Source of the DNA: a bacterium HR35
Lineage (GTDB): Bacteria; Patescibacteriota; Minisyncoccia; UBA6257; HR35
Length of the DNA: 64,000 nt
Assembly: GCA_002898235.1 (NCBI GenBank)
Contig: BEIL01000001.1
Coordinates: 16,034 to 80,033, forward strand
Reading direction: 5' to 3'
Shown: one piece after another, positions 1 through 64,000 of the stretch
Position numbering within the stretch: position 1 is the stretch's first letter
Layout: the number at the start of each line of letters is the position of its first letter
Notes under the pieces: generated by a model
The model's database searches: none
What the model saw: only the letters and a program-made list of their open reading frames with translations
What the model was told of the DNA's origin: nothing
Made by a program: the position numbers and the translations under genes

Positions 1-1072
1 AAATAATTCAAACTTTGTTTTTCCGTTTGAAAAAATTTTAGATTATTTAAAATCTTTCGATTATGTAGTTGCTAATTTAGAAGGACCAATTACAGATAAA
101 GGACAAAAAGTTGGAAGCAAGTATTCTTTTAAAATGAAGCCAGAAGTTGTTGAAGCCTTAATAGAATCTAACATAAACATTTTAAATTTGGCTAATAATC
201 ATATTTTCGATTATGGCAGAACGGGACTTGAAGAAACATTAAAAAATTTGGAAAAGAATAATATAGAATATTTTGGTAATAGTTATGATCCATTGATAAT
301 AGAAATCAATAATACTAAAATAGGTTTTTTAGGTTTTTCTGACTTTTTAAAACATTTAGATGCTGAAAAGAATAATAATGGAATAGCTGTAATAAATGAA
401 AATTTTGAAAATTCTGTTAAAAAAGCAAAAGAAAAAGTTGATATTTTAATTGTAAGTTTTCATTGGGGAGATGAATATAAAAAATTTGCCAATCAAAGAC
501 AACAGAAATTTGCTAGATTGGCAATTGATTCGGGTGTAGATTTAGTTGTAGGCCATCATCCTCATGTTATTCAAAATATAGAAAAATACAAAAATAAATA
601 TATTTTTTATTCTTTAGGTAATTTTATTTTTGATCAAAATTTTTCTGAAGATACAATGATTGGCGGAGGGGTCGAAGTTTATATTAAAAATAAAAAAATA
701 GATAGGATTTCTTTCCGAAAATTTTATTTAAATAATGACTTTCAAATAGAAAAAATAAGCGATCTATTATTACCCTATCAAATAAATAATAAGATTTATC
801 TTTTAAAAATTGCTGATGAACCATTAGAATGGGAAAGAGGTTTAATGTTTGTAAGAAAACCAATTGATTTTGATGGAATGATTTTTATTTTTCCTGATAA
901 ACAAATTAGATCGTTTTGGAATAAAAATACTCTTGTTGATTTAGATATTTATTGGTTAGATGATGATAAAATTATTGGCAAAGATTTTTTACCTTCAATT
1001 GAAAAAACAAAAGGAATTTATACAATTACCTCACCAGTTCCGGTGAATAAAGTGATTGAAATAATAAAATGA
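1..1072 (+). CDS. CapA-family metallophosphoesterase fused to a C-terminal DUF192 domain (5' partial)
   Basis: The reading frame is open from position 2 with no stop before the M at 134, so the gene starts upstream of the window. CapA/PgsA-like motifs FDYVVANLEGPIT, HWGDEY and GHHPHV are present. The C-terminal 100 aa carry DUF192-type motifs ERGLMF..DGMIFIF..FWNKNTLVDLDIYWLD. Confidence 0.6.
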   Translation, partial: NNSNFVFPFEKILDYLKSFDYVVANLEGPITDKGQKVGSKYSFKMKPEVVEALIESNINILNLANNHIFDYGRTGLEETLKNLEKNNIEYFGNSYDPLIIEINNTKIGFLGFSDFLKHLDAEKNNNGIAVINENFENSVKKAKEKVDILIVSFHWGDEYKKFANQRQQKFARLAIDSGVDLVVGHHPHVIQNIEKYKNKYIFYSLGNFIFDQNFSEDTMIGGGVEVYIKNKKIDRISFRKFYLNNDFQIEKISDLLLPYQINNKIYLLKIADEPLEWERGLMFVRKPIDFDGMIFIFPDKQIRSFWNKNTLVDLDIYWLDDDKIIGKDFLPSIEKTKGIYTITSPVPVNKVIEIIK

Positions 1073-1938
1073 ATTTAATAAAAAATAAATTTTTATTAAT
1101 AAGTTTTTCTTTGGTTTTAATCTTTGTGCTATTAATAATTTTGATTATTTATAATAAAAAGAATAATTTTTCTCAAGATATTCTTCAAAATATTTCTCAA
1201 AATTCTTCAGATATATTCATCTTTAGCCCTAAAGAAAATCAAAAAATTAAATCACCTTTGCTGATTCAAGGAAAAGCAAAAGGCAATTGGTTTTTTGAAG
1301 CAGAATTTACTTCTGAGCTTTACGATAGCGAAAATAATTTATTAGGTAAGGCAATTTTAAGAGCAAAGAGCGATTGGATGACAGAAGATTTTGTACCTTT
1401 TGAAGGTAAATTAAATTTTAAACAACCAAAAACTAAAACCGGTAAATTATTGTTTTTATCAGCTAATCCAAGCGGTATAGCAGAACATCAAAAAGTTTAT
1501 TCAGTTCCTGTTAAATTTGAAGAAATCAAATACCAGAAAGTTTTACTTTATTATTATAATCCAGAAAAAGATAAGGATGAAAATGGTAATATAAAATGTT
1601 CTGAAGATGGATTGGTGGCAATTGAAAGAGAAATACCTTTAAGTCAAACTCCTATTCAAGATACAATTAAGTTATTATTAAGAGGAAAAGAAAATTTAAC
1701 TCAAGAAGAAATAAATCAGGGTATTGAAACCGAATTTCCGCTTCGAGGTTTTGAATTAAAATCGGTTAATCTTAAAGAAGATGGAACTTTAATTTTAGGA
1801 TTTAATGATCCTTACTATCAAACTTTAGGTGGTTCTTGTCGGGTTAAAATATTATGGTTACAGATAGAAAAAACTGCACAACAATTTTCTCAAATAAAAG
1901 AAGTAGAATTTAAACCAGAATATCTTTTCCAACCATAG
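1069..1938 (+). CDS. membrane-anchored GerMN/Gmad2-like domain protein
   Basis: N-terminal TM helix. The C-terminal region (LLYYYNPEKD...GLVAIEREIP..QDTIKLLL..LKSVNLKEDGTLILGFN) resembles the GerMN sporulation/germination domain. Start overlaps the previous stop (ATGA). Confidence 0.4.
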   Translation: MNLIKNKFLLISFSLVLIFVLLIILIIYNKKNNFSQDILQNISQNSSDIFIFSPKENQKIKSPLLIQGKAKGNWFFEAEFTSELYDSENNLLGKAILRAKSDWMTEDFVPFEGKLNFKQPKTKTGKLLFLSANPSGIAEHQKVYSVPVKFEEIKYQKVLLYYYNPEKDKDENGNIKCSEDGLVAIEREIPLSQTPIQDTIKLLLRGKENLTQEEINQGIETEFPLRGFELKSVNLKEDGTLILGFNDPYYQTLGGSCRVKILWLQIEKTAQQFSQIKEVEFKPEYLFQP

Positions 1939-1967
1939 TTTTGATTTTGAAATATTAATAATAAAAT

Positions 1968-4610
1968 ATGATTTATCATTCTTGGGAGATAAAACGGGTA
2001 TTAGAAGAGTTTGAAACAGATTTTGTTGGTTTAACTACTGAAGAAGCTAAACAAAGACTTTTAAAATATGGGAAAAATTCTTTGCCAGAAGAAAAGGTTT
2101 CTTTAACCAGGATTTTTCTAAAGCAATTTAAAAATATCTTTAATTTAGTTTTATTTTTTGTTTTAATTTTGACTTTATATTTAGGTAAATTTGCTGACTC
2201 TTTTGTCGTTATTTTAATAATTTTAGTTAATGCTTTTATAGGTTTCTTTTTTGAATTACGAACAGAAAAAACTCTAAAGAAATTAAAAGAACTTTTAAAA
2301 CCCAAAGCTAAAGTTTTGAGAGATAAAGAATTGATTGAGATTAATGCTGAAAATTTAGTCCCGGGTGATATTGTTTTTGTTGAAGAAGGAGACATTATCC
2401 CCTCTGATTTAAGATTTTTTGAAATTGAAAATTTAAAAGTTGATGAATCAATTTTAACTGGAGAATCTTTACCTGTTGAAAAAGATATTAAAATCTTATC
2501 AGAGGATACACCAATATCTGAAATGAAAAATATTGGTTTTATGGGGAGTTATGTTGTTGAAGGAAAGGGGAAAGGAATTGTTGTAGCAACGGGTATTCAA
2601 ACTTATATAGGCTCAATCTACGAAAAATTTAAAAAAATAGAACAATTTGCACCTCATTTTGAAAAACTTTCTAAAGATTTAATTTTGAGAATGATTTTGA
2701 TCGCTGTTTCAACTTCAATCTTGATTTTTTATTTTGCTTTTCGAAAAAATTATAACTGGACAGAGACCTTGCTTTTTGTTTTATCGTCTTTTGTCTCTTC
2801 AATTCCTGAAGGATTGCCCGTGATTATAACTGTTCTTTTAGTAATCAGTGCTTATGCTTTATATAAGAAAAATATTTTAGTTAAAAATTTACAGGCAACT
2901 GAAAATTTATCAGTTATTAATCTTTTGCTTTCAGATAAAACTGGAACCTTAACTGAAAATATTATGACAGTAAGAAAAATATTTGTTAATAATGAAGAGA
3001 TTGAAATTACGGGAGAAGGTTATAATTTAGAAGGAAAATTTTTGAAAGATGGCAAAGAAATAAATATTTTAGAAAACTATCCCTTGATTAAACTTTTAAA
3101 TATTTGCGCTATCGTCAGTGAAGGCTCAATAATTAAAGATGGAGAATTTAAATTTAAAGGTAATCCTCGAGATATTGCTTTACTTATTTTGTTAGAAAAA
3201 TCTGGTTTTAAAAGAGAAGAAATCTTAGAAAAAGAAAAAATAAAGAAAAGAGAACCATTTTCAAGAATTAAAAAACATAAAAGAGTTATTGTTGAACATG
3301 AAAGGATTGAATCTTACTATTTAGGTGCTTTTGAGAAAATAATTAATGATTGCGATTATATTTTGACTTATGAAGGTGTAAAAGAATTTGAAAATAAAGA
3401 AGAAATTTTAAATAAAGCTCTTGAATATGCTAATAATGGTTTTACTATCTTAGCTGCTGCTTATAATGAAGGAGAAAGAGAAGAAAATTTAATTTTTGTT
3501 GGTTTGATTGCTTTGTATGATCCTCCGAAAAGAGGAATTAAAGAAACAATAGCTAAATTAAAATCAGCAGGAATAGATATTAGGATTTTGACAGGTGATC
3601 ATAAAGCAACAGCAGTTTATATTGCTAAAGAAATTGGTTTTGAAAATTTAAATGCAGTTGATGAGGAAGAAATTAAAGGTTTATCTGATGAAAAACTAAA
3701 AGAAGTATTAAAAAATACTTACATATTTGCTCGAATTACTCCTGAAACTAAATTAAAAATTTTAGAACTTTATCAAAAATTGGGTTATTCAGTTGCTTAT
3801 ATCGGTGATGGCGTTAACGATGTTTTAACTTTAAAAAAAGCAGAAGTCGGAGTTTGTATGGGAAAACGTGGTTCAGAAATTGCTAAATCAGCTAGTGATA
3901 TTATTTTAATTGATGATAATTTGGAAAGTTTACTTTCAGGTTTTATTGAGGGAAGAAAAATATTTAACAATCTTAAAAGAGTTGTTTTCTTTTTGGTTAC
4001 CACTAATGTTGCCGAAAGCTTAACGATTTTGGCTTCACTAATCTTAGGTTTTCCATTTATTTTAAAACCAACACATATTTTATTTTTAAATTTTGTAACT
4101 GATACTTTGGTTGGAACAGCTTTAGCTTTTGAAAAAGAACACGGTTATGAACTTCAATCAAAACCAAGAAACCCCAGAGAGTCGTTAATAAGCCTTGATT
4201 TATTGCCTTTTCTTTTAATGATGGCATCAATAATGATGATATTAACTGTTTTAATTTTTAGTGCTGAATATCTGTTTGACCTAAATAAAGCTAGAACTTA
4301 TGCATTTTTAGTTATGAGCTTAACTCAGCTTTATAATGCCTTAAATTTAAGATCATTAAATAGAAGTATATTTAGATTAAGTTTTAAACTAAATCCTTAC
4401 ATAATCGTTGAAATTATTTTATCATTGTTTTTACAATACTTTGTGATTTTTAATTCAACAGCGCGGTCAATTTTAGGCTTTAGTGAAATAAGTTTATTTG
4501 AATTTTTTGTTATTTTAATTTTAAGTTCTCTTGTATTGATAGTAGGTGAGTTATATAAGCTTATTAAAGGCAAATTTATTAAAATAAATAATAAATCTTA
4601 CTTTTCATAA
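1968..4610 (+). CDS. P-type cation-transporting ATPase (type II, Ca2+/Mg2+-like)
   Basis: DKTGTLT phosphorylation motif, PEGLPVII, TGDHKATA, and GDGVNDVLTLKKAEVGVCMG. About 10 TM segments flank the cytoplasmic domains. Confidence 0.85.
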   Translation: MIYHSWEIKRVLEEFETDFVGLTTEEAKQRLLKYGKNSLPEEKVSLTRIFLKQFKNIFNLVLFFVLILTLYLGKFADSFVVILIILVNAFIGFFFELRTEKTLKKLKELLKPKAKVLRDKELIEINAENLVPGDIVFVEEGDIIPSDLRFFEIENLKVDESILTGESLPVEKDIKILSEDTPISEMKNIGFMGSYVVEGKGKGIVVATGIQTYIGSIYEKFKKIEQFAPHFEKLSKDLILRMILIAVSTSILIFYFAFRKNYNWTETLLFVLSSFVSSIPEGLPVIITVLLVISAYALYKKNILVKNLQATENLSVINLLLSDKTGTLTENIMTVRKIFVNNEEIEITGEGYNLEGKFLKDGKEINILENYPLIKLLNICAIVSEGSIIKDGEFKFKGNPRDIALLILLEKSGFKREEILEKEKIKKREPFSRIKKHKRVIVEHERIESYYLGAFEKIINDCDYILTYEGVKEFENKEEILNKALEYANNGFTILAAAYNEGEREENLIFVGLIALYDPPKRGIKETIAKLKSAGIDIRILTGDHKATAVYIAKEIGFENLNAVDEEEIKGLSDEKLKEVLKNTYIFARITPETKLKILELYQKLGYSVAYIGDGVNDVLTLKKAEVGVCMGKRGSEIAKSASDIILIDDNLESLLSGFIEGRKIFNNLKRVVFFLVTTNVAESLTILASLILGFPFILKPTHILFLNFVTDTLVGTALAFEKEHGYELQSKPRNPRESLISLDLLPFLLMMASIMMILTVLIFSAEYLFDLNKARTYAFLVMSLTQLYNALNLRSLNRSIFRLSFKLNPYIIVEIILSLFLQYFVIFNSTARSILGFSEISLFEFFVILILSSLVLIVGELYKLIKGKFIKINNKSYFS

Positions 4611-4630
4611 AAGTATGATATAATGTAACT

Positions 4631-4876
4631 ATGGTTAAGAAAAATTTTAAAAAATTTGAAAAGAAATTCTATGGTTCAACTGTTTTGGGCGAGAAAGGAC
4701 AAGTTGTTATTCCTAAAGAAGCAAGAGATGATTTAAAGATTAAAAAAGGAGAAAAGTTATTGGTTTTTGGTATGAAGGGAATGATTACTTTAATGAAGTT
4801 TTCTGAAGTTAAAAAAATAATGTCGTATTTAGAAAAACAGCTAAAAGGTCTTCAAAAAATTGTGAAACAAAAATGA
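4631..4876 (+). CDS. AbrB/SpoVT-type (looped-hinge helix) small DNA-binding protein
   Basis: KGQVVIPKEARDDLKIKKGEKLLVF matches the SpoVT/AbrB swapped-hairpin motif. 81 aa. Overlaps the start of the downstream adaptor gene. Confidence 0.45.
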   Translation: MVKKNFKKFEKKFYGSTVLGEKGQVVIPKEARDDLKIKKGEKLLVFGMKGMITLMKFSEVKKIMSYLEKQLKGLQKIVKQK

Positions 4877-6540
4877 TTAAAAGAATTTTAAAAAATAAAA
4901 AATTGCTCTTTTTCGCGATCTTGATTTTAGTTGGCATTTTCTATTTTGCTTATTCAAAAATTAAAAATAATCAAATTAGCGAAGGTTATATTTTAGCTAA
5001 AGTTGAAAAGGGGACAATTCAAAAAAGCGTTTCTGGAACTGGTTACGTTACTTCAACTGATGTTTTTGAAATTAAACCTACTATTTCTGGAAAAATTTTA
5101 AATATCTACGTTAAAGAAGGCAATTATGTTAGCAAAGGACAACTTTTATTCGTTTTAGATGATTCAGATATTAAAAAACAAATCCGAGATTTAGAATTAG
5201 ATATTGAAAATTCAAAACTGAATTTAGCTAAAGCCAAAGATGATTATCAAAGGACTTTAAGAGGAGATGATTTGAAAAAAAGTTACGAAGATTTACTTAA
5301 AAATTTAAATGATATTTTTGTAAGTTATCCAGATGATTTAGAAAAAGTAAGAAAGGTTTATTTTGAAAAAGACTTAGATTCTACTATTTATAACATTGAT
5401 TATTATCTTTATTATTTTCCTCAAAGCTCAGTAAATTCTAATGACCTTCAGAAAACATACAATGAATTGAAAAATAATTTTGTTTTAATTTCCCAAAACC
5501 TTCAAACAGCAAAATTTAATACTCAAAATATTGATTATAATTTAGTTAGAGATTCTTATAATTTTCTTTTAAAAACTCAAGATTTTATTAAATCTGGATT
5601 AGATTTAATTAGAAGATTAAAAGAAGATCTAAGTTTAAGTCAGGCCTATCATACAAAACAAGAAATTATTGATAGACATTATAATGATTTAAATTCTATT
5701 TATGGAAAGTATAGTAATTATCTCGATTCTTTATCTTCATTAGTAAATAGTCTAAATAACTATCAAGATACACTTAGACAAAAAGAATATGATATTAAAT
5801 CTTTAGAGCTTGCTCTTCAACAAAAGGAAAATAAACTTAATGATTTAAAAGAAGATTTAAAAGACTATTATATTTATGCTCCAATAAATGGAATAATACA
5901 AGATGTAAATGTAAAAATAAATGATTATGTATCTTCTAATTCTGTTTTAGCCAAATTAGTTTCTAACGAAAAAATTGTTGAAGTTTCATTAAATGAAATT
6001 GATGCTGCTGAAGTTAAGATCGGGCAAAAGGCAATTATAACTTTCGATGCTTTACCTAATATTAAATTAAAAGGTAAGGTATTTTATATTTCACCAATCG
6101 GAGAAATCAACCAAGGAGTTGTTAATTATTTAGTTAAAGTAAGTATGGAAAATAATTCACAAGTGAAGATTGGAATGACTGCTAATGTTGAGATAATTAC
6201 TCAAACAAAAAATAATGTTTTAACAATACCCAATTCAGCAATTAAAAGTATAAATAATAGAAATTATGTTGAGGTTCCAGATGAAAGAGAAAATATAACC
6301 CAAGTAACCAATAGACCAATAAAATTAAATTATCCTCCCAAAAGAGTTTTTGTTAAGATAGGTCTCTCTGATAGTAATAATACAGAAATTTTGGAGGGCT
6401 TAAAAGAAAGAGATGTTGTGATAATTAAAAAGATTGAAAATAATAATAATAACCGACAATCTCAAGGTTTATTCCAAAGATTATTACCTAACCCGAGACA
6501 ATTTGCTCCTCAATCAAGACCTCAAAATATTCAAAGATAA
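4873..6540 (+). CDS. HlyD-family membrane-fusion/periplasmic adaptor protein (MacA-like)
   Basis: N-terminal TM anchor, a long coiled-coil region, and a C-terminal beta-barrel region (GQKAIITFDALPN..GKVFYISP). Located immediately upstream of the MacB-like ATPase and permease. Confidence 0.7.
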   Translation: MIKRILKNKKLLFFAILILVGIFYFAYSKIKNNQISEGYILAKVEKGTIQKSVSGTGYVTSTDVFEIKPTISGKILNIYVKEGNYVSKGQLLFVLDDSDIKKQIRDLELDIENSKLNLAKAKDDYQRTLRGDDLKKSYEDLLKNLNDIFVSYPDDLEKVRKVYFEKDLDSTIYNIDYYLYYFPQSSVNSNDLQKTYNELKNNFVLISQNLQTAKFNTQNIDYNLVRDSYNFLLKTQDFIKSGLDLIRRLKEDLSLSQAYHTKQEIIDRHYNDLNSIYGKYSNYLDSLSSLVNSLNNYQDTLRQKEYDIKSLELALQQKENKLNDLKEDLKDYYIYAPINGIIQDVNVKINDYVSSNSVLAKLVSNEKIVEVSLNEIDAAEVKIGQKAIITFDALPNIKLKGKVFYISPIGEINQGVVNYLVKVSMENNSQVKIGMTANVEIITQTKNNVLTIPNSAIKSINNRNYVEVPDERENITQVTNRPIKLNYPPKRVFVKIGLSDSNNTEILEGLKERDVVIIKKIENNNNNRQSQGLFQRLLPNPRQFAPQSRPQNIQR

Positions 6541-6551
6541 TTTCAAAGCCA

Positions 6552-7271
6552 ATGATTGAACTTCAAAATATTTCCAAGATTTATAAAAATGGAGAAATAG
6601 AAACTGTTGCTTTAAAGAATATTAATTTAAAGATTAATAAGGGAGAATTTATTTCAATTATGGGTCCATCTGGTTCAGGAAAATCTACCTTAATGCATAT
6701 TATTGGACTTTTAGACAGACCAACAAGCGGAACTTATATTTTAGATGGACAAGATGTTTCGAAATTAAAAGATGAAGAATTAGCTAAATTAAGAAATAAA
6801 AAGATTGGTTTTGTTTTTCAAGCCTTCTTTTTACTACCAAGAAAAAATGTTTTAGAAAATGTTATTTTGCCTTCGATTTATTCTGATTTAAATCCATCTC
6901 AAAAAAAAGAAAAAGCAATTGAATGCTTAAAAGAATCTGCCTTTCCTTTAGATTTTATTTATCATTATCCTAATCAACTTTCTGGTGGAATGATGCAAAG
7001 AGTGGCTATTGCTCGAGCTTTAATGAATGATCCAGAAATTATTTTAGCTGACGAACCTACTGGCAATTTAGATACTAAAACTGGAGAAGTGGTTTTACAT
7101 ACTTTTCAAAAATTAAACATTGAAAAAGGAATAACTGTTGTTTTAATTACTCATGAAGAGTATGTTGCCGAACATGCAGAGAAAATAATTAGAATTAGAG
7201 ATGGAGAATTAATTAGCGAAGAAAAAGTTAAAAATAGGAAGATTTTATATCATAACAATGAGAATAAATGA
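6552..7271 (+). CDS. ABC transporter ATP-binding protein (MacB/LolD-like)
   Basis: Walker [13 protein letters not shown] signature [15 protein letters not shown], Walker [12 protein letters not shown]. Confidence 0.85.
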
Positions 7272-8469
7272 TTTAATTCAAGAATCAATTGATTCATTAA
7301 AAAGTAATAAATTAAGAACAGGACTTACAATTTTAGGAATTATTATTGGTATTGCTGCTGTTATTTCGATGATTTCTTTAGGTGAAGGTTCAAAAGTTAG
7401 CATTCAAAGAAGCATTGAAAGCTTAGGTTCAAATAATTTAATTGTTTTTCCGGGTATTGTTCAGCCAGGAAGAGGCTTTGTTTCAAGTGGAAGAGGAGAG
7501 GCGCAAGTTTTGAAAAGAGATGATGTTGAAGAAATTAAAAAAATTGATAATATTGTTGCTATTTCTCCTGAAGTCCAAAGAAGATTTCAAGTTGTAGCAG
7601 AAACAGGAAATAATAGAAATACAACTGTTTTAGGGGTTGATATTGGTTTTTTTACGGTAAGAAATATGGAAATTGAAAATGGAAATTTATTTACCGATGA
7701 ACAAATAAGAAGTTATTCAAAAGTTGCTATTTTAGGAAATCAAATTGCTAAAGATTTATTTGGCGATGTTGATCCAATTGGTAAAAAGATTAAGATTAGA
7801 AATTTGACTTTTCGAGTTATTGGTATTTTAAAGGCTAAAGGCTCGACTGGTTTTGTAAGTTATGATGATTTTGTTATTATTCCTTATACTGTTATGCAAA
7901 AACAATTAGCGGGAACAGAATATTTTAATTCTATTGCTGTGAAAGTCGATTCAAAAGAAAATATTGAAAAAGTTAGAGAGGAAATTACAAATAGATTAAC
8001 GGTTTTACATCGAGTTGATGAACCTGATTTTACTGTTTTTTCTCAAGAAGATATTTTAAGTACTTTAACTTCAATTATTAATACTTTTACAATTTTTCTT
8101 TCCTTTATCGCTGGAGTTTCACTTTTGGTTGGTGGAATAGGGATTATGAACATGATGTTAACCAGCGTTACTGAAAGAACAAAAGAAATTGGACTTCGAA
8201 AGGCTGTTGGAGCAAGAAATAGTGATATTTTGAATCAAATATTATTAGAATCAGTTTTTATAACTTTGTTAGGTGGAATTTTCGGAATTTTATTAGGAAT
8301 TTTAATTTCTTATGGAGTAAGTAAGATTGCTAATATTACAACTTATATTTCATTAAAAGCAATCTTAATTTCAGTTATTGTTTCAACGGCTATTGGTTTA
8401 ATATTTGGCTATTATCCAGCAAAAAGAGCAAGTAATTTAGATCCTATTGTTGCTTTAAGATATGAGTAG
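7258..8469 (+). CDS. ABC transporter permease, FtsX/MacB family
   Basis: MacB_PCD-like N-terminal periplasmic domain followed by a 4-TM FtsX domain with a C-terminal DPIVALRYE-like tail. Confidence 0.8.
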   Translation: MRINDLIQESIDSLKSNKLRTGLTILGIIIGIAAVISMISLGEGSKVSIQRSIESLGSNNLIVFPGIVQPGRGFVSSGRGEAQVLKRDDVEEIKKIDNIVAISPEVQRRFQVVAETGNNRNTTVLGVDIGFFTVRNMEIENGNLFTDEQIRSYSKVAILGNQIAKDLFGDVDPIGKKIKIRNLTFRVIGILKAKGSTGFVSYDDFVIIPYTVMQKQLAGTEYFNSIAVKVDSKENIEKVREEITNRLTVLHRVDEPDFTVFSQEDILSTLTSIINTFTIFLSFIAGVSLLVGGIGIMNMMLTSVTERTKEIGLRKAVGARNSDILNQILLESVFITLLGGIFGILLGILISYGVSKIANITTYISLKAILISVIVSTAIGLIFGYYPAKRASNLDPIVALRYE

Positions 8470-8510
8470 GTTATAATTAATTTAAGGTCGCATTGGTTTT
8501 TAATTTTTAA

Positions 8511-8825
8511 ATGGCAGGCTTTGATCAATACCACGAACCACCAGAGGAATTGTCTCCAGAATTAAGAGATTTTGCTAGAATTATTGCTTCATTAGTTGAA
8601 GAAGCTGAGGCAATTAATTGGTATCAACAAAGAATAGCTGTCACTAAAGACCCAGAAGTCAGAGCTATTATGGAGCATGCTCAAGAAGAAGAATTTGAAC
8701 ATTTTGCTATTGATTTAGAGTGGCTAACAAGAAAATTACCTAAATGGCGAGAAGTTTTAAAAGCTATTCTTTTTAAAGAGGGCGACATTTTGGAAAATGC
8801 TGAAAAATGGGAGGAGGGGAAATAG
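8511..8825 (+). CDS. small ferritin-like (EncFtn-like) di-iron carboxylate protein
   Basis: 104 aa helical protein with a Glu cluster (EEAEAINWY) and an ExxH site (EEEFEHF) spaced as in encapsulated-ferritin-like proteins. No encapsulin shell gene is nearby. Slightly elevated GC3. Confidence 0.35.
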   Translation: MAGFDQYHEPPEELSPELRDFARIIASLVEEAEAINWYQQRIAVTKDPEVRAIMEHAQEEEFEHFAIDLEWLTRKLPKWREVLKAILFKEGDILENAEKWEEGK

Positions 8826-9250
8826 CAAAATTTAATTGGATAATTTTTGCTTTGCTTTCAGCTATTAGTGCAGCTTTAGTAGCTATTTTTGGTAAACTTG
8901 GTGTTTCTAATATTGATTCTACTTTAGCTACTACAGTAAGAGCAATTATTATGACATTGTTTTTGGTTATTGTTTCTTTAGTTTTGGGTAAATTTCAGTT
9001 ATTAAAAACAATAGATAATAAAGCATTATTATTTATCATTTTGGCTGGTGTTTCTGGAGCTTTATCTTGGTTTTTTTATTTTTTAGCTTTAAAATTAGGA
9101 CCAGCTTCAGGAGTTGCTGCTTTAGATAGATTAAGTGTTGTTTTTGTTTTAATTTTGTCAGTTTTATTTTTGGCTGAGAAATTAACTTTAAAATCAGCTT
9201 TAGGAGTAATTTTTATTACTCTGGGAGCTATTTTAATGGTTGTAAAATAA
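8807..9250 (+). CDS. EamA-like (DMT superfamily) small membrane transporter
   Basis: 147 aa with 4-5 TM helices and EamA-like spacing. The true start may be an internal Met; overlaps the previous gene by 19 nt. Confidence 0.45.
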   Translation: MGGGEIAKFNWIIFALLSAISAALVAIFGKLGVSNIDSTLATTVRAIIMTLFLVIVSLVLGKFQLLKTIDNKALLFIILAGVSGALSWFFYFLALKLGPASGVAALDRLSVVFVLILSVLFLAEKLTLKSALGVIFITLGAILMVVK

Positions 9251-9283
9251 AGTTGAAATTTTTAAATATATTTTTATAAAATA

Positions 9284-9757
9284 ATGGGAAAAAAATCAAT
9301 TTATATAGGTTTGATAACTGTTATGATAATTGTTGTTGGAGGTTTAGTTTTTTTTAAATTTACCAATAAAAAATCTCAAATTAATCATAATCAAGTATCT
9401 AATCAATTTTCGCTTCCATCTGCTATTTCTAATAATGATTTATTAGAAACTTTTGGTTCGACCTCAACTGAAATTTTAAATAATCAACAATTAGAGCAAA
9501 ATTCAGCTCAACCACAAGAAAAGCTTTATACGTTAGAAGAAGTAGCTCAACATAATTCTAAGGAAAGTTGCTGGACTGTTATTCGAGACAGAGTTTATGA
9601 TTTAACTCAGTGGATTGATAAACATCCAGGTGGTTCAGATAAAATTTCAGCTTTATGTGGCAAGGATGGTACTCAAGCATTTGAAAATAAACATGGAGGC
9701 GAAGAAAAACCAGAAAAAACTTTAGAACAATTTGAAATAGGTAAACTAAAACAATAA
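9284..9757 (+). CDS. membrane-anchored cytochrome b5-like heme-binding protein
   Basis: N-terminal TM helix. The C-terminal b5 domain carries EEVAQHNSKESCWTVIRDRVYDLTQWIDKHPGG...ALCGKDGTQAF with the HPGG heme-ligand motif. Confidence 0.7.
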   Translation: MGKKSIYIGLITVMIIVVGGLVFFKFTNKKSQINHNQVSNQFSLPSAISNNDLLETFGSTSTEILNNQQLEQNSAQPQEKLYTLEEVAQHNSKESCWTVIRDRVYDLTQWIDKHPGGSDKISALCGKDGTQAFENKHGGEEKPEKTLEQFEIGKLKQ

Positions 9758-10131
9758 TGGAAGATTACGGTAAATTAATTTTAAGAATAGGTTTAGGAAT
9801 TGTTTTTCTTTATTTTGGCATTAGCCAGTTAATTTTTCCTCAAAGATGGGTTGATTTAATTCCTGAAGTTAAGTTTGTTTATATGAATGATATTTTTAAG
9901 CAGAAGATAGTTTTGCTGAATGGTTTTTTAGATTGTTTAATTGGCATTTGTTTTATTTTGGGTATATTTGTTAAAATAGTTTCTCTTTTAGCCACTTTAC
10001 ATCTTATTTCAATTTTTCTTTTTTCTTTGGGCTTTACTCCTTCAGGTTTTCGTGATTTAGGTTTAGCTTTAGCTTCATTGTCTTTATATTTTTTAAGAGA
10101 AGGCAAGTTTAAAATAGGAATAAAAATATAA
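9757..10131 (+). CDS. DoxX-family membrane protein
   Basis: 4 TM helices with a DoxX-like N-terminus (LLRIGLGIVFLYFGISQL). Confidence 0.45.
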   Translation: MEDYGKLILRIGLGIVFLYFGISQLIFPQRWVDLIPEVKFVYMNDIFKQKIVLLNGFLDCLIGICFILGIFVKIVSLLATLHLISIFLFSLGFTPSGFRDLGLALASLSLYFLREGKFKIGIKI

Positions 10132-10137
10132 TAGTTA

Positions 10138-10470
10138 ATGATAAAAATTAGTAAAAGATTTATTAAACGTAGAGCAATTAAATTTGAGGTTTTTGATGGT
10201 AGAAAGAAGATTGGCAGGGCTTATCTATATTTAATTAAAAATGATTTACACAAAAAACCATACGGGTTATTAGAAGATATTTATATAGATGAAAAATATA
10301 GAGGACAGGGAATAGGCACAAAACTTTTAAATGAAGTCATTAAAAAAGCAAGAAGTTTAAAATGTTATAAGTTAATCGCTACAAGTAGGTTTGAAAGAAA
10401 GAATATTCATAATTGGTACTTAAAATCAGGTTTTAAAAAATATGGTTATGAATTTCGAATTGATTTATAA
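10138..10470 (+). CDS. GNAT family N-acetyltransferase
   Basis: Acetyl-CoA binding motif YRGQGIGTKLL within IYIDEKYRGQGIGTKLLNEVIKKA. Confidence 0.65.
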   Translation: MIKISKRFIKRRAIKFEVFDGRKKIGRAYLYLIKNDLHKKPYGLLEDIYIDEKYRGQGIGTKLLNEVIKKARSLKCYKLIATSRFERKNIHNWYLKSGFKKYGYEFRIDL

Positions 10471-10479
10471 TTAAACATA

Positions 10480-11700
10480 ATGCTATCAAGATTAAAATAC
10501 ATCATAATTTTTGCTTTGGTTTATTTCTTCTCGCCGAATGGTCTTTCATCTTTACCTAATCTTACTTTAAATTTTCTTTTAAAGGAATCATTAAAATTAA
10601 CTGCTACTCAACTCGCTTATTTTAGTGCTATAACAATTTTAGGTTGGGCGTTAAAACCTTTATGGGGTTTTATTTCTGACTTAATTCCTTTATTTGGTAG
10701 TAAAAGAAAAAATTATTTAATATTATCAAGTTTATTAGCTGCTTTTTGTTGGTTAATTTTAGCTTTAACTTCTAATTATAATGTTTGGTTTTTACTTTTG
10801 ATTTTAACTATTTCATCTTTTGCTTATGCTTTTCAAGATGTAGTTACTGATGCTTTAATGATAGAAATCGGTAAAAAAGAAAATAGATTGTCAGAATTTC
10901 AGTCATTTCAATGGTTAGCAGTTTATATTGCTCAAATAATTACTGGATTTGCTGGAGGTTTAGTAGCAGAAAAATTAAGAGCTCAAACAACTTTTGGAAT
11001 AGCATTTTTATTTCCTTTAATAGTAGCTCTTATTACAATTTTAATTTTAAGAAAAACCGAAGAGGAACCAGTTTTGAGATTTATGGAGTTTAAAAATTCA
11101 TTTAAAGAAGCAGTGTTGAATAAAGAATTTTTATTAGTGAATCTGTTTTTATTTTTATGGAGGTTTTCTCCTTCTTATGGTGCTCCAATGTTCTTTTATC
11201 AAGTAGATGTTTTAAAATTTTCAAAAATATTTTTAGGATCACTTGCCTCACTTAGCGCTATAAGTTCTGCTTTAGGAGCTATTTTCTTTAATTTTATATC
11301 AAAATCAATATCATTAAGAAAACTTTTAATCTTGACCGTAATTTTAGGAGGATTATCTACTTTTTGGAGTTTAATTTATCTCACTTCTTTTGTAAAGAAT
11401 AATTTATTAATTGCAAGAATTTTAGCAATCATTGATAGTTTAGTTTTCGGATTTTTAGGATCCATTTTCTTCTTAACAATGCTAACTTTTGCTGCAGAAA
11501 AAACTAATCCAAAACTTGCAGGTAGCGTTTTTGCTTTTATAACTTCTATTATGAATTTGGGACTTATGGGTTCAGAAGCTTTAGGTGGATATCTTTACTC
11601 AAAAATCGGTTTAGCACCGCTCATTATTGTTTCAGGTTTAACTTCATTAGCAATTTTAATTTTTATCCCCCTTTTAAAGATTGAAAACCAAAAAGCTTAA
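10480..11700 (+). CDS. MFS-type transporter
   Basis: 406 aa with about 12 TM helices and 6+6 organisation; possibly folate-biopterin-transporter-like. Confidence 0.55.
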   Translation: MLSRLKYIIIFALVYFFSPNGLSSLPNLTLNFLLKESLKLTATQLAYFSAITILGWALKPLWGFISDLIPLFGSKRKNYLILSSLLAAFCWLILALTSNYNVWFLLLILTISSFAYAFQDVVTDALMIEIGKKENRLSEFQSFQWLAVYIAQIITGFAGGLVAEKLRAQTTFGIAFLFPLIVALITILILRKTEEEPVLRFMEFKNSFKEAVLNKEFLLVNLFLFLWRFSPSYGAPMFFYQVDVLKFSKIFLGSLASLSAISSALGAIFFNFISKSISLRKLLILTVILGGLSTFWSLIYLTSFVKNNLLIARILAIIDSLVFGFLGSIFFLTMLTFAAEKTNPKLAGSVFAFITSIMNLGLMGSEALGGYLYSKIGLAPLIIVSGLTSLAILIFIPLLKIENQKA

Positions 11701-11786
11701 AAAATTCAAGTTTTCCACAATTCCAGCTTTTCCACAATTTTATTTTTTTTTAAAAAAATGTCGGTAATAATTTAAATAATTCAAAA

Positions 11787-14700
11787 ATGAAAAGAAAATA
11801 CTTTGGATTAACATTTTTGGTCTTAATTCCTTTGTTTTTTTCCATTTCTCAATCATCTCCTGTTTCTTTAATTAGTTCTTTTCCTAGTTCTGTTAGAGTT
11901 TACGAAAAATTTGAAATTAAATTTAATGTTAATACTGCAGCAGAAAATTATTTTTTTTCTTATGATGAAAATCCTCCTGCTGGAGTAAAACCTAAAATAG
12001 GTGTTAGTGTAGATGGTATTTTTTATCATGTAGAATCTGGAAAAACATATACTCAACCAGCCTTTTGGACAGTTGAAGTTATTCGAAGTGGATCGGGTAG
12101 AAATATGATTTTTGAGGAAACAAATAAATCTTATTGGGTTTTAAGATTTTCTCCACAAAAAACAGGAACTTATAAAGTGTCTATTAGAGTAAAGGATAAA
12201 AATCAAGATGTGACCACTTACATTGGTCAATTTACAGCTTTAACGCCGATTAGAAAAGGATTTATTGGTGTAAGCAAATCAGATCCAAGATACTTTGAAT
12301 TTTCTAACGGAGAATTATACTTTCCTATTGGGCCAGCTTGGTATGATAATAAATCTAGTAATCCGAATGCAAGTTTTGGTTATTCCCAATACATTGGAAC
12401 AGGATTGAATTATGAAAGAATATGGTTAGCTGGCATTGGAGCTTACTCTACTAATTTTGCTCGTTGGATAAGTTCAGCTGAAAGAATGGGTAATGAAGGT
12501 TATATGACTTTATTTGCTTATGATAATGGAACTGGAGAAAAAGTCCCCACCTATGGAGAGCTTTCTTATCCTCTTTTTTATCCAGATGGTTTTAGGTTTT
12601 GGCTAACAACTTGGGGCAATGAAATGTTAGGACCAAGATTGAAAGCTGGTCAAAAATATCGAGTAGAAATTGTTTATAAAACTTCTAATATTTCTGGTCC
12701 AAGAGTTTCTGGTTATCCTTATGGTTTTGTTGTAAAAGCAGGAACTCCTGATATTATGTGGCGCCAACACACGATTAGTGAATTTGAATCTTTTATGAGA
12801 AATTCTCCTAATCAAATTCTCTTTCCTTACGATAATCAAAATCATACTTGGCGAACTGCTACCTATGAATTTACGGCTACTCAAGGCTGGCAAAATATTT
12901 ATCTTTATTTAGATAATGTTTCGAATGGTCAAGTCTATATTTATAAATTTTCAATTAAACCAGTTTTGAGCGATGGTAGTTTAGGCGGTGAAGTTATTAG
13001 AAATCCAATAGCCGACCAACATACTTATGTTGATCCTCGGGGAGCAGCTTTTATTGATTGGTTAGTAGAAGAAGCAGAAAAGGCAGGAGTCTATCTTCAA
13101 TTAGTTGTTCATGATAAAAATGATGCTATTCAAAATAGACTCAAGATGGATGGCACTTGGACAGATATTTTTAAAGGAGATGGATATTACCAACCTGAAA
13201 ATACTAAAGCTAGGTGGCTCTTAAGACAATGGTATAGATATTTAGCAGCTAGGTGGGGATATTCACCAAATATTTTTGCTTGGGAATTAAACAACGAAGG
13301 ACCACCCGATGAAGATCCGCCAGGAAGCGGAACATCCCCTCACTGGAGAACAGCTCAAGCTTTTGCTCAGTTTATGCATACTGTTGATTCTCACCCTCAT
13401 TTAGCTTCTACTTCATTCTGGTGTTGTTGGCGACCTCAATTTTGGGGTAATAATACTTATTTCCCAGATATTAATTATGCCGATGTTCATGAATATACTA
13501 ACAATCCTCAAGTAGCTCCTCAAAATTATACTTATGATGAAGTTTCCTTTATTTACTCTTTAGGAGTTAATACTGCTAAAGATAATGTTGGCAAGCCAGT
13601 TCTTATAGGGGAGCATGGAATTAGTGGAAGCAATTGGATGCCTGTTTCTGAACTTCAACAACCTAATTCTGGTGTTTATTATCACAATATGCTTTGGGCT
13701 CAACTTAATTCTGCTCAAATTTTTGCTCCGGATTATTGGTATTCTGACCATTTGAGATATATTAATCGAGAAGAAATAAGTAAACCATTTGCTAAATTCG
13801 TAAGTAACCTTGATGTAAATAAAGGAGGTTATGTTAATTTGCAAGCCTCTGTTTCTAATTCTAAACTTAGAGTTTTAGGGCAAAAAAATCTTTACCTTAA
13901 TAAAGCTTATGGTTGGATTCAAAATACTGATTATACCTGGTACAACGCTTATCGAAATTACTATACTTATCAATCAGGTCAAGTTAGGATTAAATTAAAT
14001 CCAAATTATGATTATCTAATTGAATGGTGGGATACTTACACTGGAGTTACTTCGACTCAAACTCAAAGAAGCGATTACCAAGGATATGTCACTTTAAATA
14101 TTAATAATCTTAAAACCGATGTTGCTTTCAAAATTTATCCTCTTTCAGGTTCTACTCCTTCTTATCCTCCACTTTCTGTTTCTTGTTCAGCTTCTCCTAA
14201 TCCAGCTAATATCAATCAAACAGTAACCTTTACTGCTTCAGTTTCTGGAGGTACAGGTTCTTATACTTATTCTTGGTCAGGAGCTTGTTCTGGTTCTTCT
14301 TCAACTTGTTCAACTTCCTTCTCTTCAGCTGGAACTTATACTGCTAACTTAACTGTTACTTCAGGTTCAGAAACAAAATCAACTTCTTGTTCAGTAAATG
14401 TTCAAGTTCCTCAACCAGCACCTCTACCAACTGTTGATCTTAAAGTCAATAACTCTGATGGTCCAATTTCGATTACAGTTCCAACTTCAATTACTCTTAG
14501 CTGGACTTCTCAAAATGCTTCCTCTTGTACTGCTTCAGGTTCTTGGTCTGGTTCAAAATCAACTTCAGGTTCTCAATCAATCTCTCTTTCTTCAGCTGGA
14601 ACTTACAATTATACTTTAACTTGCACTAATTCTTCTGGTTCTGCTTCTGATTCAGTAACCGTTAATGCTCAATCAGCATCAATCATAATTAATCAAACAA

Positions 14701-17700
14701 CAACCACTGTTACTAAAGCTTATACGATTTCTAATACTAATCGAGATGCAGAATCAATTGGAACCAGAATCTATACTCTTCCTTCGTCAGCTCCTTGGGG
14801 CCAAATGTATTTAGGTTATGATAGATATACTTCCGGTAAAGTTTACGATGGCGGTTGGATTTTTGAAACTGATATACCCAAAGGAGCTAAAATTGTTTCT
14901 TCAACTTTAACTTTAACAGCTAATTCAGACAACTACGGACCAATTAAACTCACAGGTTATTGGTATGGTTATGCTACTAGTAATCCTCCTGATTTTGTTA
15001 ATGGTTATTCTGGAAAAAGAATCTCCACCATTTATCCTCGAACATCTAATTATGTTTACCAATCGTTTTATGTAGTTAGTCAAGGACAAAAAATTATCTC
15101 CTCTAATTTAGCTAAAATTGTTCAAGAAATAGTAAATAGACCAGACTTTAAGGGAAAAATAGGATTAACTTTTAGAACTACAAATTCAAGCAACGTTTGG
15201 CAATCCTGGATAGATTATTCAGATGATCCAGCAAATTCAGCTATTCTCACAGTAGTTTATGAGGTTACTTCTACTCCTTCTTATCCTCCACTTTCTGTTT
15301 CTTGTTCAGCTTCTCCTAATCCAGCTAATATCAATCAAACAGTAACCTTTACTTCTTCAGTTTCTGGAGGTACAGGTTCTTATACTTATTCTTGGTCAGG
15401 AGCTTGTTCTGGTTCTTCTTCAACTTGTTCAACTTCCTTCTCTTCAGCTGGAACTTATACTGCTAACTTAACTGTTACTTCAGGTTCAGAAACAAAATCA
15501 ACTTCTTGTTCAGTAAATGTTCAAGTTCCTCAACCAGCACCTCTACCAACTGTTGATCTTAAAGTCAATAACTCTGATGGTCCAATTTCGATTACAGTTC
15601 CAACTTCAATTACTCTTAGCTGGACTTCTCAAAATGCTTCCTCTTGTACTGCTTCAGGTTCTTGGTCTGGTTCAAAATCAACTTCAGGTTCTCAATCAAT
15701 CTCTCTTTCTTCAGCTGGAACTTACACCTATACTTTAACTTGCACTAATTCTTCTGGTTCTGCTTCTGATTCAGTGACTGTTAATGCTCAATCAGCACCT
15801 ACACCAACAACGACAACTTTTGAGGAATGGACTCAATTTGCTCATGATCCTATGAGAACCTCCTATACTCCTCAGTTTGTCTCACCTCCTTGGAAATGGA
15901 AATGGAGTTGGAATGGTCCAGATGCTAATGGTAATCCTGTACCAGGTAAATTTAGATTGCCAAGAAACTCTCAACCAATTACTGGAGGGGGAAGAGTTTA
16001 TATAGCTGCTGGTTCAAGAGGAGTTTATGCTCTTAATAATTCAAATGGTTCTGTTATTTGGAATGTAAATCCAGGTGGAGCTCGAATTGATTCAACTCCA
16101 GCTTATGACCCTCAAACAGATGCTCTTTTTGTTCTTTCTTCTAATGGAACACTTTATAAACTTAATGCTAGTAATGGCTCTATTTTAGCTTCTTATTCTT
16201 CAGGACAAACAATTCCTAAAGGAGAAACAAATTTTCAAGACCCTAATCAAACCCTTCCTTTGCCTCCTCTTCTTTACGGAAATAGAGTTTACTTTGTAGC
16301 TGGTACTAAAATGTTTGCTCTTGATAAAAATAATCTTTCGGTTGTTTGGTCCTATGATTCCGGTGGTTCTCCATTTGTTACTCCAGTTGCCTATTCTCCT
16401 TCCTATAATAGATTAGTAGCTGTTACTCGAGATTTATATGTCAATGCTGTTGATGCTAATAGTGGTTCGCTTGTTTGGAGAACTAAACCGACAATAAGAA
16501 ATTATGGTGATCCAGGAGAGAATAATCAAACTTTAGCTCAAGCTGAATATGGCTGGCCTGTTATTGCTGAAAGAACCGGTTTAGTACTAATCAAATATAG
16601 ATTAGATTGGAATGCTCTTTTTAATCCTTTTAGTCCCTGGCCAACTGATAATGCTACCATAAGAGCTGGTTTAGAACAAAATCCTCAATATCAAGCTTTG
16701 TTTGCTTTAAGACTTTCTGATGGTTCAAAAGCTTTTACTGCTAATATTGGTCACGGAGGTTGGGGAGATGGCGGTTATCTACCAATGGGAAATATTCCAG
16801 CAGTTAAAAGCTTTCCCGATGGCTCTGAAGTTGCTTATCTTGTTATCAGAGGTCATCAAGCAATGGATGGTCGTTGGGATTCACTTTACGGAGAATTAGT
16901 CTTAGACAATAGCAATTCCAACTTTCAACCAGGTTATGTTAGATGGATTCAATATGGAAATTATGGTTGGTATAATCCTCCATTAAGCAATATTATGGTA
17001 CCGCCTACTGACGAACAACCTTATGTCATTATAGCTGGTAATTATTTATTCGGAGGTCACTGGATATTAGGTCAAGCTTTAGAAATAAAAGACCGCTCTT
17101 CTAATCTTGGCACTTATACTAACCCAATTAAATCAGCACCTCTTCCACATATTGTTGAATCAACTAATTTAGTACCTTACAATAGTTCTCATTATTCAGA
17201 TAGTATGATTGCTGCTACTGCTGGAGGAACTGAGTGGCGAGCTGTTCCTTATGGTTTTTACATTTATAACGATTCAGTTGGAAAAATTTATGATCAATAT
17301 TGGTCTGGTTATGCTACTTGGATAGTTAGCAATAATACTATTTACTTTCTTTCTACTGATGGAGCTTTAGTAGCTTTGGAGCAAGGTAATCCCACCCAAT
17401 TAACCGAAACAAGAAAAATCGTAATAAACGAAAATCTAATAAAAAACATTTCTTCTCTTGCTTCCCGTTTATTAGCACAAATTTCTCCTTCTAAACCTAT
17501 AGAAATTCAACCAGAAGATATATCTAAAAATTTTACTGAACTTTTAAATAAAGAAGTACTTTTAAGAGGAAAAATAATAAAAGTGGTTGCTAACCATCAT
17601 GGAACATTTATAAAACTCCACCAAACTCCGTATTCACCAACAATAATCATCAAACCTGATGTTTATTCTGAATTTTCAAAACCACCTTTTGAAATTTTCA

Positions 17701-17798
17701 AACCAGGAATGAATATTAAAGTAAAAGGAATATTGACTTATTATCGCGGAGATCCAGCAATTTATATAACCAATCCATCTCAAATTCTTTCCGAATAA
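11787..17798 (+). CDS. giant secreted multidomain protein: N-terminal beta-sandwich, GH clan-A-like catalytic domain, two PKD/Ig-like module pairs, PQQ-like beta-propeller, C-terminal OB-like domain
   Basis: Signal peptide. Clan GH-A-like acid/base and nucleophile motifs (FAWELNNEGPP and VLIGEHG). Two copies of a PKD-like pair (SCSASPNPANINQTVTFT..GGTGSYTYSW). Repeated propeller blades (RVYIAAGSRGVYALNNSNGSVIW; NRVYFVAGTKMFALDKNNLSVVW; LYVNAVDANSGSLVW). 2003 aa. Confidence 0.6.
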   Translation: MKRKYFGLTFLVLIPLFFSISQSSPVSLISSFPSSVRVYEKFEIKFNVNTAAENYFFSYDENPPAGVKPKIGVSVDGIFYHVESGKTYTQPAFWTVEVIRSGSGRNMIFEETNKSYWVLRFSPQKTGTYKVSIRVKDKNQDVTTYIGQFTALTPIRKGFIGVSKSDPRYFEFSNGELYFPIGPAWYDNKSSNPNASFGYSQYIGTGLNYERIWLAGIGAYSTNFARWISSAERMGNEGYMTLFAYDNGTGEKVPTYGELSYPLFYPDGFRFWLTTWGNEMLGPRLKAGQKYRVEIVYKTSNISGPRVSGYPYGFVVKAGTPDIMWRQHTISEFESFMRNSPNQILFPYDNQNHTWRTATYEFTATQGWQNIYLYLDNVSNGQVYIYKFSIKPVLSDGSLGGEVIRNPIADQHTYVDPRGAAFIDWLVEEAEKAGVYLQLVVHDKNDAIQNRLKMDGTWTDIFKGDGYYQPENTKARWLLRQWYRYLAARWGYSPNIFAWELNNEGPPDEDPPGSGTSPHWRTAQAFAQFMHTVDSHPHLASTSFWCCWRPQFWGNNTYFPDINYADVHEYTNNPQVAPQNYTYDEVSFIYSLGVNTAKDNVGKPVLIGEHGISGSNWMPVSELQQPNSGVYYHNMLWAQLNSAQIFAPDYWYSDHLRYINREEISKPFAKFVSNLDVNKGGYVNLQASVSNSKLRVLGQKNLYLNKAYGWIQNTDYTWYNAYRNYYTYQSGQVRIKLNPNYDYLIEWWDTYTGVTSTQTQRSDYQGYVTLNINNLKTDVAFKIYPLSGSTPSYPPLSVSCSASPNPANINQTVTFTASVSGGTGSYTYSWSGACSGSSSTCSTSFSSAGTYTANLTVTSGSETKSTSCSVNVQVPQPAPLPTVDLKVNNSDGPISITVPTSITLSWTSQNASSCTASGSWSGSKSTSGSQSISLSSAGTYNYTLTCTNSSGSASDSVTVNAQSASIIINQTTTTVTKAYTISNTNRDAESIGTRIYTLPSSAPWGQMYLGYDRYTSGKVYDGGWIFETDIPKGAKIVSSTLTLTANSDNYGPIKLTGYWYGYATSNPPDFVNGYSGKRISTIYPRTSNYVYQSFYVVSQGQKIISSNLAKIVQEIVNRPDFKGKIGLTFRTTNSSNVWQSWIDYSDDPANSAILTVVYEVTSTPSYPPLSVSCSASPNPANINQTVTFTSSVSGGTGSYTYSWSGACSGSSSTCSTSFSSAGTYTANLTVTSGSETKSTSCSVNVQVPQPAPLPTVDLKVNNSDGPISITVPTSITLSWTSQNASSCTASGSWSGSKSTSGSQSISLSSAGTYTYTLTCTNSSGSASDSVTVNAQSAPTPTTTTFEEWTQFAHDPMRTSYTPQFVSPPWKWKWSWNGPDANGNPVPGKFRLPRNSQPITGGGRVYIAAGSRGVYALNNSNGSVIWNVNPGGARIDSTPAYDPQTDALFVLSSNGTLYKLNASNGSILASYSSGQTIPKGETNFQDPNQTLPLPPLLYGNRVYFVAGTKMFALDKNNLSVVWSYDSGGSPFVTPVAYSPSYNRLVAVTRDLYVNAVDANSGSLVWRTKPTIRNYGDPGENNQTLAQAEYGWPVIAERTGLVLIKYRLDWNALFNPFSPWPTDNATIRAGLEQNPQYQALFALRLSDGSKAFTANIGHGGWGDGGYLPMGNIPAVKSFPDGSEVAYLVIRGHQAMDGRWDSLYGELVLDNSNSNFQPGYVRWIQYGNYGWYNPPLSNIMVPPTDEQPYVIIAGNYLFGGHWILGQALEIKDRSSNLGTYTNPIKSAPLPHIVESTNLVPYNSSHYSDSMIAATAGGTEWRAVPYGFYIYNDSVGKIYDQYWSGYATWIVSNNTIYFLSTDGALVALEQGNPTQLTETRKIVINENLIKNISSLASRLLAQISPSKPIEIQPEDISKNFTELLNKEVLLRGKIIKVVANHHGTFIKLHQTPYSPTIIIKPDVYSEFSKPPFEIFKPGMNIKVKGILTYYRGDPAIYITNPSQILSE
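14155..14676 (+). repeat. copy 1 of a roughly 520 bp direct repeat (PKD/Ig module pair) inside the 2003 aa gene
   Basis: Near-identical to 15272-15793, with only about 5 substitutions. The copies are 1117 nt apart. The six-frame track shows the same minor ORF twice (14398-14619 and 15517-15738), differing by 1 aa. Confidence 0.85.
15272..15793 (+). repeat. copy 2 of the roughly 520 bp direct repeat
   Basis: See copy 1. Confidence 0.85.
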
Positions 17799-17880
17799 AA
17801 AAATAGTTGTACTCTAAAAATCAAAATTTTGATTGATATTATATTATTCATTTAAAATTTGTTAAAATTTAATTGAACAA

Positions 17881-20322
17881 ATGCCTCAAAATTATAAGGA
17901 AAAATTTTATGGGATATTAGAGGATATGTTTGTGGGAGATGCTGAGATAGAAGGTGGCGGAGGTTTTATTAATCTTTTAAAAATTAAGAAAAATTACTAT
18001 CAAAAAGCTTTTAAACCAAAACTTGAAGAAAAAGTAAATGAGGTTTTAAACAAATATCCAAATTTTGAAACAGAGCTTTTCGAAAAATTTTATACTTTCT
18101 TCTCTCGTTATTTTTCAGAATCAGGCTCAATTTATTTTGTTAATACTCCAGTATATCATCAAATTTATGAAAAAATTTACACCGACAAAGAAGATGTTAT
18201 TTTGTTCTGGAAGACAAGAGATCTTTATTACATTAAAACAGATAGAATCTTCAAAACTTTAGAAATTGAAATAGATAATTATAAATTTTATTTTGATGTC
18301 TCTAAACTTGAATACAAAAAAGCAAACGAAAAAAGAGAAGTAATTTATAAACTTGATGAAGAAAAAACAACAAAGGATAAAATTTATTTTTATGTTTATT
18401 ATTCAGAAAAAGGAAAAACAACAAAAATTGATGAGATATTAAAAGCACTCAAAAAGAAAAACATAAAAATTAATGAAGATATTTTAGAAAAAGCATTTAG
18501 AAGATTTGAACAACAATCAGAAGTAGATTATTTTATTCATAAAAACGCAAAAACCTTCTTAACAGAACAATTAAAACTTTACATTTATAACTATCTCTTT
18601 AAAGAAACTCAAGAATGGACAAGTGAAAGAATTGACCAAATAAATAAATTCAAAGAAACCGCTGAACTTATAATTGACTTTGTTTCAAAATTTGAAGATG
18701 AATTAGTTAAAATCTGGAATAAACCGAGATTTGTTTTAAATTCAAATTATGTAATAACTCTTGATAGAATAGTTAAACAAAATAAACAAAAAGGAATTGA
18801 AATTATAGAAAAAATAATTAATCATAAAAACTTTAATGAACAAGTGAAAGAATGGAAAGAACTTGGAATTATTGATGAAAATTTTAATAAAAATGAAATT
18901 ATTAAAAATGACTTAACAGGAGAAAATTTAAATCCAAAATATCAATTCTTACCAATTGATACAAAATACTTTAAAGATTTAGAAATTGAAATTTTAGAAC
19001 TTTTTGATGATTTAGATAATTCTCTTGATGGCTGGTTAATAAAAAGTGAAAATTATCAAGCATTAAATACAATCCTTCCAAAATTTAAAGAAAAAGTCCA
19101 AACAATTTATATCGATCCACCATTTAACAAAGAGCAAGATGCTGATTATCTATATAATGTCAAATACAAAGATTCTACCTGGATAACATTACTTGAAAAC
19201 AGATTAACATTAGCAAAAGATATATTAAAAGATACAGGAAGCATTTTTGTAAGATGTGATTATAACGGCAATATGTATGTAAGATTGTTGATGAATGAAA
19301 TTTTTGGAGAAGAGAATTTTAGAAATGAGATAGTGATAGCAAAAACTAAAGAGTTTTTTAAAACTATGACGCATATAAACAAGTTTTCTGAAGAATCTGA
19401 AAGCCTATTTTTCTTTTCAAAAACTTCTAATTTGCTATTTAATCTTGTTTACAGACAAAAAGAAGTACCTTCTAAATATGAACCTTTTCTGCCTGTAGGA
19501 GATAAAACATATCAAGATTCTAGAATTATTGATGGAAAAGAATATTATTCTCCTAAAGGAAGAAAATGGGGAGTGAAACAGGAAGATATTGATGAGTTAG
19601 TTAAAAGTGGGAGATTAATTTTTGAAAATGGTAAATGGTATTTAATTACATATGAAGAACCTCTAAAAAATGTTTGGACTGACAAACAAGGATATTCAAG
19701 ATATTGGAAATTTCCTACCGAAAACTCCGAAATCCTCCTCAAGCGTGTAATTGAATCCACTTCTAACGAAGGCGATTTAGTTATGGATTTCTTTTTAGGA
19801 AGTGGTACAACAACAGCAGTAGCACATAAACTTAAAAGAAAATGGATTGGTGTTGAGATGGGAGAGCATTTTTATAGTGTAGCTTTGCCAAGAATGAAAA
19901 AAGTTTTGGCTTATGATAAATCAGGAATTTCAAAAGAAAAAGATGTTAAAGAAAAATACAATGAAAATAATGCTGGAGGATTTTTCAAGTATTATGAACT
20001 TGAACAATATGAAGAAATTTTAAGAAAAGCAAAATATCAAGATATAAATGAGCCTAAAACATTATTTGATAAAGATTTTAATTACATTTTTATGCCTGAT
20101 GAAAAAATGTTATCAGCATTAGAAATTGATTACCAGAATAATAAAGTAAAAATTGATTTAAATAAAATTTATCCAAACATTGACATTGCTGAAACATTAT
20201 CAAACTTAAAAGGGAAATGGATAAAGAAAATTGCGAAAGATTATGTTGAATTTGAAGATGGAGAGAAGATAGATTTAAATAATTTAGATTTAAGGTCAAT
20301 TAAAAAATTAATATGGTGGTGA
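17881..20322 (+). CDS. mod: Type III restriction-modification methyltransferase (Mod), beta-class amino-methyltransferase with a roughly 400 aa N-terminal extension
   Basis: Motif IV IYIDPPFN precedes motif I FFLGSGTTTAVAHKL, the beta-class order. A DEAH-helicase Res gene lies downstream. Confidence 0.7.
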   Translation: MPQNYKEKFYGILEDMFVGDAEIEGGGGFINLLKIKKNYYQKAFKPKLEEKVNEVLNKYPNFETELFEKFYTFFSRYFSESGSIYFVNTPVYHQIYEKIYTDKEDVILFWKTRDLYYIKTDRIFKTLEIEIDNYKFYFDVSKLEYKKANEKREVIYKLDEEKTTKDKIYFYVYYSEKGKTTKIDEILKALKKKNIKINEDILEKAFRRFEQQSEVDYFIHKNAKTFLTEQLKLYIYNYLFKETQEWTSERIDQINKFKETAELIIDFVSKFEDELVKIWNKPRFVLNSNYVITLDRIVKQNKQKGIEIIEKIINHKNFNEQVKEWKELGIIDENFNKNEIIKNDLTGENLNPKYQFLPIDTKYFKDLEIEILELFDDLDNSLDGWLIKSENYQALNTILPKFKEKVQTIYIDPPFNKEQDADYLYNVKYKDSTWITLLENRLTLAKDILKDTGSIFVRCDYNGNMYVRLLMNEIFGEENFRNEIVIAKTKEFFKTMTHINKFSEESESLFFFSKTSNLLFNLVYRQKEVPSKYEPFLPVGDKTYQDSRIIDGKEYYSPKGRKWGVKQEDIDELVKSGRLIFENGKWYLITYEEPLKNVWTDKQGYSRYWKFPTENSEILLKRVIESTSNEGDLVMDFFLGSGTTTAVAHKLKRKWIGVEMGEHFYSVALPRMKKVLAYDKSGISKEKDVKEKYNENNAGGFFKYYELEQYEEILRKAKYQDINEPKTLFDKDFNYIFMPDEKMLSALEIDYQNNKVKIDLNKIYPNIDIAETLSNLKGKWIKKIAKDYVEFEDGEKIDLNNLDLRSIKKLIWW

Positions 20323-20326
20323 GAGG

Positions 20327-20791
20327 ATGAGCGAGGTTTTAAAAATAATTTTAAATAGTATCTTGCCATCTGTTTTGCTTTTTATATTATATAAATTTTT
20401 TGAAGAATTTATTTTAAAACCGTATCTAGAATATAAAAAAATACTAGCTAAAGTTGATCATTATTTAAAGTTTTATAATAATATAATTTTTAATATTAAT
20501 CCTCCTAACAGAATTAAAGCATATGAACCATTGCCTGAAGATTGGATAAAAGCAAAAGAAACATTTAGAAATTTATCGTGTGAGTTAGAATCTCATTATA
20601 AATCTATGATATGTAAATTATTTTTACCTAAAAAGGAGAATATATATACTTCAATAAAAGACTTGATGATATTATCAAATATAATCGGCATAGCCAATGA
20701 TTACAAAGGAAATTACCAAGAAAAAGCAATTCGATTAGAAGAGGAAATTAGGCGTTGTTTAAAAATACCTCAAATAAATAATGAAAAATAA
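20327..20791 (+). CDS. hypothetical small membrane-anchored protein within the R-M locus
   Basis: 154 aa with an N-terminal TM helix and no recognisable motifs. Confidence 0.25.
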   Translation: MSEVLKIILNSILPSVLLFILYKFFEEFILKPYLEYKKILAKVDHYLKFYNNIIFNINPPNRIKAYEPLPEDWIKAKETFRNLSCELESHYKSMICKLFLPKKENIYTSIKDLMILSNIIGIANDYKGNYQEKAIRLEEEIRRCLKIPQINNEK

Positions 20792-21554
20792 AAATTTATC
20801 ACATAGACAAAAACAAGAATTGATAAGAAAGAAAGCCTTGGAAATATTAGAAGAGCATAAAGAAGGAATAAAATATATGGATTTGGTTAGAAAAGTTAAG
20901 GAAAAATGTCCAGAAGTTAATCTAAATATAGTTAGATGGGAAGTATGGTATTTACCGAGAATATTCGAAGATGTAATAAAACCCGAAAGAGGACTTTTTA
21001 TTTTAAAAAAATATTATAAAGAAATTTCAAAAGGAGAAATAGATTTAAAAGAAAGGAGGATTTATAAAATAGATGAATCTGTTTTTTATCAATATTTTGC
21101 TGATTATTTAATGAATGAATTAGAAGAATGTACAAAAGCTATACCATTGGGAGGAAGTAGATTTCAAGATAAATGGGGAACACCAGATGTATTAGGAATA
21201 TATAAAATTTCTGAAACTGAGCCAATAAGACCTTTACCAGAAATAATAAGTGCCGAGATAAAAATTGATACTAATCAATTAATAACAGCTTTTGGCCAAG
21301 CTTGTGCTTATAAATTATTTAGCCATAAAGTTTATTTAGTTATACCTAAAAATGCTTCACCATTGGATTTGGGGAGATTAGAATCTTTATGTTTAAGATT
21401 TGGCATCGGTTTAATTACTTTTGATAGAAATAATTCTGAAAATCCAGATTTTAGAATAATAACAAGAGCAGTTAAAAGTGAACCAGATTATTTTTATGTT
21501 AATGAATATTTAAAAAGATTAGATAAAAAAGATTTAAAAGAGTTATTTGGATGA
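20781..21554 (+). CDS. putative winged-helix plus PD-(D/E)xK nuclease-like protein
   Basis: N-terminal wH-like region. The C-terminal region has a GTPDVLG....SAEIK arrangement compatible with a PD-(D/E)xK catalytic motif. Confidence 0.3.
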   Translation: MKNKNLSHRQKQELIRKKALEILEEHKEGIKYMDLVRKVKEKCPEVNLNIVRWEVWYLPRIFEDVIKPERGLFILKKYYKEISKGEIDLKERRIYKIDESVFYQYFADYLMNELEECTKAIPLGGSRFQDKWGTPDVLGIYKISETEPIRPLPEIISAEIKIDTNQLITAFGQACAYKLFSHKVYLVIPKNASPLDLGRLESLCLRFGIGLITFDRNNSENPDFRIITRAVKSEPDYFYVNEYLKRLDKKDLKELFG

Positions 21555-21558
21555 AATT

Positions 21559-21662
21559 ATGAATATAAAACTTATTTTAAAAAACATAGCAGAAAATATT
21601 GATTTTAATAATCTTCCATCTAATTGGCAGGGTTTTGATTTTGAGAGATTTTCTAATAATTA
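21559..21662 (+). pseudogene. duplicated 5' fragment of the res gene (34-codon relic ORF)
   Basis: Encodes MNIKLILKNIAENIDFNNLPSNWQGFDFERF, versus the Res N-terminus MNLRLILKNIAENIDFNNLPSNWQSFDFEGF. About 58 consecutive identical nt and 90 nt of overall similarity to 23177-23266. Confidence 0.7.
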
Positions 21663-21702
21663 AAAAATAAAAAGATTCAAGCCCTTGTGTTAAAATTAAA
21701 AT

Positions 21703-22695
21703 ATGATTAAGAATTTAAAGATTGAAAATTTTAAATCTATAAAAAGTGTTGAAATTGATTGTAAAAAAATTAATGTTTTTATAGGAGAACCTAATACTGG
21801 TAAGTCAAATATTTTAGAAGCTTTGGGGTTGATTTCTTTTGTACAATATTTTGGTAAATATATTGGGGGCAATAGTTCTGATGTGTTGAAAAAATTTGTA
21901 AGGTTTAAGTATATACAGGATTTATTTTTTAATAAAGATGTTTCGAAGGAAGTTATAGTTTCATTTCCGGAAGAAGTTTTTAAAATTAATCAAGTTTCAA
22001 TTTCATCTTTTGCTTTAACATTTAATAATCAAAATTTAGTTAGCTTTGATAATGTTGGAAACTTAAACTCACCTTTTCAACAATTTCAATCTAAATATGA
22101 TATTAAATTCTTCAGATATTTTTATAGAATAAATTTTCCTTCAAAGCTTTCAGGCGGACTTTTACCTCCGGATGGAGAAAATTTAGTTGAAGCTATTAGA
22201 ACAAATCCGGAACTTATGGATCTTATAGGGGAACTGTTAAGAGATTTTGGATATGAACTTTTATTAAGAGAGACAGAAGGAGAAATTGAAATAGTAAGAA
22301 AATTTAGAGCAACTTTATTAAGTTATCCATATAATTCAATTTCTGATACACTCCAAAGATTAATTTTTTATTTAACTGCTATAAAAACTAATAAAAATTC
22401 TGTTTTAGTTTTTGAAGAACCAGAAGCACATTCTTTTCCTTATTATGTAAGTAGTCTTTCAGAAATAATAGCCAACGACACAAATAACAATCAATATTTT
22501 ATTAGCACCCATAATCCATATTTTTTGATTTCTTTATTAGAAAAAACAGCTTATGAGGATATAAATGTATTTATCACAAAATTAGAGGAATATGAAACTA
22601 AATTGTTTAAAGTATCTGAAAAGGGTATAAAAGAAATGTTATCATTAGACAAAGATTTATTTTTAAATTTAGATGAATTTATAAATAAAAAATGA
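21703..22695 (+). CDS. AbiLi/RloA-like P-loop ATPase (AAA_21/OLD-family ABC-type ATPase)
   Basis: Walker A IGEPNTGKSN, Walker B/D-loop VLVFEEPEAHSFP, and H-loop ISTHNPYF. Confidence 0.6.
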   Translation: MIKNLKIENFKSIKSVEIDCKKINVFIGEPNTGKSNILEALGLISFVQYFGKYIGGNSSDVLKKFVRFKYIQDLFFNKDVSKEVIVSFPEEVFKINQVSISSFALTFNNQNLVSFDNVGNLNSPFQQFQSKYDIKFFRYFYRINFPSKLSGGLLPPDGENLVEAIRTNPELMDLIGELLRDFGYELLLRETEGEIEIVRKFRATLLSYPYNSISDTLQRLIFYLTAIKTNKNSVLVFEEPEAHSFPYYVSSLSEIIANDTNNNQYFISTHNPYFLISLLEKTAYEDINVFITKLEEYETKLFKVSEKGIKEMLSLDKDLFLNLDEFINKK

Positions 22696-23162
22696 TAACC
22701 TACGGCGAATGTAATACTGAATGTTTATTTTCTAAAGTTATTTTGGGACAAAAAGCAAAACATTTACAAGGTAAAGATAGAGTTGTTAAAAGGATAATGG
22801 ATGAGAATGGTGTATTGGGGATAATTGATTTAGATCCATCTAAACCTACAGGAAAATACTTAGAACAAATAAAGCGAATAGAACCTGTGTTTAATGAGAT
22901 TGATATAATTTTAAGAAAATTTAAATCTTCTTATTTGATTGAAATTTCTCCTTATTTTGAAGAATGGCTTGTAAATTTGTCAAGGAAAAGTAATGTGAGT
23001 CCAAAAGATTTTAATTTACCCGAAAATCCTAAAAAACTACACGAATTAATAAGCATTAAAGGAAGATTTGATAAATTAGAAGAAAGAATAGGAGGTCTTT
23101 TGGAAGCTATAATAAGCAAAAATAAAGAACACTTTAATAAATTAAAAAATAATATTAAATAA
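22692..23162 (+). CDS. AbiLii/RloB-like small protein (Toprim-like)
   Basis: N-terminus YGECNTECLF resembles the RloB cEGekTEpnYF motif, and GIIDLDP supplies a DxD. Translationally coupled to the ATPase (ATGA overlap). Confidence 0.4.
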   Translation: MITYGECNTECLFSKVILGQKAKHLQGKDRVVKRIMDENGVLGIIDLDPSKPTGKYLEQIKRIEPVFNEIDIILRKFKSSYLIEISPYFEEWLVNLSRKSNVSPKDFNLPENPKKLHELISIKGRFDKLEERIGGLLEAIISKNKEHFNKLKNNIK

Positions 23163-23176
23163 ATAAAATTTAATAA

Positions 23177-26044
23177 ATGAATTTAAGATTAATTTTAAAA
23201 AACATAGCAGAAAATATTGATTTTAATAATCTTCCATCTAATTGGCAGAGTTTTGATTTTGAAGGTTTTTCAAGGAGCAAAAAACTTTATGATTTTCAAA
23301 TTGAGGCTTTAGAAAACTTTTTAAAAGTTTTGTGGTTTTATTATGAGAAAGATTTTGATTATAGAGAAGGAGAAGGTTTAAATATTAATGACAAAAGGAA
23401 AGAAAAGTTATTTAAAGAATATTTAGATTATGATTTAAATCCAGAAGAGGTTTCTCTTAAATACAAAAAAGAAAAGAAAAATAAATTTATTTTTGAGTAT
23501 TATTTTTTAGAAAATGAAGAGATAAGTTTTAAACATTTTGTAAATAGAGCTGGATTTTGGATGGCAACAGGAAGCGGAAAAACATTAGTGATTATTAAAA
23601 TAATTGAATTTTTGAAAGAATTAATGAAGAGAAAGGAAATTCCTAATTTTGATATTTTATTTTTAACTCATAGAGAGGATTTAATAACACAATTTAAAAA
23701 ACATTTAGAGGAATTTAATGAGGGAAGGGAAAATAAAATTCAAGTTTATGATTTAAAAGATTATGAAAAACAAAAGCGGGGATTACTGAATGAAAATTTT
23801 ATTTTTTATTACCGAGCAGATTTATTTTCAGATGAAGAAAAAGAAAAAATTGTAGATTTTAAAAATTATTTTAATGATGGAAAGTGGTTTGTTATTTTAG
23901 ATGAAGCTCATAAAGGAGATACTGAAGAATCTGAAAGGCAACATATATTTTCTATTCTTTCGAAAAATGGATTTCTTTTTAATTTTTCAGCAACTTTTAG
24001 CGATGCTATTGATTTAATTACAACTTGCTTTGAATATAACCTATCAACATTTATTGAAAATGGTTATGGAAAGAAAATTTATATTTCTGATTATGAAGCA
24101 AAAGCTTTTAAAGAAGAATTTAAGCAAAAAGACAAACAAAAAATTATTTTAAAAGGGTTAATTCTTTTAACTTATATTAAAAAGGAGTTAAATAAAGTTA
24201 GAGAAAAAATCTCGAATGCTTATCATAATCCTTTACTTCTTGTTTTAGTAAATTCAGTAAATAAAGAAGATGCTGACTTGAAATTATTTTTTGAAGAAAT
24301 CAGAAATATAGCTGAAGGGAATTTTGATAAAAGTTTAATTGAAGAAGCAAAGGAAGAAATAAAAAAAGAATTTCAAGAAAAAGAAAATTTTGATATTCCA
24401 GGAGATGATAAATTAAAAATAGATTTTAATTTAGTCTCAAAAGTAACTTATAATGATATTTTGAAAAATGTTTTTAATTCTGATAGGCCGGGAAAGATAG
24501 AAATTTCTTATAGTCCTAAAGAAAAAGGAGAAGTGGCTTTTAAATTAAAAATCTCTGATTCACATTTTGCTTTAATGAAAACAGGAGATATGCCAGGTTG
24601 GCTTAAAGATTCTTTAAGTCAGTTTGAGGTTAATCATCTTTATGAAAATGAAAAATTTTTTGAAGAAATAAATAGTGATAGTTCTAAAATAAATATTTTA
24701 TTGGGATCAAGAGTTTTTTATGAAGGATGGGATTCAAATAGGCCAAATATTATTATGTTTATAAATATTGGAACACAAAAGGAAGCTAAAAAATTTGTTT
24801 TACAATCTGTAGGGAGAGGGATAAGAATTGAACCAATAAAAAATGAAAGAAAGAGGATTTTATATATTAAAGAAAAAATAGGAAAAGTTTTTGATGAGAT
24901 TAAAGATTATGTTTCTTCAATAGAAAGCTTGTTTATCTTTGGAACTAATAAAAGTGCCATTGAGACTATAATTACCGAAGTTAATGCAATTAAAGAAAAA
25001 ACATTTAAGGGTACAAAAATTTCTCTTTTCAAAAATATTGAAGCAATTAAAGAAAATGTCTTGTTAGTACCAAAATATAAAGAAGGAGAAAAAAGGATTT
25101 TTGAAGAAGAAGTTAGATATGGAATTTCTGAAGACGATTTTAAAAAGTTAAAGGAATTTAATGAATTTGTTAAAGATGATAGGGTTTTACTAGTAAATCT
25201 TGATACTGAACCTAAATTAGTTAAATATTTTAGAGAATCTTTACTTTATCAAAAACAATTAGTTAGTGGAAACTATTATAAAAAATCTGATTCAGAGAGA
25301 AACAATGTCGAGGTGATTTTAAGCGACCTTTTTAAGTTTTGGGGAACTAAGTTTCAAGATTTTGAAAAATTTAAGGAATTAGAGGATGAAATAAAGCATT
25401 TCGAAAATATTGTTATTGAAGAAGCTAAATTTAATGATTTTGAATCAATAAAAGAAGCAGTTATGGGTACAAAAAGGAGTTTGCCTTTTGAAAATTTGAA
25501 ATTAGAATATATAACTAATCATTATTATTTACCTCTTATTTTAAGTAAAGATGAAAAAATTGACTATATTAAGCACATAATTAAGACTAAAAGCGAAGTT
25601 GAATTCATAGAAAGGTTAGAAAATTATATAAATTTAAATAATAATAAATTTAAAAATTTTGATTGGTGGATGTTTAGCAAAATTGATGAAAGTTTAGATG
25701 AAGTTTATATTCCTTATTATGATGTTGAAAAAGGAGGTATAAGAGGGTTTAAACCAGATTTTATATTTTGGTTAAAGAAAGATAATAACTATTTTATTGT
25801 TTTTATTGATCCAAAATCAACAAAATTTACTGATTATGAAAATAAAATTTCTTGGTACAAAAGGTTATTTGAAGAGAATAACAAGCCGAGATTATTTAAA
25901 TATAAAAATTTAAATTGTTTTGTTTATTGCTTTTTATATACAGAAGATAAAGATAAAGTTATAAATTCTTCTTACAAAGATTACTGGTTTGAAAACATAG
26001 ATAAAGTGCTTGAAAAATTTGTCAATAAAAATAGGGGGCATTGA
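23177..26044 (+). CDS. res: Type III restriction enzyme Res subunit (SF2 DEAH helicase plus C-terminal nuclease)
   Basis: Walker A ATGSGKT, DEAH box ILDEAHKG, helicase motif VI-like QSVGRGIR, and a C-terminal PD..D/ExK-like region KPDFIFW...FIDPKS. Confidence 0.75.
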   Translation: MNLRLILKNIAENIDFNNLPSNWQSFDFEGFSRSKKLYDFQIEALENFLKVLWFYYEKDFDYREGEGLNINDKRKEKLFKEYLDYDLNPEEVSLKYKKEKKNKFIFEYYFLENEEISFKHFVNRAGFWMATGSGKTLVIIKIIEFLKELMKRKEIPNFDILFLTHREDLITQFKKHLEEFNEGRENKIQVYDLKDYEKQKRGLLNENFIFYYRADLFSDEEKEKIVDFKNYFNDGKWFVILDEAHKGDTEESERQHIFSILSKNGFLFNFSATFSDAIDLITTCFEYNLSTFIENGYGKKIYISDYEAKAFKEEFKQKDKQKIILKGLILLTYIKKELNKVREKISNAYHNPLLLVLVNSVNKEDADLKLFFEEIRNIAEGNFDKSLIEEAKEEIKKEFQEKENFDIPGDDKLKIDFNLVSKVTYNDILKNVFNSDRPGKIEISYSPKEKGEVAFKLKISDSHFALMKTGDMPGWLKDSLSQFEVNHLYENEKFFEEINSDSSKINILLGSRVFYEGWDSNRPNIIMFINIGTQKEAKKFVLQSVGRGIRIEPIKNERKRILYIKEKIGKVFDEIKDYVSSIESLFIFGTNKSAIETIITEVNAIKEKTFKGTKISLFKNIEAIKENVLLVPKYKEGEKRIFEEEVRYGISEDDFKKLKEFNEFVKDDRVLLVNLDTEPKLVKYFRESLLYQKQLVSGNYYKKSDSERNNVEVILSDLFKFWGTKFQDFEKFKELEDEIKHFENIVIEEAKFNDFESIKEAVMGTKRSLPFENLKLEYITNHYYLPLILSKDEKIDYIKHIIKTKSEVEFIERLENYINLNNNKFKNFDWWMFSKIDESLDEVYIPYYDVEKGGIRGFKPDFIFWLKKDNNYFIVFIDPKSTKFTDYENKISWYKRLFEENNKPRLFKYKNLNCFVYCFLYTEDKDKVINSSYKDYWFENIDKVLEKFVNKNRGH

Positions 26045-26074
26045 CGTGGGAGGAAACTTTTTGATAGTTTTTCG

Positions 26075-26103
26075 TTGACTGTTTATTATTTATTGCTATA
26101 ACA
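26075..26103 (+). promoter_or_regulatory. candidate sigma70-like promoter for the downstream phosphatase gene
   Basis: TTGACT at 26075-80, a 16 nt spacer, TATAAC at 26097-102, then ATG at 26109. Confidence 0.3.
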
Positions 26104-26108
26104 GAATA

Positions 26109-26633
26109 ATGAAAATTTATTTTGTTACACATTCGACAACGGTTGATAATGAGAAAAATATTGTTTCTGGATGGAATGATGTTGAGTTATCTGAAACTGG
26201 TAAAAAACAAGCAAAAGAAATTGCGAAAAGATTTGAAAATTTTAATTTGGATTTGATTTGCTGTTCTGATTTAAAAAGAGCAGTGGAGACAGTGAAAATT
26301 GCTTTCAATGATAAATACCCTGTTATTATTGATAAAAGATTAAGAGAAATAAATTATGGTGATTTTAGTGGTAAAGAAAAAACTTTCATTGATTCGATAA
26401 AACTCAATTATATAGAAAAACCATTTCCTAATGGAGAAAGTTTTAAAGACGCAATTGAAAGGGTGATTAATTTTTATAAAGAATTAAAAGAGAAATATAA
26501 TGATAAAGTTATTTTGATTGTTGGTCATCGAGCAACTCATTATGCTTTTGAAGTATTAATAAACAAGAAATTAATTGAAGAATGTTTAAAAATACCGTTT
26601 CAATGGCAGCCCTATTGGGACTATGAATTTTAA
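26109..26633 (+). CDS. histidine phosphatase (phosphoglycerate mutase-like) family protein
   Basis: N-terminus IYFVTHSTT...GW.D..LSETGKKQA and a later LIVGHRATH. The canonical Arg of RHG is replaced by Thr. Confidence 0.55.
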   Translation: MKIYFVTHSTTVDNEKNIVSGWNDVELSETGKKQAKEIAKRFENFNLDLICCSDLKRAVETVKIAFNDKYPVIIDKRLREINYGDFSGKEKTFIDSIKLNYIEKPFPNGESFKDAIERVINFYKELKEKYNDKVILIVGHRATHYAFEVLINKKLIEECLKIPFQWQPYWDYEF

Positions 26634-26641
26634 TAAAAGTT

Positions 26642-27178
26642 ATGTTAGATAAGTTTAAAGTGATTAAACGAAAAGTAAAGTATATTCGATTGGAAATTAA
26701 AGATTTTGGGGTGAGGGTGGTTGTGCCGGAGGGTTTTAATGGAGATGTTGAGAAAGTTATTGAGAGGCATAGAAGATGGTTGGAGAAAAAGCTTGCTTTG
26801 TTGAATGAGATAAAAAGCTTGAGTGAGAGATTGGAAATTTATAATCATAAAAATTTAGAAGAAATTGTTAGTGAATATATAAATGAAATTAGTCAGATTT
26901 TGAAGGTAAAACCAAAAGGAATTTATTTTAGGAATATGAAGGTAAGATGGGGAAGTTGTACTTTTGATGGAAGGTTGATTTTTAATAAAAAGTTAAAGTT
27001 TTTGCCAAAAGAATTAATAAGATATGTTGCTGTTCATGAAATGTGTCATTTGTTAATTAAAAATCATCGAAAAGAATTTTGGTTATTAGTTAAAAAATTA
27101 TGTCCAGAGTTTAAAAATTATCAAAAATTGTTGGCTTCCTATAGAATTAAAATATATAGCGATTATTCACTTAACTGA
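26642..27178 (+). CDS. YgjP-like metal-dependent hydrolase (DUF45/M48-like)
   Basis: RWGSCT motif and HEMCHLLIKNHRKEFW (HExxH...NH..FW). Confidence 0.65.
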   Translation: MLDKFKVIKRKVKYIRLEIKDFGVRVVVPEGFNGDVEKVIERHRRWLEKKLALLNEIKSLSERLEIYNHKNLEEIVSEYINEISQILKVKPKGIYFRNMKVRWGSCTFDGRLIFNKKLKFLPKELIRYVAVHEMCHLLIKNHRKEFWLLVKKLCPEFKNYQKLLASYRIKIYSDYSLN

Positions 27179-27187
27179 TAAGATGTA

Positions 27188-29182
27188 ATGAAAAAGAAAG
27201 TGTTTTTGCCTTTAATAATTTTATTAGGAATATTTGTTTTATTAATATTACAGAATTATGAAAATTTAAGTATCAAAGAAAAGTTGAATATTAAATTAAA
27301 AACAAGAGAAGCTCTTAAGATTTGCGATAATCTTTCAGAAGAACAAAAAGAAAGCTGTTATTGGAATCTTGCTAAATCTAAACAAAATTTATCGATTTGT
27401 GACAAGATTCAAAGAGAATGGATAAAAAATATCTGTTATTTGGATGTTGCTGAAGAAAAACAAGATTTATCTATTTGCGATAGAATACAGGATAAGACTA
27501 AAAAGGACTATTGTTATTTAAAAATTGCTGAGATGAAAAGGGACCCATCTATCTGTAACAAAATTCAAAATGAGGAAGAGGAAAGCTATGACGGAGATAA
27601 TAAGTATTTTAAAGATAATTGTTATTTAAAAATTGCACAAGCTAAACAAGATTTATCCATTTGTGATAGAATAAAGAATTCTTCCGTAAAAGATGATTGT
27701 TATAAATTACTTGCTATAATTAAACAAGATTTATCCATTTGTGATAAGTTATATTATTCAAATGAAAAAGACTATTGTTATTCAAGAGTTGCGCAAGTTA
27801 AACAAGATCCATCTATTTGCAATAAGATTGTTTGTAGTGAAATAAGTTCGTGGGATTGGTGTTTTAAAGATTTTTGTTATCAAAATATTGCTCAAACTAA
27901 AAAAGATGTATCTTTTTGTGAAAATATTAGAAATTTTTTATATGGAAAAAGTTTTTGCTATCAGGTAATAGGCGAAATTACTCAGAATTTATCTATTTGT
28001 GACAAAATTAGGGATGAAGAAAGAAGAGGATGGTGTTATCGATCAATTGCTGTTCTTCAACAAAATGCCTCTCTTTGCGAAAAGATAAACAATGAATACA
28101 TAAGAGATTATTGTTATTGGGACATTGCTTTAAATAATCAGAATCCACTTTTTTGTGAAAAATTGCACAATGAGAAAAATAAAAATCTTTGTTATTTAAA
28201 TGTTACCGAAGCTAAAAAAGAGACAAATTTATCAGAATATTCTAAGATAATTCAAAATTCGTTAGCAGATCAATTTATTGAAATAAGATTGGAAGATTTA
28301 AAAGAAGGGAAAAATAAGATAGGAGGTTTAACGATTGAACGAAAATTTATAACTACTTTAAGAGATGGATATAAGTTTATTATAAATAATTTAAAATATA
28401 TTATTAATTCAACAGGTTTAAACTGCGGTGCCTATCAATGTGGTGAAAGTTTTGAATTAAATATAGTAAAAAATGAAAACGATGATCAATCTCGAGTATT
28501 AAATTTCTGGATATCTGATTATGGAGGAGAAGTTTATTTTTTTAAATATCTAGATTTTATATATTTTATTGGAAGCACCATTGCAAAACCGAGAGGGCTT
28601 TGTTATCCTATTGAAGAGTCTATAATTTATTCAGCTTACAAAGATATGGTCGAAGATGAACAAGGTTTAAGACATACCCCATTATTAATAAAAAAGAATG
28701 GTAAGTTGTATCTTAAAGCAGAGAAAAATTTTTGTTATGAAGATTTTTGCGATTCAGTTTTAGAAAATATTGAGTCTTTAAAAAAAGAAGAGGATTTCTA
28801 TACACCTAAAAATCAGCGTTTTAGATGTTTTTGTTATGATTTTGACGAAACAGCACCCTGTGTTGATGAATATTATTTAATAGACAATGGCAAATTTATA
28901 GAAAGAAATCAAGATTTTAAATCAGAATATCTTGAAAAAGCAGAAAAATTTAAAAAAGAACTTCAGGAAAAACATTGGCAAAATGGTGATTGGATTTTGA
29001 CATTATTAAATAAAACACTAAACTTAATCTTTGCTGGTGAAGAAGAAAAGGCCTGGAGAGAATTTTTTGAAGATTTCCAGAGTCTTTCTCAAGCCTATCC
29101 TTTTGAAGGTATTGAAAAAATAAATCCTGATAAAATAAAAGAAGAAATTCAAAAAAATATAGCTAGAGAAAGTGGGTTTTGA
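27188..29182 (+). CDS. secreted protein with about 11 tandem roughly 30 aa Cys-containing repeats (LSICDKI...DYCY...A..KQD) plus a Cys-rich C-terminal domain
   Basis: Signal peptide. Repeats of the pattern KQ(D/N)LSICD(K/R)I(x7-9)(D/N)xCYxx(I/V)Axx between aa 40 and 330. Confidence 0.5.
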   Translation: MKKKVFLPLIILLGIFVLLILQNYENLSIKEKLNIKLKTREALKICDNLSEEQKESCYWNLAKSKQNLSICDKIQREWIKNICYLDVAEEKQDLSICDRIQDKTKKDYCYLKIAEMKRDPSICNKIQNEEEESYDGDNKYFKDNCYLKIAQAKQDLSICDRIKNSSVKDDCYKLLAIIKQDLSICDKLYYSNEKDYCYSRVAQVKQDPSICNKIVCSEISSWDWCFKDFCYQNIAQTKKDVSFCENIRNFLYGKSFCYQVIGEITQNLSICDKIRDEERRGWCYRSIAVLQQNASLCEKINNEYIRDYCYWDIALNNQNPLFCEKLHNEKNKNLCYLNVTEAKKETNLSEYSKIIQNSLADQFIEIRLEDLKEGKNKIGGLTIERKFITTLRDGYKFIINNLKYIINSTGLNCGAYQCGESFELNIVKNENDDQSRVLNFWISDYGGEVYFFKYLDFIYFIGSTIAKPRGLCYPIEESIIYSAYKDMVEDEQGLRHTPLLIKKNGKLYLKAEKNFCYEDFCDSVLENIESLKKEEDFYTPKNQRFRCFCYDFDETAPCVDEYYLIDNGKFIERNQDFKSEYLEKAEKFKKELQEKHWQNGDWILTLLNKTLNLIFAGEEEKAWREFFEDFQSLSQAYPFEGIEKINPDKIKEEIQKNIARESGF

Positions 29183-29244
29183 AGATGATATTTTTATGTT
29201 TAAGAGTGCGTTTTTTATTTTCAAAAATTATTATTTGATTTTTT

Positions 29245-29300
29245 TTCCAATACAAAACATTCTAACATTCTATAGAATGTTAGAATATTGTTTGGTATTA
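29245..29300. other. long palindrome (26 nt perfect core 29259-29285, TTCTAACATTCTA|TAGAATGTTAGAA, with imperfect extensions)
   Basis: Reverse-complement symmetry read directly. Lies between two plus-strand genes, preceded by a T-run and followed by an A-run. Could be a terminator-like hairpin or a protein-binding site. Confidence 0.4.
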
Positions 29301-29413
29301 AAAAAGATAAATAAAACGAGAATCAATGTAGTGATGCAGGATGTTTTGAGATTTTGATAATGTGCTTAATTAAAATTAATTTAATATGATATAATATAAT
29401 AGTTAATAATAGC

Positions 29414-29737
29414 ATGAAATTTTTTAGGATTTTGCGTAGGTTATTTAGTTTTCTTTCTTTAGCAAGTCTAGTTGTTTCTATTTTTCTTTTCTTTGGTGTT
29501 GGAATAAAGATTTCGCAAACTGAAAGTACAGGAACTTTGGATTTAAGAGGATTGGCTTATATTTTGCCATTTCTTTTTGTTGCTTTAAGTGTTGTCTTTT
29601 TAATACTTACTCTTATTTTTAGTTTAATAAAAAAGGATTCAAAATGGTCATTTGGAAAATTTTTCATTCGTTGGCTAATTCTTTTTATAGTTTCTTTAAT
29701 TAGTTTTGGTTTGTCTATATTAATAGCAAAAAGTTAG
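29414..29737 (+). CDS. small membrane protein (3 TM)
   Basis: 107 aa, hydrophobic, no motifs. Confidence 0.3.
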   Translation: MKFFRILRRLFSFLSLASLVVSIFLFFGVGIKISQTESTGTLDLRGLAYILPFLFVALSVVFLILTLIFSLIKKDSKWSFGKFFIRWLILFIVSLISFGLSILIAKS

Positions 29738-29746
29738 AAACATATT

Positions 29747-29818
29747 TGGGCGCAGGAGGATTTGAACCTCCGACCTCCTCGATGTGAACGAGGCGTTCTG
29801 CCACTGAACTATGCGCCC
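29747..29818 (-). tRNA. tRNA-Val (anticodon CAC)
   Basis: Reverse complement folds as a cloverleaf: acceptor GGGCGCA/TGCGCCC, D-stem GTTC/GAAC, anticodon stem CCTCG/CGAGG with loop TTCACAT, T-arm GGAGGTTCAAATCCTCC. Confidence 0.8.
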
Positions 29819-29866
29819 CTAAACATTTTTGTTTTTTTTGAATATCATTTAAAATATAAAATTGAA

Positions 29867-30556
29867 ATGATTACTTTAAAACCAGAAATAATTTTTGAAA
29901 ACGAATTTTTTAAACTATCTAATACTCTTTTAGCCGGTTTTATTACTGTTTTAATTTTAACAGCTTTTTCTTTGTTTTTTAAAGATAAACTAAAAGAAGA
30001 ACCATCAAAAATTCAGGTAATTATAGAAACTATTTTTGAATCAATTTATAATTTTTGGTACAATCTTACTGAGATTAAAAATCTTAAAATTTTTGCTTTT
30101 TGTTTTGCTTTCTTTATTTATATTCTATTGAGTAACTGGCTAGGTATTTTCCCTGGTTTTGGAAGCGTTTATCTTAAACACCATGAAGAAAAAATTCACC
30201 TTTTAAGGACTGCTTATTCTGATTTAAACATGACCTTAGCTTTATCTTTTATTTCAGTAGTTGGAATTAATTTAATAGCCTTATTTAAACAAGGCTTTCA
30301 TTATCTTAAAAAATTTCTAAACCCTATTGGAATCTTGGAATTAGTTTCTGAATTTTCTAAAATTATTTCTTTTAGTTTCAGACTTTTTGGCAATATTTTA
30401 GCTGGTGAGATTTTGATTTTAATTATTAATTTTATTTTACCCCTTTTAGCACCATTGCCTTTTATGTTTTTAGAAATTTTTGTTGGATTTGTTCAAGCTT
30501 TAATCTTCTTTACTTTAACTAGTATATTTTTGAAGGTCGCTTTAAGTGAACATTAA
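29867..30556 (+). CDS. atpB: F0F1 ATP synthase subunit a
   Basis: Multi-TM protein with FRLFGNILAGEILI (conserved Arg-containing helix). The start is taken at the Met downstream of the tRNA, because the track ORF at 29762 overlaps tRNA-Val. Confidence 0.8.
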   Translation: MITLKPEIIFENEFFKLSNTLLAGFITVLILTAFSLFFKDKLKEEPSKIQVIIETIFESIYNFWYNLTEIKNLKIFAFCFAFFIYILLSNWLGIFPGFGSVYLKHHEEKIHLLRTAYSDLNMTLALSFISVVGINLIALFKQGFHYLKKFLNPIGILELVSEFSKIISFSFRLFGNILAGEILILIINFILPLLAPLPFMFLEIFVGFVQALIFFTLTSIFLKVALSEH

Positions 30557-30562
30557 TTAAAA

Positions 30563-30790
30563 ATGAATCCTGAAATTTTAAAAACTATTGTTCCTTCACT
30601 AACTATTGTTTTGGGCGTAATTTTTCCAGCTTTAATGATTGGTAAAATCGGAACCGAAGCAATGAAAGCTATTGGTCGAAATCCTGAAGCAGCCTCTAAA
30701 ATCCAGACAGCTATGATTTTAGCTATTGCTTTTGCTGAAGCTATAGCTATTTATGTTTTAGTTATGTCATTAATTATTAAATTTACCTAA
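30563..30790 (+). CDS. atpE: F0F1 ATP synthase subunit c
   Basis: 75 aa, two TM helices, AIAFAEAIAIY with the conserved carboxylate. Confidence 0.85.
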   Translation: MNPEILKTIVPSLTIVLGVIFPALMIGKIGTEAMKAIGRNPEAASKIQTAMILAIAFAEAIAIYVLVMSLIIKFT

Positions 30791-31278
30791 TGGAAAAGCT
30801 ATTTGAAGCTTTTGGAATTGATTTAAAGATTTTAATTTCTCAAGCTATTAATTTTTTTATAGTTTTCTTTGTTATTTATAAATTTTTTGTTAAACCATTA
30901 AATCAAGTTATTGAAGAAAGAAAGAGAAAAATTGAAGAAGGTTTAAAACTTCGAAAAGAAGCCGAAAAATTATTAAAAAAAATTAAACTTATAAGAAAGA
31001 AAAACCAAGAAAAAATTTTTGAGGAAAAAAGACAAGCTAAGGAAGAAATTGAAAATTTTAGAAAAGAAAAAATTGCTGAAATTTTAAAAGAAACAGAAGA
31101 ATTAAGAAATAAAATGATGATGGAAATTGAAGAAGAAAGAAAAAGAAAAAGAGAAGAATTTTACCAACAACTTGAAAGAGAAACTCCTCAAATTATGCTT
31201 AATTTAGCCAAAAAAATTTTTGGTAAAGAGGAATTAAACGAAAAATTTATTATTAATAGTTTAAAAAATGACAGATAA
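30790..31278 (+). CDS. atpF: F0F1 ATP synthase subunit b
   Basis: N-terminal TM helix then a long charged coiled coil, positioned between the c and delta subunit genes. Confidence 0.7.
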   Translation: MEKLFEAFGIDLKILISQAINFFIVFFVIYKFFVKPLNQVIEERKRKIEEGLKLRKEAEKLLKKIKLIRKKNQEKIFEEKRQAKEEIENFRKEKIAEILKETEELRNKMMMEIEEERKRKREEFYQQLERETPQIMLNLAKKIFGKEELNEKFIINSLKNDR

Positions 31279-31639
31279 AGTTAAAGTTTTGGGTGAAGCT
31301 ATGATAAATTTAGCTAAAAAGAATAAATGGCGATTAATTGATTTGTTTTTAGAAAGAATTCAAGAAGAGAAAAATCCTTATCTTTTACTTGAATTAAAAG
31401 AATATCTTAAAAAAAGAAAAATTCAATTAGCTAATTATGAACCAGCAAAACTCTTTTTGGCTTTTGATTTTGATGAAAAAAAAATTGAAGAGTTGATTGA
31501 AAAGAAATTCAAATTAAAAATAAAAATTGAAGAGAAAAAATTTGATAAAGATTTAATTTTGGGCGGTAAAATAAAAACCGAAGATTTTTTAATTGATTTC
31601 TCTTTGAGGCAATTAATTTTGGAAATTTTTAAAGACTAA
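31268..31639 (+). CDS. atpH: F0F1 ATP synthase subunit delta (short form)
   Basis: Position in the operon; 123 aa OSCP-like helical protein. Confidence 0.5.
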   Translation: MTDKVKVLGEAMINLAKKNKWRLIDLFLERIQEEKNPYLLLELKEYLKKRKIQLANYEPAKLFLAFDFDEKKIEELIEKKFKLKIKIEEKKFDKDLILGGKIKTEDFLIDFSLRQLILEIFKD

Positions 31640-33143
31640 TGGAAGATTTAAGCTTTTTGATTGAAAAATTAGAAAAAGAAATTGAAAATTTAGAAGTTAC
31701 TCCAGAACTTGAAGAAGTTGGAGAAGTAATAAGGGTTGGTGATGGAGCTGCTTGGATTAGCGGGTTGAAGAATACTTTTGTTTCTGAAATATTATTTATT
31801 GAAGAGAAAAATATTTTACTTTTAGCTTTGAATTTGGAAGAAGGTTTAGTTGGAGCAGTTGCTTTGAATGATTTTGATAAAATTAAACAGAGTGATTTAG
31901 TTAAAAGAACAAAAAAAATTATTCAAGTGCCAGTTGGTGAGGAATTAATAGGTAGGGTTATTGATCCTTTGGGTAGACCTTTAGATGATTTACCTCCAAT
32001 CAAAGCTAATTCTTATTTACCTTTAGAAAGAAAAGCTCCGAATGTATTTGAAAGAGAACCAGTTAATACTCCTTTACATACAGGAATTAAAATTATTGAT
32101 GCTTTAATTCCTATTGGTCGAGGCCAAAGAGAGCTTATTTTGGGTGATAGACAAACAGGTAAAACCTCAATAGCTTTAGATGTCATTTTAAATCAAAAAA
32201 ATGATACTTATCGGACTCCTATTTGTATTTATGTAGCTATTGGTCAAAAAATGTCAAAAATTAGGAGAATGTATGAGATTTTAAAAAAAGAAGGAGCTTT
32301 AGATTATACCATTATTGTGGCTACGACTCCTGAAGATCCGCCTATTTTACTTTACTTAGCTCCTTATGCTGGTTGTAGTATCGGTGAATATTTTCGAGAT
32401 AAAGGAAGGGATGCTTTAGTAATCTATGATGATTTAACTAAACATGCTTGGTCTTGGCGAGAAATTTCTTTGCTTTTAAAAAGGCCAGTAGGACGAGAAG
32501 CTTATCCAGGTGATATTTTCTATACTCATTCACGACTTTTGGAAAGAGCAGCTAAGCTTAAAAATGGAGGTAGTTTGACAGCTTTACCTATTTGCGAAAC
32601 TCAATTAGGAGATGTTTCAGCTTATATTCCAACTAATTTAATTTCTATTACTGATGGTCAAATTTATTTATCTAACGATCTCTTCAAAGCCAATTTTCGA
32701 CCAGCAATTAATATTGGACTTTCAGTTTCTCGTGTTGGTTCAAAAGCACAAACAAAGATAATGAAAAAAGTTGCTGGTAAATTAAAACTTGATTTAGCTC
32801 AATATAGGGAATTGGAAGAATTTGCTAAATTGTCAGCTGAACTTCCAGAAGATATTGCTAAAAAATTAAAAAGAGGAAAAATATTAATGGAAATTCTTAA
32901 ACAGGAAAATTTAAGACCGTTAACCTTTGAGAAAATTGCAATTTTAATTTATGCTGCTAATAATGGTTTTTTTGATGATTTTGAAATTGAAAAAATAAAA
33001 GAAATTGAAATAAAACTTTTGGAATATTTTGAATTAGAAAAAAAAGAAGTTTTAACTGAAATTATAAATCAAAAAGATTTAACTGATGAAGTTGAAGCAA
33101 AATTAAAAGAGGCACTTATTTACTTTTTCGAAAATTATAAAAA

Positions 33144-33147
<4 letters not shown>
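31639..33147 (+). CDS. atpA: F0F1 ATP synthase subunit alpha
   Basis: GDRQTGKTSIAL P-loop and the ...YPGDIFYTHSRLLERAAK region. Confidence 0.9.
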
Positions 33148-35639
<2,492 letters not shown>

Positions 35640-36170
35640 ATGAAAATATCTATTTCCGGATTAGCAGCTTCAGGAAAATCAAGTTTAGCTAAAGAGCTAG
35701 CTAAATTTTTTGAATTGGAGTTTTATTCAGCTGGTAAAATTTTTAGGGAAATAGCTGAAGAAAAAAATTTAGATTTGGAAACTTTAAGCAAAATTGCTGA
35801 TCCGGCTATTGATGAATTGGTTGATAAAAAAACTCAAGAAATTTGTTTAATTAAAGAAAAATTTGTAATTGAAGGTAGATTAGCTATTTATTTTTGTCCT
35901 AACTCATATAAAATCTTTCTAACTGCTTCTCAAGAAGTGAGAGCTCAAAGGTTAGCTTTTAGAGAAAATTTAAATTTTTCTCAAGCTTTAGAGATGATAA
36001 TAGAAAGAGATAAAAATGATTTAGAAAGATATAAAAAAATTTATGGAATAGAGAATTATGATGAAGAAATGAAAAAATTGGCTGATTTGGTAATTGACAA
36101 CTCTTTAATAACTTTAGAAGAAACATTTGAATTGGCTAAAAAGAAAATATTGGCTGTTTATAAAAAATAA
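35640..36170 (+). CDS. P-loop nucleotide kinase, archaeal-type cytidylate kinase-like
   Basis: N-terminus MKISISGLAASGKSSLAKELA (Walker A); 176 aa. Confidence 0.5.
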   Translation: MKISISGLAASGKSSLAKELAKFFELEFYSAGKIFREIAEEKNLDLETLSKIADPAIDELVDKKTQEICLIKEKFVIEGRLAIYFCPNSYKIFLTASQEVRAQRLAFRENLNFSQALEMIIERDKNDLERYKKIYGIENYDEEMKKLADLVIDNSLITLEETFELAKKKILAVYKK

Positions 36171-36230
36171 GACAAAAATTTATGGTAAAATAAAATTATA
36201 TATTATTTGAAGTTTTTTAATAAATAACAT

Positions 36231-36301
36231 TGCGGGGTGGTGGAGTAGGACCACGCGGGTCTCATAAGCCCGAGACGTCGGTGCAAATCCGACCCCCGCA
36301 A
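36231..36301 (+). tRNA. tRNA-Met (anticodon CAT; elongator Met or lysidine Ile2)
   Basis: Acceptor TGCGGGG/CCCCGCA, D-stem GTGG/CCAC, anticodon stem CGGGT/GCCCG with loop CTCATAA, T-arm GTCGGTGCAAATCCGAC. The T-loop has G at position 55, which is atypical. Confidence 0.6.
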
Positions 36302-36323
36302 CAAATTTTTATTTTTTAAACAA

Positions 36324-37604
36324 ATGAAAAAACAAATAGTAATTTTAGGAGGAGGATTTGGTGGTGTTTATACTTTAAAATATTTGCATAAATTTTTTCA
36401 TAAACGCGGACTAAGGCAGACTGAACGCGGACTTACGCAGACAAGTATTAAATTAGTATTGGTGAATAGAAAAAATTATTTTATTTTTACGCCCTTGCTT
36501 CATGAAGTTGTTACTGGTGGAGTTTCAATTGATAATGCTTTAGAACCAATAAGAGAAATTATTAAATGCTGTGATTTTGATTTTATTCATGGAGAAGTTG
36601 AGAAAATTAATTTAGAAAATAAAATTGTTTATATTAATAAAGAAAAAGAAAATTATAAAGTTAATTATGATTATTTAGTTATTGCTTTAGGTTCAAAAAC
36701 AAATTATTATAATATTCCCGGTGCTAAAGAATATACTTTTTCGTTAAAAACAATTGATGATGCTATCAGATTGAAAAATCATTTTGTTCATATGTTTGAA
36801 TTAGCGAGTATATCGCAGAGTGAAGCAGCGATTAATAAATATTTAACTTTTGTAATCGTTGGGGGAGGAGCAACTGGAGTTGAGCTTGCTGGTGAAATGA
36901 GTGATTTGTTTTATAAAACTTTTAGCAAATTTTACCCACCAGCTTTAATTTCTCAAGTTAAAATCATCTTAGTTGAAAAGGGTAAAGAATTGATTCCTCA
37001 ATTTTCTCCCAAATTAAGACAAAAAGCATTAGAAAGATTAAAAAAATTAAAAGTTGATGTTAGATTAGAAAGAGGAGTTGTTGAAGTTGGTGAAGATTTT
37101 ATTAAACTTGATGATGGTAATATTATTGAAACAAAAACAGTTATTTGGGCAGCAGGAGTTGAACCAAATTTACCAGAAATCATTGGCAATGTTGAAAAAG
37201 ACAGTAGAGGGAGATTGGTTTTGAATGAATATTTACAAGTAAAAAATTATAATGATGTTTTTGCTATTGGTGATGTTTGTTGTTTTATTCAGGATCAAAA
37301 ACCTTTACCTCAATTAGCTCAAGTTGCAGTTAGACAAGCAAAAACAGTTGCTTTAAATATTAAAAACTCAATTGAAAATAAACCATTAGAAAAGTTTATC
37401 TACAAGCACACAGGCGACTTAATTTCAGTTGGTAGATTTTATGCTCTGGGTGAAATTAAAGGAATTGAATTTTCAGGTTTAATCAGTTGGTTTATTTGGA
37501 AAGGAGTTTATTTAACTAAAATGATTTCCTTTAGGGATCAAGTAAAAACATTTATTGATTGGTTTTTAAACCTATTTTTACCAAGAGATATAACTGAACT
37601 CTAA
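36324..37604 (+). CDS. ndh: type II NADH dehydrogenase / FAD-dependent pyridine-nucleotide-disulfide oxidoreductase
   Basis: Two Rossmann motifs, VILGGGFGGVY and IVGGGATGVELAGE. Contains a roughly 14 aa atypical insert RGLRQTERGLTQTS just after the first motif. Confidence 0.75.
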   Translation: MKKQIVILGGGFGGVYTLKYLHKFFHKRGLRQTERGLTQTSIKLVLVNRKNYFIFTPLLHEVVTGGVSIDNALEPIREIIKCCDFDFIHGEVEKINLENKIVYINKEKENYKVNYDYLVIALGSKTNYYNIPGAKEYTFSLKTIDDAIRLKNHFVHMFELASISQSEAAINKYLTFVIVGGGATGVELAGEMSDLFYKTFSKFYPPALISQVKIILVEKGKELIPQFSPKLRQKALERLKKLKVDVRLERGVVEVGEDFIKLDDGNIIETKTVIWAAGVEPNLPEIIGNVEKDSRGRLVLNEYLQVKNYNDVFAIGDVCCFIQDQKPLPQLAQVAVRQAKTVALNIKNSIENKPLEKFIYKHTGDLISVGRFYALGEIKGIEFSGLISWFIWKGVYLTKMISFRDQVKTFIDWFLNLFLPRDITEL

Positions 37605-37629
37605 ATGAATTATTGATTTTCAATTAATA

Positions 37630-38430
37630 ATGCCAGAACTACCTGAGGTTGAAACAATTAAAAAATATTTAGAAAGAAAAATTGTCAAGCAAAAAATTCA
37701 AGATATCAAAATTTTTGACCGCAAAGGATTTAAAGGTGAAAAAAATAAAGTCATTGGAACAAAAATTTTAAAAATTAAACGAAAAGGTAAATTTTTAATT
37801 TTTATTTTAAATAACAGTTATAATTTACTTTTTCATTTAAAAATGACAGGACAAATTTTATTTTTCAATTTCTTGAGAAATTCAGAAATTAATAAAGCAA
37901 CAAAAGTTATTTTTGTTTTGAATAATGGTTATCTAATTTTTAATGATGTTAGAAGATTTGGTTGGGTAAAAGTTGTTGCCGAAAAAAATCTAAAAGAAGA
38001 GATAAAAAATTTGGGAATTGATGCTTTAAATTTAACTTTTGACGATTTAAAAGAAATTTTAAGTAAGACTAAAAGACCAATAAAACTCGTTTTAATGGAT
38101 CAAAGGAGAATTGCTGGTATAGGGAATATTTATGCAAACGAAGCTTTATTTTTAGCAAAAATTAATCCTTTAAAGCCAGCCAATTCTCTTAAAAATGAAG
38201 AAATAAAAGAACTTCTTGAAGCAATAAAAATTGTTTTAAAAAAAGCAATTAATTATGGTGGTTCAAGTATTAGTTCTTATGTTAAACCAGATAAAAGAAA
38301 AGGAAAATATCAAGAAAAATTTTTGGTTTATCGAAGAGAAGGGGAAAAATGTAAAAATTGTAAAACAGTTATAGAAAAAATAAAATTAGGAGGAAGAAGC
38401 ACTTTTTATTGTAAAAATTGCCAAAAGTAA
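37630..38430 (+). CDS. mutM: formamidopyrimidine-DNA glycosylase
   Basis: N-terminal MPELPEVE, H2TH region, C-terminal zinc finger CKNCKTV...YCKNCQ. Confidence 0.8.
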   Translation: MPELPEVETIKKYLERKIVKQKIQDIKIFDRKGFKGEKNKVIGTKILKIKRKGKFLIFILNNSYNLLFHLKMTGQILFFNFLRNSEINKATKVIFVLNNGYLIFNDVRRFGWVKVVAEKNLKEEIKNLGIDALNLTFDDLKEILSKTKRPIKLVLMDQRRIAGIGNIYANEALFLAKINPLKPANSLKNEEIKELLEAIKIVLKKAINYGGSSISSYVKPDKRKGKYQEKFLVYRREGEKCKNCKTVIEKIKLGGRSTFYCKNCQK

Positions 38431-38457
38431 ATTAAAATACAATCTATCATTTGAAAA

Positions 38458-39363
38458 ATGGAGGGGTTAGTTCTCTTTAATAAACCAAGTGGTTTAACTT
38501 CAACACAAATTGTAAATTATTTTAAGAAAATAACCAAAAAGAAAGTAGGACATGGAGGGACCTTAGATCCTTTGGCTAATGGGCTTTTAATACTAGGAAT
38601 AGGAGAATTTACTAAAGAATTAACGAAGTTTTTAAAAGAAAGTACCAAAACCTATATAGCTGAGATTGTTTTAGGAGCAAAATCAAATACATATGATAAA
38701 GAAGGAAAAATTGAAGTTGTAAGCTCAAAAAAAGTAGAATTAGAAGAAATAGAAAAAACCTTAAATGAATTTTTAGGAGAAATAGAACAAAGCCCGCCGC
38801 CATTTTCAGCTGTTAAGATTAAAGGTAAGCCGGCTTATCAATATGCTCGCTTAAGAGAAAAGATTGATTTAAAACCAAGAAAAGTAAAGATTTATGAAAT
38901 TAGAATTATAAATTACAATTGGCCTAATCTTAAACTTGAATTAACAGTCTCTTCTGGAGCTTATATTAGGTCATTGGCTAATGATTTAGGAGAAAAATTG
39001 GGTGTTGGAGCTTATTTGAATGGTTTAGTTAGAACAAAAATCGATGAATTTAACTTAGACGAAGCTCTTACTTTTGAAGATTTGAAAAATAATTATCTGG
39101 AATTTTTAGCTAAAGTTTATGGACGAGTTCAGGGTGTTGGTTTTAGATTTTTTTGTTATAACTGGGCTAAAAATTTAAAAATTTTTGGTTATGCAAAAAA
39201 TTTAAATGATGGTAGCGTTGAAATTTTAGCTCAAGGCAGAGAAGAGAATTTGCAAAAATTTTTAGAAAAGATAAAACAAGGACCAAAATTAGCTAAAATT
39301 GAAAAACTCGAAGTTGTCTGGAGAAAAGCAAAAAATAAAGTTTTTAACTTTGAAACTCTTTAA
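38458..39363 (+). CDS. truB: tRNA pseudouridine(55) synthase TruB fused to a C-terminal acylphosphatase domain
   Basis: TruB motif GHGGTLDPLANGLLILGIG. The C-terminal 90 aa carry acylphosphatase signatures VYGRVQGVGFRFF and GYAKNLNDGSVEI. Confidence 0.8.
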   Translation: MEGLVLFNKPSGLTSTQIVNYFKKITKKKVGHGGTLDPLANGLLILGIGEFTKELTKFLKESTKTYIAEIVLGAKSNTYDKEGKIEVVSSKKVELEEIEKTLNEFLGEIEQSPPPFSAVKIKGKPAYQYARLREKIDLKPRKVKIYEIRIINYNWPNLKLELTVSSGAYIRSLANDLGEKLGVGAYLNGLVRTKIDEFNLDEALTFEDLKNNYLEFLAKVYGRVQGVGFRFFCYNWAKNLKIFGYAKNLNDGSVEILAQGREENLQKFLEKIKQGPKLAKIEKLEVVWRKAKNKVFNFETL

Positions 39364-39390
39364 AATAGTTTTATAATTTAATCAAGAAAA

Positions 39391-40254
39391 ATGATTGAGG
39401 AGTTACACGATAAAAAAGTAAAATTTTTAGAGGAAAAAGCAAACGAAATCCGACAATTAATTATTGATATGCTTTTAGAAGCAGGCTCTGGGCATTCTGC
39501 TGGACCATTGGGAATGGCTGATATTTTTTCAGCTTTTTATTTTCATATTTTGCGTCATGATCCCCAAAATCCTGATTGGCCTGATCGAGATAGATTAATT
39601 TTATCTAATGGTCATATTTGTCCTGTTCGTTATGCTGCTATGGCGCTTGCTGGTTATTTTCCAGTTGAAGAATTAAAAACATTAAGAAAAATTAATACTC
39701 GTCTTCAAGGCCATCCTCATCGAACAACACTTCCAGGAGTTGAAACTTCTTCTGGCCCTTTAGGTGAAGGAATTTCTCAAGCAATCGGCATTGCTTATGC
39801 TGGAATTTTAGATAAAAAAGATTATCATGTTTATTGTATTACTTCTGATGGCGAGCATCAAGAAGGAAATACTTGGGAAGCTTATATGTGGCTTGGTAAA
39901 AATCCTTTACCGAATTTAACAATTATTATTGATCGAAATTACATTCAAATTGATGGAGTAACAGAAGACGTTATGCCCCTTGAACCATTAAAACAAAAAT
40001 TAGAAGCTTTTGGTCTTCATGTTTTAGAAGTTGATGGTCATAATATCAGAGCTTTTGTTGATGCAGTTAGAACAGCAAGGTCAGAATGGAGAAGGACCTC
40101 GGTTATTATTGCTTATACAATTCCAGGTAAAGGAGTAAGTTTTATGGAAAAGAAATTTGAATGGCACGGCAAACCACCAAACAAAGAAGAAGCCAAAAAA
40201 GCCTTAGATGAACTAAGAACATTAGGAGGAAAAATAACTAGTGAGCATCAATAA
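39391..40254 (+). CDS. transketolase, N-terminal (TPP-binding) subunit of a split enzyme
   Basis: SGHSAGPLGMADIF, GPLGEGIS, and HQEGNTWEAY. 287 aa. Confidence 0.8.
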   Translation: MIEELHDKKVKFLEEKANEIRQLIIDMLLEAGSGHSAGPLGMADIFSAFYFHILRHDPQNPDWPDRDRLILSNGHICPVRYAAMALAGYFPVEELKTLRKINTRLQGHPHRTTLPGVETSSGPLGEGISQAIGIAYAGILDKKDYHVYCITSDGEHQEGNTWEAYMWLGKNPLPNLTIIIDRNYIQIDGVTEDVMPLEPLKQKLEAFGLHVLEVDGHNIRAFVDAVRTARSEWRRTSVIIAYTIPGKGVSFMEKKFEWHGKPPNKEEAKKALDELRTLGGKITSEHQ

Positions 40255-40267
40255 TTCAATAACATTA

Positions 40268-40311
40268 TAGTAATTCAATAGTAATACAATAGTAATACAG
40301 TAGTAATCAAA
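40268..40311. repeat. 11 bp tandem repeat, four copies (TAGTAAT[T/A]CA[A/G])
   Basis: tagtaattcaa tagtaatacaa tagtaatacag tagtaatcaaaa, directly after the tktN stop. Confidence 0.8.
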
Positions 40312-40342
40312 ATATTTTTTAGAAGTGGTAAAATTAAAATAA

Positions 40343-41632
40343 ATGAGTTGGCTTATGGAAAAAAAGTATATTTTGATAGTATTATTTTTGCTTTTCTTGG
40401 GGCTAGTTTTAATTAAGCAAACAAAAATTAGAGCAGAAATCGCTTATTTTTATCCTCAAAGTTGTTTAGGAAGTTTTATTAATCCTGAAAAAGCCCAAGG
40501 AAAGCCCGAAGTTGATAATCCTGATTTAATAAATGAATCAAATTCTGCTGTTTATTTAGGCGGTTTTAAAGAAATTTATTGTGGAAATTTTCAAGGACCA
40601 GAAGTACAAGGCGAAATAAAGAAAATAACATTACATTTTAATTGGATTGTTACTAAAGAAAGGAGAGAAGCAGTTCTAACTGAACCAACCTCAACAAACG
40701 ATTCAAATATTTTAGAAAAAATTATTCCTCCGAAAACAATAGAAATAATACCAGCAACTCCAACAACTGAAACAGCACCTTTACCAAATACCACTCCAAC
40801 ACCAGAAGCAACCTCGACACCTCAGTCATCTTTTAACACGGATTCACGCGGATTATTATTACACGGATATACACGGAAATTATTTAACCTAGATAAAAAT
40901 TATCTAGATATCTTATTTTGGTGGAAAACAACTTTTGCTGAAGAAATGGCAACACCAATAGAATCGACAACACCTACAACCTTAACAACAACTCCATCAG
41001 AAGCTCAAAATCAATCAACTGAAACTCAATCAATAATAATTACAACAACTCCTACATCTACAGAAAATCAAACCGAAACAACCTCTTCTACTACAAGTAC
41101 TGAAGCATTGACTACTCCAACAACCTCAGAAACAACTTCATTAACAACCTCAACTCCTCCTAAAACTCTATTTGAAGTCCATTACACTTTGGATGGTGAA
41201 AATTGGACTTATCTTGGAGATATTAAAACGCAGACTAACGCAGACAACACGCAGACTAACGCAGACAACTATTTTATTCCCGATGTTTCTTTTGAAATAC
41301 CAGTAAATAATTGGCTTGATATTTCAAAAATTCAAATAAAAATCAATTCTTTACCTGATACTGACTACTATCTTTATTTAGAATCAATGTGGTTTGAAGT
41401 TGAATATGAACTTCCGCAAGCAACATCAACTATTTCAGAAATAACAAATTTTGTTGGTGGCACTATAAGTTCTTTAACAGAAAATTTTTCTAATGATACT
41501 TCTACATTGTCAGAAACCTCAACATCTTATGGCGAAGATGATGAAGAAATTTTAACTCCAACAAATTTAGAAAATGCTACTCCTACTCCTCATTACCTCC
41601 TCTTAAACAAAGAAAATATACTAAAGAAATAA
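40343..41632 (+). CDS. secreted Thr/Ser/Pro-rich (mucin-like) surface protein
   Basis: N-terminal signal anchor and long T/S/P low-complexity linkers. Contains in-frame short repeats (40836-40878 and 41228-41269). Confidence 0.4.
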   Translation: MSWLMEKKYILIVLFLLFLGLVLIKQTKIRAEIAYFYPQSCLGSFINPEKAQGKPEVDNPDLINESNSAVYLGGFKEIYCGNFQGPEVQGEIKKITLHFNWIVTKERREAVLTEPTSTNDSNILEKIIPPKTIEIIPATPTTETAPLPNTTPTPEATSTPQSSFNTDSRGLLLHGYTRKLFNLDKNYLDILFWWKTTFAEEMATPIESTTPTTLTTTPSEAQNQSTETQSIIITTTPTSTENQTETTSSTTSTEALTTPTTSETTSLTTSTPPKTLFEVHYTLDGENWTYLGDIKTQTNADNTQTNADNYFIPDVSFEIPVNNWLDISKIQIKINSLPDTDYYLYLESMWFEVEYELPQATSTISEITNFVGGTISSLTENFSNDTSTLSETSTSYGEDDEEILTPTNLENATPTPHYLLLNKENILKK

Positions 41633-41988
41633 AAATTCAAAATCCTGACAATATTTCTTGTAAAATAGAGCCATTTTCAATTGAAGTTAAAGAAGAAGAA
41701 ACAAAAACAGCCAATTTAATAATTTCAGCAAATAACACAAAAAACATTGAAATCGGAAGCTTGCCTTCAGGAATAGACATTCAATTAGAAAATAATAATT
41801 ACGAAATGCAAACATCAAATAATTCAATTCAACTAAAAATATATCGTCAACAAGGTTCAGACAAAGGCAACTTCAATATTCCAATAATCCTTTCCTCAGG
41901 CAATTCAACAATAATTTGTCAAATGAATATCATAGCATTTTAGTAGCTAGTAGCTAGTAATTAGTATCTAGTAGCTAGTAGTAGTAAG

Positions 41989-42336
41989 ATGAAAACAAAA
42001 TCTTTTAAGGAATTAATAGTTTGGCAAAGAGCAAAAGAATTAGCAATAGAAGTATATAAATTAACATCAAAATTTCCAAAGTCAGAGCTTTTTGGATTAA
42101 CAAACCAAATGAGAAGAGCTTCAATTTCTATTTCTTCAAATATTGCTGAAAGTTATCATCGCTTCCATTCTAAAGAGAAAAAACAATTTTTAGCAGTTGC
42201 CTTTGGCTCTGGAGCAGAATTAGAAAGCCAAATTGAAATTGCTAAATCACTTTTTCCAAATTTAGATTATTCAAAAGTAGAAACATTACTTGCAGATATA
42301 ATGAAAATTTTAAATAAAATTATTAATAAAAAATGA
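41989..42336 (+). CDS. four-helix-bundle protein of the 23S rRNA intervening-sequence protein / Avd family
   Basis: WQRAKELAIEVYKLTSKFPKSELFGLTNQMRRASISISSNIAEG is the characteristic motif of this family. The stop overlaps the next start (ATGA). Confidence 0.7.
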   Translation: MKTKSFKELIVWQRAKELAIEVYKLTSKFPKSELFGLTNQMRRASISISSNIAESYHRFHSKEKKQFLAVAFGSGAELESQIEIAKSLFPNLDYSKVETLLADIMKILNKIINKK

Positions 42337-45300
42337 AAAAAAATCATCCAAAATTATCTACTAGATTCTACTTACTATCTACTAGATTCTTAGTTTTATT
42401 ACTTTTAATTTCAATGTTCTTTTTCGGTTATCCTGTTATTTGGAAAAATCCAAGAATACCACCAAAGATTAAGGAAGCACAGGCGGCAATTAGTTTTATT
42501 GGAAGCGTTGAAGGATCAGCAGCAAACGGCGGCGATGTCACGCTTAGCCTTTCCGGTCTTGGACTCCAAGAAGGCGACCTCGTCATCGTGGCCTATGCCA
42601 TTGGAGATAATGATAACGTGAATTTCAACATGGCAATACTATCGCCAGCTGGTTATACCGAGGTTGCCGACTTACATTCCGATGATACACAAGATGTTGA
42701 TCTCGGTGTTTACTGGAAAGTTATGGGAGCCACACCAGACACATCTGTTACGGTAGATGGTTTAGGAGGAACTGATGCTTCAGTGGCAGCAGTGGCAATG
42801 GCTTTCCGGGGTGTTGATCCCGCAACTCCAATGGATGTGATTCCAACTACGGCAACTGGCATTAATACTATGCATCCCAATCCCCCAGCAATAGACTATG
42901 TAAGCACCGGTGTCTGGACAGTTATTGCGGGAGCAAGTGGGCATGCGCTTAATTTAGCTAATACTAACAATCCCTATACTTTCCCATCAGGATATACAAC
43001 AGATAATGTTCAACGACCTGAAAATGATACAAGCGATGTGACAGTTGGATTGGGATACAGAACAAATCCCGCTGATCCCGAGGATCCTGGCGTTATGACA
43101 CACAGCGGAACTGACAGCACAAGTTACTCGTGGGCTGCAGTTACAATTGCTTTAAGACCCAAACCACCTTCTACTTTTAATCAATCAGCTTATAGATTTT
43201 TTAATAATCTTGATTCAACTGATGTTGGTTCTCCTTTAGCCAATCAAAATACTCCAGCAAGCTTAACTTCAGCTGGTCAAGCATTTAGATTGAGATTACT
43301 TATTCATGTAGGAACATCAAATCTGTTGGAAAATGAACAAAGTTTCAAACTTCAATTTGGTACCTCTACTGGTTCATCTTGTACTTCTTCACCACCTGCT
43401 TCTTGGGCTGATGTTACAACTTCAACACCAATAGCTTTTAATGACAACCCAACACCAGCTGATGGTGCTACTTTAACTGCTAATACTAATGACCCAACTC
43501 ATGGAGCTGATATTATTGTCAATCAAACCTATGAAGAATTAAATAATTTTACAAACTCTGTCTCTTCAATTAACGCTGGCGAAGATGGTAAATGGGACTT
43601 TTCATTAAAAGATAATGGTGCTCCAGCTGGTACTACTTATTGTTTAAGAGTTGTAAAAGCTGATGGAACTTTATTAGATACTTATTCAGTTATTCCTCAA
43701 ATTACAACCGCCGCAGCTCCAATTTTATCAGCTTATAGATTTTTTAATAATTTAGATTCAACTGATGTTGGTTCTCCTTTAGCTAATCAAGATACAGCTG
43801 CAACTTTAACTTCAGCTGGTCAAGCTTTTAGATTAAGACTTTTACTTCATTTACCCTCGGGTTTAAATTTCAATTCTCCCACTTCTTCAAATAATTTAAT
43901 AGAATCTGGATTAATTCCAGCTGGCTCTGGTGGTGGTAGAATTAGAATAGCTGCGCCTACTCCCAATAGATTATACTTGGTTTATTATGATATGACTAAT
44001 CTAGATTTAAGATTCTGTCGAAGTACTAATGGTGGAGTGAGTTGGAGTTGTAATGCAATTGAATCGACTGGTGATGTAGGCGTAACTCCGGATATTTATG
44101 CTCTTGATGAAAACAATATATTTATTACTCATAGAGATGCAACAAATGGTAATTTAAGATTTTGTAAAAGTAGTAATGGTGGTTTAAATTTTTCTTGTTC
44201 TATTCTTGAAGCTGGTTGGCAGGGGTTTGATTCTTCTATTAAAGCTATTTCAACTTCAACAATTTTTGTTTCTTACGCTCCAGCTCCAGCAAATTTTAGC
44301 TATTCAATTTTGAGATTTTGCCGAACAACTGATGGTGGTAACACCTGGAATTGCTCAGATGTTGAAGGAAATACAACAACTCAATATGGTTGGTATTCAT
44401 CTTTAGATGCAGTTGATTCTAATAATATTTATATTGCCCACTATGATGGGATCAATTTAGATTTAAGATTTTGTCGGACTTCAAACGGTGGAACAACTTG
44501 GAATTGTGGTGTAATTGAAACTACAGGTGATATAGGAAGAAAACCATCTATAAAAGCTTTTAACAATAATTATATTTATATAGCACATCGAGACGAAACA
44601 AATAATCAATTAAGATTTTGTCGAACTACAGATGGAGGAACTAGTTGGAATTGTAATGCAATAGAAATCGGAGGTTTTTCTTCTTCTTTAAAAATAGTTG
44701 ATAAAGATGTAGTTTATATAGCCCATTTTGATTTTACAAATGCTTCTATAAGACTTTGTAATACTAATAATGGTGGACAAACTTGGAGCTGTTCTACAAT
44801 TGCTAATGCTCCCCCTACTCTTACTTCTGGTGAAAATTTAAGTCTTTCTTTAGATTTACTTGATCCTTATATGATTTATGTAGCTTATGGTTTTACTACT
44901 GATTCTTCTAATGAGGTAAGATTGTATAAATATACAGGGAATGATTTTTTTAAACTTCAATATTCAGTTATGTCTGGAACTTGTGATACTTCATTTTCTG
45001 GTGAAGTTTATAATGATGTAGGTTTCGATACCCCTATTGCTTTTTATAATAATAACACTACAAGTGATGCCTCGACTCCAACTACTAACACCAATGATCC
45101 AACTCATGGTACTGATACAATTGTTTATCAAACTTATAAAGAAAAAAAATTTTTTACAAATAGAACGAACATTTTTTCGGGAAGTGATGGTTTATGGGAT
45201 TTTGTTTTGAGAGATAATAACGCTCCTTCAAATACAACTTATTGTTTAAGAGTTGTAAAAGCAGATGGAAGCTTACTTCAGGGTTACAATGTTATCCCTC

Positions 45301-45797
45301 AAATTACAACTGCAGCAGCTGCACCGATTACTTGTACTTTTTCAGCAACTTCAACTTCATTTTCAAGTTTATCTCCTTCAGCTGTTTCAACTTCTTCTCC
45401 TGATATAACTATTACTGTTACTTCTTCAGCTGGTTTTATAATTTCTGTAAATGATGCAGGTAATGGAACTAACCCAGGTCTTTATAAATCAACCTCGCCA
45501 ACATATCTAATTCCTTCTCCAAATTCTTCTTATACAGCAACTGCTACTTTAGTGGCTGGGGTAGATGGTTATGGAATTCAAGCAACAACTACAAATTCAA
45601 ATATAAGTATTAATCCAAGATACAATGTTAGTGGAGATACTGTTGGAGGACTAACTACAACAACTATTACTTTGGCAAGTTCTTCAGTTGCTGTTTCTTC
45701 GGCTCAAATTACAATTAAACATAAAGCAGCAGTTTCAAGTTTAGCACCAACAGGCAATTATCAAGATACAATAACATATAGCTGTACAAGTCCATAG
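42333..45797 (+). CDS. large surface protein with N-terminal signal anchor, a compositionally atypical N-terminal domain, duplicated YRFFNNLDSTDVGSPLANQ segments, a BNR/Asp-box beta-propeller and a C-terminal domain shared with the next gene
   Basis: Six BNR-like blades (LRFCRSTNGGVSWSC, LRFCKSSNGGLNFSC, LRFCRTTDGGNTWNC, LRFCRTSNGGTTWNC, LRFCRTTDGGTSWNC, IRLCNTNNGGQTWSC). 1154 aa. Confidence 0.55.
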   Translation: MKKNHPKLSTRFYLLSTRFLVLLLLISMFFFGYPVIWKNPRIPPKIKEAQAAISFIGSVEGSAANGGDVTLSLSGLGLQEGDLVIVAYAIGDNDNVNFNMAILSPAGYTEVADLHSDDTQDVDLGVYWKVMGATPDTSVTVDGLGGTDASVAAVAMAFRGVDPATPMDVIPTTATGINTMHPNPPAIDYVSTGVWTVIAGASGHALNLANTNNPYTFPSGYTTDNVQRPENDTSDVTVGLGYRTNPADPEDPGVMTHSGTDSTSYSWAAVTIALRPKPPSTFNQSAYRFFNNLDSTDVGSPLANQNTPASLTSAGQAFRLRLLIHVGTSNLLENEQSFKLQFGTSTGSSCTSSPPASWADVTTSTPIAFNDNPTPADGATLTANTNDPTHGADIIVNQTYEELNNFTNSVSSINAGEDGKWDFSLKDNGAPAGTTYCLRVVKADGTLLDTYSVIPQITTAAAPILSAYRFFNNLDSTDVGSPLANQDTAATLTSAGQAFRLRLLLHLPSGLNFNSPTSSNNLIESGLIPAGSGGGRIRIAAPTPNRLYLVYYDMTNLDLRFCRSTNGGVSWSCNAIESTGDVGVTPDIYALDENNIFITHRDATNGNLRFCKSSNGGLNFSCSILEAGWQGFDSSIKAISTSTIFVSYAPAPANFSYSILRFCRTTDGGNTWNCSDVEGNTTTQYGWYSSLDAVDSNNIYIAHYDGINLDLRFCRTSNGGTTWNCGVIETTGDIGRKPSIKAFNNNYIYIAHRDETNNQLRFCRTTDGGTSWNCNAIEIGGFSSSLKIVDKDVVYIAHFDFTNASIRLCNTNNGGQTWSCSTIANAPPTLTSGENLSLSLDLLDPYMIYVAYGFTTDSSNEVRLYKYTGNDFFKLQYSVMSGTCDTSFSGEVYNDVGFDTPIAFYNNNTTSDASTPTTNTNDPTHGTDTIVYQTYKEKKFFTNRTNIFSGSDGLWDFVLRDNNAPSNTTYCLRVVKADGSLLQGYNVIPQITTAAAAPITCTFSATSTSFSSLSPSAVSTSSPDITITVTSSAGFIISVNDAGNGTNPGLYKSTSPTYLIPSPNSSYTATATLVAGVDGYGIQATTTNSNISINPRYNVSGDTVGGLTTTTITLASSSVAVSSAQITIKHKAAVSSLAPTGNYQDTITYSCTSP

Positions 45798-45957
45798 TTA
45801 GTAGCTAGTAATTAGTAATTAGTAACTAATAGTAATGCAATAAAAAAATTTTTTTGACAAAATATGATATAATTTTAGTAAAATAAGCTCGCCCTGTAGT
45901 GAAACGAATTTTCTACTACAGGGGTAGAAGGGTCGAAAATTAAATAAAAAAAATCAA

Positions 45958-46593
45958 ATGGAAAAGGAAAATCAAACACAAAATTTAATTCTTTTGATAG
46001 GCATATTTTTAACTATTTATTTTGTTTATGAACTTTTTATTCTACCATCAGGACTTTTAAGAGCACAAACTAATGTGACGGTTACAGCAACCGTAACAAC
46101 AACTGTAACTTGTAATCCTGCAACAACTACTACTAATTTTGGCACTATTGATGCAAGTGCTGTTTATACTTCTTCTCCTAATGTAATTACCACTGTTTCT
46201 TGTAATCCTGCAGCAGGATGTAATGTTACTATTAGGGATCAAGGTTCAGGAACTCAACCAGGTTTATGGAATTCAACAGCTTCTTATCTAATTCCTTCAC
46301 CAAATGCTTCTTTTTCAGCAACAGCAACTTTAGTAGCTGGAACAGAAGGTTATGGAATTCAAGCAACAACAACTTCAGCTGGCTCAGGAGGAACTCTTTC
46401 TTTAAATTCAAGATATGTTCAAACAGGAAATACTGTCGGAGGATTGACAACAACCACAATTCAATTAGCTTCTTCAACCGAGCCAGTAGCAAATAGAGAA
46501 ATTGTTGTTACTCATAAAGTAGCAATCTCAGGTTTAACCAGAGCAGGTAATTATCAAGACATAATTACATATAGCTGTGCAAGTAATTTTTAG
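45958..46593 (+). CDS. secreted paralog of the C-terminal domain of the preceding 1154 aa protein
   Basis: Signal anchor. About 60% aa identity to the last roughly 170 aa of ORF 42333-45797 (shared PGLWNST..YLIPSPN..ATATLVAG..GYGIQATTT..TVGGLTTTTI..GNYQDxITYSC). Confidence 0.45.
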   Translation: MEKENQTQNLILLIGIFLTIYFVYELFILPSGLLRAQTNVTVTATVTTTVTCNPATTTTNFGTIDASAVYTSSPNVITTVSCNPAAGCNVTIRDQGSGTQPGLWNSTASYLIPSPNASFSATATLVAGTEGYGIQATTTSAGSGGTLSLNSRYVQTGNTVGGLTTTTIQLASSTEPVANREIVVTHKVAISGLTRAGNYQDIITYSCASNF

Positions 46594-46655
46594 TATCTAG
46601 TAGTTAGAATTTAGTAAATAGCAATGAATCAAAAAAGTAAAGAAAAAAATTAAAA

Positions 46656-47534
46656 ATGAAAAAATATCTCTTATTTATTTTTTTACTAGCTTCTATTTTA
46701 TATTTACTAGTTACTAATTCTGTTTTTGCTTTAACTGTTGGACCTGCTAAATTAGAATTTACAACTGATCCGGGGCAAGTTTTAGAATTTAGTTTGTTTG
46801 TTAGAAATGATAGTGATTATGATTCTAAGTATCAAATTATTGTTGAAGGGTTTACTGAAGAAAATGGAGAAAGAAAATATATTACCAATCCGCCTGAAGC
46901 AAGTTGGGTTGAAGCACCAAAGGATATTTTTATTAAAGCCAAAGAAGATACAAATGTTCCTATAAAAATTAATGTTCCTAAAGATGCTCCGCCAGGAGGT
47001 CATTTTTTAGTTTTATGGGTAAGCACTAAACCTGAGGGAGGTCAGGTTGCAATTGTTACCAGAGTTGGAGCTTTAGTTTTTATTAATGTTTCAGGAAAGG
47101 CTATTTATAAGGCTTATATTAGTGAGCTAAAAGCACCAAAAATTGCTTTTGATTTTCCAGTAAAATTTTCTTATGTAATCAAAAATGAAGGCAACACCTA
47201 TATAACACCTAAAGGCAATATTGAAATTAAAAATATTTTCGGAAGATTAATTGCTGATTTGCCTATAAATCCAAGGGAATTACAGCTTTTACCCAATACC
47301 TCAAAAAATTTTGAACAAGAATGGAAAGCACCGTTTGCTTTTGGAATTTATAAAGCTATTTTTAATTTAGAATATGCCAATTCAAGAAACTCTTTGAATT
47401 ATTGGTTTGTTTTTATTCATCTTAAAGCATTAATTATTTTGATGATTATCTTTGTTTTTGTTGTTTTTGTTTTACCAAGATTAATTAAAAAATATAATGA
47501 ATGGGTAATTAAAAGATATATGCAAAATAAATGA
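46656..47534 (+). CDS. secreted beta-sandwich protein with C-terminal TM anchor
   Basis: Signal peptide, predicted beta-rich ectodomain, C-terminal hydrophobic helix followed by basic residues (LPRLIKKYNEW). Confidence 0.35.
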   Translation: MKKYLLFIFLLASILYLLVTNSVFALTVGPAKLEFTTDPGQVLEFSLFVRNDSDYDSKYQIIVEGFTEENGERKYITNPPEASWVEAPKDIFIKAKEDTNVPIKINVPKDAPPGGHFLVLWVSTKPEGGQVAIVTRVGALVFINVSGKAIYKAYISELKAPKIAFDFPVKFSYVIKNEGNTYITPKGNIEIKNIFGRLIADLPINPRELQLLPNTSKNFEQEWKAPFAFGIYKAIFNLEYANSRNSLNYWFVFIHLKALIILMIIFVFVVFVLPRLIKKYNEWVIKRYMQNK

Positions 47535-48581
47535 ATGAATTTAAAAAATTTTTTCAATGTTGTTTTAATAATTTTCTTCTCGTTTTTATTACTTTATGCT
47601 TTTAATTATTTAAAATCTGCAGGTGTAACTATTAAAGCTTTTGTGCCTGGAGTTTGTGGCAATAATCTTAAAGAACCAGGAGAAGAATGTGATGGTCCTG
47701 ATTTAGGAGGTCAAAGCTGCGTTTCTTTAGGTTATTCAGGAGGAACTTTGTCTTGTAATTCTAATTGTACTTTTAATGCTTCACAATGCACTATCTCCCC
47801 GCCAAGTGGAGGAGGCGGAGGCGGTGGAGCATATATACCTCCTTATGGAACAGTTATTCTTTCAGGAAGAGCCCAACCAAATTCTGATGTTACTTTAATT
47901 TCAGATGGCCAAATAAGAACAATTATCAAAGCTGATACTGATGGAAAATTTAAATTTACTCTTTCCAACCTAACCCCAGGCAATTATATTTTTACTTTAT
48001 ATGCTGAAGATACTGAGGGAAGAAGGACAAGCTTACATTCAGTTCCAGCAGTAGTTACCGCAGGTCTTACAATTGAAATAGGTAATATTTTTCTTTCACC
48101 AACAATTGATATTGATAAAATACAAGTTAAGCGTGGAGATATTTTAAGAATTTTTGGTCAAACAGCTCCTGATTCTAATGTTTTGATTGTTGTTTCTTCT
48201 GAAGAAGAATTATATTTTCAAACTCAAGCAGAAAAAGATGGAAGTTATTTATATGCCTTAGATACTACAATTTTAGATTATGGCCAGCATTTTACAAAAT
48301 CAAGATCAATTTTAGCCAATCAATTAGTTAGTTCTTTTTCAAAAGCTTTAGCATTTCAGGTTTCAACAACTTCGGTAGTTAAAAAACCAACAAAATGTCC
48401 ATTAAAAGGTGATTTAAACAATGATTGCAGAGTAAATTTGATTGATTTTTCAATTGCTGCTTATTGGTATAAAAGAAAATTAAGTCCAAATTTTGCTAAA
48501 ATTGAAAAAGAGAAATTAAACGGAGATGGAAAGGTCGATTTGGTTGATTTTAGTATTATGGCGTATTGGTGGACGGGATAA
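47535..48581 (+). CDS. dockerin-containing surface protein (N-terminal signal anchor, Cys-rich repeat, Gly linker, Ig-like region, C-terminal dockerin)
   Basis: Two dockerin-type Ca-binding segments, DLNNDCRVNLIDFSIAAYW and LNGDGKVDLVDFSIMAYW. A CGNNLKEPGEECDGPDLGGQSC Cys-rich repeat. Confidence 0.55.
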   Translation: MNLKNFFNVVLIIFFSFLLLYAFNYLKSAGVTIKAFVPGVCGNNLKEPGEECDGPDLGGQSCVSLGYSGGTLSCNSNCTFNASQCTISPPSGGGGGGGAYIPPYGTVILSGRAQPNSDVTLISDGQIRTIIKADTDGKFKFTLSNLTPGNYIFTLYAEDTEGRRTSLHSVPAVVTAGLTIEIGNIFLSPTIDIDKIQVKRGDILRIFGQTAPDSNVLIVVSSEEELYFQTQAEKDGSYLYALDTTILDYGQHFTKSRSILANQLVSSFSKALAFQVSTTSVVKKPTKCPLKGDLNNDCRVNLIDFSIAAYWYKRKLSPNFAKIEKEKLNGDGKVDLVDFSIMAYWWTG

Positions 48582-48584
48582 TAG

Positions 48585-48800
48585 ATGTTTCGCGAGTTGG
48601 CTTTTATATATCGCACACACGCCTATGAGCACCGGCACTCAACTTCCTCCAGCGGCAAGTTGGTGCCTCGTGGTCTCGGCTCAAAAACTTTGCCATCTGC
48701 TGAAAGCAGACTGGCAAAGACCAAGCTTTTTAAGCCTCCGACACGTGCTCTACGGCGTGGTGCTCGACAAAATGTCTGCGTCAGTCTGCGTTTTATACAA
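48585..48800. other. 220 bp GC-rich (about 50% GC) intergenic element with internal inverted repeats
   Basis: Sharp composition jump versus flanks. Hairpin potential in GGCACTCAACTT...AAGTTGGTGCC and GCAGACTG...CAGTCTGC. Ends with GTCTGCGTCAGTCTGCGTT, the reverse complement of the ACGCAGAC motif seen in in-frame insertions elsewhere. Confidence 0.5.
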
Positions 48801-48802
48801 AA

Positions 48803-49621
48803 ATGGCAAAAATTTATTTACAAATAGATAAGGAAGTGAATACTAATTATTTCACAGTTCCTATTTATCTTGACACCGAAGGTGAATCAGTTAATGCTTT
48901 TGAAGTGAAGATAAAAACATCTAACAATTTGATTTTTAGAGATTATTTAGAAAAAGATTCAATTATTAGTTATTGGATTGAAAAACCTTCAATTAAAGAA
49001 AATATTTTGTCATTTTCAGGAATTACTCCAGGTGGTTATATTGGTAAAAAGGGTTTGTTGGTAAATTTAATTTTTGAAGCTAAACAAAACGGACAAGCTT
49101 TTATTGAAATTTTACCTTCATCACAAATTTTACTAAACGATGGTTTAGGAACTAAGGCAGGATTAAAAACAGATAGATATGAATTTTTGTTAAATATTAC
49201 TCAAACTCAAAAAATAAGCATTGAAGACCGTTATCCTCCAGAACCATTTAAAATTTATCCTCAAAGAAATAAGGAAATTTTTAACAATAAGTATTACATT
49301 ATTTTTGAGGCTAAAGATAAACAATCAGGTATAGCTTATTATGAAGCTGCTGAAGTTCCTATCTGTATAAATCTAGGTTTAACCTGCGAAAATCCTCGTT
49401 TTGAAAAAGTCTCATCTCCATATCTTTTAAAAGATCAATCTTTAAGAAGCTATATTTATGTTAAAGCAGTTGATCGAGCAGGAAATGAAAGAATTGAAAT
49501 TTTAAAACCACAAAGATTGTTTTTAGCTGAAGAAATTTTGTTTTTCTTTATTTTTAGTAGTTTGTTTATTTTAGGAATCATTTTTTATAATAAAATTAAA
49601 TGGCATTTAAGAATAAAATAA
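48803..49621 (+). CDS. cohesin-like domain protein with C-terminal TM anchor; N-terminal signal peptide apparently missing
   Basis: Cohesin-like N-domain aligns with that of the next gene (AKIYLQIDKEVNTNYFTVPIYLDT vs ASIYLSPAQKTVNVGDSFSIVVYVES, then LVNLIFEAKQNGQAFIEIL...LLNDGLG). An Ig-like ...SGIAYY...VDRAGN domain. The ORF begins exactly at the mature-domain boundary, immediately after the GC-rich element. Confidence 0.45.
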   Translation: MAKIYLQIDKEVNTNYFTVPIYLDTEGESVNAFEVKIKTSNNLIFRDYLEKDSIISYWIEKPSIKENILSFSGITPGGYIGKKGLLVNLIFEAKQNGQAFIEILPSSQILLNDGLGTKAGLKTDRYEFLLNITQTQKISIEDRYPPEPFKIYPQRNKEIFNNKYYIIFEAKDKQSGIAYYEAAEVPICINLGLTCENPRFEKVSSPYLLKDQSLRSYIYVKAVDRAGNERIEILKPQRLFLAEEILFFFIFSSLFILGIIFYNKIKWHLRIK

Positions 49622-51303
49622 TTTTATTTTTAGGGATATTAAACTTTTTAGTTTTTAAAGGAGTTTTCGCTGCCTCAATTTATCTTTCTCCAGCACAAAA
49701 AACAGTTAATGTCGGTGATAGTTTTAGTATTGTTGTTTATGTTGAATCTTCTGATCAAGCAATGAATGCTGTTTCTTTTAGATTAAGCTTTCCTAAGGAT
49801 TTACTTAAGGTTAATAATGTTTCTAAGGCTGGAAGTATTATTAATTTTTGGGTTCAAGAACCTCAAGTTTCAGCTGAAGAAATTTTTACTGAAGGAGTAG
49901 TTTTAAATCCTGGTTATCAAGGAAGTGCTGGAAAAATTTTAACAATTAATTTTAAAGCTTTAAAAGAGGGAACTGCTGATTTAAATTTTATTTCTGGTAG
50001 CGTTTTAGCTAATGATGGGCAGGGAACAAATATTTTAAAAAGTTTAAATTCAGCAACAATTAAAATTAGACCTAAAGTAAAAGAAGAAAAAACAAAAGAT
50101 GTTTTTCAACAAACTTCTTTTATCCCAGCTCCAATAATTATTTCTCCAACGCATCCTAGCCAAAATAAATGGTATAACATAAAAGAAGCCAAGTTAGTAT
50201 GGAATTTACCAGAAAATATTAACGAAGTAAGAACCTTACTTGGACAAAATCCAAATGCTTATCCTCAAGTAAGTTATATTCCACCAATAAATTCGAAAGA
50301 TGTTACTACCCCCTATGATGGTGTTTGGTATTTTTCTCTTCAATTTTGTAATGAAACTAGTTGTTCAGATATAGGAAGATATAAACTCCAAATAGATACA
50401 ACACCTCCAACTGTAAATTTGAAAGAAATTCAGAGAGAAGATTTAACTGACCCAAGAGTAAAAATTTATATTGATGCTAAAGACGATCTTTCTGGAATTG
50501 ATTATTATTTAATAAATATAAATGGAAAAACTGAAAAATGGATTGATGATGGTACTCATATTTATCAACTAAAAGATTTAAAACCTGGTCAATATGAAAT
50601 TTCAGTTAAAGTTTTTGACAAAGCAGGGAATAATAATGAGGCTAAATTAAGTTTTGAAATAAAACCATTAGAACCACCAGAAATTACTGATTATCCAAAA
50701 GAAGTTGTTTTGGGTGAACCAGTTATTATTAAAGGAAGAACAAAGTATCCAAATGTCGATGTTTATGTTTATTTAGAGCATCAAAAGGGCGCAAAAGTTG
50801 TTAATAATACTAAAACAAAAGAAAATGGTGAATTTGAAATAATGGTTAATAATTTATCAGCTGGAGTTTATAAAGCTTATGCTCAATTTAGGGATGAAAT
50901 AGGTCGAGAGTCTTTGCCGAGTGATTATGTAAATATTGTTGTAAGAGTGCCTTATCTTATTGAAGTTTTTGGCTTGAAAATAAATATATTTAATGTTCTT
51001 ATTCTGTTTATTAGTTTAATCATAGTTTTAATCCTAGGAATCACATATTATCTTAGAAAACTTAATCAAATAAGAGAAAGAGTAGAAAAAGAAACAAAAG
51101 ATTTGCATAATGCAATCCATAATTTTATAAAATATCTTCATTCAAGATTTGAAGAACAAATAAAACTTTTACAAGAAACAAAGAATAAAAGAGAATTAAC
51201 CGAAGAAGAAAACAAAATTCTACATGAGCTTGAAGAAAAATTAGATAAATTAAATAAGTATTTACATAAAGAAATTAAAGATATTGAAGAGATTTTTAAG
51301 TAA
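49600..51303 (+). CDS. cohesin-like domain surface protein with signal peptide, Ig-like domains, C-terminal TM anchor and cytoplasmic coiled coil
   Basis: Cohesin pattern TVNVGDSFSIVVYVES..AVSFRLSFPKDLLKV..GKILTINFKALKEGTADLNFISGSVLANDGQG. A later LSGIDYY...FDKAGN Ig-like motif. TM helix ILFISLIIVLILGI near the C-terminus. Confidence 0.55.
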   Translation: MAFKNKIILFLGILNFLVFKGVFAASIYLSPAQKTVNVGDSFSIVVYVESSDQAMNAVSFRLSFPKDLLKVNNVSKAGSIINFWVQEPQVSAEEIFTEGVVLNPGYQGSAGKILTINFKALKEGTADLNFISGSVLANDGQGTNILKSLNSATIKIRPKVKEEKTKDVFQQTSFIPAPIIISPTHPSQNKWYNIKEAKLVWNLPENINEVRTLLGQNPNAYPQVSYIPPINSKDVTTPYDGVWYFSLQFCNETSCSDIGRYKLQIDTTPPTVNLKEIQREDLTDPRVKIYIDAKDDLSGIDYYLININGKTEKWIDDGTHIYQLKDLKPGQYEISVKVFDKAGNNNEAKLSFEIKPLEPPEITDYPKEVVLGEPVIIKGRTKYPNVDVYVYLEHQKGAKVVNNTKTKENGEFEIMVNNLSAGVYKAYAQFRDEIGRESLPSDYVNIVVRVPYLIEVFGLKINIFNVLILFISLIIVLILGITYYLRKLNQIRERVEKETKDLHNAIHNFIKYLHSRFEEQIKLLQETKNKRELTEEENKILHELEEKLDKLNKYLHKEIKDIEEIFK

Positions 51304-51322
51304 TTAATTTATAATATAAATA

Positions 51323-52480
51323 ATGCTTAATCCAGAATTAAAATTGAATCCAAAAATTTTTGATGAAGATATTGAGCAAAAGCCAATTAGAGATGGTTAT
51401 AGTGATGCTTTGGTTGAGCTTGGAGAAAAAAATCCTGATGTTGTTGTTTTAACTGCTGATTTAGCTGAATCAACCAGAGCTCATAAATTTGCCGAAAAAT
51501 TTCCTGAAAGATTTATTGAATGCGGAGTGGCTGAACAAAATATGGCTGGTATTGCTGCTGGTTTAGGTGTAAGTGGTAAAATTGCTTTTATTTCCTCTTA
51601 TGCAACTTTTTCTCCTGGCAAAAATTGGGAAACAATTAGAACAACAATAATTTATAATGATTCAAATGTAAAAATTGCCGGTCATCATTCAGGAATTGTT
51701 ACTGGTCCTGATGGTGCCACTCATCAAGCAACCGAAGATATAGCTATTATGAGATGCTTACCGAATGTTAGAATAATTTCTCCTTGTGACTTTTGGGAAG
51801 CAAAAAAAGCAACTTTATATTCAGCAGAAGTTTATGGTCCTTTTTATATTAGATATGTAAGAGATAAAACACCTATAATAACAACAGAAGAAACACCTTT
51901 TAGATTTGGAAAAATTGAAGAATTCTGGATACCAAACACAGACCATACACGGACTATACACGGACAGAACAGACAAAATAATAAGTCCGAACAGTCTGAG
52001 TCTAGTCCGAATCAGTCCGTGTTAAGTCCAAACAAGTCCGTGTCTAGTCCGAACAAGTCCGTGAGTATGCAGAATAACGCAGATAAAAATATAGTTGCTA
52101 TTTTTGCAACTGGACATCTAGTTTATCAGGCACTTTTGGCTGCTAAAGAATTAGAAGAGGAGGGAATAGATGTTTATGTTTTGAATGTTCATACAATAAA
52201 ACCACTTGATGTTGAAAAAATTTTTGAAATTGCAAAAAAAGTTAGAGGAATAGTTACTTTAGAAGACCACCAAGTTCAAGGAGGAATGGGAAGCGCAATT
52301 AGTGAAGCTTTAATGAATATTGATTTTCAAAAACAATATGGCCTTTTTTCTGTTCCTCCGATTAAATTTTTAGGACTTCAAAATACTTTTGGTGAATCGG
52401 GCAAACCCAATGAATTAATTCAAAAATATGGAATGGATAAAGAGGCAGTAAAAAAGGCGGTTTATGAGTTTCTTAAATGA
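51323..52480 (+). CDS. transketolase, C-terminal subunit of a split enzyme, with a roughly 50 aa low-complexity in-frame insertion
   Basis: Pyrimidine-binding and C-terminal transketolase domains (FIECGVAEQNMAGIAAG, GPDGATHQATEDIAIMR). Insertion PNTDHTRTIHGQNRQNNKSEQSESSPNQSVLSPNKSVSSPNKSVSMQNNADKN at nt 51935-52090. Confidence 0.8.
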   Translation: MLNPELKLNPKIFDEDIEQKPIRDGYSDALVELGEKNPDVVVLTADLAESTRAHKFAEKFPERFIECGVAEQNMAGIAAGLGVSGKIAFISSYATFSPGKNWETIRTTIIYNDSNVKIAGHHSGIVTGPDGATHQATEDIAIMRCLPNVRIISPCDFWEAKKATLYSAEVYGPFYIRYVRDKTPIITTEETPFRFGKIEEFWIPNTDHTRTIHGQNRQNNKSEQSESSPNQSVLSPNKSVSSPNKSVSMQNNADKNIVAIFATGHLVYQALLAAKELEEEGIDVYVLNVHTIKPLDVEKIFEIAKKVRGIVTLEDHQVQGGMGSAISEALMNIDFQKQYGLFSVPPIKFLGLQNTFGESGKPNELIQKYGMDKEAVKKAVYEFLK

Positions 52481-53172
52481 AAATTGACGAAAAAACTAAA
52501 ATTATTCTGCTTAATATTGACAAAAAATTCAAATTTTTAAAAGCAAACCTTAAAGATAATGTTTTAGTTATTTTACCTCTAAAAAAAATTCTAAGCTATT
52601 TTGATCAAAAGGAAAAAATAATCTTAAAAAAATTCTTAAAATTAAAACCTAAAAATAAATTAACTTATTTAGGTGATGTTAGAAAAAAATATAAGTTTAT
52701 TATTCTTAAAAACGAAACATATTATCGAGACGGAAAAAGGATTAAACTTTATGCTCGCTATTTACCAACTCATGTTTACAGAGCTTTTAATTTAATGAGA
52801 AAAGCAATTAAAAAAGAAATTGGAAAAGAAATTGTTTTAGAATCAGGCTATCGATCGTTAGGTTACCAACTTTTAATTTTAATTCAAGAATTAATTAAGG
52901 ATAACTTTAATTTGAAAAAAACTTTAAAGAAAATAGCTCTACCTGGTTATAGTGAGCATAATGATTATTTTAAAACTGCCATTGATGTTATTACTAAAAA
53001 TGGAATTCCTTTAAACGAAAAAGAAACAAAAATTTTTATTAAAACAGATGAATATAATTGGTTAATTAAAAATGCTGAAAAGTTTGGTTTTTATCAAAGT
53101 TTTTCAATTAATAACAAACATTACATTTTCGAACCTTGGCATTGGCGTTATTTAGGTAATGGAAACAATTAA
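52477..53172 (+). CDS. D-alanyl-D-alanine carboxypeptidase-like peptidase (M15B/VanY family)
   Basis: SGYRSLGYQ and ALPGYSEHNDYFKTAIDV (SxHxxGxAxD-like Zn-binding) motifs, followed by a later EPWHW. Confidence 0.6.
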   Translation: MKIDEKTKIILLNIDKKFKFLKANLKDNVLVILPLKKILSYFDQKEKIILKKFLKLKPKNKLTYLGDVRKKYKFIILKNETYYRDGKRIKLYARYLPTHVYRAFNLMRKAIKKEIGKEIVLESGYRSLGYQLLILIQELIKDNFNLKKTLKKIALPGYSEHNDYFKTAIDVITKNGIPLNEKETKIFIKTDEYNWLIKNAEKFGFYQSFSINNKHYIFEPWHWRYLGNGNN

Positions 53173-54430
53173 AATAACCTTTGAAAAAATAGGACATAAC
53201 GGCGTAAGTATAGGAAAATTCGAAAATAAAATCGTTTTTGCTTATGGGATTTTACCAGGTGAAGAAGCTTTAGTTAAAGTAATTAAAAATAAAAAAAATT
53301 TTATTGAAGCAGAAGTTTTGGAAATTTTAAATAAATCACCTTATAGAGTTGAAGCTAAAGAAAATCATTATCTTTCTTGCTCTCCCTGGCAAACTTTTTC
53401 TTATGATTGGCAAGTAAAAATTAAAAAAGACCTTCTTAAAGAAATTTATTTAAAGTTTGCTAATATTGAAATTGAACTAAAAAATTTTAATAGAGCAAAA
53501 GAAATCTTTGGTTATCGAACTAAAATTGAATATAGCTTTTTAGAAGAAAATGAGAAAAACTGGTTTGCTTTTTATAAGAGAGGAAGTTTTAAAGAAAAGA
53601 TAAAATTAGAAAATGGTTGTTTATTAATGGATGAACAAGCTAATTATTTAGCTTTAGAGGTTTTAAAAGAAATAAACAAGAAAAGATTAAAAAATCTTAA
53701 AAGTTTAATTATTAGAAAAGCTAAAAGAACTTCTGATATTCATATTTCTGTACTGACAAAAGACAAAGATCAATCATTTGTTTATAAAAATGATAAACTT
53801 TCTGGTTTTGTATTTGCTTTTTCTAATCCTAAAAGTCCGGCTAGTCGGTTTGATAAAGTTTTAAATTCTTGGGGCAGAGAATATTTAAAAGAAAAAATAT
53901 TAAATCTTGAAATTCTCTATCCTTATAATTCTTTTTTTCAAAACAATATTGAACTATTTGAAGAAGCTTTAAGAGTGATGATTGAAAATAGTGAGGATTT
54001 TAAAAAAGTAGTTGATTTGTATTCTGGAGTTGGAGTTATTGGTTTAAGTTTAAAAGAAAAGGCAAAAGAAATTTTAGCTGTTGATATTGACAAAAGTTCT
54101 ATTAGTTATGCTAAACTAAATGCTGAAATTAATGGTATTAATAACTTTAAAGCTTTGGTTTTGCCTTCTGAAAAAATTTCATCTGAATTATTAGAAAAAG
54201 TTGATTTATTAATTTTAGATCCGCCACGAGCTGGCCTCCATAAAAAATTAATTGATTTAATTTTAAAAACTAAACCAGAAAATATCTTTTATCTTTCTTG
54301 TAATCCAATAACCCAAGCTCGAGATTTTAATTTTTTAAAAAATGAGTATAAAATTAAAGGAGTTTATGGTTTTGATTTTTATCCCAATACTCCTCATTTA
54401 GAATGCCTTCTTATTTTAAAAAGGAAATGA
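53159..54430 (+). CDS. RNA (uracil-5-)-methyltransferase, RumA/RlmD/TrmA family
   Basis: N-terminal TRAM-like domain. SAM motifs VVDLYSGVGVIGL and ILDPPRAGL. Confidence 0.75.
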   Translation: METIKITFEKIGHNGVSIGKFENKIVFAYGILPGEEALVKVIKNKKNFIEAEVLEILNKSPYRVEAKENHYLSCSPWQTFSYDWQVKIKKDLLKEIYLKFANIEIELKNFNRAKEIFGYRTKIEYSFLEENEKNWFAFYKRGSFKEKIKLENGCLLMDEQANYLALEVLKEINKKRLKNLKSLIIRKAKRTSDIHISVLTKDKDQSFVYKNDKLSGFVFAFSNPKSPASRFDKVLNSWGREYLKEKILNLEILYPYNSFFQNNIELFEEALRVMIENSEDFKKVVDLYSGVGVIGLSLKEKAKEILAVDIDKSSISYAKLNAEINGINNFKALVLPSEKISSELLEKVDLLILDPPRAGLHKKLIDLILKTKPENIFYLSCNPITQARDFNFLKNEYKIKGVYGFDFYPNTPHLECLLILKRK

Positions 54431-55104
54431 AACCAATAAAAATTTCTCGGTCAAAAATAGAATTATTTTTAGATTGTCCAAGATGTTTTTGGTTAGAAGT
54501 AAAGAAGAAAATTAAAAGACCAGAAAAATTTACGGCTACTCATCTAGGCAATAAATATGATCCATTTCTCAAAAAAGTTTTTGATGAATATCGAAGACAA
54601 AATAAAAAACCAAAAGAGTTGGAAGAATTCGATTTCGAACTTTATAAAGATTATCAGAAATTGGAAATTTGGCGGAAGAAAGGAGTTGAATATTTCCATC
54701 CTAAGCATAAAATAATTTACTATGGCGAAATTGATGATTTGCTTATAAAAGAAAATAAATATTTAATTCCTTTTGATTTTAAAACAACTCTTAGTAAAGA
54801 ATTTCAGGTTTATGAGAGTTATAAAAGGCAGCTAGAGATTTATGGTTATCTCTTAAAAAAACAAGGAGAAGAAGTTTTAAATTTAGGAGTCTTTTATGTA
54901 GTTAGGGTTGATATTAATGAAAATTTTGAAAAAATAGAAGAAAGAAAAATAGTTATCTTAGAAAATTTGAATTACGAAATTTACGACGAGGTTTTAGAAA
55001 AATTAAAAGAGACCTATTTTAGCCTTCAAGAGCCAGAACCAAGCGAAAACTGTCCTTTTTGTTTAAGAGATTTTCAAATTAAAAACTTATATAAAAATGA
55101 ATAA
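54403..55104 (+). CDS. PD-(D/E)xK nuclease superfamily protein, Cas4/RecB-like (standalone)
   Basis: N-terminal LFLDCPRCFW, RecB-type motif GEIDDLLIKENKYLIPFDFKTT, and C-terminal Cys pair ENCPFC. Confidence 0.5.
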   Translation: MPSYFKKEMKPIKISRSKIELFLDCPRCFWLEVKKKIKRPEKFTATHLGNKYDPFLKKVFDEYRRQNKKPKELEEFDFELYKDYQKLEIWRKKGVEYFHPKHKIIYYGEIDDLLIKENKYLIPFDFKTTLSKEFQVYESYKRQLEIYGYLLKKQGEEVLNLGVFYVVRVDINENFEKIEERKIVILENLNYEIYDEVLEKLKETYFSLQEPEPSENCPFCLRDFQIKNLYKNE

Positions 55105-55423
55105 TTTTTTAGAAGAATTTTTGAATAATTTTAAATTTGAGGAATTAATTAATGAAATTTTTAAATTTAAATTTAGTTTATTTAATTTTCAAAGCCTTCC
55201 TTATCAGCTTAAATTTATAATTAATTACGCTTCTTCAACTAATATTATTTTCTTTCTAATTGTTTTTTTCTTCCTTTTCTTTTTGGTAAGAATATTTTTG
55301 AAAGTTGTCCAACATATTTTAAATTTAATTGTTACTTTTTGGCTAACAATTTTAGTTTTTTATTTTTTAATCAGAACTGGTTTGGTAGATGAATTTTTCA
55401 AACTTTTCCAGCGGTTCTTTTAA
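55097..55423 (+). CDS. small hydrophobic protein (hypothetical)
   Basis: Two TM helices; its 3' end overlaps the NUDIX gene on the opposite strand. Confidence 0.2.
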   Translation: MNNFLEEFLNNFKFEELINEIFKFKFSLFNFQSLPYQLKFIINYASSTNIIFFLIVFFFLFFLVRIFLKVVQHILNLIVTFWLTILVFYFLIRTGLVDEFFKLFQRFF

Positions 55424-55858
55424 CCAAGGAAAAACTTTTTCTTTTGCTTCTTCCAAGTTAAAATAACTCATTTTGTCAACTTCAGGAATTTTTATAAAAT
55501 TTTTACTTTTATGAGGAAATTCAATCTCAATTAAATTGCTTTGAGGAATTAGATTATCTCCAAAATCTTTCTCAATGACGAAAAAATAAATTGTTTTTTT
55601 ATCACTCTTTCTAGTAAAACTTTCAAAAAATTTTATTTTTTCTAAATCATTTGAGGAGAATTTTAAACCTGTTTCTTCTTCGAATTCCCTTAAAGCTGCT
55701 TGAAGAGGACTTTCATTTTCTTTAAATTCACCTTTAGGAATATCCCAGAAACCCTTATCTTTGTTTTTGTAAAACGGTCCGCCAGGATGAACTAATAGAA
55801 TTTCAATAAAATTATTCTTTTTTCTATAGACAATAAAACCGGCGCTTCTTTTTTTCAT
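55367..55858 (-). CDS. NUDIX hydrolase
   Basis: Nudix box GEFKENESPLQAALREFEEETGL. Confidence 0.75.
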   Translation of the reverse strand: MKKRSAGFIVYRKKNNFIEILLVHPGGPFYKNKDKGFWDIPKGEFKENESPLQAALREFEEETGLKFSSNDLEKIKFFESFTRKSDKKTIYFFVIEKDFGDNLIPQSNLIEIEFPHKSKNFIKIPEVDKMSYFNLEEAKEKVFPWLKEPLEKFEKFIYQTSSD

Positions 55859-56008
55859 TTTTTTATTTTAAAATATTTTAAAGAAATGATTAAGAAAATT
55901 AAAGACCTGTTAATAAATAAACTTAAAGAAATTAGAAAAAAAGGAATAATTTTAAGACCAGCAAGATTAAAACCTATTGTTCAGAAGTTAAAAATTAAAA
56001 AAAGATAA

Positions 56009-56272
56009 ATGGCTTTAGCTGAAAAGATAAAAGAATTGACCCAAGAAACAATCGAAGATCTTGGTTATAAAATAAAAAAAATTGAAATAGGCAGAGAAGG
56101 AAGTAAAAGAACGGTGACTATTTATATCACTAAAGATGAAGGCTATATAAGCATTAATGATTGTGTTATCGTTTCCCGAGCTGTTGATCCTATTTTAGAA
56201 AAAGCTGACCTTATTAAAGAAAAATGGATTTTAATCGTTTCTTCTCCTGGAGAAGATGAAAAAGAAAGTTAA
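56009..56272 (+). CDS. RimP-like ribosome maturation factor (N-terminal domain only)
   Basis: 87 aa ending ...WILIVSSPGEDE, like the RimP EVSSPG motif. Confidence 0.4.
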   Translation: MALAEKIKELTQETIEDLGYKIKKIEIGREGSKRTVTIYITKDEGYISINDCVIVSRAVDPILEKADLIKEKWILIVSSPGEDEKES

Positions 56273-56930
56273 AGAAACAAAAAATTTGGAAAAAAGAAAA
56301 AAAATATTTGAAATTATCAATAAAGAACTTAAAAGACTTTTTCCTCAAGCTAAAATTGCTTTAAATTTTTCCAATCCGTGGGAACTTTTAGTTGCTGTAA
56401 TTTTATCAGCTCAAACAACTGACAAGAAAGTAAATGAAATTACTGAAAAACTTTTTAAAAAATATAAAACACTCGAAGATTATGCTAAAGCTAATTTAAA
56501 AGAATTTCAAGAGGATATTAGGGGAGTTAATTATTATAAAAATAAAGCTAAGTTCATTTTAGAAAATGCAAAAATAATTAAAGAAAAATTTAATGGTCAA
56601 GTACCAAAAACAATGGAGGAATTGCTGCAACTTAAAGGAGTTGCTCGCAAAACTGCTAATATTGTTCTTTCAGTTGCTTATAATATTTATGAAGGCATTG
56701 CTGTAGATACTCATGTTAAAAGACTTTCGAAACTTTTAGGATTAACTAAAGAAACTAAACCTGAAAAAATAGAAAAAGATTTGATGGCAATTATTCCAAA
56801 AGGACCAGAATGGCGCGATTTTCCTTTGAGATTAATTCAATATGGAAGAGAATATTGTCCAGCGAGAAAACACAATCATAATAATTGCCCTCTTAATTTA
56901 GCTTTAAAAAGAGCCAGAATAAAAATTTAG
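56256..56930 (+). CDS. nth: endonuclease III-like HhH-GPD DNA glycosylase
   Basis: HhH LLQLKGVARKTANIVL with the catalytic Lys, and VDTHVKRL with the Asp. Only a partial Cys cluster at the C-terminus. Confidence 0.7.
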   Translation: MKKKVKETKNLEKRKKIFEIINKELKRLFPQAKIALNFSNPWELLVAVILSAQTTDKKVNEITEKLFKKYKTLEDYAKANLKEFQEDIRGVNYYKNKAKFILENAKIIKEKFNGQVPKTMEELLQLKGVARKTANIVLSVAYNIYEGIAVDTHVKRLSKLLGLTKETKPEKIEKDLMAIIPKGPEWRDFPLRLIQYGREYCPARKHNHNNCPLNLALKRARIKI

Positions 56931-57199
56931 AGATTTTGAGATAGTTTTTGAGAAATTTGAGTCAAAAAAGAATTAAGCTCCTCCTCAGGGAAAAGTGTTT
57001 TTAATTTTTCATAATAATAAATAATGATTTCTTGAAGCTGACTAAAGTCTTGAAGATTTTTACTTTCAGCTAATTTCAAAACTTCCTCTTTTATTTTAGC
57101 TAAGTTTTGTATATTATCTGGATTAGGAAATTTTTCATTTAATTCTTTATTAACCATATCCAAAAATTCATTCAAATAACCAATTAAAATTTTATTCAT
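56927..57199 (-). CDS. hypothetical small helical protein
   Basis: 90 aa, no motifs. Confidence 0.2.
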   Translation of the reverse strand: MNKILIGYLNEFLDMVNKELNEKFPNPDNIQNLAKIKEEVLKLAESKNLQDFSQLQEIIIYYYEKLKTLFPEEELNSFLTQISQKLSQNL

Positions 57200-57207
57200 T
57201 TTAATTA

Positions 57208-59196
57208 CTATCTAAATTCGACCTTTAATTTATTTTCTAATATATTTTTTATTTTTTCAATTTCTGAATTAACTTCTTCTTCGGTTAAAGTTCTTTCTTT
57301 ACTTTGAAAAATAAATCTAAAAGTGAATGATTTCTTTTGAGGATTGAGAAAATAAATATCTAAAAGAATTATCTCTTTTAAAAAACTAATTGACAGCGAA
57401 GCAAATATATTTTTAATTTCTTGATATTTGACTTGAGAATCAACAACAAAAGAAAGGTCTCTAATTACTTCTGGAAAATCTCCCCAAAAAACAAATTTTT
57501 TGTAATCATTAGTTAGTTCTTTAATAGATTGAAGATTAATCTCTAAGATTCCTATTTCTTTTTCAAGGTCGTAAAAAGTTTTTATTTTTTCATTTAATAA
57601 ACCCAAAAATCCTATTTCTTTATTATCCAAAACAATTTTAGCTCCTTTGGCTAAAAAGCTAAGATTAATCTCTTCAAACTTGTCTTCAATATCTATTTTT
57701 AAACCTTTTTTTATAATTTGCCAAATGGTTTTTAGTTCAATAAGGAGATTGGTTTTATCTTTTTGAGTAAGAGTTAAGGCTAAATTATAATTTTCTTTTA
57801 TTTTTTCATTTTCCAAAAAAGCAACCCGCTCAATTCTAAAAATTTTTAAATCTTTAATAATTTTTTGATTTAAACTTAAACCTTTTAATAAATTAGGTAA
57901 AAGAGAAAATTCATAAAATTTTAAATTTTCACTTAAGGGGTTAGCTAATTCAATTGGTTGCTGATTTTCTTTCAACACATCTTTAAATAATTCTTCATCT
58001 TTTTGGCTAAAAAGAGAGTAAGAATAAATTTCAGAAAAGCCAAAATTTTTTAAAATTTCCCTTAAACGAAAATTAAAAAGGAAATTTTCATCAATTAAAG
58101 AAGGATGATAAGCCGACTCAAAATTTTCCTTGACATTATTAACTCCATAAATTCTTAAAATTTCTTCGTAAATATCTTCCTTTATTTGTAAATCATTCCG
58201 ATCAAGAGGTGGATAAACTTCAAGAATACCACTTTTTTCTTTAAAATTAAAATTCAATTTTTTCAAGAAAAATTTTATTTGACTGAAATTAAAATTCGTT
58301 CCTAAAAATTTATTCATTTCATCAATTTTTATTTCTATTTTTTTAGTTGATGGTAATTTTCCATAAGCAATTTTTCCTTTTAATACCTCTCCTTTAGCAA
58401 ATTTTTTAATTAAAAAACTAATTCTTTCTAAAGCTTCTAAAGCCCTATAAGGATTAACATTTCTTTCAAATCTTAAGCTCGCTTCTGTTTTCAGATTATG
58501 AATTCTTGAAGTTTGATATATAGTTGTCGGATCAAAAACTGCTGCTTCGATGAAAATATTTTTAGTTTGTAAATTAACTTCAGCTAATTTGCTTCCTTTA
58601 ATTCCAGCTAAAGCTAAAATTTTTTCTCTATCACTAATAACTATTTCTCCTCCTCTTAATTCGTACTCTTTGTCTTCTAAAGAAATAAATTTTTCTCCTT
58701 TCTTAGCTTCTCTAACAATTATTTCTTTTTGAAAAATTTTGTCAAGATCAAAAATATGAAGAGGCGCTCCATATTCAAACATCACTAAATTAGCTAAATC
58801 AACAATTAAGTTAATTGAATTTAAACCATAAAACTCTAATATTTCTTTTAGCCAATCAGGTGAAGGTTGGTTTTTTAGATTTAAAATTACTCTACCAAAA
58901 TAAAAAGGAGTTTTAGGGGTTTTGACTTGAACTTTAATGAATTGAATGATTTTTTTATTACTTTCTTTAAATTTTGTTTGAGGAGCTTTGAATTTTAAAT
59001 TTGAAAGAAGGCTAATTTCTTTGGCAATTCCAATAAAAGAGGCTGAATCAGAAAAACGATTATAAAGAATATCGACATCTAAAATTCCATTTTCGTAGCT
59101 TGATTCAAACGATTTAAGAGTAAGAGTTTCTGCTATTTTTTTGCCGTCTAAATTTCCTTCTAAGTAATTTTTTAAATCTTTTAATCTAAATTTCAT
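57208..59196 (-). CDS. pheT: phenylalanine--tRNA ligase beta subunit (short form lacking the N-terminal tRNA-binding domain)
   Basis: B3/4 and B5 domains plus a C-terminal catalytic-like domain. Overlaps pheS upstream on the same strand. Confidence 0.8.
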   Translation of the reverse strand: MKFRLKDLKNYLEGNLDGKKIAETLTLKSFESSYENGILDVDILYNRFSDSASFIGIAKEISLLSNLKFKAPQTKFKESNKKIIQFIKVQVKTPKTPFYFGRVILNLKNQPSPDWLKEILEFYGLNSINLIVDLANLVMFEYGAPLHIFDLDKIFQKEIIVREAKKGEKFISLEDKEYELRGGEIVISDREKILALAGIKGSKLAEVNLQTKNIFIEAAVFDPTTIYQTSRIHNLKTEASLRFERNVNPYRALEALERISFLIKKFAKGEVLKGKIAYGKLPSTKKIEIKIDEMNKFLGTNFNFSQIKFFLKKLNFNFKEKSGILEVYPPLDRNDLQIKEDIYEEILRIYGVNNVKENFESAYHPSLIDENFLFNFRLREILKNFGFSEIYSYSLFSQKDEELFKDVLKENQQPIELANPLSENLKFYEFSLLPNLLKGLSLNQKIIKDLKIFRIERVAFLENEKIKENYNLALTLTQKDKTNLLIELKTIWQIIKKGLKIDIEDKFEEINLSFLAKGAKIVLDNKEIGFLGLLNEKIKTFYDLEKEIGILEINLQSIKELTNDYKKFVFWGDFPEVIRDLSFVVDSQVKYQEIKNIFASLSISFLKEIILLDIYFLNPQKKSFTFRFIFQSKERTLTEEEVNSEIEKIKNILENKLKVEFR

Positions 59197-60190
59197 TGGT
59201 TCTTAAATCGGCTGAATGAAGAAGACGAATATCGTTAATCTCGTATTTTAGCATAATCAATCTCTCCAAGCCGGTACCAAAAGCATAACCTTGGAACTTA
59301 TTGGGGTCTATTTTGGCTTGTTTTAGAACAAAAGGATGAATCATTCCTGCTCCAGCTACTTCTAACCAGCCAGAAAATTTACAAACCAAACAACCTTTAC
59401 CCTGACAAAGGAGACAGCTTAAATCAACCTCAACGCTTGGTTCAGTGAAAGGAAAATAGCTTGGTCGAAAACGAATTTCTAAGTTCTTCTCAAAGTATCT
59501 TTTAAAAAATTCTTTAAAAATAAATCTTAAATGAGAAAAATTTGAATTTTCACTTACAGAAATTCCTTCAATCTGATAAAACTCAAAATCATGACGAGCA
59601 TCAGTAGCTTCAAATCTAAAAACTTTTCCTGGAACAATTCCTCTAACTGGTGGTTTAAATTTTAAAAGAAAAGGTACTTGAAAAGCGCTAGTATGAGTTC
59701 TTAAGAGATATTTGTTTGGTTTTTTTAACCAGATAGTATCCCACATATCTCTGGCAGGATGATAGGGAGGCATATTTAAGGAATCAAAGTTTTCATATTC
59801 AGAAACTAAATAATTAGAATCAATTACATAAAAACCTAAATCGCGAAAAATATCGATAATTCTTTTTAAATTAGTTTGAATTAAAGGTAAAGAAGGGAAA
59901 GAGAATTTACTGCCCGGATGGTCAAAATCAAATAAAACCTCTATTTTTTGAGATAACTCTTCTTTTTTATTTTGATAAAGAGTTTCAAGTTCAGTTTTTA
60001 TTTGATTATAAAATGAACCAATCCTTACTTTTTCTTCTGGAGAGAGGTTTTTAAATTGCTTAGGAAAATTAGCTAAAAAACTTTTTCTTCCCAAAAAATT
60101 AACTCGCCACTTTTCTAAATCATCCAAATTTTTTACTGAATTTAATTCTTTAAGAGCTGATTTTTTAATTTTCTCCAATTCTTCAATCAT
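59186..60190 (-). CDS. pheS: phenylalanine--tRNA ligase alpha subunit
   Basis: Class II motifs, including ...FRPSYFPFTEPS... and GAGMIHP. Confidence 0.9.
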   Translation of the reverse strand: MIEELEKIKKSALKELNSVKNLDDLEKWRVNFLGRKSFLANFPKQFKNLSPEEKVRIGSFYNQIKTELETLYQNKKEELSQKIEVLFDFDHPGSKFSFPSLPLIQTNLKRIIDIFRDLGFYVIDSNYLVSEYENFDSLNMPPYHPARDMWDTIWLKKPNKYLLRTHTSAFQVPFLLKFKPPVRGIVPGKVFRFEATDARHDFEFYQIEGISVSENSNFSHLRFIFKEFFKRYFEKNLEIRFRPSYFPFTEPSVEVDLSCLLCQGKGCLVCKFSGWLEVAGAGMIHPFVLKQAKIDPNKFQGYAFGTGLERLIMLKYEINDIRLLHSADLRTNEI

Positions 60191-60780
60191 TATTTCCTTT
60201 GTTCTAAAGCTGATTTTAATGTTTCTGGATCAGTAAATTCAATTTCTCCTCCAGCCGGTATTCCTTTGGCTAATTTTGTTATTTTAATTTTACTATATTT
60301 TTTTAAAATGTTTTCTAAAAATTTAATTGTTGGTTCAGCTTCCCTAGTAAAAGGTAAGCCAATTATAACTTCTTTAATTTTATTTTCCTTAAGTCTTGTT
60401 TCTAAAAATTTTATTCTTTCTTTAATTAAGGATTTTTCTTCAAAAGGTAAGATTAAACCACCCAAAATAAAATACTTACCTTTAAAAATTTTAGTAGTTT
60501 CTAAAGTTAAAACATCAGTTTCCCGAGCAACTATCATTAAAATTTCTTCGTTTCTTTTAGGATTAGAACAAATAGAGCATACTTCTTCTAAAGAGGGAAA
60601 GAAACAATATTTACAAAACTTAACACTTTCTATCAAAACTTTCAAACTTTCTAAAAATTCTTTCTTATTTTCCTCCGGTTGTTTAACTAACCAAAAAAAC
60701 AATCTTAAAGCTTGTCGAGGTCCAATTTCTGGAAACCGATTAAAAAAATTAATGATTTTTTTAAATAATGGTGGAAGCAT
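60190..60780 (-). CDS. recR: recombination protein RecR
   Basis: HhH FPEIGPRQALRL, C4 zinc finger CKYC...CSIC, Toprim region VIIGLPFTREAE. Confidence 0.75.
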   Translation of the reverse strand: MLPPLFKKIINFFNRFPEIGPRQALRLFFWLVKQPEENKKEFLESLKVLIESVKFCKYCFFPSLEEVCSICSNPKRNEEILMIVARETDVLTLETTKIFKGKYFILGGLILPFEEKSLIKERIKFLETRLKENKIKEVIIGLPFTREAEPTIKFLENILKKYSKIKITKLAKGIPAGGEIEFTDPETLKSALEQRK

Positions 60781-62132
60781 TAGTAAAATTCAATTTCTTG
60801 AAGAGATTCTTCAATCGAATAAAAACTGACAGTTTCAGGATCAAATAGAAGTTCGATTGCTCCTATAGGACCATTTCGATGTTTAGCAATAATTATTTGA
60901 ACTTGATTGGATGGTAAGGAAACTCCTGCTTCTTTTGGTCGATGAATAAACAAAACAACATCTGCATCTTGCTCTAAACTTCCGCTTTCTCTTAAATCAC
61001 TCAGTTTAGGGATTGAAGAAACTCTCTTTTCTGGTTCTCGAGAAAGTTGAGAGATAGCTAAAACCGGGATTTCTAACTCTCTAGCTAATTCTTTTAAGCT
61101 TTTTGAAATTTCTGTTACTTCCTGAACTCGACTTTCATAATTTCGACTACCTTTAACTAATTGAAGATAGTCAATAATTAAAAGTCCCAATTCTCCGATT
61201 TCGTGTTTTAATTTACGAGCCATTGTTCTTATTTGAATATTATTCAAACTAGGAGTATCATCAATAAATATAGGAGATTTTTTAAGCCTTTCAGCTGCTT
61301 CATAAATTAATGCCATTTCATCAACATCTCCTTCGCTCATCAACTTTCCTGTTCTCAATTTCCAAAGACTTACCCCTGCTTCAGCCGCTAAAAGTCTGTC
61401 AATAATTTGATCTTTAGACATTTCCAGGGAAAAAATACCAACAGGAATTTTTTCTCTCACAGCCACATAACGAGCAATTGACAAAGCCAAAGCTGTTTTT
61501 CCTTGAGAAGGTCTAGAAGCTAAAATTATTAAATCTGATTTTTGAAGACCTCCTAAATATTCATCAAGCTTTTCAAAACCCGTTGGAATACCCCTGATAA
61601 TTTTACCTGCTTGAAGGTCTTCAATTCTTTTTAAGTTTTCCTCAATTAAAGTATCAATTGAAGAAAATTCGTAGGGATAAACACGATCAGCTATTTTGAA
61701 AATATTTTTTTCTACTTCATCAATCAGTTTTTCAGCATCATATCCAGGATTTTGAATTAAATCCTTAATTCTCACTGAAAGTTCTAAAAGATCGAGTTTA
61801 GCTTTATTAGTTTTGATAATTTTGGCATAACTTAAAACATTGGTAATAGTTGGCGCTCGATGAATAAGATAAATCAATTTTTCTTGGCCACCAATTTTTT
61901 CTAATAAGCTCTTTTCTCGAAGAATATTTGATAAAGTAATAAGATCAATGCCTATTCTTTTTTCAAAGAGTTCATAAATATTTTCGTAAATTATTCTATT
62001 TTCGGGAAAATAAAAATCTTCTGGTTTTAGAAAATCAATAACTTTCAAAATAGCTTCATCATCAATGATTAAAGCCCCTAAAAGAGATTCTTCTATTTCT
62101 TTAATATTGGAATTAATAAATGTCTCTTCCAT
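60780..62132 (-). CDS. dnaB: replicative DNA helicase DnaB
   Basis: Walker A ASRPSQGKTALAL, Walker B LIIDYLQL, and the N-terminal DnaB domain. Confidence 0.9.
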   Translation of the reverse strand: MEETFINSNIKEIEESLLGALIIDDEAILKVIDFLKPEDFYFPENRIIYENIYELFEKRIGIDLITLSNILREKSLLEKIGGQEKLIYLIHRAPTITNVLSYAKIIKTNKAKLDLLELSVRIKDLIQNPGYDAEKLIDEVEKNIFKIADRVYPYEFSSIDTLIEENLKRIEDLQAGKIIRGIPTGFEKLDEYLGGLQKSDLIILASRPSQGKTALALSIARYVAVREKIPVGIFSLEMSKDQIIDRLLAAEAGVSLWKLRTGKLMSEGDVDEMALIYEAAERLKKSPIFIDDTPSLNNIQIRTMARKLKHEIGELGLLIIDYLQLVKGSRNYESRVQEVTEISKSLKELARELEIPVLAISQLSREPEKRVSSIPKLSDLRESGSLEQDADVVLFIHRPKEAGVSLPSNQVQIIIAKHRNGPIGAIELLFDPETVSFYSIEESLQEIEFY

Positions 62133-62239
62133 GTCTCAAAATAATTATAAATTGTCTTTGGTAAAGAAGTAAATAATAAAAAGTTGTTAATCAGTTGTGA
62201 AAAATTTTAAAATTGGTTAAAATTATTAAAAAGGATCAA

Positions 62240-62311
62240 GGCCCCGTCGTCTAACGGCTAGGACACCGCTCTTTCAAGGCGGAAATACGGGTTCGACTCC
62301 CGTCGGGGCCA
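62240..62311 (+). tRNA. tRNA-Glu (anticodon TTC)
   Basis: Acceptor GGCCCCG/CGGGGCC, anticodon stem CCGCT/GGCGG with loop CTTTCAA, T-arm ACGGGTTCGACTCCCGT. Confidence 0.8.
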
Positions 62312-62315
62312 AATA

Positions 62316-62389
62316 GGGCCCGTAGCTCAGTTGGCCAGAGCGCCGGTTTTGCACACCGGAGGTCAGGGGTTCGACTCCCCTCGGGTCCA
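62316..62389 (+). tRNA. tRNA-Ala (anticodon TGC)
   Basis: Acceptor GGGCCCG/CGGGTCC with the G3:U70 Ala identity pair, anticodon loop TTTGCAC, T-arm AGGGGTTCGACTCCCCT. Confidence 0.8.
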
Positions 62390-62400
62390 AAAACTTATCA

Positions 62401-62471
62401 GCCCCCATAGCTCAACGGAAGAGCGTGGCCCTGCGGAGGCCAAGATGGAGGTTCGATTCCTCCTGGGGGCA
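62401..62471 (+). tRNA. tRNA-Arg (anticodon read as GCG)
   Basis: Acceptor GCCCCCA/TGGGGGC, D-stem GCTC/GAGC, anticodon stem TGGCC/GGCCA with loop CTGCGGA, T-arm GGAGGTTCGATTCCTCC. Confidence 0.65.
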
Positions 62472-62475
62472 AAAA

Positions 62476-63300
62476 ATGAATCTTAAAGAATTAATTTATT
62501 TTTTAACTAAAAACCAAGCAATTCTCCACTATAATATTTCAACCTTGGAGCAGATAAAAGCAGGAATTTTAGCAGTTAAAGAAACTAAAATTCCTTTGAT
62601 TTTTGGTGTTTCTGAAGGTGAAAGAAATTATTTAGATCCTGCTTTGGTTAAAGATATAATTGATTTTTATAAAAAAGAGCTGCCAATATTTTTAAATGCT
62701 GACCATTCAAAAAGTTTAGAGACAGCTAAACAAGCAATCGATTTAAATTATGATGCAGTTTTATTTGATGGCAGTGAGCTTGATTTGACTGAAAATATAA
62801 AAATGACAAAAGAATTAATTAATTATCGAGGAGATAGAAATATTTTGATTGAAGGTGAGGTTGGTAAAATTGAAGGCAAATCAGAAATTCAAAAAGAAGT
62901 TGAAATTAAGAAAGAAAATTTAACTAAAGTTGAAGAAGCAGTAAAATTTGTTGAGGAAACAAAAGTTGATTTATTAGCAGTTTCCATTGGTAATATTCAT
63001 GGGATAACTGAACAAGAACCGGAACTTGATTTTGAAAGGGGTAGGGAAATAGCTCGAGCAGTAAAGATTCCTTTGGTTTTACATGGCGCTTCAGGATTAT
63101 CGTTAGAAAAAATAAAAAAATGTGTTGAAATTGGTTTTAAAATTATTCATTTTAATACTGAATTTCGAAAAATTTGGAAAGAAAAATTAACAGAAGAATT
63201 GAAAAAGGAAACTGTTACTCCTTATAAGATTTTGGAACCAGTTGTTGAAGAAATAAAAAAGAAAATTGTTTATTATCAATTTCAATTTTTTGAAAAATAA
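62476..63300 (+). CDS. class II fructose/tagatose-bisphosphate aldolase family protein
   Basis: NADHSKS (His-containing), PLVLHGASG, and IHFNTEF motifs. The start is taken at MNLKEL, downstream of tRNA-Arg, because the track ORF start at 62425 overlaps the tRNA. Confidence 0.65.
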   Translation: MNLKELIYFLTKNQAILHYNISTLEQIKAGILAVKETKIPLIFGVSEGERNYLDPALVKDIIDFYKKELPIFLNADHSKSLETAKQAIDLNYDAVLFDGSELDLTENIKMTKELINYRGDRNILIEGEVGKIEGKSEIQKEVEIKKENLTKVEEAVKFVEETKVDLLAVSIGNIHGITEQEPELDFERGREIARAVKIPLVLHGASGLSLEKIKKCVEIGFKIIHFNTEFRKIWKEKLTEELKKETVTPYKILEPVVEEIKKKIVYYQFQFFEK

Positions 63301-63339
63301 AATCAAAAGATTATTAATTAGGACTTAAAGTTTTATTAT

Positions 63340-64000
63340 TTAGTCAAACTTTCTTTTTATTATACCTCCACCTAAAACTAAATCATCTTTATAAAAGACA
63401 ATTGATTGGCCAGGGGCTATCATTTTTTGAGGTTCAAGAAATTCTACATACGCAGACTTAACTGAACTATTCTGTAAGTTTTGTTTTAGTTCTATAAATT
63501 CTGTATTATTTGTTAGAATAAGCTTTGCTTTGACTAGTGGTTGACGATAACGAAACCGAACATCAAAAATTTCTTCTTTTTCTAAAATTTCTTTTTCCAA
63601 AATATTAATTTCAGTAATTTCAATTCTTTTAGTATAAAGTACTGGTTCTCCTTCTTTAGCAACAACAATTAAATTCTCTTCTGGTATTTTTTTTACTACA
63701 TAATAAGGCCCTCCGCCAATTTTTATGTTTAATCCATGTCTTTGTCCTTCAGTAAAATAAAAATAACCAGGATGTTTGCCTAAAATATTCCCTTTAGTAT
63801 CAATAATCAAACCCTCTTTAGGTTTTAAATAGTTGTTTAAAAATTCTCTTAATTTAACTGGACCAACAAAACAAATTCCAGAACTTCCTTTTTTAAAAGC
63901 GTTAGGAAAATTATTTTCTGAAGCAATTTTTCTTACTTCCTCTTTGGTTAATTCTCCTATAGGAAAAATTATTTTTTCCAATTTATCTTTTTTAATTTTC
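63340..64000 (-). CDS. mnmA: tRNA-specific 2-thiouridylase MnmA (C-terminal part; N-terminus lies beyond the window end)
   Basis: Central and C-terminal MnmA domains, including ...GICFVGP... and PGQSIVFYKDDLVLGGGII. The ORF runs open to the window edge. Confidence 0.7.
   Translation of the reverse strand, partial: KIKKDKLEKIIFPIGELTKEEVRKIASENNFPNAFKKGSSGICFVGPVKLREFLNNYLKPKEGLIIDTKGNILGKHPGYFYFTEGQRHGLNIKIGGGPYYVVKKIPEENLIVVAKEGEPVLYTKRIEITEINILEKEILEKEEIFDVRFRYRQPLVKAKLILTNNTEFIELKQNLQNSSVKSAYVEFLEPQKMIAPGQSIVFYKDDLVLGGGIIKRKFD

What the first reader, a model, noticed from the sequence alone, without database searches (positions are those of the whole stretch)
47535..51303. Cohesin-dockerin gene set (one dockerin protein, two membrane-anchored cohesin proteins) in a CPR-like genome
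One gene ends in a canonical dockerin duplicated Ca-binding segment (DLNNDCRVNLIDF / LNGDGKVDLVDF). The two following genes each start with a cohesin-like beta-sandwich, and their C-terminal TM helices would tether them to the cell surface. Together they look like a minimal scaffoldin-type assembly, physically linked to other surface proteins (the BNR propeller and a mucin-like protein). In an episymbiotic lineage such a module could mediate host attachment rather than cellulosome assembly.
Basis: partly seen in the sequence, partly recalled or inferred. Interest (0 to 1): 0.7.

Follow-up and report, generated by a model that had tools for sequence, protein, structure and literature searches.

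The report
Cohesin-dockerin module beside a CPR pilus operon
Three neighbouring genes of this ultra-small (CPR) bacterium really do encode one dockerin protein and two cohesin proteins, a set kept together in hundreds of related species, here directly downstream of genes for a recently described CPR pilus, so it probably tethers a secreted surface protein, perhaps the pilus base, to the cell membrane rather than building a cellulosome.

Summary

It is not a cellulosome. Each cohesin protein has one cohesin, there is one dockerin protein, and no enzyme domain was found.

P1-P2-P3 is a tightly spaced gene trio. It was colinear in 63 of 66 loci from Paceibacteria, ABY1-type lineages and Doudnabacteria, and at least 564 species genomes carry P3.

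In the window and most Paceibacteria the trio follows Pam-type pilus genes: a large protein with BNR-like repeats and a pilin-like C-terminal domain (G1), a small pilin-like protein (G2), and a membrane-anchored PapD/WxLIP-like chaperone (G3).

Best reading, by inference: secreted P1 has no anchor of its own and docks onto membrane-anchored P3 or P2. P1's N-terminal strand resembles a pilin donor strand, so it may tie the pilus to the cell.

Caveat: in this clade P2 has no signal peptide, because a GC-rich element sits where its 5' end should be, yet the gene is under purifying selection.

The domain names already exist in NCBI annotation. I found no paper describing the conserved trio or its pilus linkage.

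The parts
42333..45797 (+). G1: 1154-aa protein with an N-terminal hydrophobic segment, weak BNR-like repeat matches, and a C-terminal pilin-like domain (about 45150-45797). Candidate large or tip adhesin of the pilus.
   Evidence: Pfam BNR_2 24.2 bits, below its cut-off. The C-terminal 215 aa are 50% identical to G2 and end in the same GNYQDTITYSC motif. Jackhmmer finds relatives upstream of the trio in other loci.
45958..46593 (+). G2: 211-aa small pilin-like protein, made of a signal or anchor segment, the strand NVTVTATV, and one pilin C-terminal domain.
   Evidence: NCBIfam NF058581 CPR_Pam_pilin_C at E 1.1e-3, 19 bits (cut-off 55), but covering profile positions 3-148 of 148. Of 23 aligned sequences (the G2-like ORFs of related loci plus window G2 and the G1 C-terminal domain), 19 match NF058581 (best 2.7e-45) and 10 match NF058579 PamT (best 1.4e-36).
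46656..47534 (+). G3: 292-aa membrane-anchored chaperone-like protein, with a signal peptide, two Ig-like domains and a C-terminal transmembrane helix (about aa 255-280). Its stop codon abuts the P1 start codon.
   Evidence: AF2 model pLDDT 93.2. Foldseek top hits are E. faecium WxLIP (9i1y, 9i25; E 7.6e-10), then the chaperone-usher chaperones CfaA, CsuC, Caf1M, FimC and PapD, and also RbmA. Pfam WxLIP_PGBD 20.7 bits, below its cut-off. A G3-like gene lies upstream of P1, within 6 kb, in 42 of 58 loci.
47535..48581 (+). P1: 348-aa secreted dockerin protein. It has a signal peptide (aa 1-29), the strand GVTIKAFV, one DUF4215-like Cys-rich module (aa 41-85), a poly-Gly linker, two Ig-like domains and a C-terminal dockerin.
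   Evidence: The Cys-rich module matches repeat units of giant proteins that score for Pfam DUF4215. Apart from the N-terminal signal segment, no hydrophobic segment was found.
48405..48578 (+). Dockerin module of P1 (aa 291-348): two near-identical Ca-loop plus helix repeats.
   Evidence: Pfam Dockerin_1. Solved dockerins are hit by the ortholog profile. The Ca-loop residues and the DFSI.AYW helices are invariant or nearly so.
48582..48802 (.). 221-nt GC-rich (50%) structured element between P1 and P2. It occupies the place where P2's signal-peptide coding region lies in other lineages.
   Evidence: It is the only GC island in the window that is neither a tRNA nor coding sequence. Folding z-scores are -5.3 and -5.2 on the two strands. 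No Rfam match. A related element lies at the same site in L004, and other GC-rich elements, which share modules with L004's but for which no match to the window's element was seen, lie there in L085 and L086.
48803..49621 (+). P2: 272-aa protein with a divergent cohesin (aa 1-125; 48803-49177), an OmpL47-type Ig-like domain and a C-terminal transmembrane helix (about aa 243-265). It has no signal peptide in this clade.
   Evidence: dN/dS is about 0.25 against close relatives.
49600..51303 (+). P3: 567-aa type-I membrane protein. In order: signal peptide (aa 1-24), cohesin (aa 25-157; 49672-50070), FN3-like domain (aa 178-265; 50131-50394), Big_13 Ig-like domains, transmembrane helix (about aa 458-484; 50971-51051), and a conserved cytoplasmic tail of about 83 aa, read as coiled coil from its sequence only, carrying the motif KRxLTEEExKI (51052-51300).

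Best explanation
Bases 42333-51303 form one co-directional gene cluster for cell-surface proteins. Its last three genes are a non-cellulosomal cohesin-dockerin tethering module.

Shown:
- P1 carries a bona fide dockerin.
- P3 carries a bona fide cohesin, and P2 a divergent one.
- P1 has a signal peptide and no other hydrophobic segment.
- P3 has a signal peptide, a membrane-distal cohesin on a stalk of FN3 and Ig-like domains, a transmembrane helix and a conserved cytoplasmic tail.
- The trio is syntenic and tightly spaced across Paceibacteria, ABY1-type lineages and Doudnabacteria.
- In the window and most Paceibacteria it follows Pam-type pilin-like genes and a membrane-anchored PapD/WxLIP-like chaperone.

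Inferred:
- After Sec export, P1 is held on the cell by Ca-dependent binding of its dockerin to the cohesin of P3, and of P2 where P2 is exported.
- The two near-identical dockerin repeats allow either orientation, or two cohesins at once.
- P1 is an adaptor made of a lineage-variable N-terminal head, a poly-Gly hinge, and a constant tail of two Ig domains plus the dockerin.
- Where the pilus genes are present, P1's mature N-terminus is an alternating-hydrophobic strand like the pilins' donor (linker) strand. P1 would then complete the last pilin by donor-strand complementation and fasten the filament to the membrane through the cohesin-dockerin joint. In Saccharimonadia that role is ascribed to the directly membrane-anchored PamR.
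For: - Domain identities.
- Ca-loop and helix residues of the dockerin are invariant.
- The P2 and P3 cohesins keep the same invariant set of residues: NA, W, P, PG(G), NDGxG.
- Topology.
- Synteny: the trio is colinear in 63 of 66 loci. Median gaps are 7 nt for G3-P1, 9 nt for P1-P2 and -27 nt for P2-P3.
- At least 564 GTDB species genomes carry P3.
- Upstream genes are Pam pilin-like genes and a chaperone-fold protein with a transmembrane helix.
- The Pam system as published uses membrane-anchored chaperones and no usher (bioRxiv 10.64898/2026.03.03.709456).
- Second-copy loci (L084, L085) carry G1-G2-G3-P1-P2 without P3, so P1 and P2 were duplicated together with the pilus genes.
- P1's N-terminal type tracks the presence of G3: 30/4 against 9/16.
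- The strict strand motif occurs in 8 of 39 P1s with G3 upstream, 0 of 20 without, 20 of 43 pilin-like ORFs, and 1 of 849 background ORFs.
- The P1 family has variable heads on a constant tail.
Against: - No interaction was tested.
- The window's P1 scores just below Pfam's dockerin cut-off, and window G2 scores far below the Pam pilin cut-off.
- The P3 profile finds no solved cohesin by sequence.
- About a quarter of loci, the ABY1-type ones, have the trio without detectable pilin-like or chaperone genes. The trio is therefore not obligatorily a pilus part.
- The donor-strand motif is short, and the strict form is present in only 8 of 39 pilus-linked P1s.
- The loci are phylogenetically related, so the association counts overstate the evidence.
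- G3 and P2 match no Pam-named NCBIfam model.
- P2 lacks a signal peptide here, which the model does not explain.
Confidence: 0.55

Rival explanations
1. The trio is a stand-alone display system. It presents P1's N-terminal head as an adhesin or ligand-binding unit on a cohesin stalk. It has no physical link to the pilus, and the neighbouring pilus genes are merely co-regulated surface genes.
For: - ABY1-type loci have the trio with no pilin-like or chaperone gene nearby, and their P1s have different heads (FN3 plus SSxNF motifs).
- P1 heads vary widely across the family.
- The trio is more widespread and more conserved than G1 and G2.
Against: - G3's stop abuts P1's start, and the median G3-P1 gap is 7 nt.
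- P1 and P2 were duplicated along with the pilus genes.
- P1's N-terminal type correlates with the presence of G3.
Confidence: 0.25
2. P2 and P3 are part of the pilus assembly or regulation platform, standing in for the missing usher. P3's conserved cytoplasmic tail would couple to a cytoplasmic factor, and P1 would be an accessory assembly factor rather than a structural anchor.
For: - P3's cytoplasmic tail is conserved, with the motif KRxLTEEExKI and invariant L513, L533, E537 and E558.
- Pam pili have no identified usher or trans-envelope machine.
Against: - The tail matches no known signalling or ATPase-binding domain. The only matches are weak ones to ATP synthase subunit b, at E about 0.5.
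- Cohesins are known as binding modules, not pores.
- The trio also occurs without pilus genes.
Confidence: 0.1
3. The two domain types do not bind each other. The 'cohesins' are just structural beta-sandwiches, and the 'dockerin' is a Ca-binding or carbohydrate-binding tail.
For: - No binding data exist.
- Many non-cellulosomal cohesin-like and dockerin-like modules have unknown partners (my own knowledge: Peer et al. 2009, FEMS Microbiol Lett).
Against: - Synteny is near-universal at one dockerin protein to two cohesin proteins.
- The dockerin helices and a common residue set in both cohesin families are extremely conserved.
- P1 has no other means of cell retention.
Confidence: 0.08
4. It is a minimal cellulosome, that is, polysaccharide-degrading enzymes assembled on a scaffoldin.
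For: The cohesin and dockerin folds are closest to cellulosomal type I modules.
Against: - P1, P2 and P3 have no glycoside hydrolase or carbohydrate-binding module.
- Each protein has a single cohesin.
- The window has a single dockerin ORF.
- The best double-module structural match is the non-cellulosomal C. perfringens GH84C Coh-FN3.
Confidence: 0.02

Closest known systems
Type I cohesin-dockerin pairs of cellulosomes (e.g. C. thermocellum 1ohz, C. cellulolyticum 2vn5/2vn6)
   Same: - Duplicated dockerin with Ca ligands at loop positions 1, 3, 5, 9 and 12, each loop followed by a helix.
- Internal two-fold sequence symmetry of the dockerin, as in dual-binding-mode dockerins.
   Different: - No scaffoldin with several cohesins, no enzymes and no CBM.
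- Anchoring is by a transmembrane helix, not by SLH domains or sortase.
- The interface residues are conserved across hundreds of species rather than being species-specific.
- The host is a CPR bacterium.
Non-cellulosomal cohesin-dockerin systems: C. perfringens GH84C Coh-FN3 and its toxin complexes (2w1n, 2o4e, 2vo8), and the Archaeoglobus fulgidus cohesin (2xdh)
   Same: - The cohesin is followed by an FN3 domain, as in 2w1n, the top Foldseek hit at E 3.8e-12.
- The module is used for protein-protein tethering outside cellulose degradation.
   Different: The partners here are a small secreted adaptor and two membrane proteins, encoded as a fixed operon next to pilus genes. They are not secreted glycosidases or toxins.
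Pam pilus system of CPR bacteria (Troman et al. 2026, bioRxiv 10.64898/2026.03.03.709456; Ca. Mycosynbacter amalyticus, Saccharimonadia)
   Same: - Upstream genes match the NCBIfam Pam pilin and PamT models.
- G3 is a two-domain PapD-like protein with a C-terminal transmembrane helix, like PamC and PamD.
- There is no usher gene.
   Different: - The paper mentions no cohesin, dockerin or Paceibacteria.
- Its proposed anchor, PamR, is a single RbmA-like membrane protein with an N-terminal strand.
- Here an equivalent role would be split between P1 (strand plus dockerin) and P3 or P2 (cohesin plus transmembrane helix).
- Window G2 is a one-domain pilin-like protein and scores far below the family cut-off.
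WxL / WxLIP (Csc) surface-protein clusters of Firmicutes (Hassan et al. 2023, PMC10599100; PDB 9i1y, 9i25)
   Same: - Same cluster logic: a small protein consisting only of the shared domain (G2), a large protein with that domain at its C-terminus and binding domains at its N-terminus (G1), and a protein of two Ig-like domains plus a transmembrane helix (G3).
- WxLIP is G3's best structural match.
   Different: - There is no W-x-L motif. The C-termini end in ..YQDTITYSC.
- Pfam WxLIP_PGBD scores below its cut-off.
- I am not aware of WxL clusters that carry cohesin or dockerin genes. This rests on my own knowledge and was not tested here.

Membership tests
Dockerin type I (Pfam PF00404) | Tandem duplication of a segment of about 22 residues, each a 12-residue Ca-binding loop followed by a helix | tested here: met
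   P1 aa 293-314 and 327-348 are 12/22 identical, by my count from the two repeats listed. Both have a loop followed by a DFSI.AYW helix.
Dockerin type I (Pfam PF00404) | Asp or Asn at loop positions 1, 3, 5, 9 and 12 | tested here: met
   Repeat 1 has D293 N295 D297 N301 D304, invariant in 23 orthologs. Repeat 2 has N329 D331 D335 D338. Position 1 of repeat 2 is K in the window and variable elsewhere, being D in the orthologs with a short linker.
Dockerin type I (Pfam PF00404) | Score at or above Pfam's gathering cut-off (22.9 bits) | tested here: not met
   The window protein scores 21.2 bits, E 3.3e-4. However, 22 of 23 orthologs match at E <= 0.01, best 6e-9, and the family profile hits solved dockerins at E 9e-7.
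Dockerin type I (Pfam PF00404) | Ca-dependent binding to a cognate cohesin | not testable with these tools
This needs AF-Multimer or AF3, or ITC or pull-down with and without EDTA.
Cohesin (Pfam PF00963) | Score at or above Pfam's gathering cut-off (24.1 bits) | tested here: met
   P3 scores 26.3 bits over aa 33-156, covering profile positions 7-139 of 139. P2 has no hit of its own, but 11 of 55 P2 orthologs and 12 of 23 P3 orthologs match.
Cohesin (Pfam PF00963) | Cohesin beta-sandwich fold (nine-stranded jelly roll in solved cohesins) | tested here: met
   [not shown]
Cellulosome | Scaffoldin with several cohesins, plus several dockerin-bearing carbohydrate-active enzymes | tested here: not met
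   There is one cohesin per protein and one dockerin ORF in 64 kb. No enzyme or CBM domain was found in P1-P3. The whole genome was not available for checking.
Pam pilus system (CPR) | Pilin with a C-terminal domain matching NCBIfam NF058581 or NF058579 | tested here: inconclusive
   Window G2 scores 19 bits against a cut-off of 55, but over the full length of the profile. Of the 23 aligned sequences (G2-like ORFs of related loci plus window G2 and the G1 C-terminal domain), 19 match, best 2.7e-45, and 10 of 23 match PamT.
Pam pilus system (CPR) | Membrane-anchored PapD/FimC-like chaperone (PamC, PamD) | tested here: met
   The G3 model has pLDDT 93.2, two Ig-like domains and a C-terminal helix. 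Foldseek hits WxLIP, CfaA, CsuC, Caf1M, FimC and PapD. This is similarity of fold only: there is no Pam-named sequence model hit.
Pam pilus system (CPR) | The trio P1, P2 and P3 being described components of the system | tested here: not met
   The paper mentions neither cohesin nor dockerin. P2 orthologs match no Pam-named NCBIfam model, nor do the window's own P1, P2 and P3.
WxL / WxLIP cluster | [quoted passage not shown] | tested here: not met
   No Pfam WxL-domain match was reported for G1 or G2. WxLIP_PGBD scores 20.7 bits against a cut-off of 27.3. Only the fold and the cluster layout are alike.

The most novel reading that the evidence does not exclude
In Paceibacteria a cohesin-dockerin joint is the membrane anchor of a donor-strand-exchange (Pam-type) pilus. 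P1 would be the terminating subunit: its N-terminal strand completes the last pilin, and its dockerin plugs into the membrane-anchored cohesins P3 and P2. To my knowledge this would be the first cohesin-dockerin pair used to fasten a pilus to a cell. It would also be a modular, non-covalent solution to anchoring a chaperone-type pilus where the published model has no usher and no trans-envelope machine.
Probability: 0.3. Interest if true: 0.8.

Novelty: new variant of a known kind. Interest (0 to 1): 0.6.

Why it matters
CPR (Patescibacteria) bacteria make up a large share of bacterial diversity, and the few cultivated members grow attached to host cells. Very few of their surface structures are understood.

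This trio is one of the better conserved surface-protein modules in Paceibacteria and ABY1-type lineages. P3 occurs in at least 564 species genomes, and P1 orthologs are 50-65% identical to the window's. Despite that, I found no paper on it.

If it tethers a secreted adaptor, or the base of the newly described Pam-type pilus, it gives three things:
- a concrete, testable model for how these cells hold their attachment organelles;
- an extension of Pam-type pilus genes to Paceibacteria;
- a new biological use for the cohesin-dockerin pair outside polysaccharide degradation.

The pair's extreme conservation could also make it a useful orthogonal affinity tag.

Tried and rejected
- Rfam, at gathering and at E-value thresholds, found nothing for the GC-rich P1-P2 spacer.
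- The P3 profile against PDB sequences found no cohesin. Fold search was needed.
- SEML1_0315, the essential 'dockerin' protein of Southlakia (PMC10633639), is a 927-aa lone gene with Ig/PapD-like domains. It sits in an unrelated context and is not a P1 ortholog.
It was redone with database homologs.
- NCBIfam found no Pam-named models for G3 or P2 orthologs. No sequence link to PamC, PamD or PamR could be made.
- The promoter and terminator scan of 41600-51500 was uninformative, with fewer hits than in shuffled sequence.
- I looked for an in-frame upstream start or signal-peptide exon for P2. There are stop codons in frame and no hydrophobic ORF in the spacer.
- The strict donor-strand regex captures only 8 of 39 pilus-linked P1s. 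The other N-termini, as listed, show variant alternating strands, so the motif supports the model but does not decide it.
- Literature searches for cohesin or dockerin together with Parcubacteria, Patescibacteria or CPR found no description of this trio.
- The cellulosome reading was rejected for lack of enzymes and of proteins with several cohesins.

Full report
**1. The observation**

Bases 42333-51303 hold six co-directional ORFs on the + strand. I call them:
- G1 (42333-45797)
- G2 (45958-46593)
- G3 (46656-47534)
- P1 (47535-48581)
- P2 (48803-49621)
- P3 (49600-51303)

The finding covers P1 to P3. P3 is identical to HRbin35_00066 of 'bacterium HR35', and its relatives are all Parcubacteria/Patescibacteria.

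**2. The dockerin**

P1 ends in two near-identical repeats, DLNNDCRVNLIDFSIAAYWYKR and KLNGDGKVDLVDFSIMAYWWTG.
- Pfam Dockerin_1 covers almost the whole model but scores 21.2 bits against a cut-off of 22.9.
- 22 of 23 orthologs match the model, best 6e-9.
- A profile of the orthologs hits solved dockerins: 2y3n_B at E 9e-7, then 4fl4, 5nrm and 1daq.
- The Ca-ligand positions and both helices are invariant or nearly so across orthologs that are 51-86% identical overall.
- NCBI already names relatives 'dockerin type I repeat-containing protein'.

**3. The cohesins**

P3 aa 33-156 passes Pfam Cohesin at 26.3 bits against 24.1. A profile of P3 orthologs found no solved cohesin by sequence, so I modelled aa 1-270 with 115 homologs and obtained pLDDT 92.8.
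- Foldseek's best hit is the C. perfringens GH84C cohesin plus FN3 double module (2w1n, E 3.8e-12), followed by many cohesins at TM 0.65-0.77.

P2 has no Pfam hit of its own, but the evidence for a cohesin is good:
- It aligns to P3's cohesin (BLASTP E 1e-12).
- The family HMMs cross-hit at 1.5e-17 and 6.4e-35.
- 11 of 55 P2 orthologs match Pfam Cohesin.
- Both families keep the same near-invariant residues: NA, W, P, PG(G) and NDGxG.

The family HMMs find no other dockerin or cohesin ORF in the 64 kb.

**4. Topology**

- P1 has only an N-terminal signal-type segment and no other anchor.
- P3 has a signal peptide, a transmembrane helix at about aa 458-484, and an 83-aa conserved cytoplasmic tail carrying KRxLTEEExKI.
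- P2 has a C-terminal transmembrane helix but no signal peptide. All P2 orthologs outside the HR35/KatS3mg clade have one.

In this clade P2 starts at about the mature N-terminus of the other orthologs, directly after a GC-rich element. dN/dS is about 0.25, close to P3's 0.18-0.23. The gene is therefore maintained, and its topology here is unexplained.

**5. Conservation and context**

The titled records include Paceibacter, and Portnoy-, Colwell-, Jorgensen-, Wolfe-, Vogel-, Sung-, Wildermuth-, Komeili-, Magasanik-, Falkow- and Doudnabacteria.

In the loci I fetched:
- P1-P2-P3 is colinear in 63 of 66 loci that have enough upstream DNA. Two of the three misses are artefacts of my own criteria.
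- Median gaps are 9 nt for P1-P2 and -27 nt for P2-P3.
- Some genomes encode P2 and P3 as a single fused protein.
- A G3-like gene lies upstream of P1, within 6 kb, in 42 of 58 loci. Where G3 directly precedes P1 the median gap is 7 nt. In the window the G3 stop abuts the P1 start.

**6. The upstream genes**

G2 gave a weak but full-length match to NCBIfam NF058581, 'Pam pilus system pilin subunit'. Of 23 aligned sequences (the G2-like ORFs of related loci plus window G2 and the G1 C-terminal domain), 19 match it, best 2.7e-45, and 10 match the PamT model NF058579, best 1.4e-36.

The Pam system was described in 2026 for a Saccharimonadia bacterium (bioRxiv 10.64898/2026.03.03.709456). Its features are:
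- pilins assembled by donor-strand exchange;
- PapD-like chaperones that carry a C-terminal transmembrane helix;
- an RbmA-like membrane anchor, PamR;
- no usher.

How the window's genes compare:
- G1's C-terminal 215 aa are 50% identical to G2. G1 therefore looks like a large adhesin ending in a pilin-like domain.
- The G3 model (pLDDT 93.2) has two Ig-like domains and a transmembrane helix. It matches E. faecium WxLIP best, then CfaA, CsuC, Caf1M, FimC and PapD.
- The layout of a small protein, a large protein and a two-Ig-domain membrane protein also mirrors the WxL clusters of Firmicutes (PMC10599100).

The Pam paper mentions no cohesin, dockerin or Paceibacteria. G3 and P2 orthologs match no Pam-named model.

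**7. How the trio relates to the pilus genes**

Evidence for a link:
- Second-copy loci in related genomes carry G1-G2-G3-P1-P2 but not P3. P1 and P2 were thus duplicated together with the pilus genes.
- P1 is modular. It has a constant tail (poly-Gly linker, two Ig domains, dockerin) and a variable head. Here the head is one DUF4215-like Cys-rich unit.
- P1s with G3 upstream begin, right after the signal peptide, with an alternating-hydrophobic strand. In the window this is GVTIKAFV, and elsewhere for example VNITASV or VDIVAIV. It resembles the pilins' linker strand, which in the window's G2 is NVTVTATV.
- P1s without G3 begin with a different (D/E)(F/Y)(S/T)SxNF motif.
- The strict motif V.[VI][ST][AG].[VI] occurs in 8 of 39 P1s with G3, 0 of 20 without, 20 of 43 pilin-like ORFs, and 1 of 849 other ORFs.

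These counts are not phylogenetically independent. The motif is short, and the strict form is not universal.

Evidence against an obligatory link: ABY1-type loci have the trio with no detectable pilin-like or chaperone gene.

**8. Mechanism**

Shown: the domain identities, the topologies, the synteny and the neighbouring Pam-type genes.

Inferred:
- Secreted P1 is held on the cell by its dockerin binding the membrane-distal cohesin of P3, and of P2 where P2 is exported.
- The symmetric dockerin may bind in either orientation, or bind two cohesins at once.
- In pilus-linked loci P1 may cap the filament by donor-strand complementation and so anchor it.

The rival readings are scored in the sections of this report: stand-alone display of P1's head, an assembly platform, no interaction at all, and a cellulosome. 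The cellulosome reading fails for lack of enzymes and of proteins with several cohesins.

**9. Novelty**

The domain names are already in public annotation. I found no paper linking cohesin or dockerin to Parcubacteria or Patescibacteria beyond one passing mention of an unrelated protein.

What is new is the conserved trio as a unit, its wide distribution, and its position directly downstream of Pam-type pilus genes in Paceibacteria. I therefore file it as a new variant of a known kind.

**10. Side observations**

- A 221-nt GC-rich structured element lies between P1 and P2.
- In related genomes a PDDEXK_3 gene flanked by short inverted repeats sits at the same site.
- A repeat-made in-frame insert lies in the adjacent transketolase-like gene.

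Noticed in passing
window 48582-48802: A 221-nt GC-rich (50%) element in a genome of 25-30% GC. It is the only GC island in the window that is neither a tRNA nor coding sequence. It folds far better than shuffled sequence on both strands (z -5.3 and -5.2) and has no Rfam match. Its hairpin GGCACTCAACTT-N11-AAGTTGGTGCC recurs at the same P1-P2 intergenic site in L004:1740-1773. Other GC-rich modules are shared at that site by L004, L085 and L086. It looks like a small mobile or structured-RNA element with a preferred insertion site.
   Followed up: partly
window 48803-48830 (P2 start); L003:6517, L086:7324, L084:7736, L085:7170: P2 in the HR35/KatS3mg clade begins at about the mature N-terminus of other P2 orthologs, so it has no signal peptide. 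The ORF is nevertheless intact in five loci, with dN/dS about 0.25. How, or whether, its cohesin reaches the cell surface is unexplained.
   Followed up: partly
L003:5904-6516 and L084:7054-7735 (same site as window 48582-48802): In two related genomes the P1-P2 spacer holds a PDDEXK_3 (PF13366) ORF flanked by arrays of short inverted repeats (CACACGAAT / ATTCGTGTG). 23S_rRNA_IVP (PF05635) genes also sit inside the neighbouring pilus clusters of L084 and L085. This suggests a family of small selfish elements that target this operon.
   Followed up: no
window 51935-52070, inside the transketolase-like gene 51323-52480: An in-frame insert of about 135 nt made of short inverted repeats (ACACGGAC / GTCCGTGT). 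It encodes a low-complexity stretch that, by comparison with the orthologs, lies between the Transket_pyr and Transketolase_C domains. The L003 ortholog has a PDDEXK_3 domain at that position (495 aa), and the L086 ortholog has no insert (342 aa). It looks like the scar or solo repeats of the same kind of element, tolerated in frame.
   Followed up: partly
L041:7745-9067, L075:7744-9054, L054:7588-8940 and similar loci: The ABY1-type P1 proteins (about 440-455 aa) lack the Cys-rich head. They start with repeated (D/E)(F/Y)(S/T)SxNF...DPV motifs followed by an FN3 domain. A small conserved membrane protein of 133-140 aa (MPTNNLKLVSVV...) is encoded just upstream in L041 and L075, with a similarly placed 138-aa protein of related sequence in L054, and there are no pilin-like or chaperone genes. 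This may be a different way of using the same cohesin-dockerin platform.
   Followed up: no
L084:1-8575 and L085:1400-8153: Related genomes hold a second copy of the cluster (G1-G2-G3-P1-P2) that lacks P3 and is followed by the rpe gene. In both copies, P2 carries in-frame inserts rich in G+C-type codons (e.g. ...SSLPGKPNVVEKSSPQGSTTENLSRSEPQGSTTE...).
   Followed up: no
proteins P0360-P0366 and others: The Cys-rich unit of P1 (profile positions 38-87) occurs 12 to 33 times in tandem in giant proteins of 1100-3800 aa. Pfam calls these units DUF4215 in the one giant protein tested (P0363). P1's head is a single copy of a widely repeated module.
   Followed up: partly

What the first reader, a model, noticed from the sequence alone, without database searches (positions are those of the whole stretch)
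48585..48800. 220 bp GC-rich structured element replacing the signal-peptide region of a cohesin gene
GC jumps from about 27% to about 50% for 220 bp between the dockerin gene stop and the first cohesin gene. The cohesin ORF starts precisely at its mature-domain boundary, whereas its paralog downstream carries a normal signal peptide. This suggests the element inserted into or replaced the 5' end. The element has internal inverted repeats and ends with GTCTGCGTCAGTCTGCGTT, the reverse complement of the ACGCAGAC repeat found in in-frame insertions elsewhere in the window. Candidates are a miniature mobile element, a structured small RNA, or a foreign DNA remnant.
Basis: seen in the sequence. 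Interest (0 to 1): 0.6.

Follow-up and report, generated by a model that had tools for sequence, protein, structure and literature searches.

The report
GC-rich nested-hairpin insertion between two genes
A 210-base, GC-rich, hairpin-forming, non-coding piece of DNA sits in what was once a 1-4 base junction between two cell-surface protein genes of a hot-spring Parcubacteria (CPR) bacterium; it looks like a patchwork of small palindromic repeat modules and did not remove the downstream gene's signal peptide.

Summary
Window 48601-48800 is 51% GC in a 28.5% GC genome (bacterium HR35). It folds far better than shuffles on both strands, has no Rfam match, and ends in two GTCTGCGT units that recur in in-frame arrays elsewhere in the window.

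Relatives L008, L010, L011 and L021 have the dockerin stop 0-4 nt from the cohesin-1 ATG, so the element is an insertion. But it did not replace a signal peptide. Signal-less cohesin-1 (MAKIY...) occurs with both empty and occupied sites, and signal-bearing cohesin-1 also occurs with both.

The junction is an insertion hotspot with different occupants in different genomes:
- the window's mosaic;
- a roughly 100-nt "module C";
- extra hairpins;
- a PDDEXK_3 gene flanked by inverted 10-nt-unit arrays.

The window's framework helix and hairpin-1 recur at the same site in L006 and L014, at 94% identity over 51 nt where the adjacent protein is 64% identical. Module C also occurs at tRNA spacers and elsewhere.

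Best reading: a BIME/MITE-like composite of nested GC-rich palindromic repeat modules, co-transcribed as a stable RNA stem. A dedicated small RNA is not excluded. Copy number in HR35 could not be measured. Interest is moderate to low.

The parts
48579..48584 (+). Stop codon TAA of the dockerin-bearing gene (47535-48581) followed by TAG. This is the left flank of the insertion.
   Evidence: Dockerin_1 and Big_6 hits. The same TAA/TAG TAG/TAA context is present in all syntenic loci.
48585..48612 (+). Left end of the insert, ATGTTTCGCGAGTTGGCTTTTATATAT. TCGCGAGTTGGCT resembles the left terminal stem of module C in relatives (CTCGCGAGTYGGCT). GGCTTTTAT.AT is shared with L006.
   Evidence: The pattern GGCTTTTATNATNGCACNCANNCCTA matches only L006 among the 6 loci held at that point.
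48613..48632 (+). 5' arm of the framework helix (GCACACACGCCTATGAGCAC). It pairs with 48745-48763.
   Evidence: Folds. The equivalent arms in L014 and L006 pair through different sequences. nhmmer matches window 48607-48683 to L014 4144-4067, E = 3e-10.
48634..48667 (+). Hairpin 1 (GGCACTCAACTTCC-TCCAGC-GGCAAGTTGGTGCC).
   Evidence: Window 48620-48670 is 94% identical over 51 nt to L014 4129-4079 at the same syntenic site. The adjacent dockerin protein is only 64% identical.
48678..48736 (+). Hairpin 2 (GGCTCAAAAACTTTGCCATCTGCT-GAA-AGCAGACTGGCAAAG...TTTTTAAGCC). It occupies the position that module C holds in L014 and L006, and no relative was found for it.
   Evidence: Fold. There are 0 matches to its 28-nt apical stem (loop bases left free) in viral, genome and metagenome collections. 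nhmmer finds it only in the window and L001. The Logan contig L001 begins at 48713, inside this hairpin.
48745..48774 (+). 3' arm of the framework helix plus a conserved tail (GTGCTC-TAC-GGCGTG-GTGC-TCGACAAAATG).
   Evidence: CGTGGTRCTCGN{3,4}AAATG is unique in the window (0 expected) and occurs twice in L006. L007 and L017 carry the same motif with an extra hairpin inserted between GTGCTC and TACGG.
48774..48791 (-). Two 8-nt units, GTCTGCGT CA GTCTGCGT (reverse complement of ACGCAGAC), forming the right end of the insert.
   Evidence: The layout mirrors the right end of the PDDEXK_3 cassette at the same site in L002 (ATTCGTGG CA ATTCGTGTGG | TTTAAAAATGG).
48792..48802 (+). Native spacer TTTTATACAAAA directly upstream of the cohesin-1 ATG.
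   Evidence: It is conserved next to unrelated inserts in L007 (TTTTATGAAAAATGG), L002 (TTTAAAAATGG) and L005 (TTATAAAAATG).
48803..49621 (+). Cohesin-1-like gene (272 aa, HRbin35_00065) with no signal peptide and a C-terminal transmembrane segment.

Best explanation
The element is a composite insertion built from small GC-rich palindromic repeat modules. It is comparable to a BIME or nested-MITE cluster. It accumulated in a gene junction that was originally 0-4 nt long, in an operon of surface proteins (209 aa / 292 aa / dockerin protein / cohesin-1 / cohesin-2).

Anatomy of the window copy:
- An outer "framework" imperfect palindrome (48613-48632 pairing with 48745-48763) carries two further hairpins at its apex.
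- The right end consists of two GTCTGCGT units. These belong to the same 10-11-nt-period repeat family that forms in-frame arrays elsewhere in this genome and flanks PDDEXK_3 cassettes in relatives.

Shown:
- It is an insertion relative to empty sites.
- The site is a hotspot with at least four kinds of occupant.
- Its modules recur in other genomes in different combinations.
- One partner module (module C) is dispersed to unrelated loci.
- The pairing is maintained by compensatory changes.
- It has nothing to do with the missing signal peptide.

Inferred:
- The modules spread as DNA by an unidentified enzyme that recognises hairpins or terminal repeats.
- They are GC-rich because the hairpins must be stable at hot-spring temperature.
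- In the cell the element is simply read through as part of the operon mRNA. There its stem of about -83 kcal/mol would uncouple translation of cohesin-1 from the upstream gene and act as a REP-like stabiliser or processing point.
For: 1. Empty sites. L008 (2503 to 2505), L010 (2996 to 3001), L011 (2997 to 3001) and L021 (10000 to 10001) have the two genes abutting.

2. Hotspot. The same junction holds different occupants:
- the window mosaic;
- module C alone (L003, 122 nt);
- framework plus module C plus two tandem 3' modules (L006, 282 nt);
- module C plus an extra hairpin plus the 3' framework (L007, 240 nt);
- framework plus hairpin-1 plus module C (L014, 360 nt);
- a small GC hairpin (L022, 68 nt);
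- a PDDEXK_3 ORF bounded by a perfect 10-nt terminal inverted repeat CCACACGAAT / ATTCGTGTGG and inverted unit arrays (L002, L005).

3. Modules are far more conserved than their flanks.
- Hairpin-1 is 94% identical between the window and L014, where the adjacent dockerin protein is 64% identical.
- Module C is 97% identical among L003, L006 and L007, where flanking DNA is 79-87% identical.

4. Dispersal of module C. It occurs between tRNA-Arg and tRNA-Ile (L017), next to tRNA-Pro (L018) and tRNA-Met (L020), and between an S41 peptidase gene and the L9 gene (L016). It is on two contigs of one MAG (L014 and L018).

5. Nesting. L007 and L017 have a roughly 33-nt hairpin inserted exactly between GTCTC... 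correction: between GTGCTC and TACGG, which are contiguous in the window. Related loci show similar GC hairpins lying inside 10-nt-unit arrays.

6. Structure is maintained.
- The framework helix is formed by different sequences in the window, L014 and L006.
- The module C outer helix has 4 pairs with compensatory changes, and 1 of 500 shuffles reaches its covariation score.

7. Nothing else explains it. There is no Rfam family at permissive thresholds. There is no promoter or terminator consensus inside it. It has no coding relatives.
Against: - Only one copy of the window's own modules is present in the 64-kb window.
- Hairpin-2 has no copy anywhere I could search.
- The HR35 genome itself was not in the searchable genome collection, so multi-copy status, the key property of a mobile repeat, is unproven for this element.
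- No clean terminal inverted repeats or target-site duplication could be defined for the window copy.
- No transposase is associated with it. There is no RAYT-like or PDDEXK_3 gene in the window.
- Framework plus hairpin-1 were found only at this one syntenic site (window, L006, L014). That would also fit a locus-specific functional RNA retained by selection.
- Module C has an invariant core and variable ends. This is the reverse of the usual MITE pattern and looks more like a functional RNA or a protein-binding site.
Confidence: 0.55

Rival explanations
1. It is a structured RNA element, not selfish DNA. It would be either a small RNA gene or a cis-acting intercistronic RNA domain (a processing, stability or translation-control element for the cohesin genes). 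It is GC-rich because all structured RNAs of an AT-rich thermophile are GC-rich, and its apical hairpins are free to vary.
For: - Its GC content equals that of the tRNA cluster.
- It has very strong, non-random folding.
- The framework helix is preserved through different sequences.
- Hairpin-1 is 94% conserved next to a 64%-identical protein.
- All five syntenic copies are co-oriented with the operon.
- The related L017 composite is co-oriented inside a tRNA operon, where RNase P/Z processing would release it.
- Module C has a roughly 50-nt invariant core with a covarying closing stem.
Against: - The site is empty in four related genomes, including both signal-peptide types.
- The content is a different mosaic in every genome.
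- The best-conserved module (C) is absent from the window.
- The window's largest hairpin is unique.
- Both strands fold equally well.
- No promoter-like or terminator-like site lies inside it.
- There is no Rfam match.
- The same junction can instead hold a PDDEXK_3 gene cassette.
Confidence: 0.27
2. It is a decayed, cargo-less remnant of the repeat-array cassette that carries a PDDEXK_3 nuclease gene at the same site in relatives L002 and L005. On this reading it is a footprint or non-autonomous derivative of that specific element, later invaded by GC hairpins.
For: - The right end [unit CA unit] directly abuts the native TTTA...AAAAATGG spacer, exactly as in L002.
- An imperfect inverted partner AAAGCAGACTGGCAAAGAC (48703-48721) faces GTCTGCGTCAGTCTGCGTT, 79% complementary.
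- Cargo-less inverted arrays exist in the window transketolase at the position where L002 has a PDDEXK_3 domain.
- GC hairpins nested inside arrays are seen in L021 and L022.
Against: - There are no recognisable units at the left end.
- Only two good units are present.
- There is no trace of a PDDEXK_3 coding sequence in the window.
- The framework and hairpin-1 are shared with L006 and L014, which have no arrays at this site.
Confidence: 0.12
3. It is foreign DNA, a pseudogene remnant or an assembly chimera.
For: - The GC content is very different from the genome.
- An 80-codon open frame spans it.
- A Logan contig from the same run ends inside it at 48713.
Against: - There is no similarity to phage, plasmid or viral DNA.
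- There are no real protein relatives: 1.84 billion representatives gave one low-complexity hit at E = 5e-5, and searches gave none.
- The Logan contig independently confirms the right 90 nt joined to cohesin-1.
- Homologous modules sit between the same two genes in three other assemblies.
Confidence: 0.04

Closest known systems
BIMEs (bacterial interspersed mosaic elements) built from REP palindromic units in Enterobacteria and Pseudomonas
   Same: - They are extragenic, non-coding and GC-rich relative to their surroundings.
- They are made of imperfect palindromes combined with other short conserved motifs in variable mosaics.
- They lie between co-transcribed genes, are transcribed as part of the mRNA, and are known to stabilise upstream mRNA or modulate downstream expression (established knowledge).
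- A Y1/RAYT-type transposase gene exists in one relative (L010).
   Different: - High copy number is not shown.
- There is no conserved GTAG-type 5' tetranucleotide.
- No RAYT was found in the window by a motif scan.
- The modules are longer (34-100 nt) and nested within each other rather than in tandem.
- It is associated with 10-11-nt unit arrays, which BIMEs lack.
MITEs, including nested MITEs and Rickettsia palindromic elements (RPEs)
   Same: - Small non-coding palindromic insertions with presence/absence polymorphism at precise sites.
- The outer stem of module C behaves like terminal inverted repeats.
- The companion unit arrays insert in-frame into protein genes, as RPEs do.
   Different: - No defined terminal inverted repeats or target-site duplication for the window copy.
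- No parental IS with matching ends.
- The module C core is invariant while its ends vary, which is the opposite of typical MITEs.
GC-rich islands that mark structural RNA genes in AT-rich (hyper)thermophile genomes. This is my recollection of GC-content-based ncRNA screens; it was not checked in a paper here.
   Same: It is a sharp GC island of tRNA-like composition in a 28.5% GC hot-spring genome, with a strongly stable fold.
   Different: - It is absent from the orthologous site in several relatives.
- Its content is a mosaic.
- There is no Rfam family and no transcription signals.

Membership tests
MITE | Short (under ~500 bp) and non-coding | tested here: met
   About 207 nt. The only long + strand frames have no meaningful relatives: none, and one low-complexity hit at E = 5e-5.
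MITE | Terminal inverted repeats | tested here: inconclusive
   The window's left end TCGCGAGTTGGCT has no clean right-end partner. The relative module C has a covarying terminal stem. The L002 cassette has a perfect 10-nt terminal inverted repeat.
MITE | Target-site duplication | tested here: inconclusive
   A copy of the start-codon context (AAATGG / ATG) is present at the left junction in L003, L006 and the window. No empty site from a close relative is available to define the boundaries.
MITE | Multiple copies per genome | not testable with these tools
   It is single-copy in the 64-kb window. The HR35 genome is not in genome contigs: a scan for its own sequence returned 0. Module C is on 2 contigs of one MAG.
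MITE | A related autonomous element with the same ends | tested here: not met
   No transposase or PDDEXK_3 gene with matching ends was found in the window.
REP/BIME | GC-rich imperfect palindromes in extragenic, co-transcribed positions, combined in mosaics | tested here: met
REP/BIME | Tens to hundreds of copies per genome | not testable with these tools
   Only 64 kb of HR35 is available. No second copy is present there.
REP/BIME | A cognate RAYT (Y1 transposase) and a conserved 5' tetranucleotide next to the hairpin | tested here: not met
   No RAYT motif was found in the six-frame translation of the window. A Y1_Tnp gene is seen only in relative L010. No shared GTAG-like motif was seen in the sequences read.
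Any described RNA family (Rfam 15) | Covariance-model score at or near the gathering threshold | tested here: not met
   The best hit is 18.9 bits against a threshold of 67, to a microRNA model. The whole window and 8 loci give only tRNAs. The L017 composite gives nothing below E = 2.
Intrinsic terminator | GC stem with a short loop followed by a T-run | tested here: not met
   0 terminator-like sites in 47400-49800.

The most novel reading that the evidence does not exclude
The framework, hairpin-1, module C and the 3' motif could together define an undescribed, modular, multi-copy structured RNA class of thermophilic Paceibacteria/Parcubacteria.
- Its core is conserved at 94-100% across genomes whose neighbouring proteins are about 60% identical.
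- It is sometimes embedded in tRNA operons.

On this reading the window copy is a functional variant in which hairpin-2 substitutes for module C. Equivalently, it could be a new hairpin-dependent DNA mobility system linked to the 10-nt-unit arrays and PDDEXK_3 cassettes that insert in-frame into essential genes.
Probability: 0.2. Interest if true: 0.65.

Novelty: new variant of a known kind. Interest (0 to 1): 0.35.

Why it matters
As far as my two literature searches show, small repeat elements have not been described in CPR/Patescibacteria, whose genomes are regarded as tiny and streamlined.

This locus shows that a gene junction once 0-4 nt long can become a hotspot. It accumulates GC-rich hairpin modules and nuclease-gene cassettes, and the same repeat units are tolerated in-frame inside enzymes.

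For annotation, it warns against two mistakes:
- reading GC islands in AT-rich thermophile genomes automatically as RNA genes;
- inferring gene truncation from an adjacent insertion.

If the modules prove to be functional RNAs, they would be a new lineage-specific RNA class.

Tried and rejected
- Known RNAs. tRNA/tmRNA (ARAGORN) and Rfam at gathering and permissive thresholds gave nothing on the window element. Rfam also gave nothing on the relatives' elements.
- Coding remnant.
  - Two reading frames were searched against 5.8 billion proteins and found no candidates.
  - The 80-aa frame against 1.84 billion representatives gave one low-complexity hit.
  - Pfam gave nothing on the 80-aa ORF.
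  - An apparent resemblance of the L006 and window 5' framework translation to RAYT N-termini was checked against the L010 Y1_Tnp N-terminus. Only a YH dipeptide is shared, so I dropped it.
- Phage, plasmid or viral origin: no similarity.
- Exact-pattern scans.
  - Hairpin-2 in the genome and metagenome collections: 0 hits.
  - The 5' framework pattern in metagenome contigs: 0 hits. It did not even recover L006, so that collection lacks the contig.
- Module C in the window: absent by nhmmer.
- Promoter or terminator reading: no more sites than in shuffles, and none inside the element.
- The CCUCC in the loop of hairpin-1 as an anti-Shine-Dalgarno decoy: not conserved in L014 (GCUCC), so I dropped it.
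- The four non-Patescibacteria hits of the module C 20-mer (L012, L013, L015, L019) are 20-23-nt matches in 57-70% GC genomes. I treat them as chance.

Full report
**What is there**

The window comes from "bacterium HR35". The cohesin-1 protein is identical to HRbin35_00065, and the closest named relatives are hot-spring Candidatus Parcubacteria MAGs.

The window is 28.5% GC. The bin 48601-48800 is 51% GC. Among the 320 200-bp bins, only the tRNA cluster at 62201-62400 matches that.

The island fills the gap between two genes:
- upstream, the stop of a 348-aa protein with Big_6 and Dockerin_1 hits (47535-48581);
- downstream, the ATG (48803) of a 272-aa protein.

The 272-aa protein is a paralog of the next gene, a 567-aa Cohesin-domain protein. 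Residue 2 of the first aligns with residue 25 of the second, right after the second protein's signal peptide.

The region folds much better than dinucleotide shuffles:
- z = -4.2 on the + strand and -4.6 on the - strand for 241 nt;
- z = -5.6 on both strands for the core 48625-48755.

The 8-mer ACGCAGAC (GTCTGCGT in reverse complement) occurs 8 times in the window against 0.15 expected. Two of these form the last 18 nt of the island.

**It is an insertion, but it did not take away a signal peptide**

Orthologs of cohesin-1 were traced to their contigs. The order 209-aa / ~292-aa / dockerin protein / cohesin-1 is conserved.

The distance from the dockerin stop to the cohesin-1 ATG is:

| Locus | Gap |
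|---|---|
| L008 | 1 nt |
| L010 | 4 nt |
| L011 | 3 nt |
| L021 | 0 nt |

The ancestral state is therefore a tightly packed junction, and the window's roughly 207 nt are inserted.

The N-terminal alignment shows that all combinations of signal peptide and occupancy exist:

| Cohesin-1 | Site occupied | Site empty |
|---|---|---|
| No signal peptide (MAKIY / MSKIY / MVKVF) | window, L002, L003, L005, L006, L007 | L008, L010, L011 |
| Signal peptide present | L014 (360 nt), L022 (68 nt) | L021 |

Signal-peptide status and occupancy are independent. The "replacement" interpretation is refuted.

**The junction is a hotspot with mosaic occupants**

Within the HR35 clade (dockerin protein 82-93% identical), every genome has something different at this junction:

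- **L003:** a 122-nt GC-rich "module C".
- **L006:** a 5' framework like the window's (GGCTTTTAT.AT.GCAC.CA..CCTA), then module C, then two tandem copies of the 3' motif GRCGTGGTRCTCG...AAATG.
- **L007:** module C, then the 3' framework with an extra hairpin of about 33 nt inserted between GTGCTC and TACGG. These two motifs are contiguous in the window.
- **L002 and L005:** a PDDEXK_3 (PF13366) ORF bounded by inverted arrays of 10-11-nt units. L002 has a perfect terminal inverted repeat, CCACACGAAT / ATTCGTGTGG.

In the more distant Ca. Paceibacter MAG (L014), the same junction holds:
- a framework arm;
- the window's hairpin-1, at 94% identity over 51 nt (E = 8e-17), where the adjacent dockerin protein is 64% identical;
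- module C;
- a 3' framework-like arm.

The framework helix is kept in the window, L014 and L006 by different sequences. For example, CACGCC/GGCGTG in the window corresponds to TTTCGCG/CGCGAA in L014.

**The partner module is dispersed**

A scan of 185,579 species genomes for a 20-mer of module C gave five Patescibacteria loci. It also gave four 20-23-nt matches in 57-70% GC genomes, which I regard as chance.

Full-length module C lies in several unrelated contexts:
- between tRNA-Arg and tRNA-Ile in KatS3mg096 (L017), together with a framework fragment and the L007-type hairpin;
- next to tRNA-Pro (L018) and tRNA-Met (L020);
- between an S41 peptidase gene and the ribosomal protein L9 gene (L016).

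It is also on two contigs of one MAG.

The eight copies share an invariant core of about 50 nt. Their outer helix shows four pairs with compensatory changes, and 1 of 500 shuffles reaches the covariation score.

Other intergenic regions of related loci hold GC hairpins of about 30 nt with variable stems. Three of them share the loop GAGCTTTGCTC. These hairpins are often nested inside the 10-nt-unit arrays.

**What could not be shown**

- The window's own modules are single-copy in the 64 kb.
- Hairpin-2 (48678-48736) has no relative. Its 28-nt apical stem, with the loop bases left free, found nothing in the viral, genome or metagenome collections. This also shows that HR35 is not in the genome collection.
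- The whole element has no phage or plasmid similarity.
- Copy number in the HR35 genome, the decisive property, remains unknown.
- A Logan contig from the same run (DRR101367) ends at 48713, inside hairpin-2. Another Logan contig ends inside module C (L004). This could reflect repeats, strain polymorphism or a coverage drop. I could not tell which.

**Mechanism**

My best-supported reading (0.55) is that the element is a BIME-like or nested-MITE-like composite of GC-rich palindromic repeat modules.

The modules reach new sites as DNA by an unidentified activity. Candidates in the lineage are a Y1/RAYT-type transposase (L010) and the PDDEXK_3 nuclease of the array cassettes. Neither is in the window.

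The modules preferentially land in or next to existing hairpins, which produces the nesting. Their high GC content is what a hairpin needs at hot-spring temperature. That last point is inference.

There is no promoter-like or terminator-like site inside the element, and the native TTTTATACAAAA-ATG context is intact. The element is therefore most likely read through in the operon mRNA. There a stem of -83 kcal/mol would break translational coupling and could act as a REP-like stabiliser or processing site. This is inferred from what is known of REP elements and was not tested.

The main rival (0.27) is a genuine structured RNA. In its favour:
- sequence conservation far above that of the flanks;
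- covarying helices;
- co-orientation with neighbouring genes;
- the tRNA-operon copy.

Against it:
- empty sites in relatives;
- a different mosaic in every genome;
- absence of the best-conserved module from the window;
- equal foldability of both strands;
- no Rfam match.

The two readings are not mutually exclusive.

A third reading (0.12) is a decayed array cassette. It rests on the right end [GTCTGCGT CA GTCTGCGT]|TTTA..., which mirrors the L002 cassette end [ATTCGTGG CA ATTCGTGTGG]|TTTA....

Foreign DNA or an assembly artefact is unlikely (0.04).

**Verdict**

It is a new variant of a known kind, the small palindromic intergenic repeat mosaics, in a lineage where my two literature searches found none described.

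On its own it is of moderate to low interest (0.35). The surrounding phenomena are more intriguing than the element itself: the invariant-core module C, and the array/PDDEXK_3 cassettes that insert in-frame into enzymes.

Noticed in passing
window 51936-52080, inside the transketolase C-half gene (51323-52480); compare L002 9281-10768 and L010 6370-6834: An in-frame insertion of about 45-55 aa is made of 8-nt units at 10-11-nt spacing, arranged as an inverted array (ACACGGAC... / ...GTCCGTGT). It sits in the loop after FWIP. At exactly this loop the L002 ortholog carries a ~165-aa in-frame insertion containing a PDDEXK_3 domain. L010's ortholog also has a PDDEXK_3 hit between Transket_pyr and Transketolase_C, though its position was not aligned. 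L006, L008 and L021 have no insertion. This looks like a nuclease-gene cassette, and its empty derivative, tolerated inside an essential enzyme.
   Followed up: partly
window 36404-36442 and 41228-41266: Two further in-frame arrays of four direct units each: ACGCGGAC / AGGCAGAC / ACGCAGAC near the N-terminus of an NDH-2-like ORF, and ACGCAGAC x4 in a large surface-protein ORF. This motif family occurs 8 times in the window against 0.15 expected by chance.
   Followed up: partly
L003 5885-5995, L006 5770-5885, L007 493-605, L014 3960-4075, L016 1160-1275, L017 7365-7480, L018 100-215, L020 485-565: "Module C" is a roughly 100-nt GC-rich element. It has an invariant core of about 50 nt (CGCCAGTCCGGCCTTCGCTT.CGCTTCGGCTCGGACATTC.CCCACGGCCTAC) and a covarying closing helix. 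It is found at unrelated loci, often beside tRNA genes, in at least six Patescibacteria assemblies. It has no Rfam match. It could be an undescribed RNA or a repeat element.
   Followed up: partly
L002 5388-6000 and L005 5319-5968; also L002 2712-2838, 3498-3587, 6814-6896, 7488-7586; L003 2409-2505 and 3015-3075; L021 6100-6460; L022 812-1000: Arrays of ACACGAAT / CAACGAAT units and their inverse are very abundant in relatives. They bracket small ORFs (PDDEXK_3, and short unannotated ORFs in L003 that I did not check), with a perfect 10-nt terminal inverted repeat in L002. GC-rich hairpins of about 30 nt, three of them with the loop GAGCTTTGCTC, are nested inside some arrays. The unit sequence differs between genomes: ACGAAT-type in the KatS3mg and JGI MAGs, ACGCAGAC-type in HR35.
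   Followed up: partly
window 48803-49621 and orthologs P0002-P0015, P0057: A whole clade of cohesin-1-like proteins lacks the N-terminal signal peptide that more distant homologs have (P0022, P0039, P0061, P0100, L014). The clade keeps the C-terminal transmembrane segment. How the domain reaches the cell surface, if it does, is unclear.
   Followed up: partly
L001 (starts at window 48713) and L004 (starts inside module C of L003): Two independent Logan contigs end inside the GC-rich hairpin elements. Possible causes are repeats in the assembly graph, strain-level presence/absence, or a coverage drop at GC-rich hairpins in an AT-rich genome.
   Followed up: no
P0003, P0007, P0100 and P0002 (cohesin-1 orthologs); L003 6171-6372: Several orthologs carry in-frame, low-complexity insertions after WIEKP(H/R)VVE, for example ...SRSEPGGSTT..., and P0002 carries LRFVCVGQRSVCDGLRSICE at another site. 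The P0003 insertion coincides with a GC-rich island in the gene (L003 6171-6372). The P0002 insertion contains a 22-nt match to the window's GTCTGCGT repeat (L007 1289-1310).
   Followed up: no
window 42401-43200: The N-terminal part of the 1154-aa ORF (42333-45797) is 43-47% GC over about 800 bp, well above the genome mean. I did not examine it.
   Followed up: no

What the first reader, a model, noticed from the sequence alone, without database searches (positions are those of the whole stretch)
51935..52090. About 150 nt in-frame repetitive insertion with inverted CACGGAC / GTCCGTG repeats inside the transketolase C-terminal subunit gene
A conserved metabolic enzyme carries a 53 aa hydrophilic low-complexity insert (…HTRTIHGQNRQNN…SPNKSVSSPNKSV…). 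It is encoded by DNA with atypical, GC-richer codons. The DNA consists of forward CACGGAC units followed by several reverse-complement AGTCCG(A/T)(A/G) units, a palindromic repeat arrangement typical of a miniature inserted element rather than protein evolution. The reading frame is preserved.
Basis: seen in the sequence. Interest (0 to 1): 0.65.

Follow-up and report, generated by a model that had tools for sequence, protein, structure and literature searches.

The report
In-frame repeat-array insert in transketolase
A 150-base block of short inverted DNA repeats sits in frame in a surface linker of a transketolase gene; it belongs to a repeat family common in ultrasmall (Patescibacteria) bacteria whose full-length copies carry a nuclease gene in frame inside many housekeeping genes, and I found no published description of it.

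Summary
The transketolase C-terminal subunit gene (51323..52480, +) of 'bacterium HR35' carries a 150-nt, 50-codon insert (51935..52084). A syntenic relative lacks it.

The insert has four forward units (CACRGAC), a 9-nt loop, eight reverse units (AGTCCG) and two more forward units, spaced 10-11 nt. It is GC-rich, folds better than shuffles, and is identical in two independent assemblies. It replaces a 6-8 aa inter-domain linker and is predicted disordered.

It is one instance of a wider pattern. The same units form arrays in at least two other genes in the window. In related Parcubacteria the same transketolase site holds anything from 2 units to a whole GxxExxY (PF13366, PD-(D/E)XK) nuclease ORF. 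That ORF is in frame and flanked by forward arrays upstream and reverse arrays downstream.

Among 85 nuclease copies from Patescibacteria genomes, 81 lie in ORFs too long to be free-standing. Hosts include RecG, LepA, SecA, GatB, AsnB and NDH-2. Inverted arrays flank 54 of the 85 copies.

Best reading: the insert is a nuclease-less member or remnant of a selfish, in-frame element family. It resembles Rickettsia palindromic elements and the intein niche but belongs to neither. How it moves is inferred, not shown. I found no published description.

The parts
51323..52480 (+). Host gene: C-terminal subunit of a split transketolase (385 aa)
   Evidence: Pfam Transket_pyr and Transketolase_C. Best PDB match is 6yaj, the split transketolase C-chain, E 3e-70. 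100% identical to the NCBI protein of 'bacterium HR35'.
51935..52084 (+). The insert: 150 nt, 50 codons, in frame, between CCA (51932-51934) and AAAAAT (52085-52090)
   Evidence: Boundaries come from the empty site in syntenic relative L087 and partial sites in L003 and L004. AF2 pLDDT < 50 for aa 208-253.
51937..51974 (+). Forward array of four units (CACAGAC, CACGGAC, CACGGAC, AACAGAC), start-to-start spacing 11, 11, 9 nt
   Evidence: The identical 7-mer CACGGAC is read in two different frames (T-R-T and H-G-Q), so the conservation is at nucleotide level.
51975..51983 (.). AT-rich centre/loop (AAAATAATA). In full-length relatives the nuclease ORF sits between the forward and reverse arrays.
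51984..52063 (+). Reverse array of eight units (AGTCCG/AGTCTG/AGTCCA), equal to two tandem 42-nt four-unit modules. Specific to HR35 among its closest relatives.
   Evidence: TRF period 21 x 3.9 copies and period 42 x 2.0 copies. AGTCCG positions. Absent from L004 and L003.
52067..52084 (+). Two forward units (ATGCAGAA, AACGCAGAT), an older remnant shared with the closest relatives
   Evidence: CAGACTAACGCAGAYAAAAAT is conserved in L003 and L004 at the same place.
36405..36442 (+). Same unit family: four forward units (CGCGGAC/GGCAGAC), in frame in the NDH-2 gene 36324..37604
   Evidence: Insertion relative to many homologues, and the site after 'LHKFFH' is a hot spot.
40836..40884 (+). Same unit family: four forward units of CACGGAT type, in ORF 40343..41632
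41229..41266 (+). Same unit family: four forward units (ACGCAGAC; 21-nt dimer repeated at 100% identity), in frame in ORF 40343..41632 (peptide KTQTNADNTQTNADN)
48774..48792 (+). Two reverse units (GTCTGCGTCAGTCTGCGTT) in the intergenic region. In relative L001 the same slot holds a free-standing GxxExxY gene with flanking arrays.
39391..40254 (+). Partner gene: N-terminal (thiamine diphosphate-binding) subunit of the split transketolase
   Evidence: Pfam Transketolase_N, E 8e-57.

Best explanation
The insert is a nuclease-less member, or decayed remnant, of a family of selfish DNA elements that is common in Patescibacteria.

The building block is an array, canonically of four units. Each unit is a 5-7 nt G+C-rich core (CGGAC, CAGAC, CGGAT or CGAAC, depending on the genome), and units repeat every 10-11 bp, about one helical turn. 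A full element has a forward array, a GxxExxY PD-(D/E)XK nuclease ORF and a reverse array. It sits in frame in a loop of a host gene, so the nuclease is translated as part of the host protein.

In HR35 only arrays are present at the transketolase site: four forward units, eight reverse units, and an older two-unit remnant.

Shown here: the repeat is conserved at DNA level. The insert is lineage-specific and in frame. It replaces a short inter-domain linker and is predicted disordered. The same site and other genes carry the full nuclease-bearing form in relatives.

Inferred: the arrays are the sites through which the nuclease, or a host factor, recognises the element. The element spreads by nuclease-triggered copying (homing or transposition-like). 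Coding copies survive only where they stay in frame, lack stop codons and fall in tolerant loops. The array-encoded low-complexity peptides then act as flexible linkers.
For: The insert and its anatomy.

The same units occur in NDH-2 and in ORF 40343 in the window.

The transketolase site varies among homologues from a 6-8 aa linker to about 200 aa. Inserts start with P-R-I-N-A-D-type peptides and end with …SV-type peptides, which are the forward and reverse units translated. 26 homologues carry PF13366 there.

At DNA level, L002 has CGGAT units forward upstream and reverse downstream of the in-frame nuclease ORF. L001 has the same layout with GCGAAC units.

Among 85 nuclease copies in 84 loci, units per 150 nt average 2.74 forward and 0.12 reverse upstream, and 0.35 forward and 2.15 reverse downstream. 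Background is 0.33 and 0.26. 54 of 85 have at least 2 forward units upstream and at least 2 reverse downstream; 5 of 85 show the opposite pattern.

Unit spacing peaks at 10, 11 and 21 nt. Forward runs stop at exactly four units: 30 runs of four and none longer.

81 of the 85 copies lie in ORFs too long to be free-standing (4 classed as free), most of them 700-1000 aa. Hosts are RecG 39, LepA 26, transketolase 3 and others 13. Pfam independently confirmed RecG, LepA, AsnB, GatB and Wzy_C as hosts.

Presence/absence among close relatives: L087 is empty, L003 has 2 units, L004 has 4+2, HR35 has 4+8+2, and L001 has the full element. The nuclease is in NDH-2 of KatS3mg094 (P0153) but in the transketolase of KatS3mg095 (P0004).

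Unit type tracks nuclease similarity: 0.78 share a type at >= 80% identity and 0.04 below 50%.

The insert sits in a linker and is predicted disordered.
Against: No GxxExxY gene lies in the 64-kb window, and I could not read the rest of the HR35 genome. A cognate nuclease in this organism is therefore unproven.

No target-site duplication or sharp element ends could be defined at the transketolase site.

Forward-only arrays (NDH-2, ORF 40343) and the lone block of eight reverse units do not follow simply from deleting the centre of a palindromic element.

Array-only elements are so dense in some genomes (L002) that part of the nuclease-array association could arise from the nuclease gene landing in pre-existing arrays.

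The link between unit type and nuclease similarity is confounded by shared ancestry of the genomes.

Nothing here shows binding, cleavage, mobility or translation of the insert.
Confidence: 0.62

Rival explanations
1. The arrays are landing pads, not element ends. Palindromic four-unit arrays spread or arise by another route, such as a host-encoded factor or repair-templated copying. The GxxExxY nuclease gene is a separate homing gene that cuts and inserts at the centre of such arrays. On this reading the HR35 insert is an unoccupied site, not a remnant.
For: Array-only elements far outnumber nuclease-bearing ones in L002. The nuclease ORF always lies exactly between the forward and reverse arrays. 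The window has five arrays and no nuclease. Forward-only arrays exist.
Against: Both arms of one element share the same unit variant. Unit type co-varies with nuclease similarity. The free-standing nuclease gene in L001 carries its own flanking arrays. Neither point is decisive, because both models make the arrays the sequence that the nuclease recognises.
Confidence: 0.2
2. This is an ordinary low-complexity expansion. Replication slippage of a short tandem repeat in a tolerant linker produced the insert, and no mobile element is involved.
For: The reverse block is two tandem 42-nt modules. The array at 41229 is a 21-nt unit repeated at 100% identity. That pattern suggests local duplication contributes to array length.
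Against: Slippage does not produce reverse-complement blocks next to forward ones. It does not place the same unit in unrelated genes and in intergenic DNA. It does not explain the consistent forward-upstream, reverse-downstream arrangement around a nuclease ORF in 54 of 85 loci. A 10-11 nt period is not a multiple of three, so the repeat is not maintained at protein level.
Confidence: 0.06
3. The insert is an intervening sequence removed after transcription. The inverted arrays pair in the mRNA and guide excision and religation, so the mature enzyme lacks the insert.
Against: At the 81 nuclease copies that lie in long ORFs, arrays, nuclease and host gene form one uninterrupted ORF through both junctions. 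That would be unnecessary if the segment were spliced out. Intergenic copies are not stop-free, so the open frames in genes look like the result of selection on translation. No intron RNA family matches the elements. Spacers pair poorly, 58%.
Confidence: 0.05
4. The insert is an adaptive linker or a regulatory feature of this enzyme, for example one that tunes subunit assembly or translation pausing, and it is kept for the host's benefit.
For: The gene is intact and its flanks are conserved. The insert is identical in two samples.
Against: Length and sequence at the site differ widely even among relatives with 85-90% identical proteins. The same DNA units are read in different frames and orientations, so no consistent peptide is conserved. 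The region is predicted disordered.
Confidence: 0.05
5. The insert is an assembly or binning artefact.
For: It is repetitive, compositionally odd sequence in a metagenome-assembled genome.
Against: The gene DNA is identical in the NCBI MAG and in independent Logan assemblies of two runs. Related inserts occur at the same site in dozens of other assemblies.
Confidence: 0.01

Closest known systems
Rickettsia palindromic elements (RPEs)
   Same: Both are short palindromic repeats of about 100-150 bp. Both are inserted in frame in unrelated housekeeping genes of a small, AT-rich genome, add a peptide segment that the protein fold tolerates, and also occur in intergenic DNA (review PMC10969869; Ogata et al. 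2000, from my own knowledge).
   Different: The taxon differs and there is no sequence relationship. RPEs are defined consensus sequences that encode a conserved peptide. Here the element is a phased array of 5-7 nt cores with variable spacers, read in several frames, so no conserved peptide results. The cores differ between genomes. A nuclease-encoding full-length form exists, whereas to my knowledge no autonomous partner is known for RPEs.
Inteins and other homing-endonuclease elements in conserved genes
   Same: A nuclease gene lives in frame inside conserved proteins. It sits between highly conserved motifs: after DEQHRFGV in RecG and between GITIK and DTPGH in LepA. It recurs at the same site across many lineages, and related nucleases tend to share a host gene (59 of 85 against 32% by chance).
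   Different: There is no Hint/splicing domain. Only PF13366 and the host domains are detected. The insert therefore presumably stays in the mature protein. The nuclease is PD-(D/E)XK of the GxxExxY family, not LAGLIDADG or HNH. The inverted repeat arrays have no counterpart in inteins.
REP/BIME elements and their RAYT transposase (REPtrons)
   Same: A small nuclease-type gene is flanked by short repeats in inverted orientation. The same repeats are scattered through the genome in much larger numbers without the gene, and repeat sequence and protein diverge together (from my own knowledge).
   Different: RAYTs are HUH/Y1 transposases acting on hairpin REPs, and they are extragenic. Here the protein has a PD-(D/E)XK fold, the repeats are four-unit phased arrays rather than single hairpins, and most copies are intragenic and in frame.
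[quoted passage not shown]
   Same: The insert is small, non-coding by itself, has inverted arms and has relatives elsewhere in the genome.
   Different: No target-site duplication was found. There is no DDE-transposase parent. Copies share units rather than a full-length consensus.
PARCELs (palindromic amphipathic repeat coding elements; PMC2996958)
   Same: Both are intragenic repeats whose DNA has dyad symmetry, with a patchy distribution that suggests mobility (abstract seen; the remaining details are from my own knowledge).
   Different: PARCELs are repeats of about 25 residues defined at protein level, found in surface proteins of unknown function. They are not 10-11 nt DNA-level units inserted into housekeeping enzymes.

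Membership tests
GxxExxY-associated phased-array elements (the family proposed here) | Arrays of a G+C-rich core repeated every 10-11 nt, canonically four units | tested here: met
   Four forward units at 51937-51974. Eight reverse units, equal to two four-unit modules, at 51984-52063. Family-wide spacing peaks at 10, 11 and 21 nt, and forward runs cap at four units.
GxxExxY-associated phased-array elements (the family proposed here) | Forward array followed by reverse array, in the orientation seen around the nuclease ORF | tested here: met
   Forward then reverse relative to the host gene, as in L001 and L002 and in 54 of 85 loci.
GxxExxY-associated phased-array elements (the family proposed here) | GxxExxY (PF13366/TIGR04256) nuclease ORF between the arrays | tested here: not met
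   Only a 9-nt loop lies between the arrays. tblastn finds no GxxExxY in the window. The insert is therefore at most a non-autonomous member or a remnant.
GxxExxY-associated phased-array elements (the family proposed here) | A cognate nuclease elsewhere in the same genome | not testable with these tools
MITE | Terminal inverted repeats on a short non-coding element | tested here: met
   16-nt arms, 94% complementary. Fold z = -4.5.
MITE | Target-site duplication | tested here: inconclusive
   Comparing the filled sites with the empty site shows no direct repeat at the junctions. The site has been hit repeatedly, so the boundaries are blurred.
MITE | Derived from an IS with a transposase that shares its ends | tested here: not met
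   The only associated gene is a PD-(D/E)XK nuclease. No transposase gene was seen at the elements examined.
Rickettsia palindromic elements | Membership of one of the RPE sequence families, with a conserved encoded peptide | tested here: not met
   There is no conserved peptide: the same units are read in different frames and orientations. No direct comparison with RPE consensus sequences was possible here.
Intein | Hint splicing domain with its terminal catalytic residues | tested here: not met
   Pfam finds only Transket_pyr, Transketolase_C and weak hits to related families in HR35. Insert-bearing relatives show only PF13366 plus the host domains.
Group I / group II intron | Ribozyme core detectable by covariance models | tested here: not met
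   No Rfam match at E <= 1 over 48400-52300. Only tRNA and 5S matches in 16 nuclease-bearing loci.
Simple tandem repeat (slippage) | Head-to-tail copies of one unit in one orientation at one locus | tested here: not met
   Both orientations are present, and the same units occur at other loci.

The most novel reading that the evidence does not exclude
Patescibacteria harbour a class of selfish elements that I could not find described. A PD-(D/E)XK (GxxExxY) nuclease gene occupies the intein niche, in frame in loops of essential and housekeeping proteins (RecG, LepA, SecA, GatB, AsnB, NDH-2, transketolase), but has no splicing domain. It is bounded by inverted arrays of four helically phased units of about 10.5 bp. 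These arrays act as the element's recognition sites, encode its flexible linkers, and also spread on their own. The HR35 transketolase insert is one such array-only copy.
Probability: 0.5. Interest if true: 0.85.

Novelty: new variant of a known kind. Interest (0 to 1): 0.72.

Why it matters
If the reading holds, three things follow.

First, it explains part of the unusual length variation and the low-complexity segments of conserved proteins in Patescibacteria. That variation affects annotation, alignment and phylogenomics of a large part of the bacterial tree.

Second, it gives a testable function to GxxExxY, a large family of unknown function. The profile search found 23,145 cluster representatives.

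Third, it provides a natural example of a nuclease gene that persists in frame inside essential proteins without protein or RNA splicing. This bears on how inteins and domain insertions originate, and it maps natural loop positions that tolerate inserts of 50 to 200 residues.

For the HR35 enzyme itself the consequence is probably small: a disordered 50-residue linker between two domains.

Tried and rejected
Rfam at permissive thresholds on the insert and its surroundings, and at gathering thresholds on 16 nuclease-bearing loci, found only tRNA and 5S matches. The elements are therefore not introns of a known type or any known RNA family.

tblastn for a GxxExxY gene in the window found none.

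I looked for a target-site duplication by aligning filled, partial and empty sites. None was clear.

I tested whether the elements are intrinsically stop-free, as a design for in-frame life. Intergenic copies in L002 are no more open than shuffles, so that idea is rejected.

I tested whether the arms form a true hairpin. Unit positions are 92% complementary, but spacers only 58%. That favours conservation of units over conservation of a helix, though it is not decisive.

The promoter and terminator scan shows nothing on the coding strand in the insert beyond chance.

Literature searches on GxxExxY, PDDEXK_3, Patescibacteria with in-frame or palindromic insertions, and CPR homing endonucleases in protein genes found no description of these elements. 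That is absence from the searchable library only. The word-indexed protein search with the nuclease domain returned only 30 free-standing relatives, so it could not serve as a host census.

Full report
**1. What is at the coordinates**

The window is AT-rich (28.5% GC). It matches 'bacterium HR35', a member of the Parcubacteria/Patescibacteria: the protein is 100% identical to the NCBI entry.

ORF 51323..52480 (+) encodes a 385-aa protein with Transket_pyr (aa 22-183) and Transketolase_C (aa 255-376). This is the C-terminal subunit of a split transketolase. The N-terminal subunit gene is at 39391..40254.

It starts with forward units CACAGAC / CACGGAC / CACGGAC / AACAGAC at 51937-51974. An AT-rich 9-mer follows. 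Then come eight reverse units (AGTCCG, AGTCTG, AGTCCA) at 51984-52063, spaced 9-11 nt apart. Tandem Repeats Finder resolves the reverse block as two 42-nt modules of four units each. After it come two more forward units, GCAGAATAACGCAGAT, at 52067-52084.

The best arm pair is 16 nt and 94% complementary. AGTCCG is three times over-represented in the window, 13 against 4.0 expected with no shuffle out of 100 as high, and seven copies lie here. GC rises to 0.45. The segment folds with z = -4.5 against shuffles.

The frame is open throughout. The identical 7-mer CACGGAC is translated once as T-R-T and once as H-G-Q, and AGTCCG alternates between K-S-x and S-S-P. What is repeated is therefore DNA, not peptide.

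**2. It is an insertion, it is real, and it sits in a linker**

Most homologues have 6-8 residues at this place, such as 'SENPQ' or 'KPKTEKAE'. The syntenic relative L087 (GCA_017880035) reads …TTTTGGAAACCA|AAAAATGAAAAAGCAGAAGTAGCC…. That places the HR35 insert at 51935..52084, which is 150 nt or 50 codons.

The closest relatives show intermediate states:
- L003 has only CAGACTAACGCAGAC, two units.
- L004 has four forward units, a spacer, and the same two units.
- HR35 looks like L004 plus about 81-87 nt of reverse units.

Against the solved split transketolase 6yaj, HR35 residues 14-196 and 258-382 align to chain residues 27-209 and 220-335. So 61 residues stand in for 10. An AlphaFold model (pTM 0.84) gives pLDDT < 50 for residues 208-253, between confident strands 199-202 and 258-262.

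The whole gene is base-for-base identical in Logan assemblies of two separate runs. It is therefore not an assembly chimera.

**3. The same repeat is elsewhere in the window**

Arrays of the same unit family occur at four other places:
- 36405-36442: four forward units, in frame in the NDH-2 gene.
- 40836-40884: four forward units in ORF 40343..41632.
- 41229-41266: four forward units, in frame in the same ORF, peptide KTQTNADNTQTNADN.
- 48774-48792: two reverse units in intergenic DNA.

In NDH-2 homologues the site after 'LHKFFH' and at least three other sites are insertion hot spots. They carry forward-only arrays, forward-plus-reverse arrays, or a whole extra domain.

**4. The full-length form carries a nuclease**

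Among transketolase homologues, 26 proteins of 484-571 aa carry a PF13366 / TIGR04256 'GxxExxY' domain exactly at the HR35 site.

At DNA level, L002 reads CCACGGATcgatGCGGATtcggaACGGATtaatGCGGAT, then the ORF, then ATCCGC/ATCCGT seven times, ending ATCCGTGG. L001 has the same layout with GCGAAC / GTTCGC units. L001 also has a free-standing GxxExxY gene flanked by ACGAAT / ATTCGT arrays. It sits in the very intergenic slot where HR35 keeps two reverse units.

L002 is full of array-only palindromic copies: four forward units, a loop, and four reverse units.

**5. Generality**

A scan of one genome per species with a GxxExxY alignment returned 80 loci, nearly all Patescibacteria. Adding the earlier loci gives 85 nuclease copies.
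- 81 of the 85 lie in ORFs too long to be free-standing (4 were classed as free). Most of those ORFs are 700-1000 aa and run through both junctions.
- Hosts are RecG (39, after DEQHRFGV), LepA (26; 25 of them between GITIK and DTPGH), transketolase (3), and SecA, a P-type ATPase, glycosyltransferases and an O-antigen-ligase-like protein.
- A profile search of 1.84 billion representatives found 23,145 family members. By my count about 104 of the best 150 are longer than 200 aa.
- Pfam on ten of the long ones confirmed RecG, LepA, asparagine synthase, GatB and Wzy_C as hosts.

Units are strongly polarised around the nuclease. Per 150 nt, upstream there are 2.74 forward and 0.12 reverse units. 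Downstream there are 0.35 forward and 2.15 reverse. Background is about 0.3. 54 of 85 copies show the forward-upstream, reverse-downstream pattern, and 5 show the opposite.

Unit spacing peaks at 10, 11 and 21 nt, and forward runs end at exactly four units.

Nearest-neighbour nucleases share a host gene in 59 of 85 cases, against 32% by chance. Unit type follows nuclease similarity. Sibling genomes carry the nuclease in different genes: transketolase in KatS3mg095 and NDH-2 in KatS3mg094.

**6. How it most likely works**

Shown:
- The repeat is maintained at DNA level.
- The insert is lineage-specific, in frame and reproducible across assemblies.
- It lies in a disordered linker.
- A nuclease-bearing form exists at the same and other sites.
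- Arrays around the nuclease have a strict polarity.
- The nuclease motifs are intact.
- Most nuclease copies form continuous ORFs with their host genes.

Inferred:
- The arrays are recognition sites. Their one-helical-turn phasing puts the cores on one face of the DNA, which suits cooperative binding.
- The nuclease promotes copying of the element.
- Translation runs through the element, as it would through an intein, but without splicing.
- Selection keeps only in-frame, stop-free copies in tolerant loops. Intergenic copies are not stop-free.

The HR35 insert is then an array-only member or a remnant, assembled in at least two steps: an older two-unit piece shared with relatives, and the forward-four and reverse-eight blocks.

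I put 0.62 on this package. The main rival, at 0.2, is that the arrays are landing pads for a separate homing nuclease gene. Slippage alone, RNA-level excision, an adaptive linker and an assembly artefact are each unlikely, for the reasons given under the rival explanations.

**7. Comparison with what is known**

The nearest precedent for the HR35 insert itself is the Rickettsia palindromic element: an in-frame palindromic repeat in housekeeping genes of a reduced genome (PMC10969869). The architecture, sequence and taxon differ, and here a candidate autonomous form exists.

The nuclease-bearing form occupies the ecological niche of inteins but lacks a Hint domain. It matches no intron RNA family. 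The pairing of gene and scattered repeats recalls REP/RAYT, but the protein fold, the repeat design and the intragenic location all differ.

GxxExxY/PDDEXK_3 is listed as 'function unknown' in the PD-(D/E)XK survey (PMC3424549). I found no paper describing these in-frame elements. That is not proof that none exists.

**8. Verdict**

The insert itself is a modest feature of one enzyme. It points, however, to a widespread element family that I could not find described in the literature. I rate the novelty as a new variant of a known kind and the interest at 0.72. The most novel reading not excluded by the evidence has a probability of about 0.5.

Noticed in passing
window 48585-48800: An island of roughly 55% GC between ORFs 47535..48581 and 48803..49621. 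It folds into a long rod on either strand (MFE -82.7 and -86.7 kcal/mol, z about -5) and has no Rfam, tRNA or tmRNA match. The syntenic slot in L087 (7220-7500) is also GC-rich and shares 5' and 3' motifs (GGCTTTTAT…GCAC; GGCGTGGTGCTCG…AAATG). It may be an unannotated small RNA or a decayed element.
   Followed up: partly
window 36405-36442, 40836-40884, 41229-41266: Three further four-unit forward arrays of the same repeat family lie inside coding sequence. One is in NDH-2. Two are in an unknown Thr/Pro-rich protein that appears to have an N-terminal hydrophobic segment. No reverse partner is nearby.
   Followed up: partly
L002 11340-11490 (same transketolase gene in a relative): A second insertion hot spot lies near the C-terminal end of the gene (after …SEVLVN). 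It holds an array-only element of a different unit type (CGAAC forward x5, GTTCG reverse x4) in a genome whose first-site element uses CGGAT. Several other homologues have inserts there as well.
   Followed up: partly
window about 14296-15772, inside ORF 11787..17798 (2003 aa): A direct duplication with an offset of 1119 nt: identical strings of about 100 nt at 14303 and 15422, and matching TRF rows at 14296/15415 and 14632/15751. It is probably a repeated domain in a giant surface protein.
   Followed up: no
proteins P0272, P0277, P0280 and about 35 others: Many family members are about 260-275 aa and contain two GxxExxY domains in tandem. These could be fused dimers of the nuclease.
   Followed up: no
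L040 2873-5458: One glycosyltransferase-like ORF of 862 aa contains two different GxxExxY domains at separate sites, each with its own arrays.
   Followed up: no
L020 2915-5386 (LepA of another Patescibacterium): A single LepA gene carries three array-only inserts plus one nuclease-bearing insert at different loops. The array-only inserts include one at the site that holds the nuclease in L010. The load per gene can be high.
   Followed up: no
window 27611-27828: A 78-nt tandem repeat, 2.8 copies and 73% matches, inside ORF 27188..29182.
   Followed up: no
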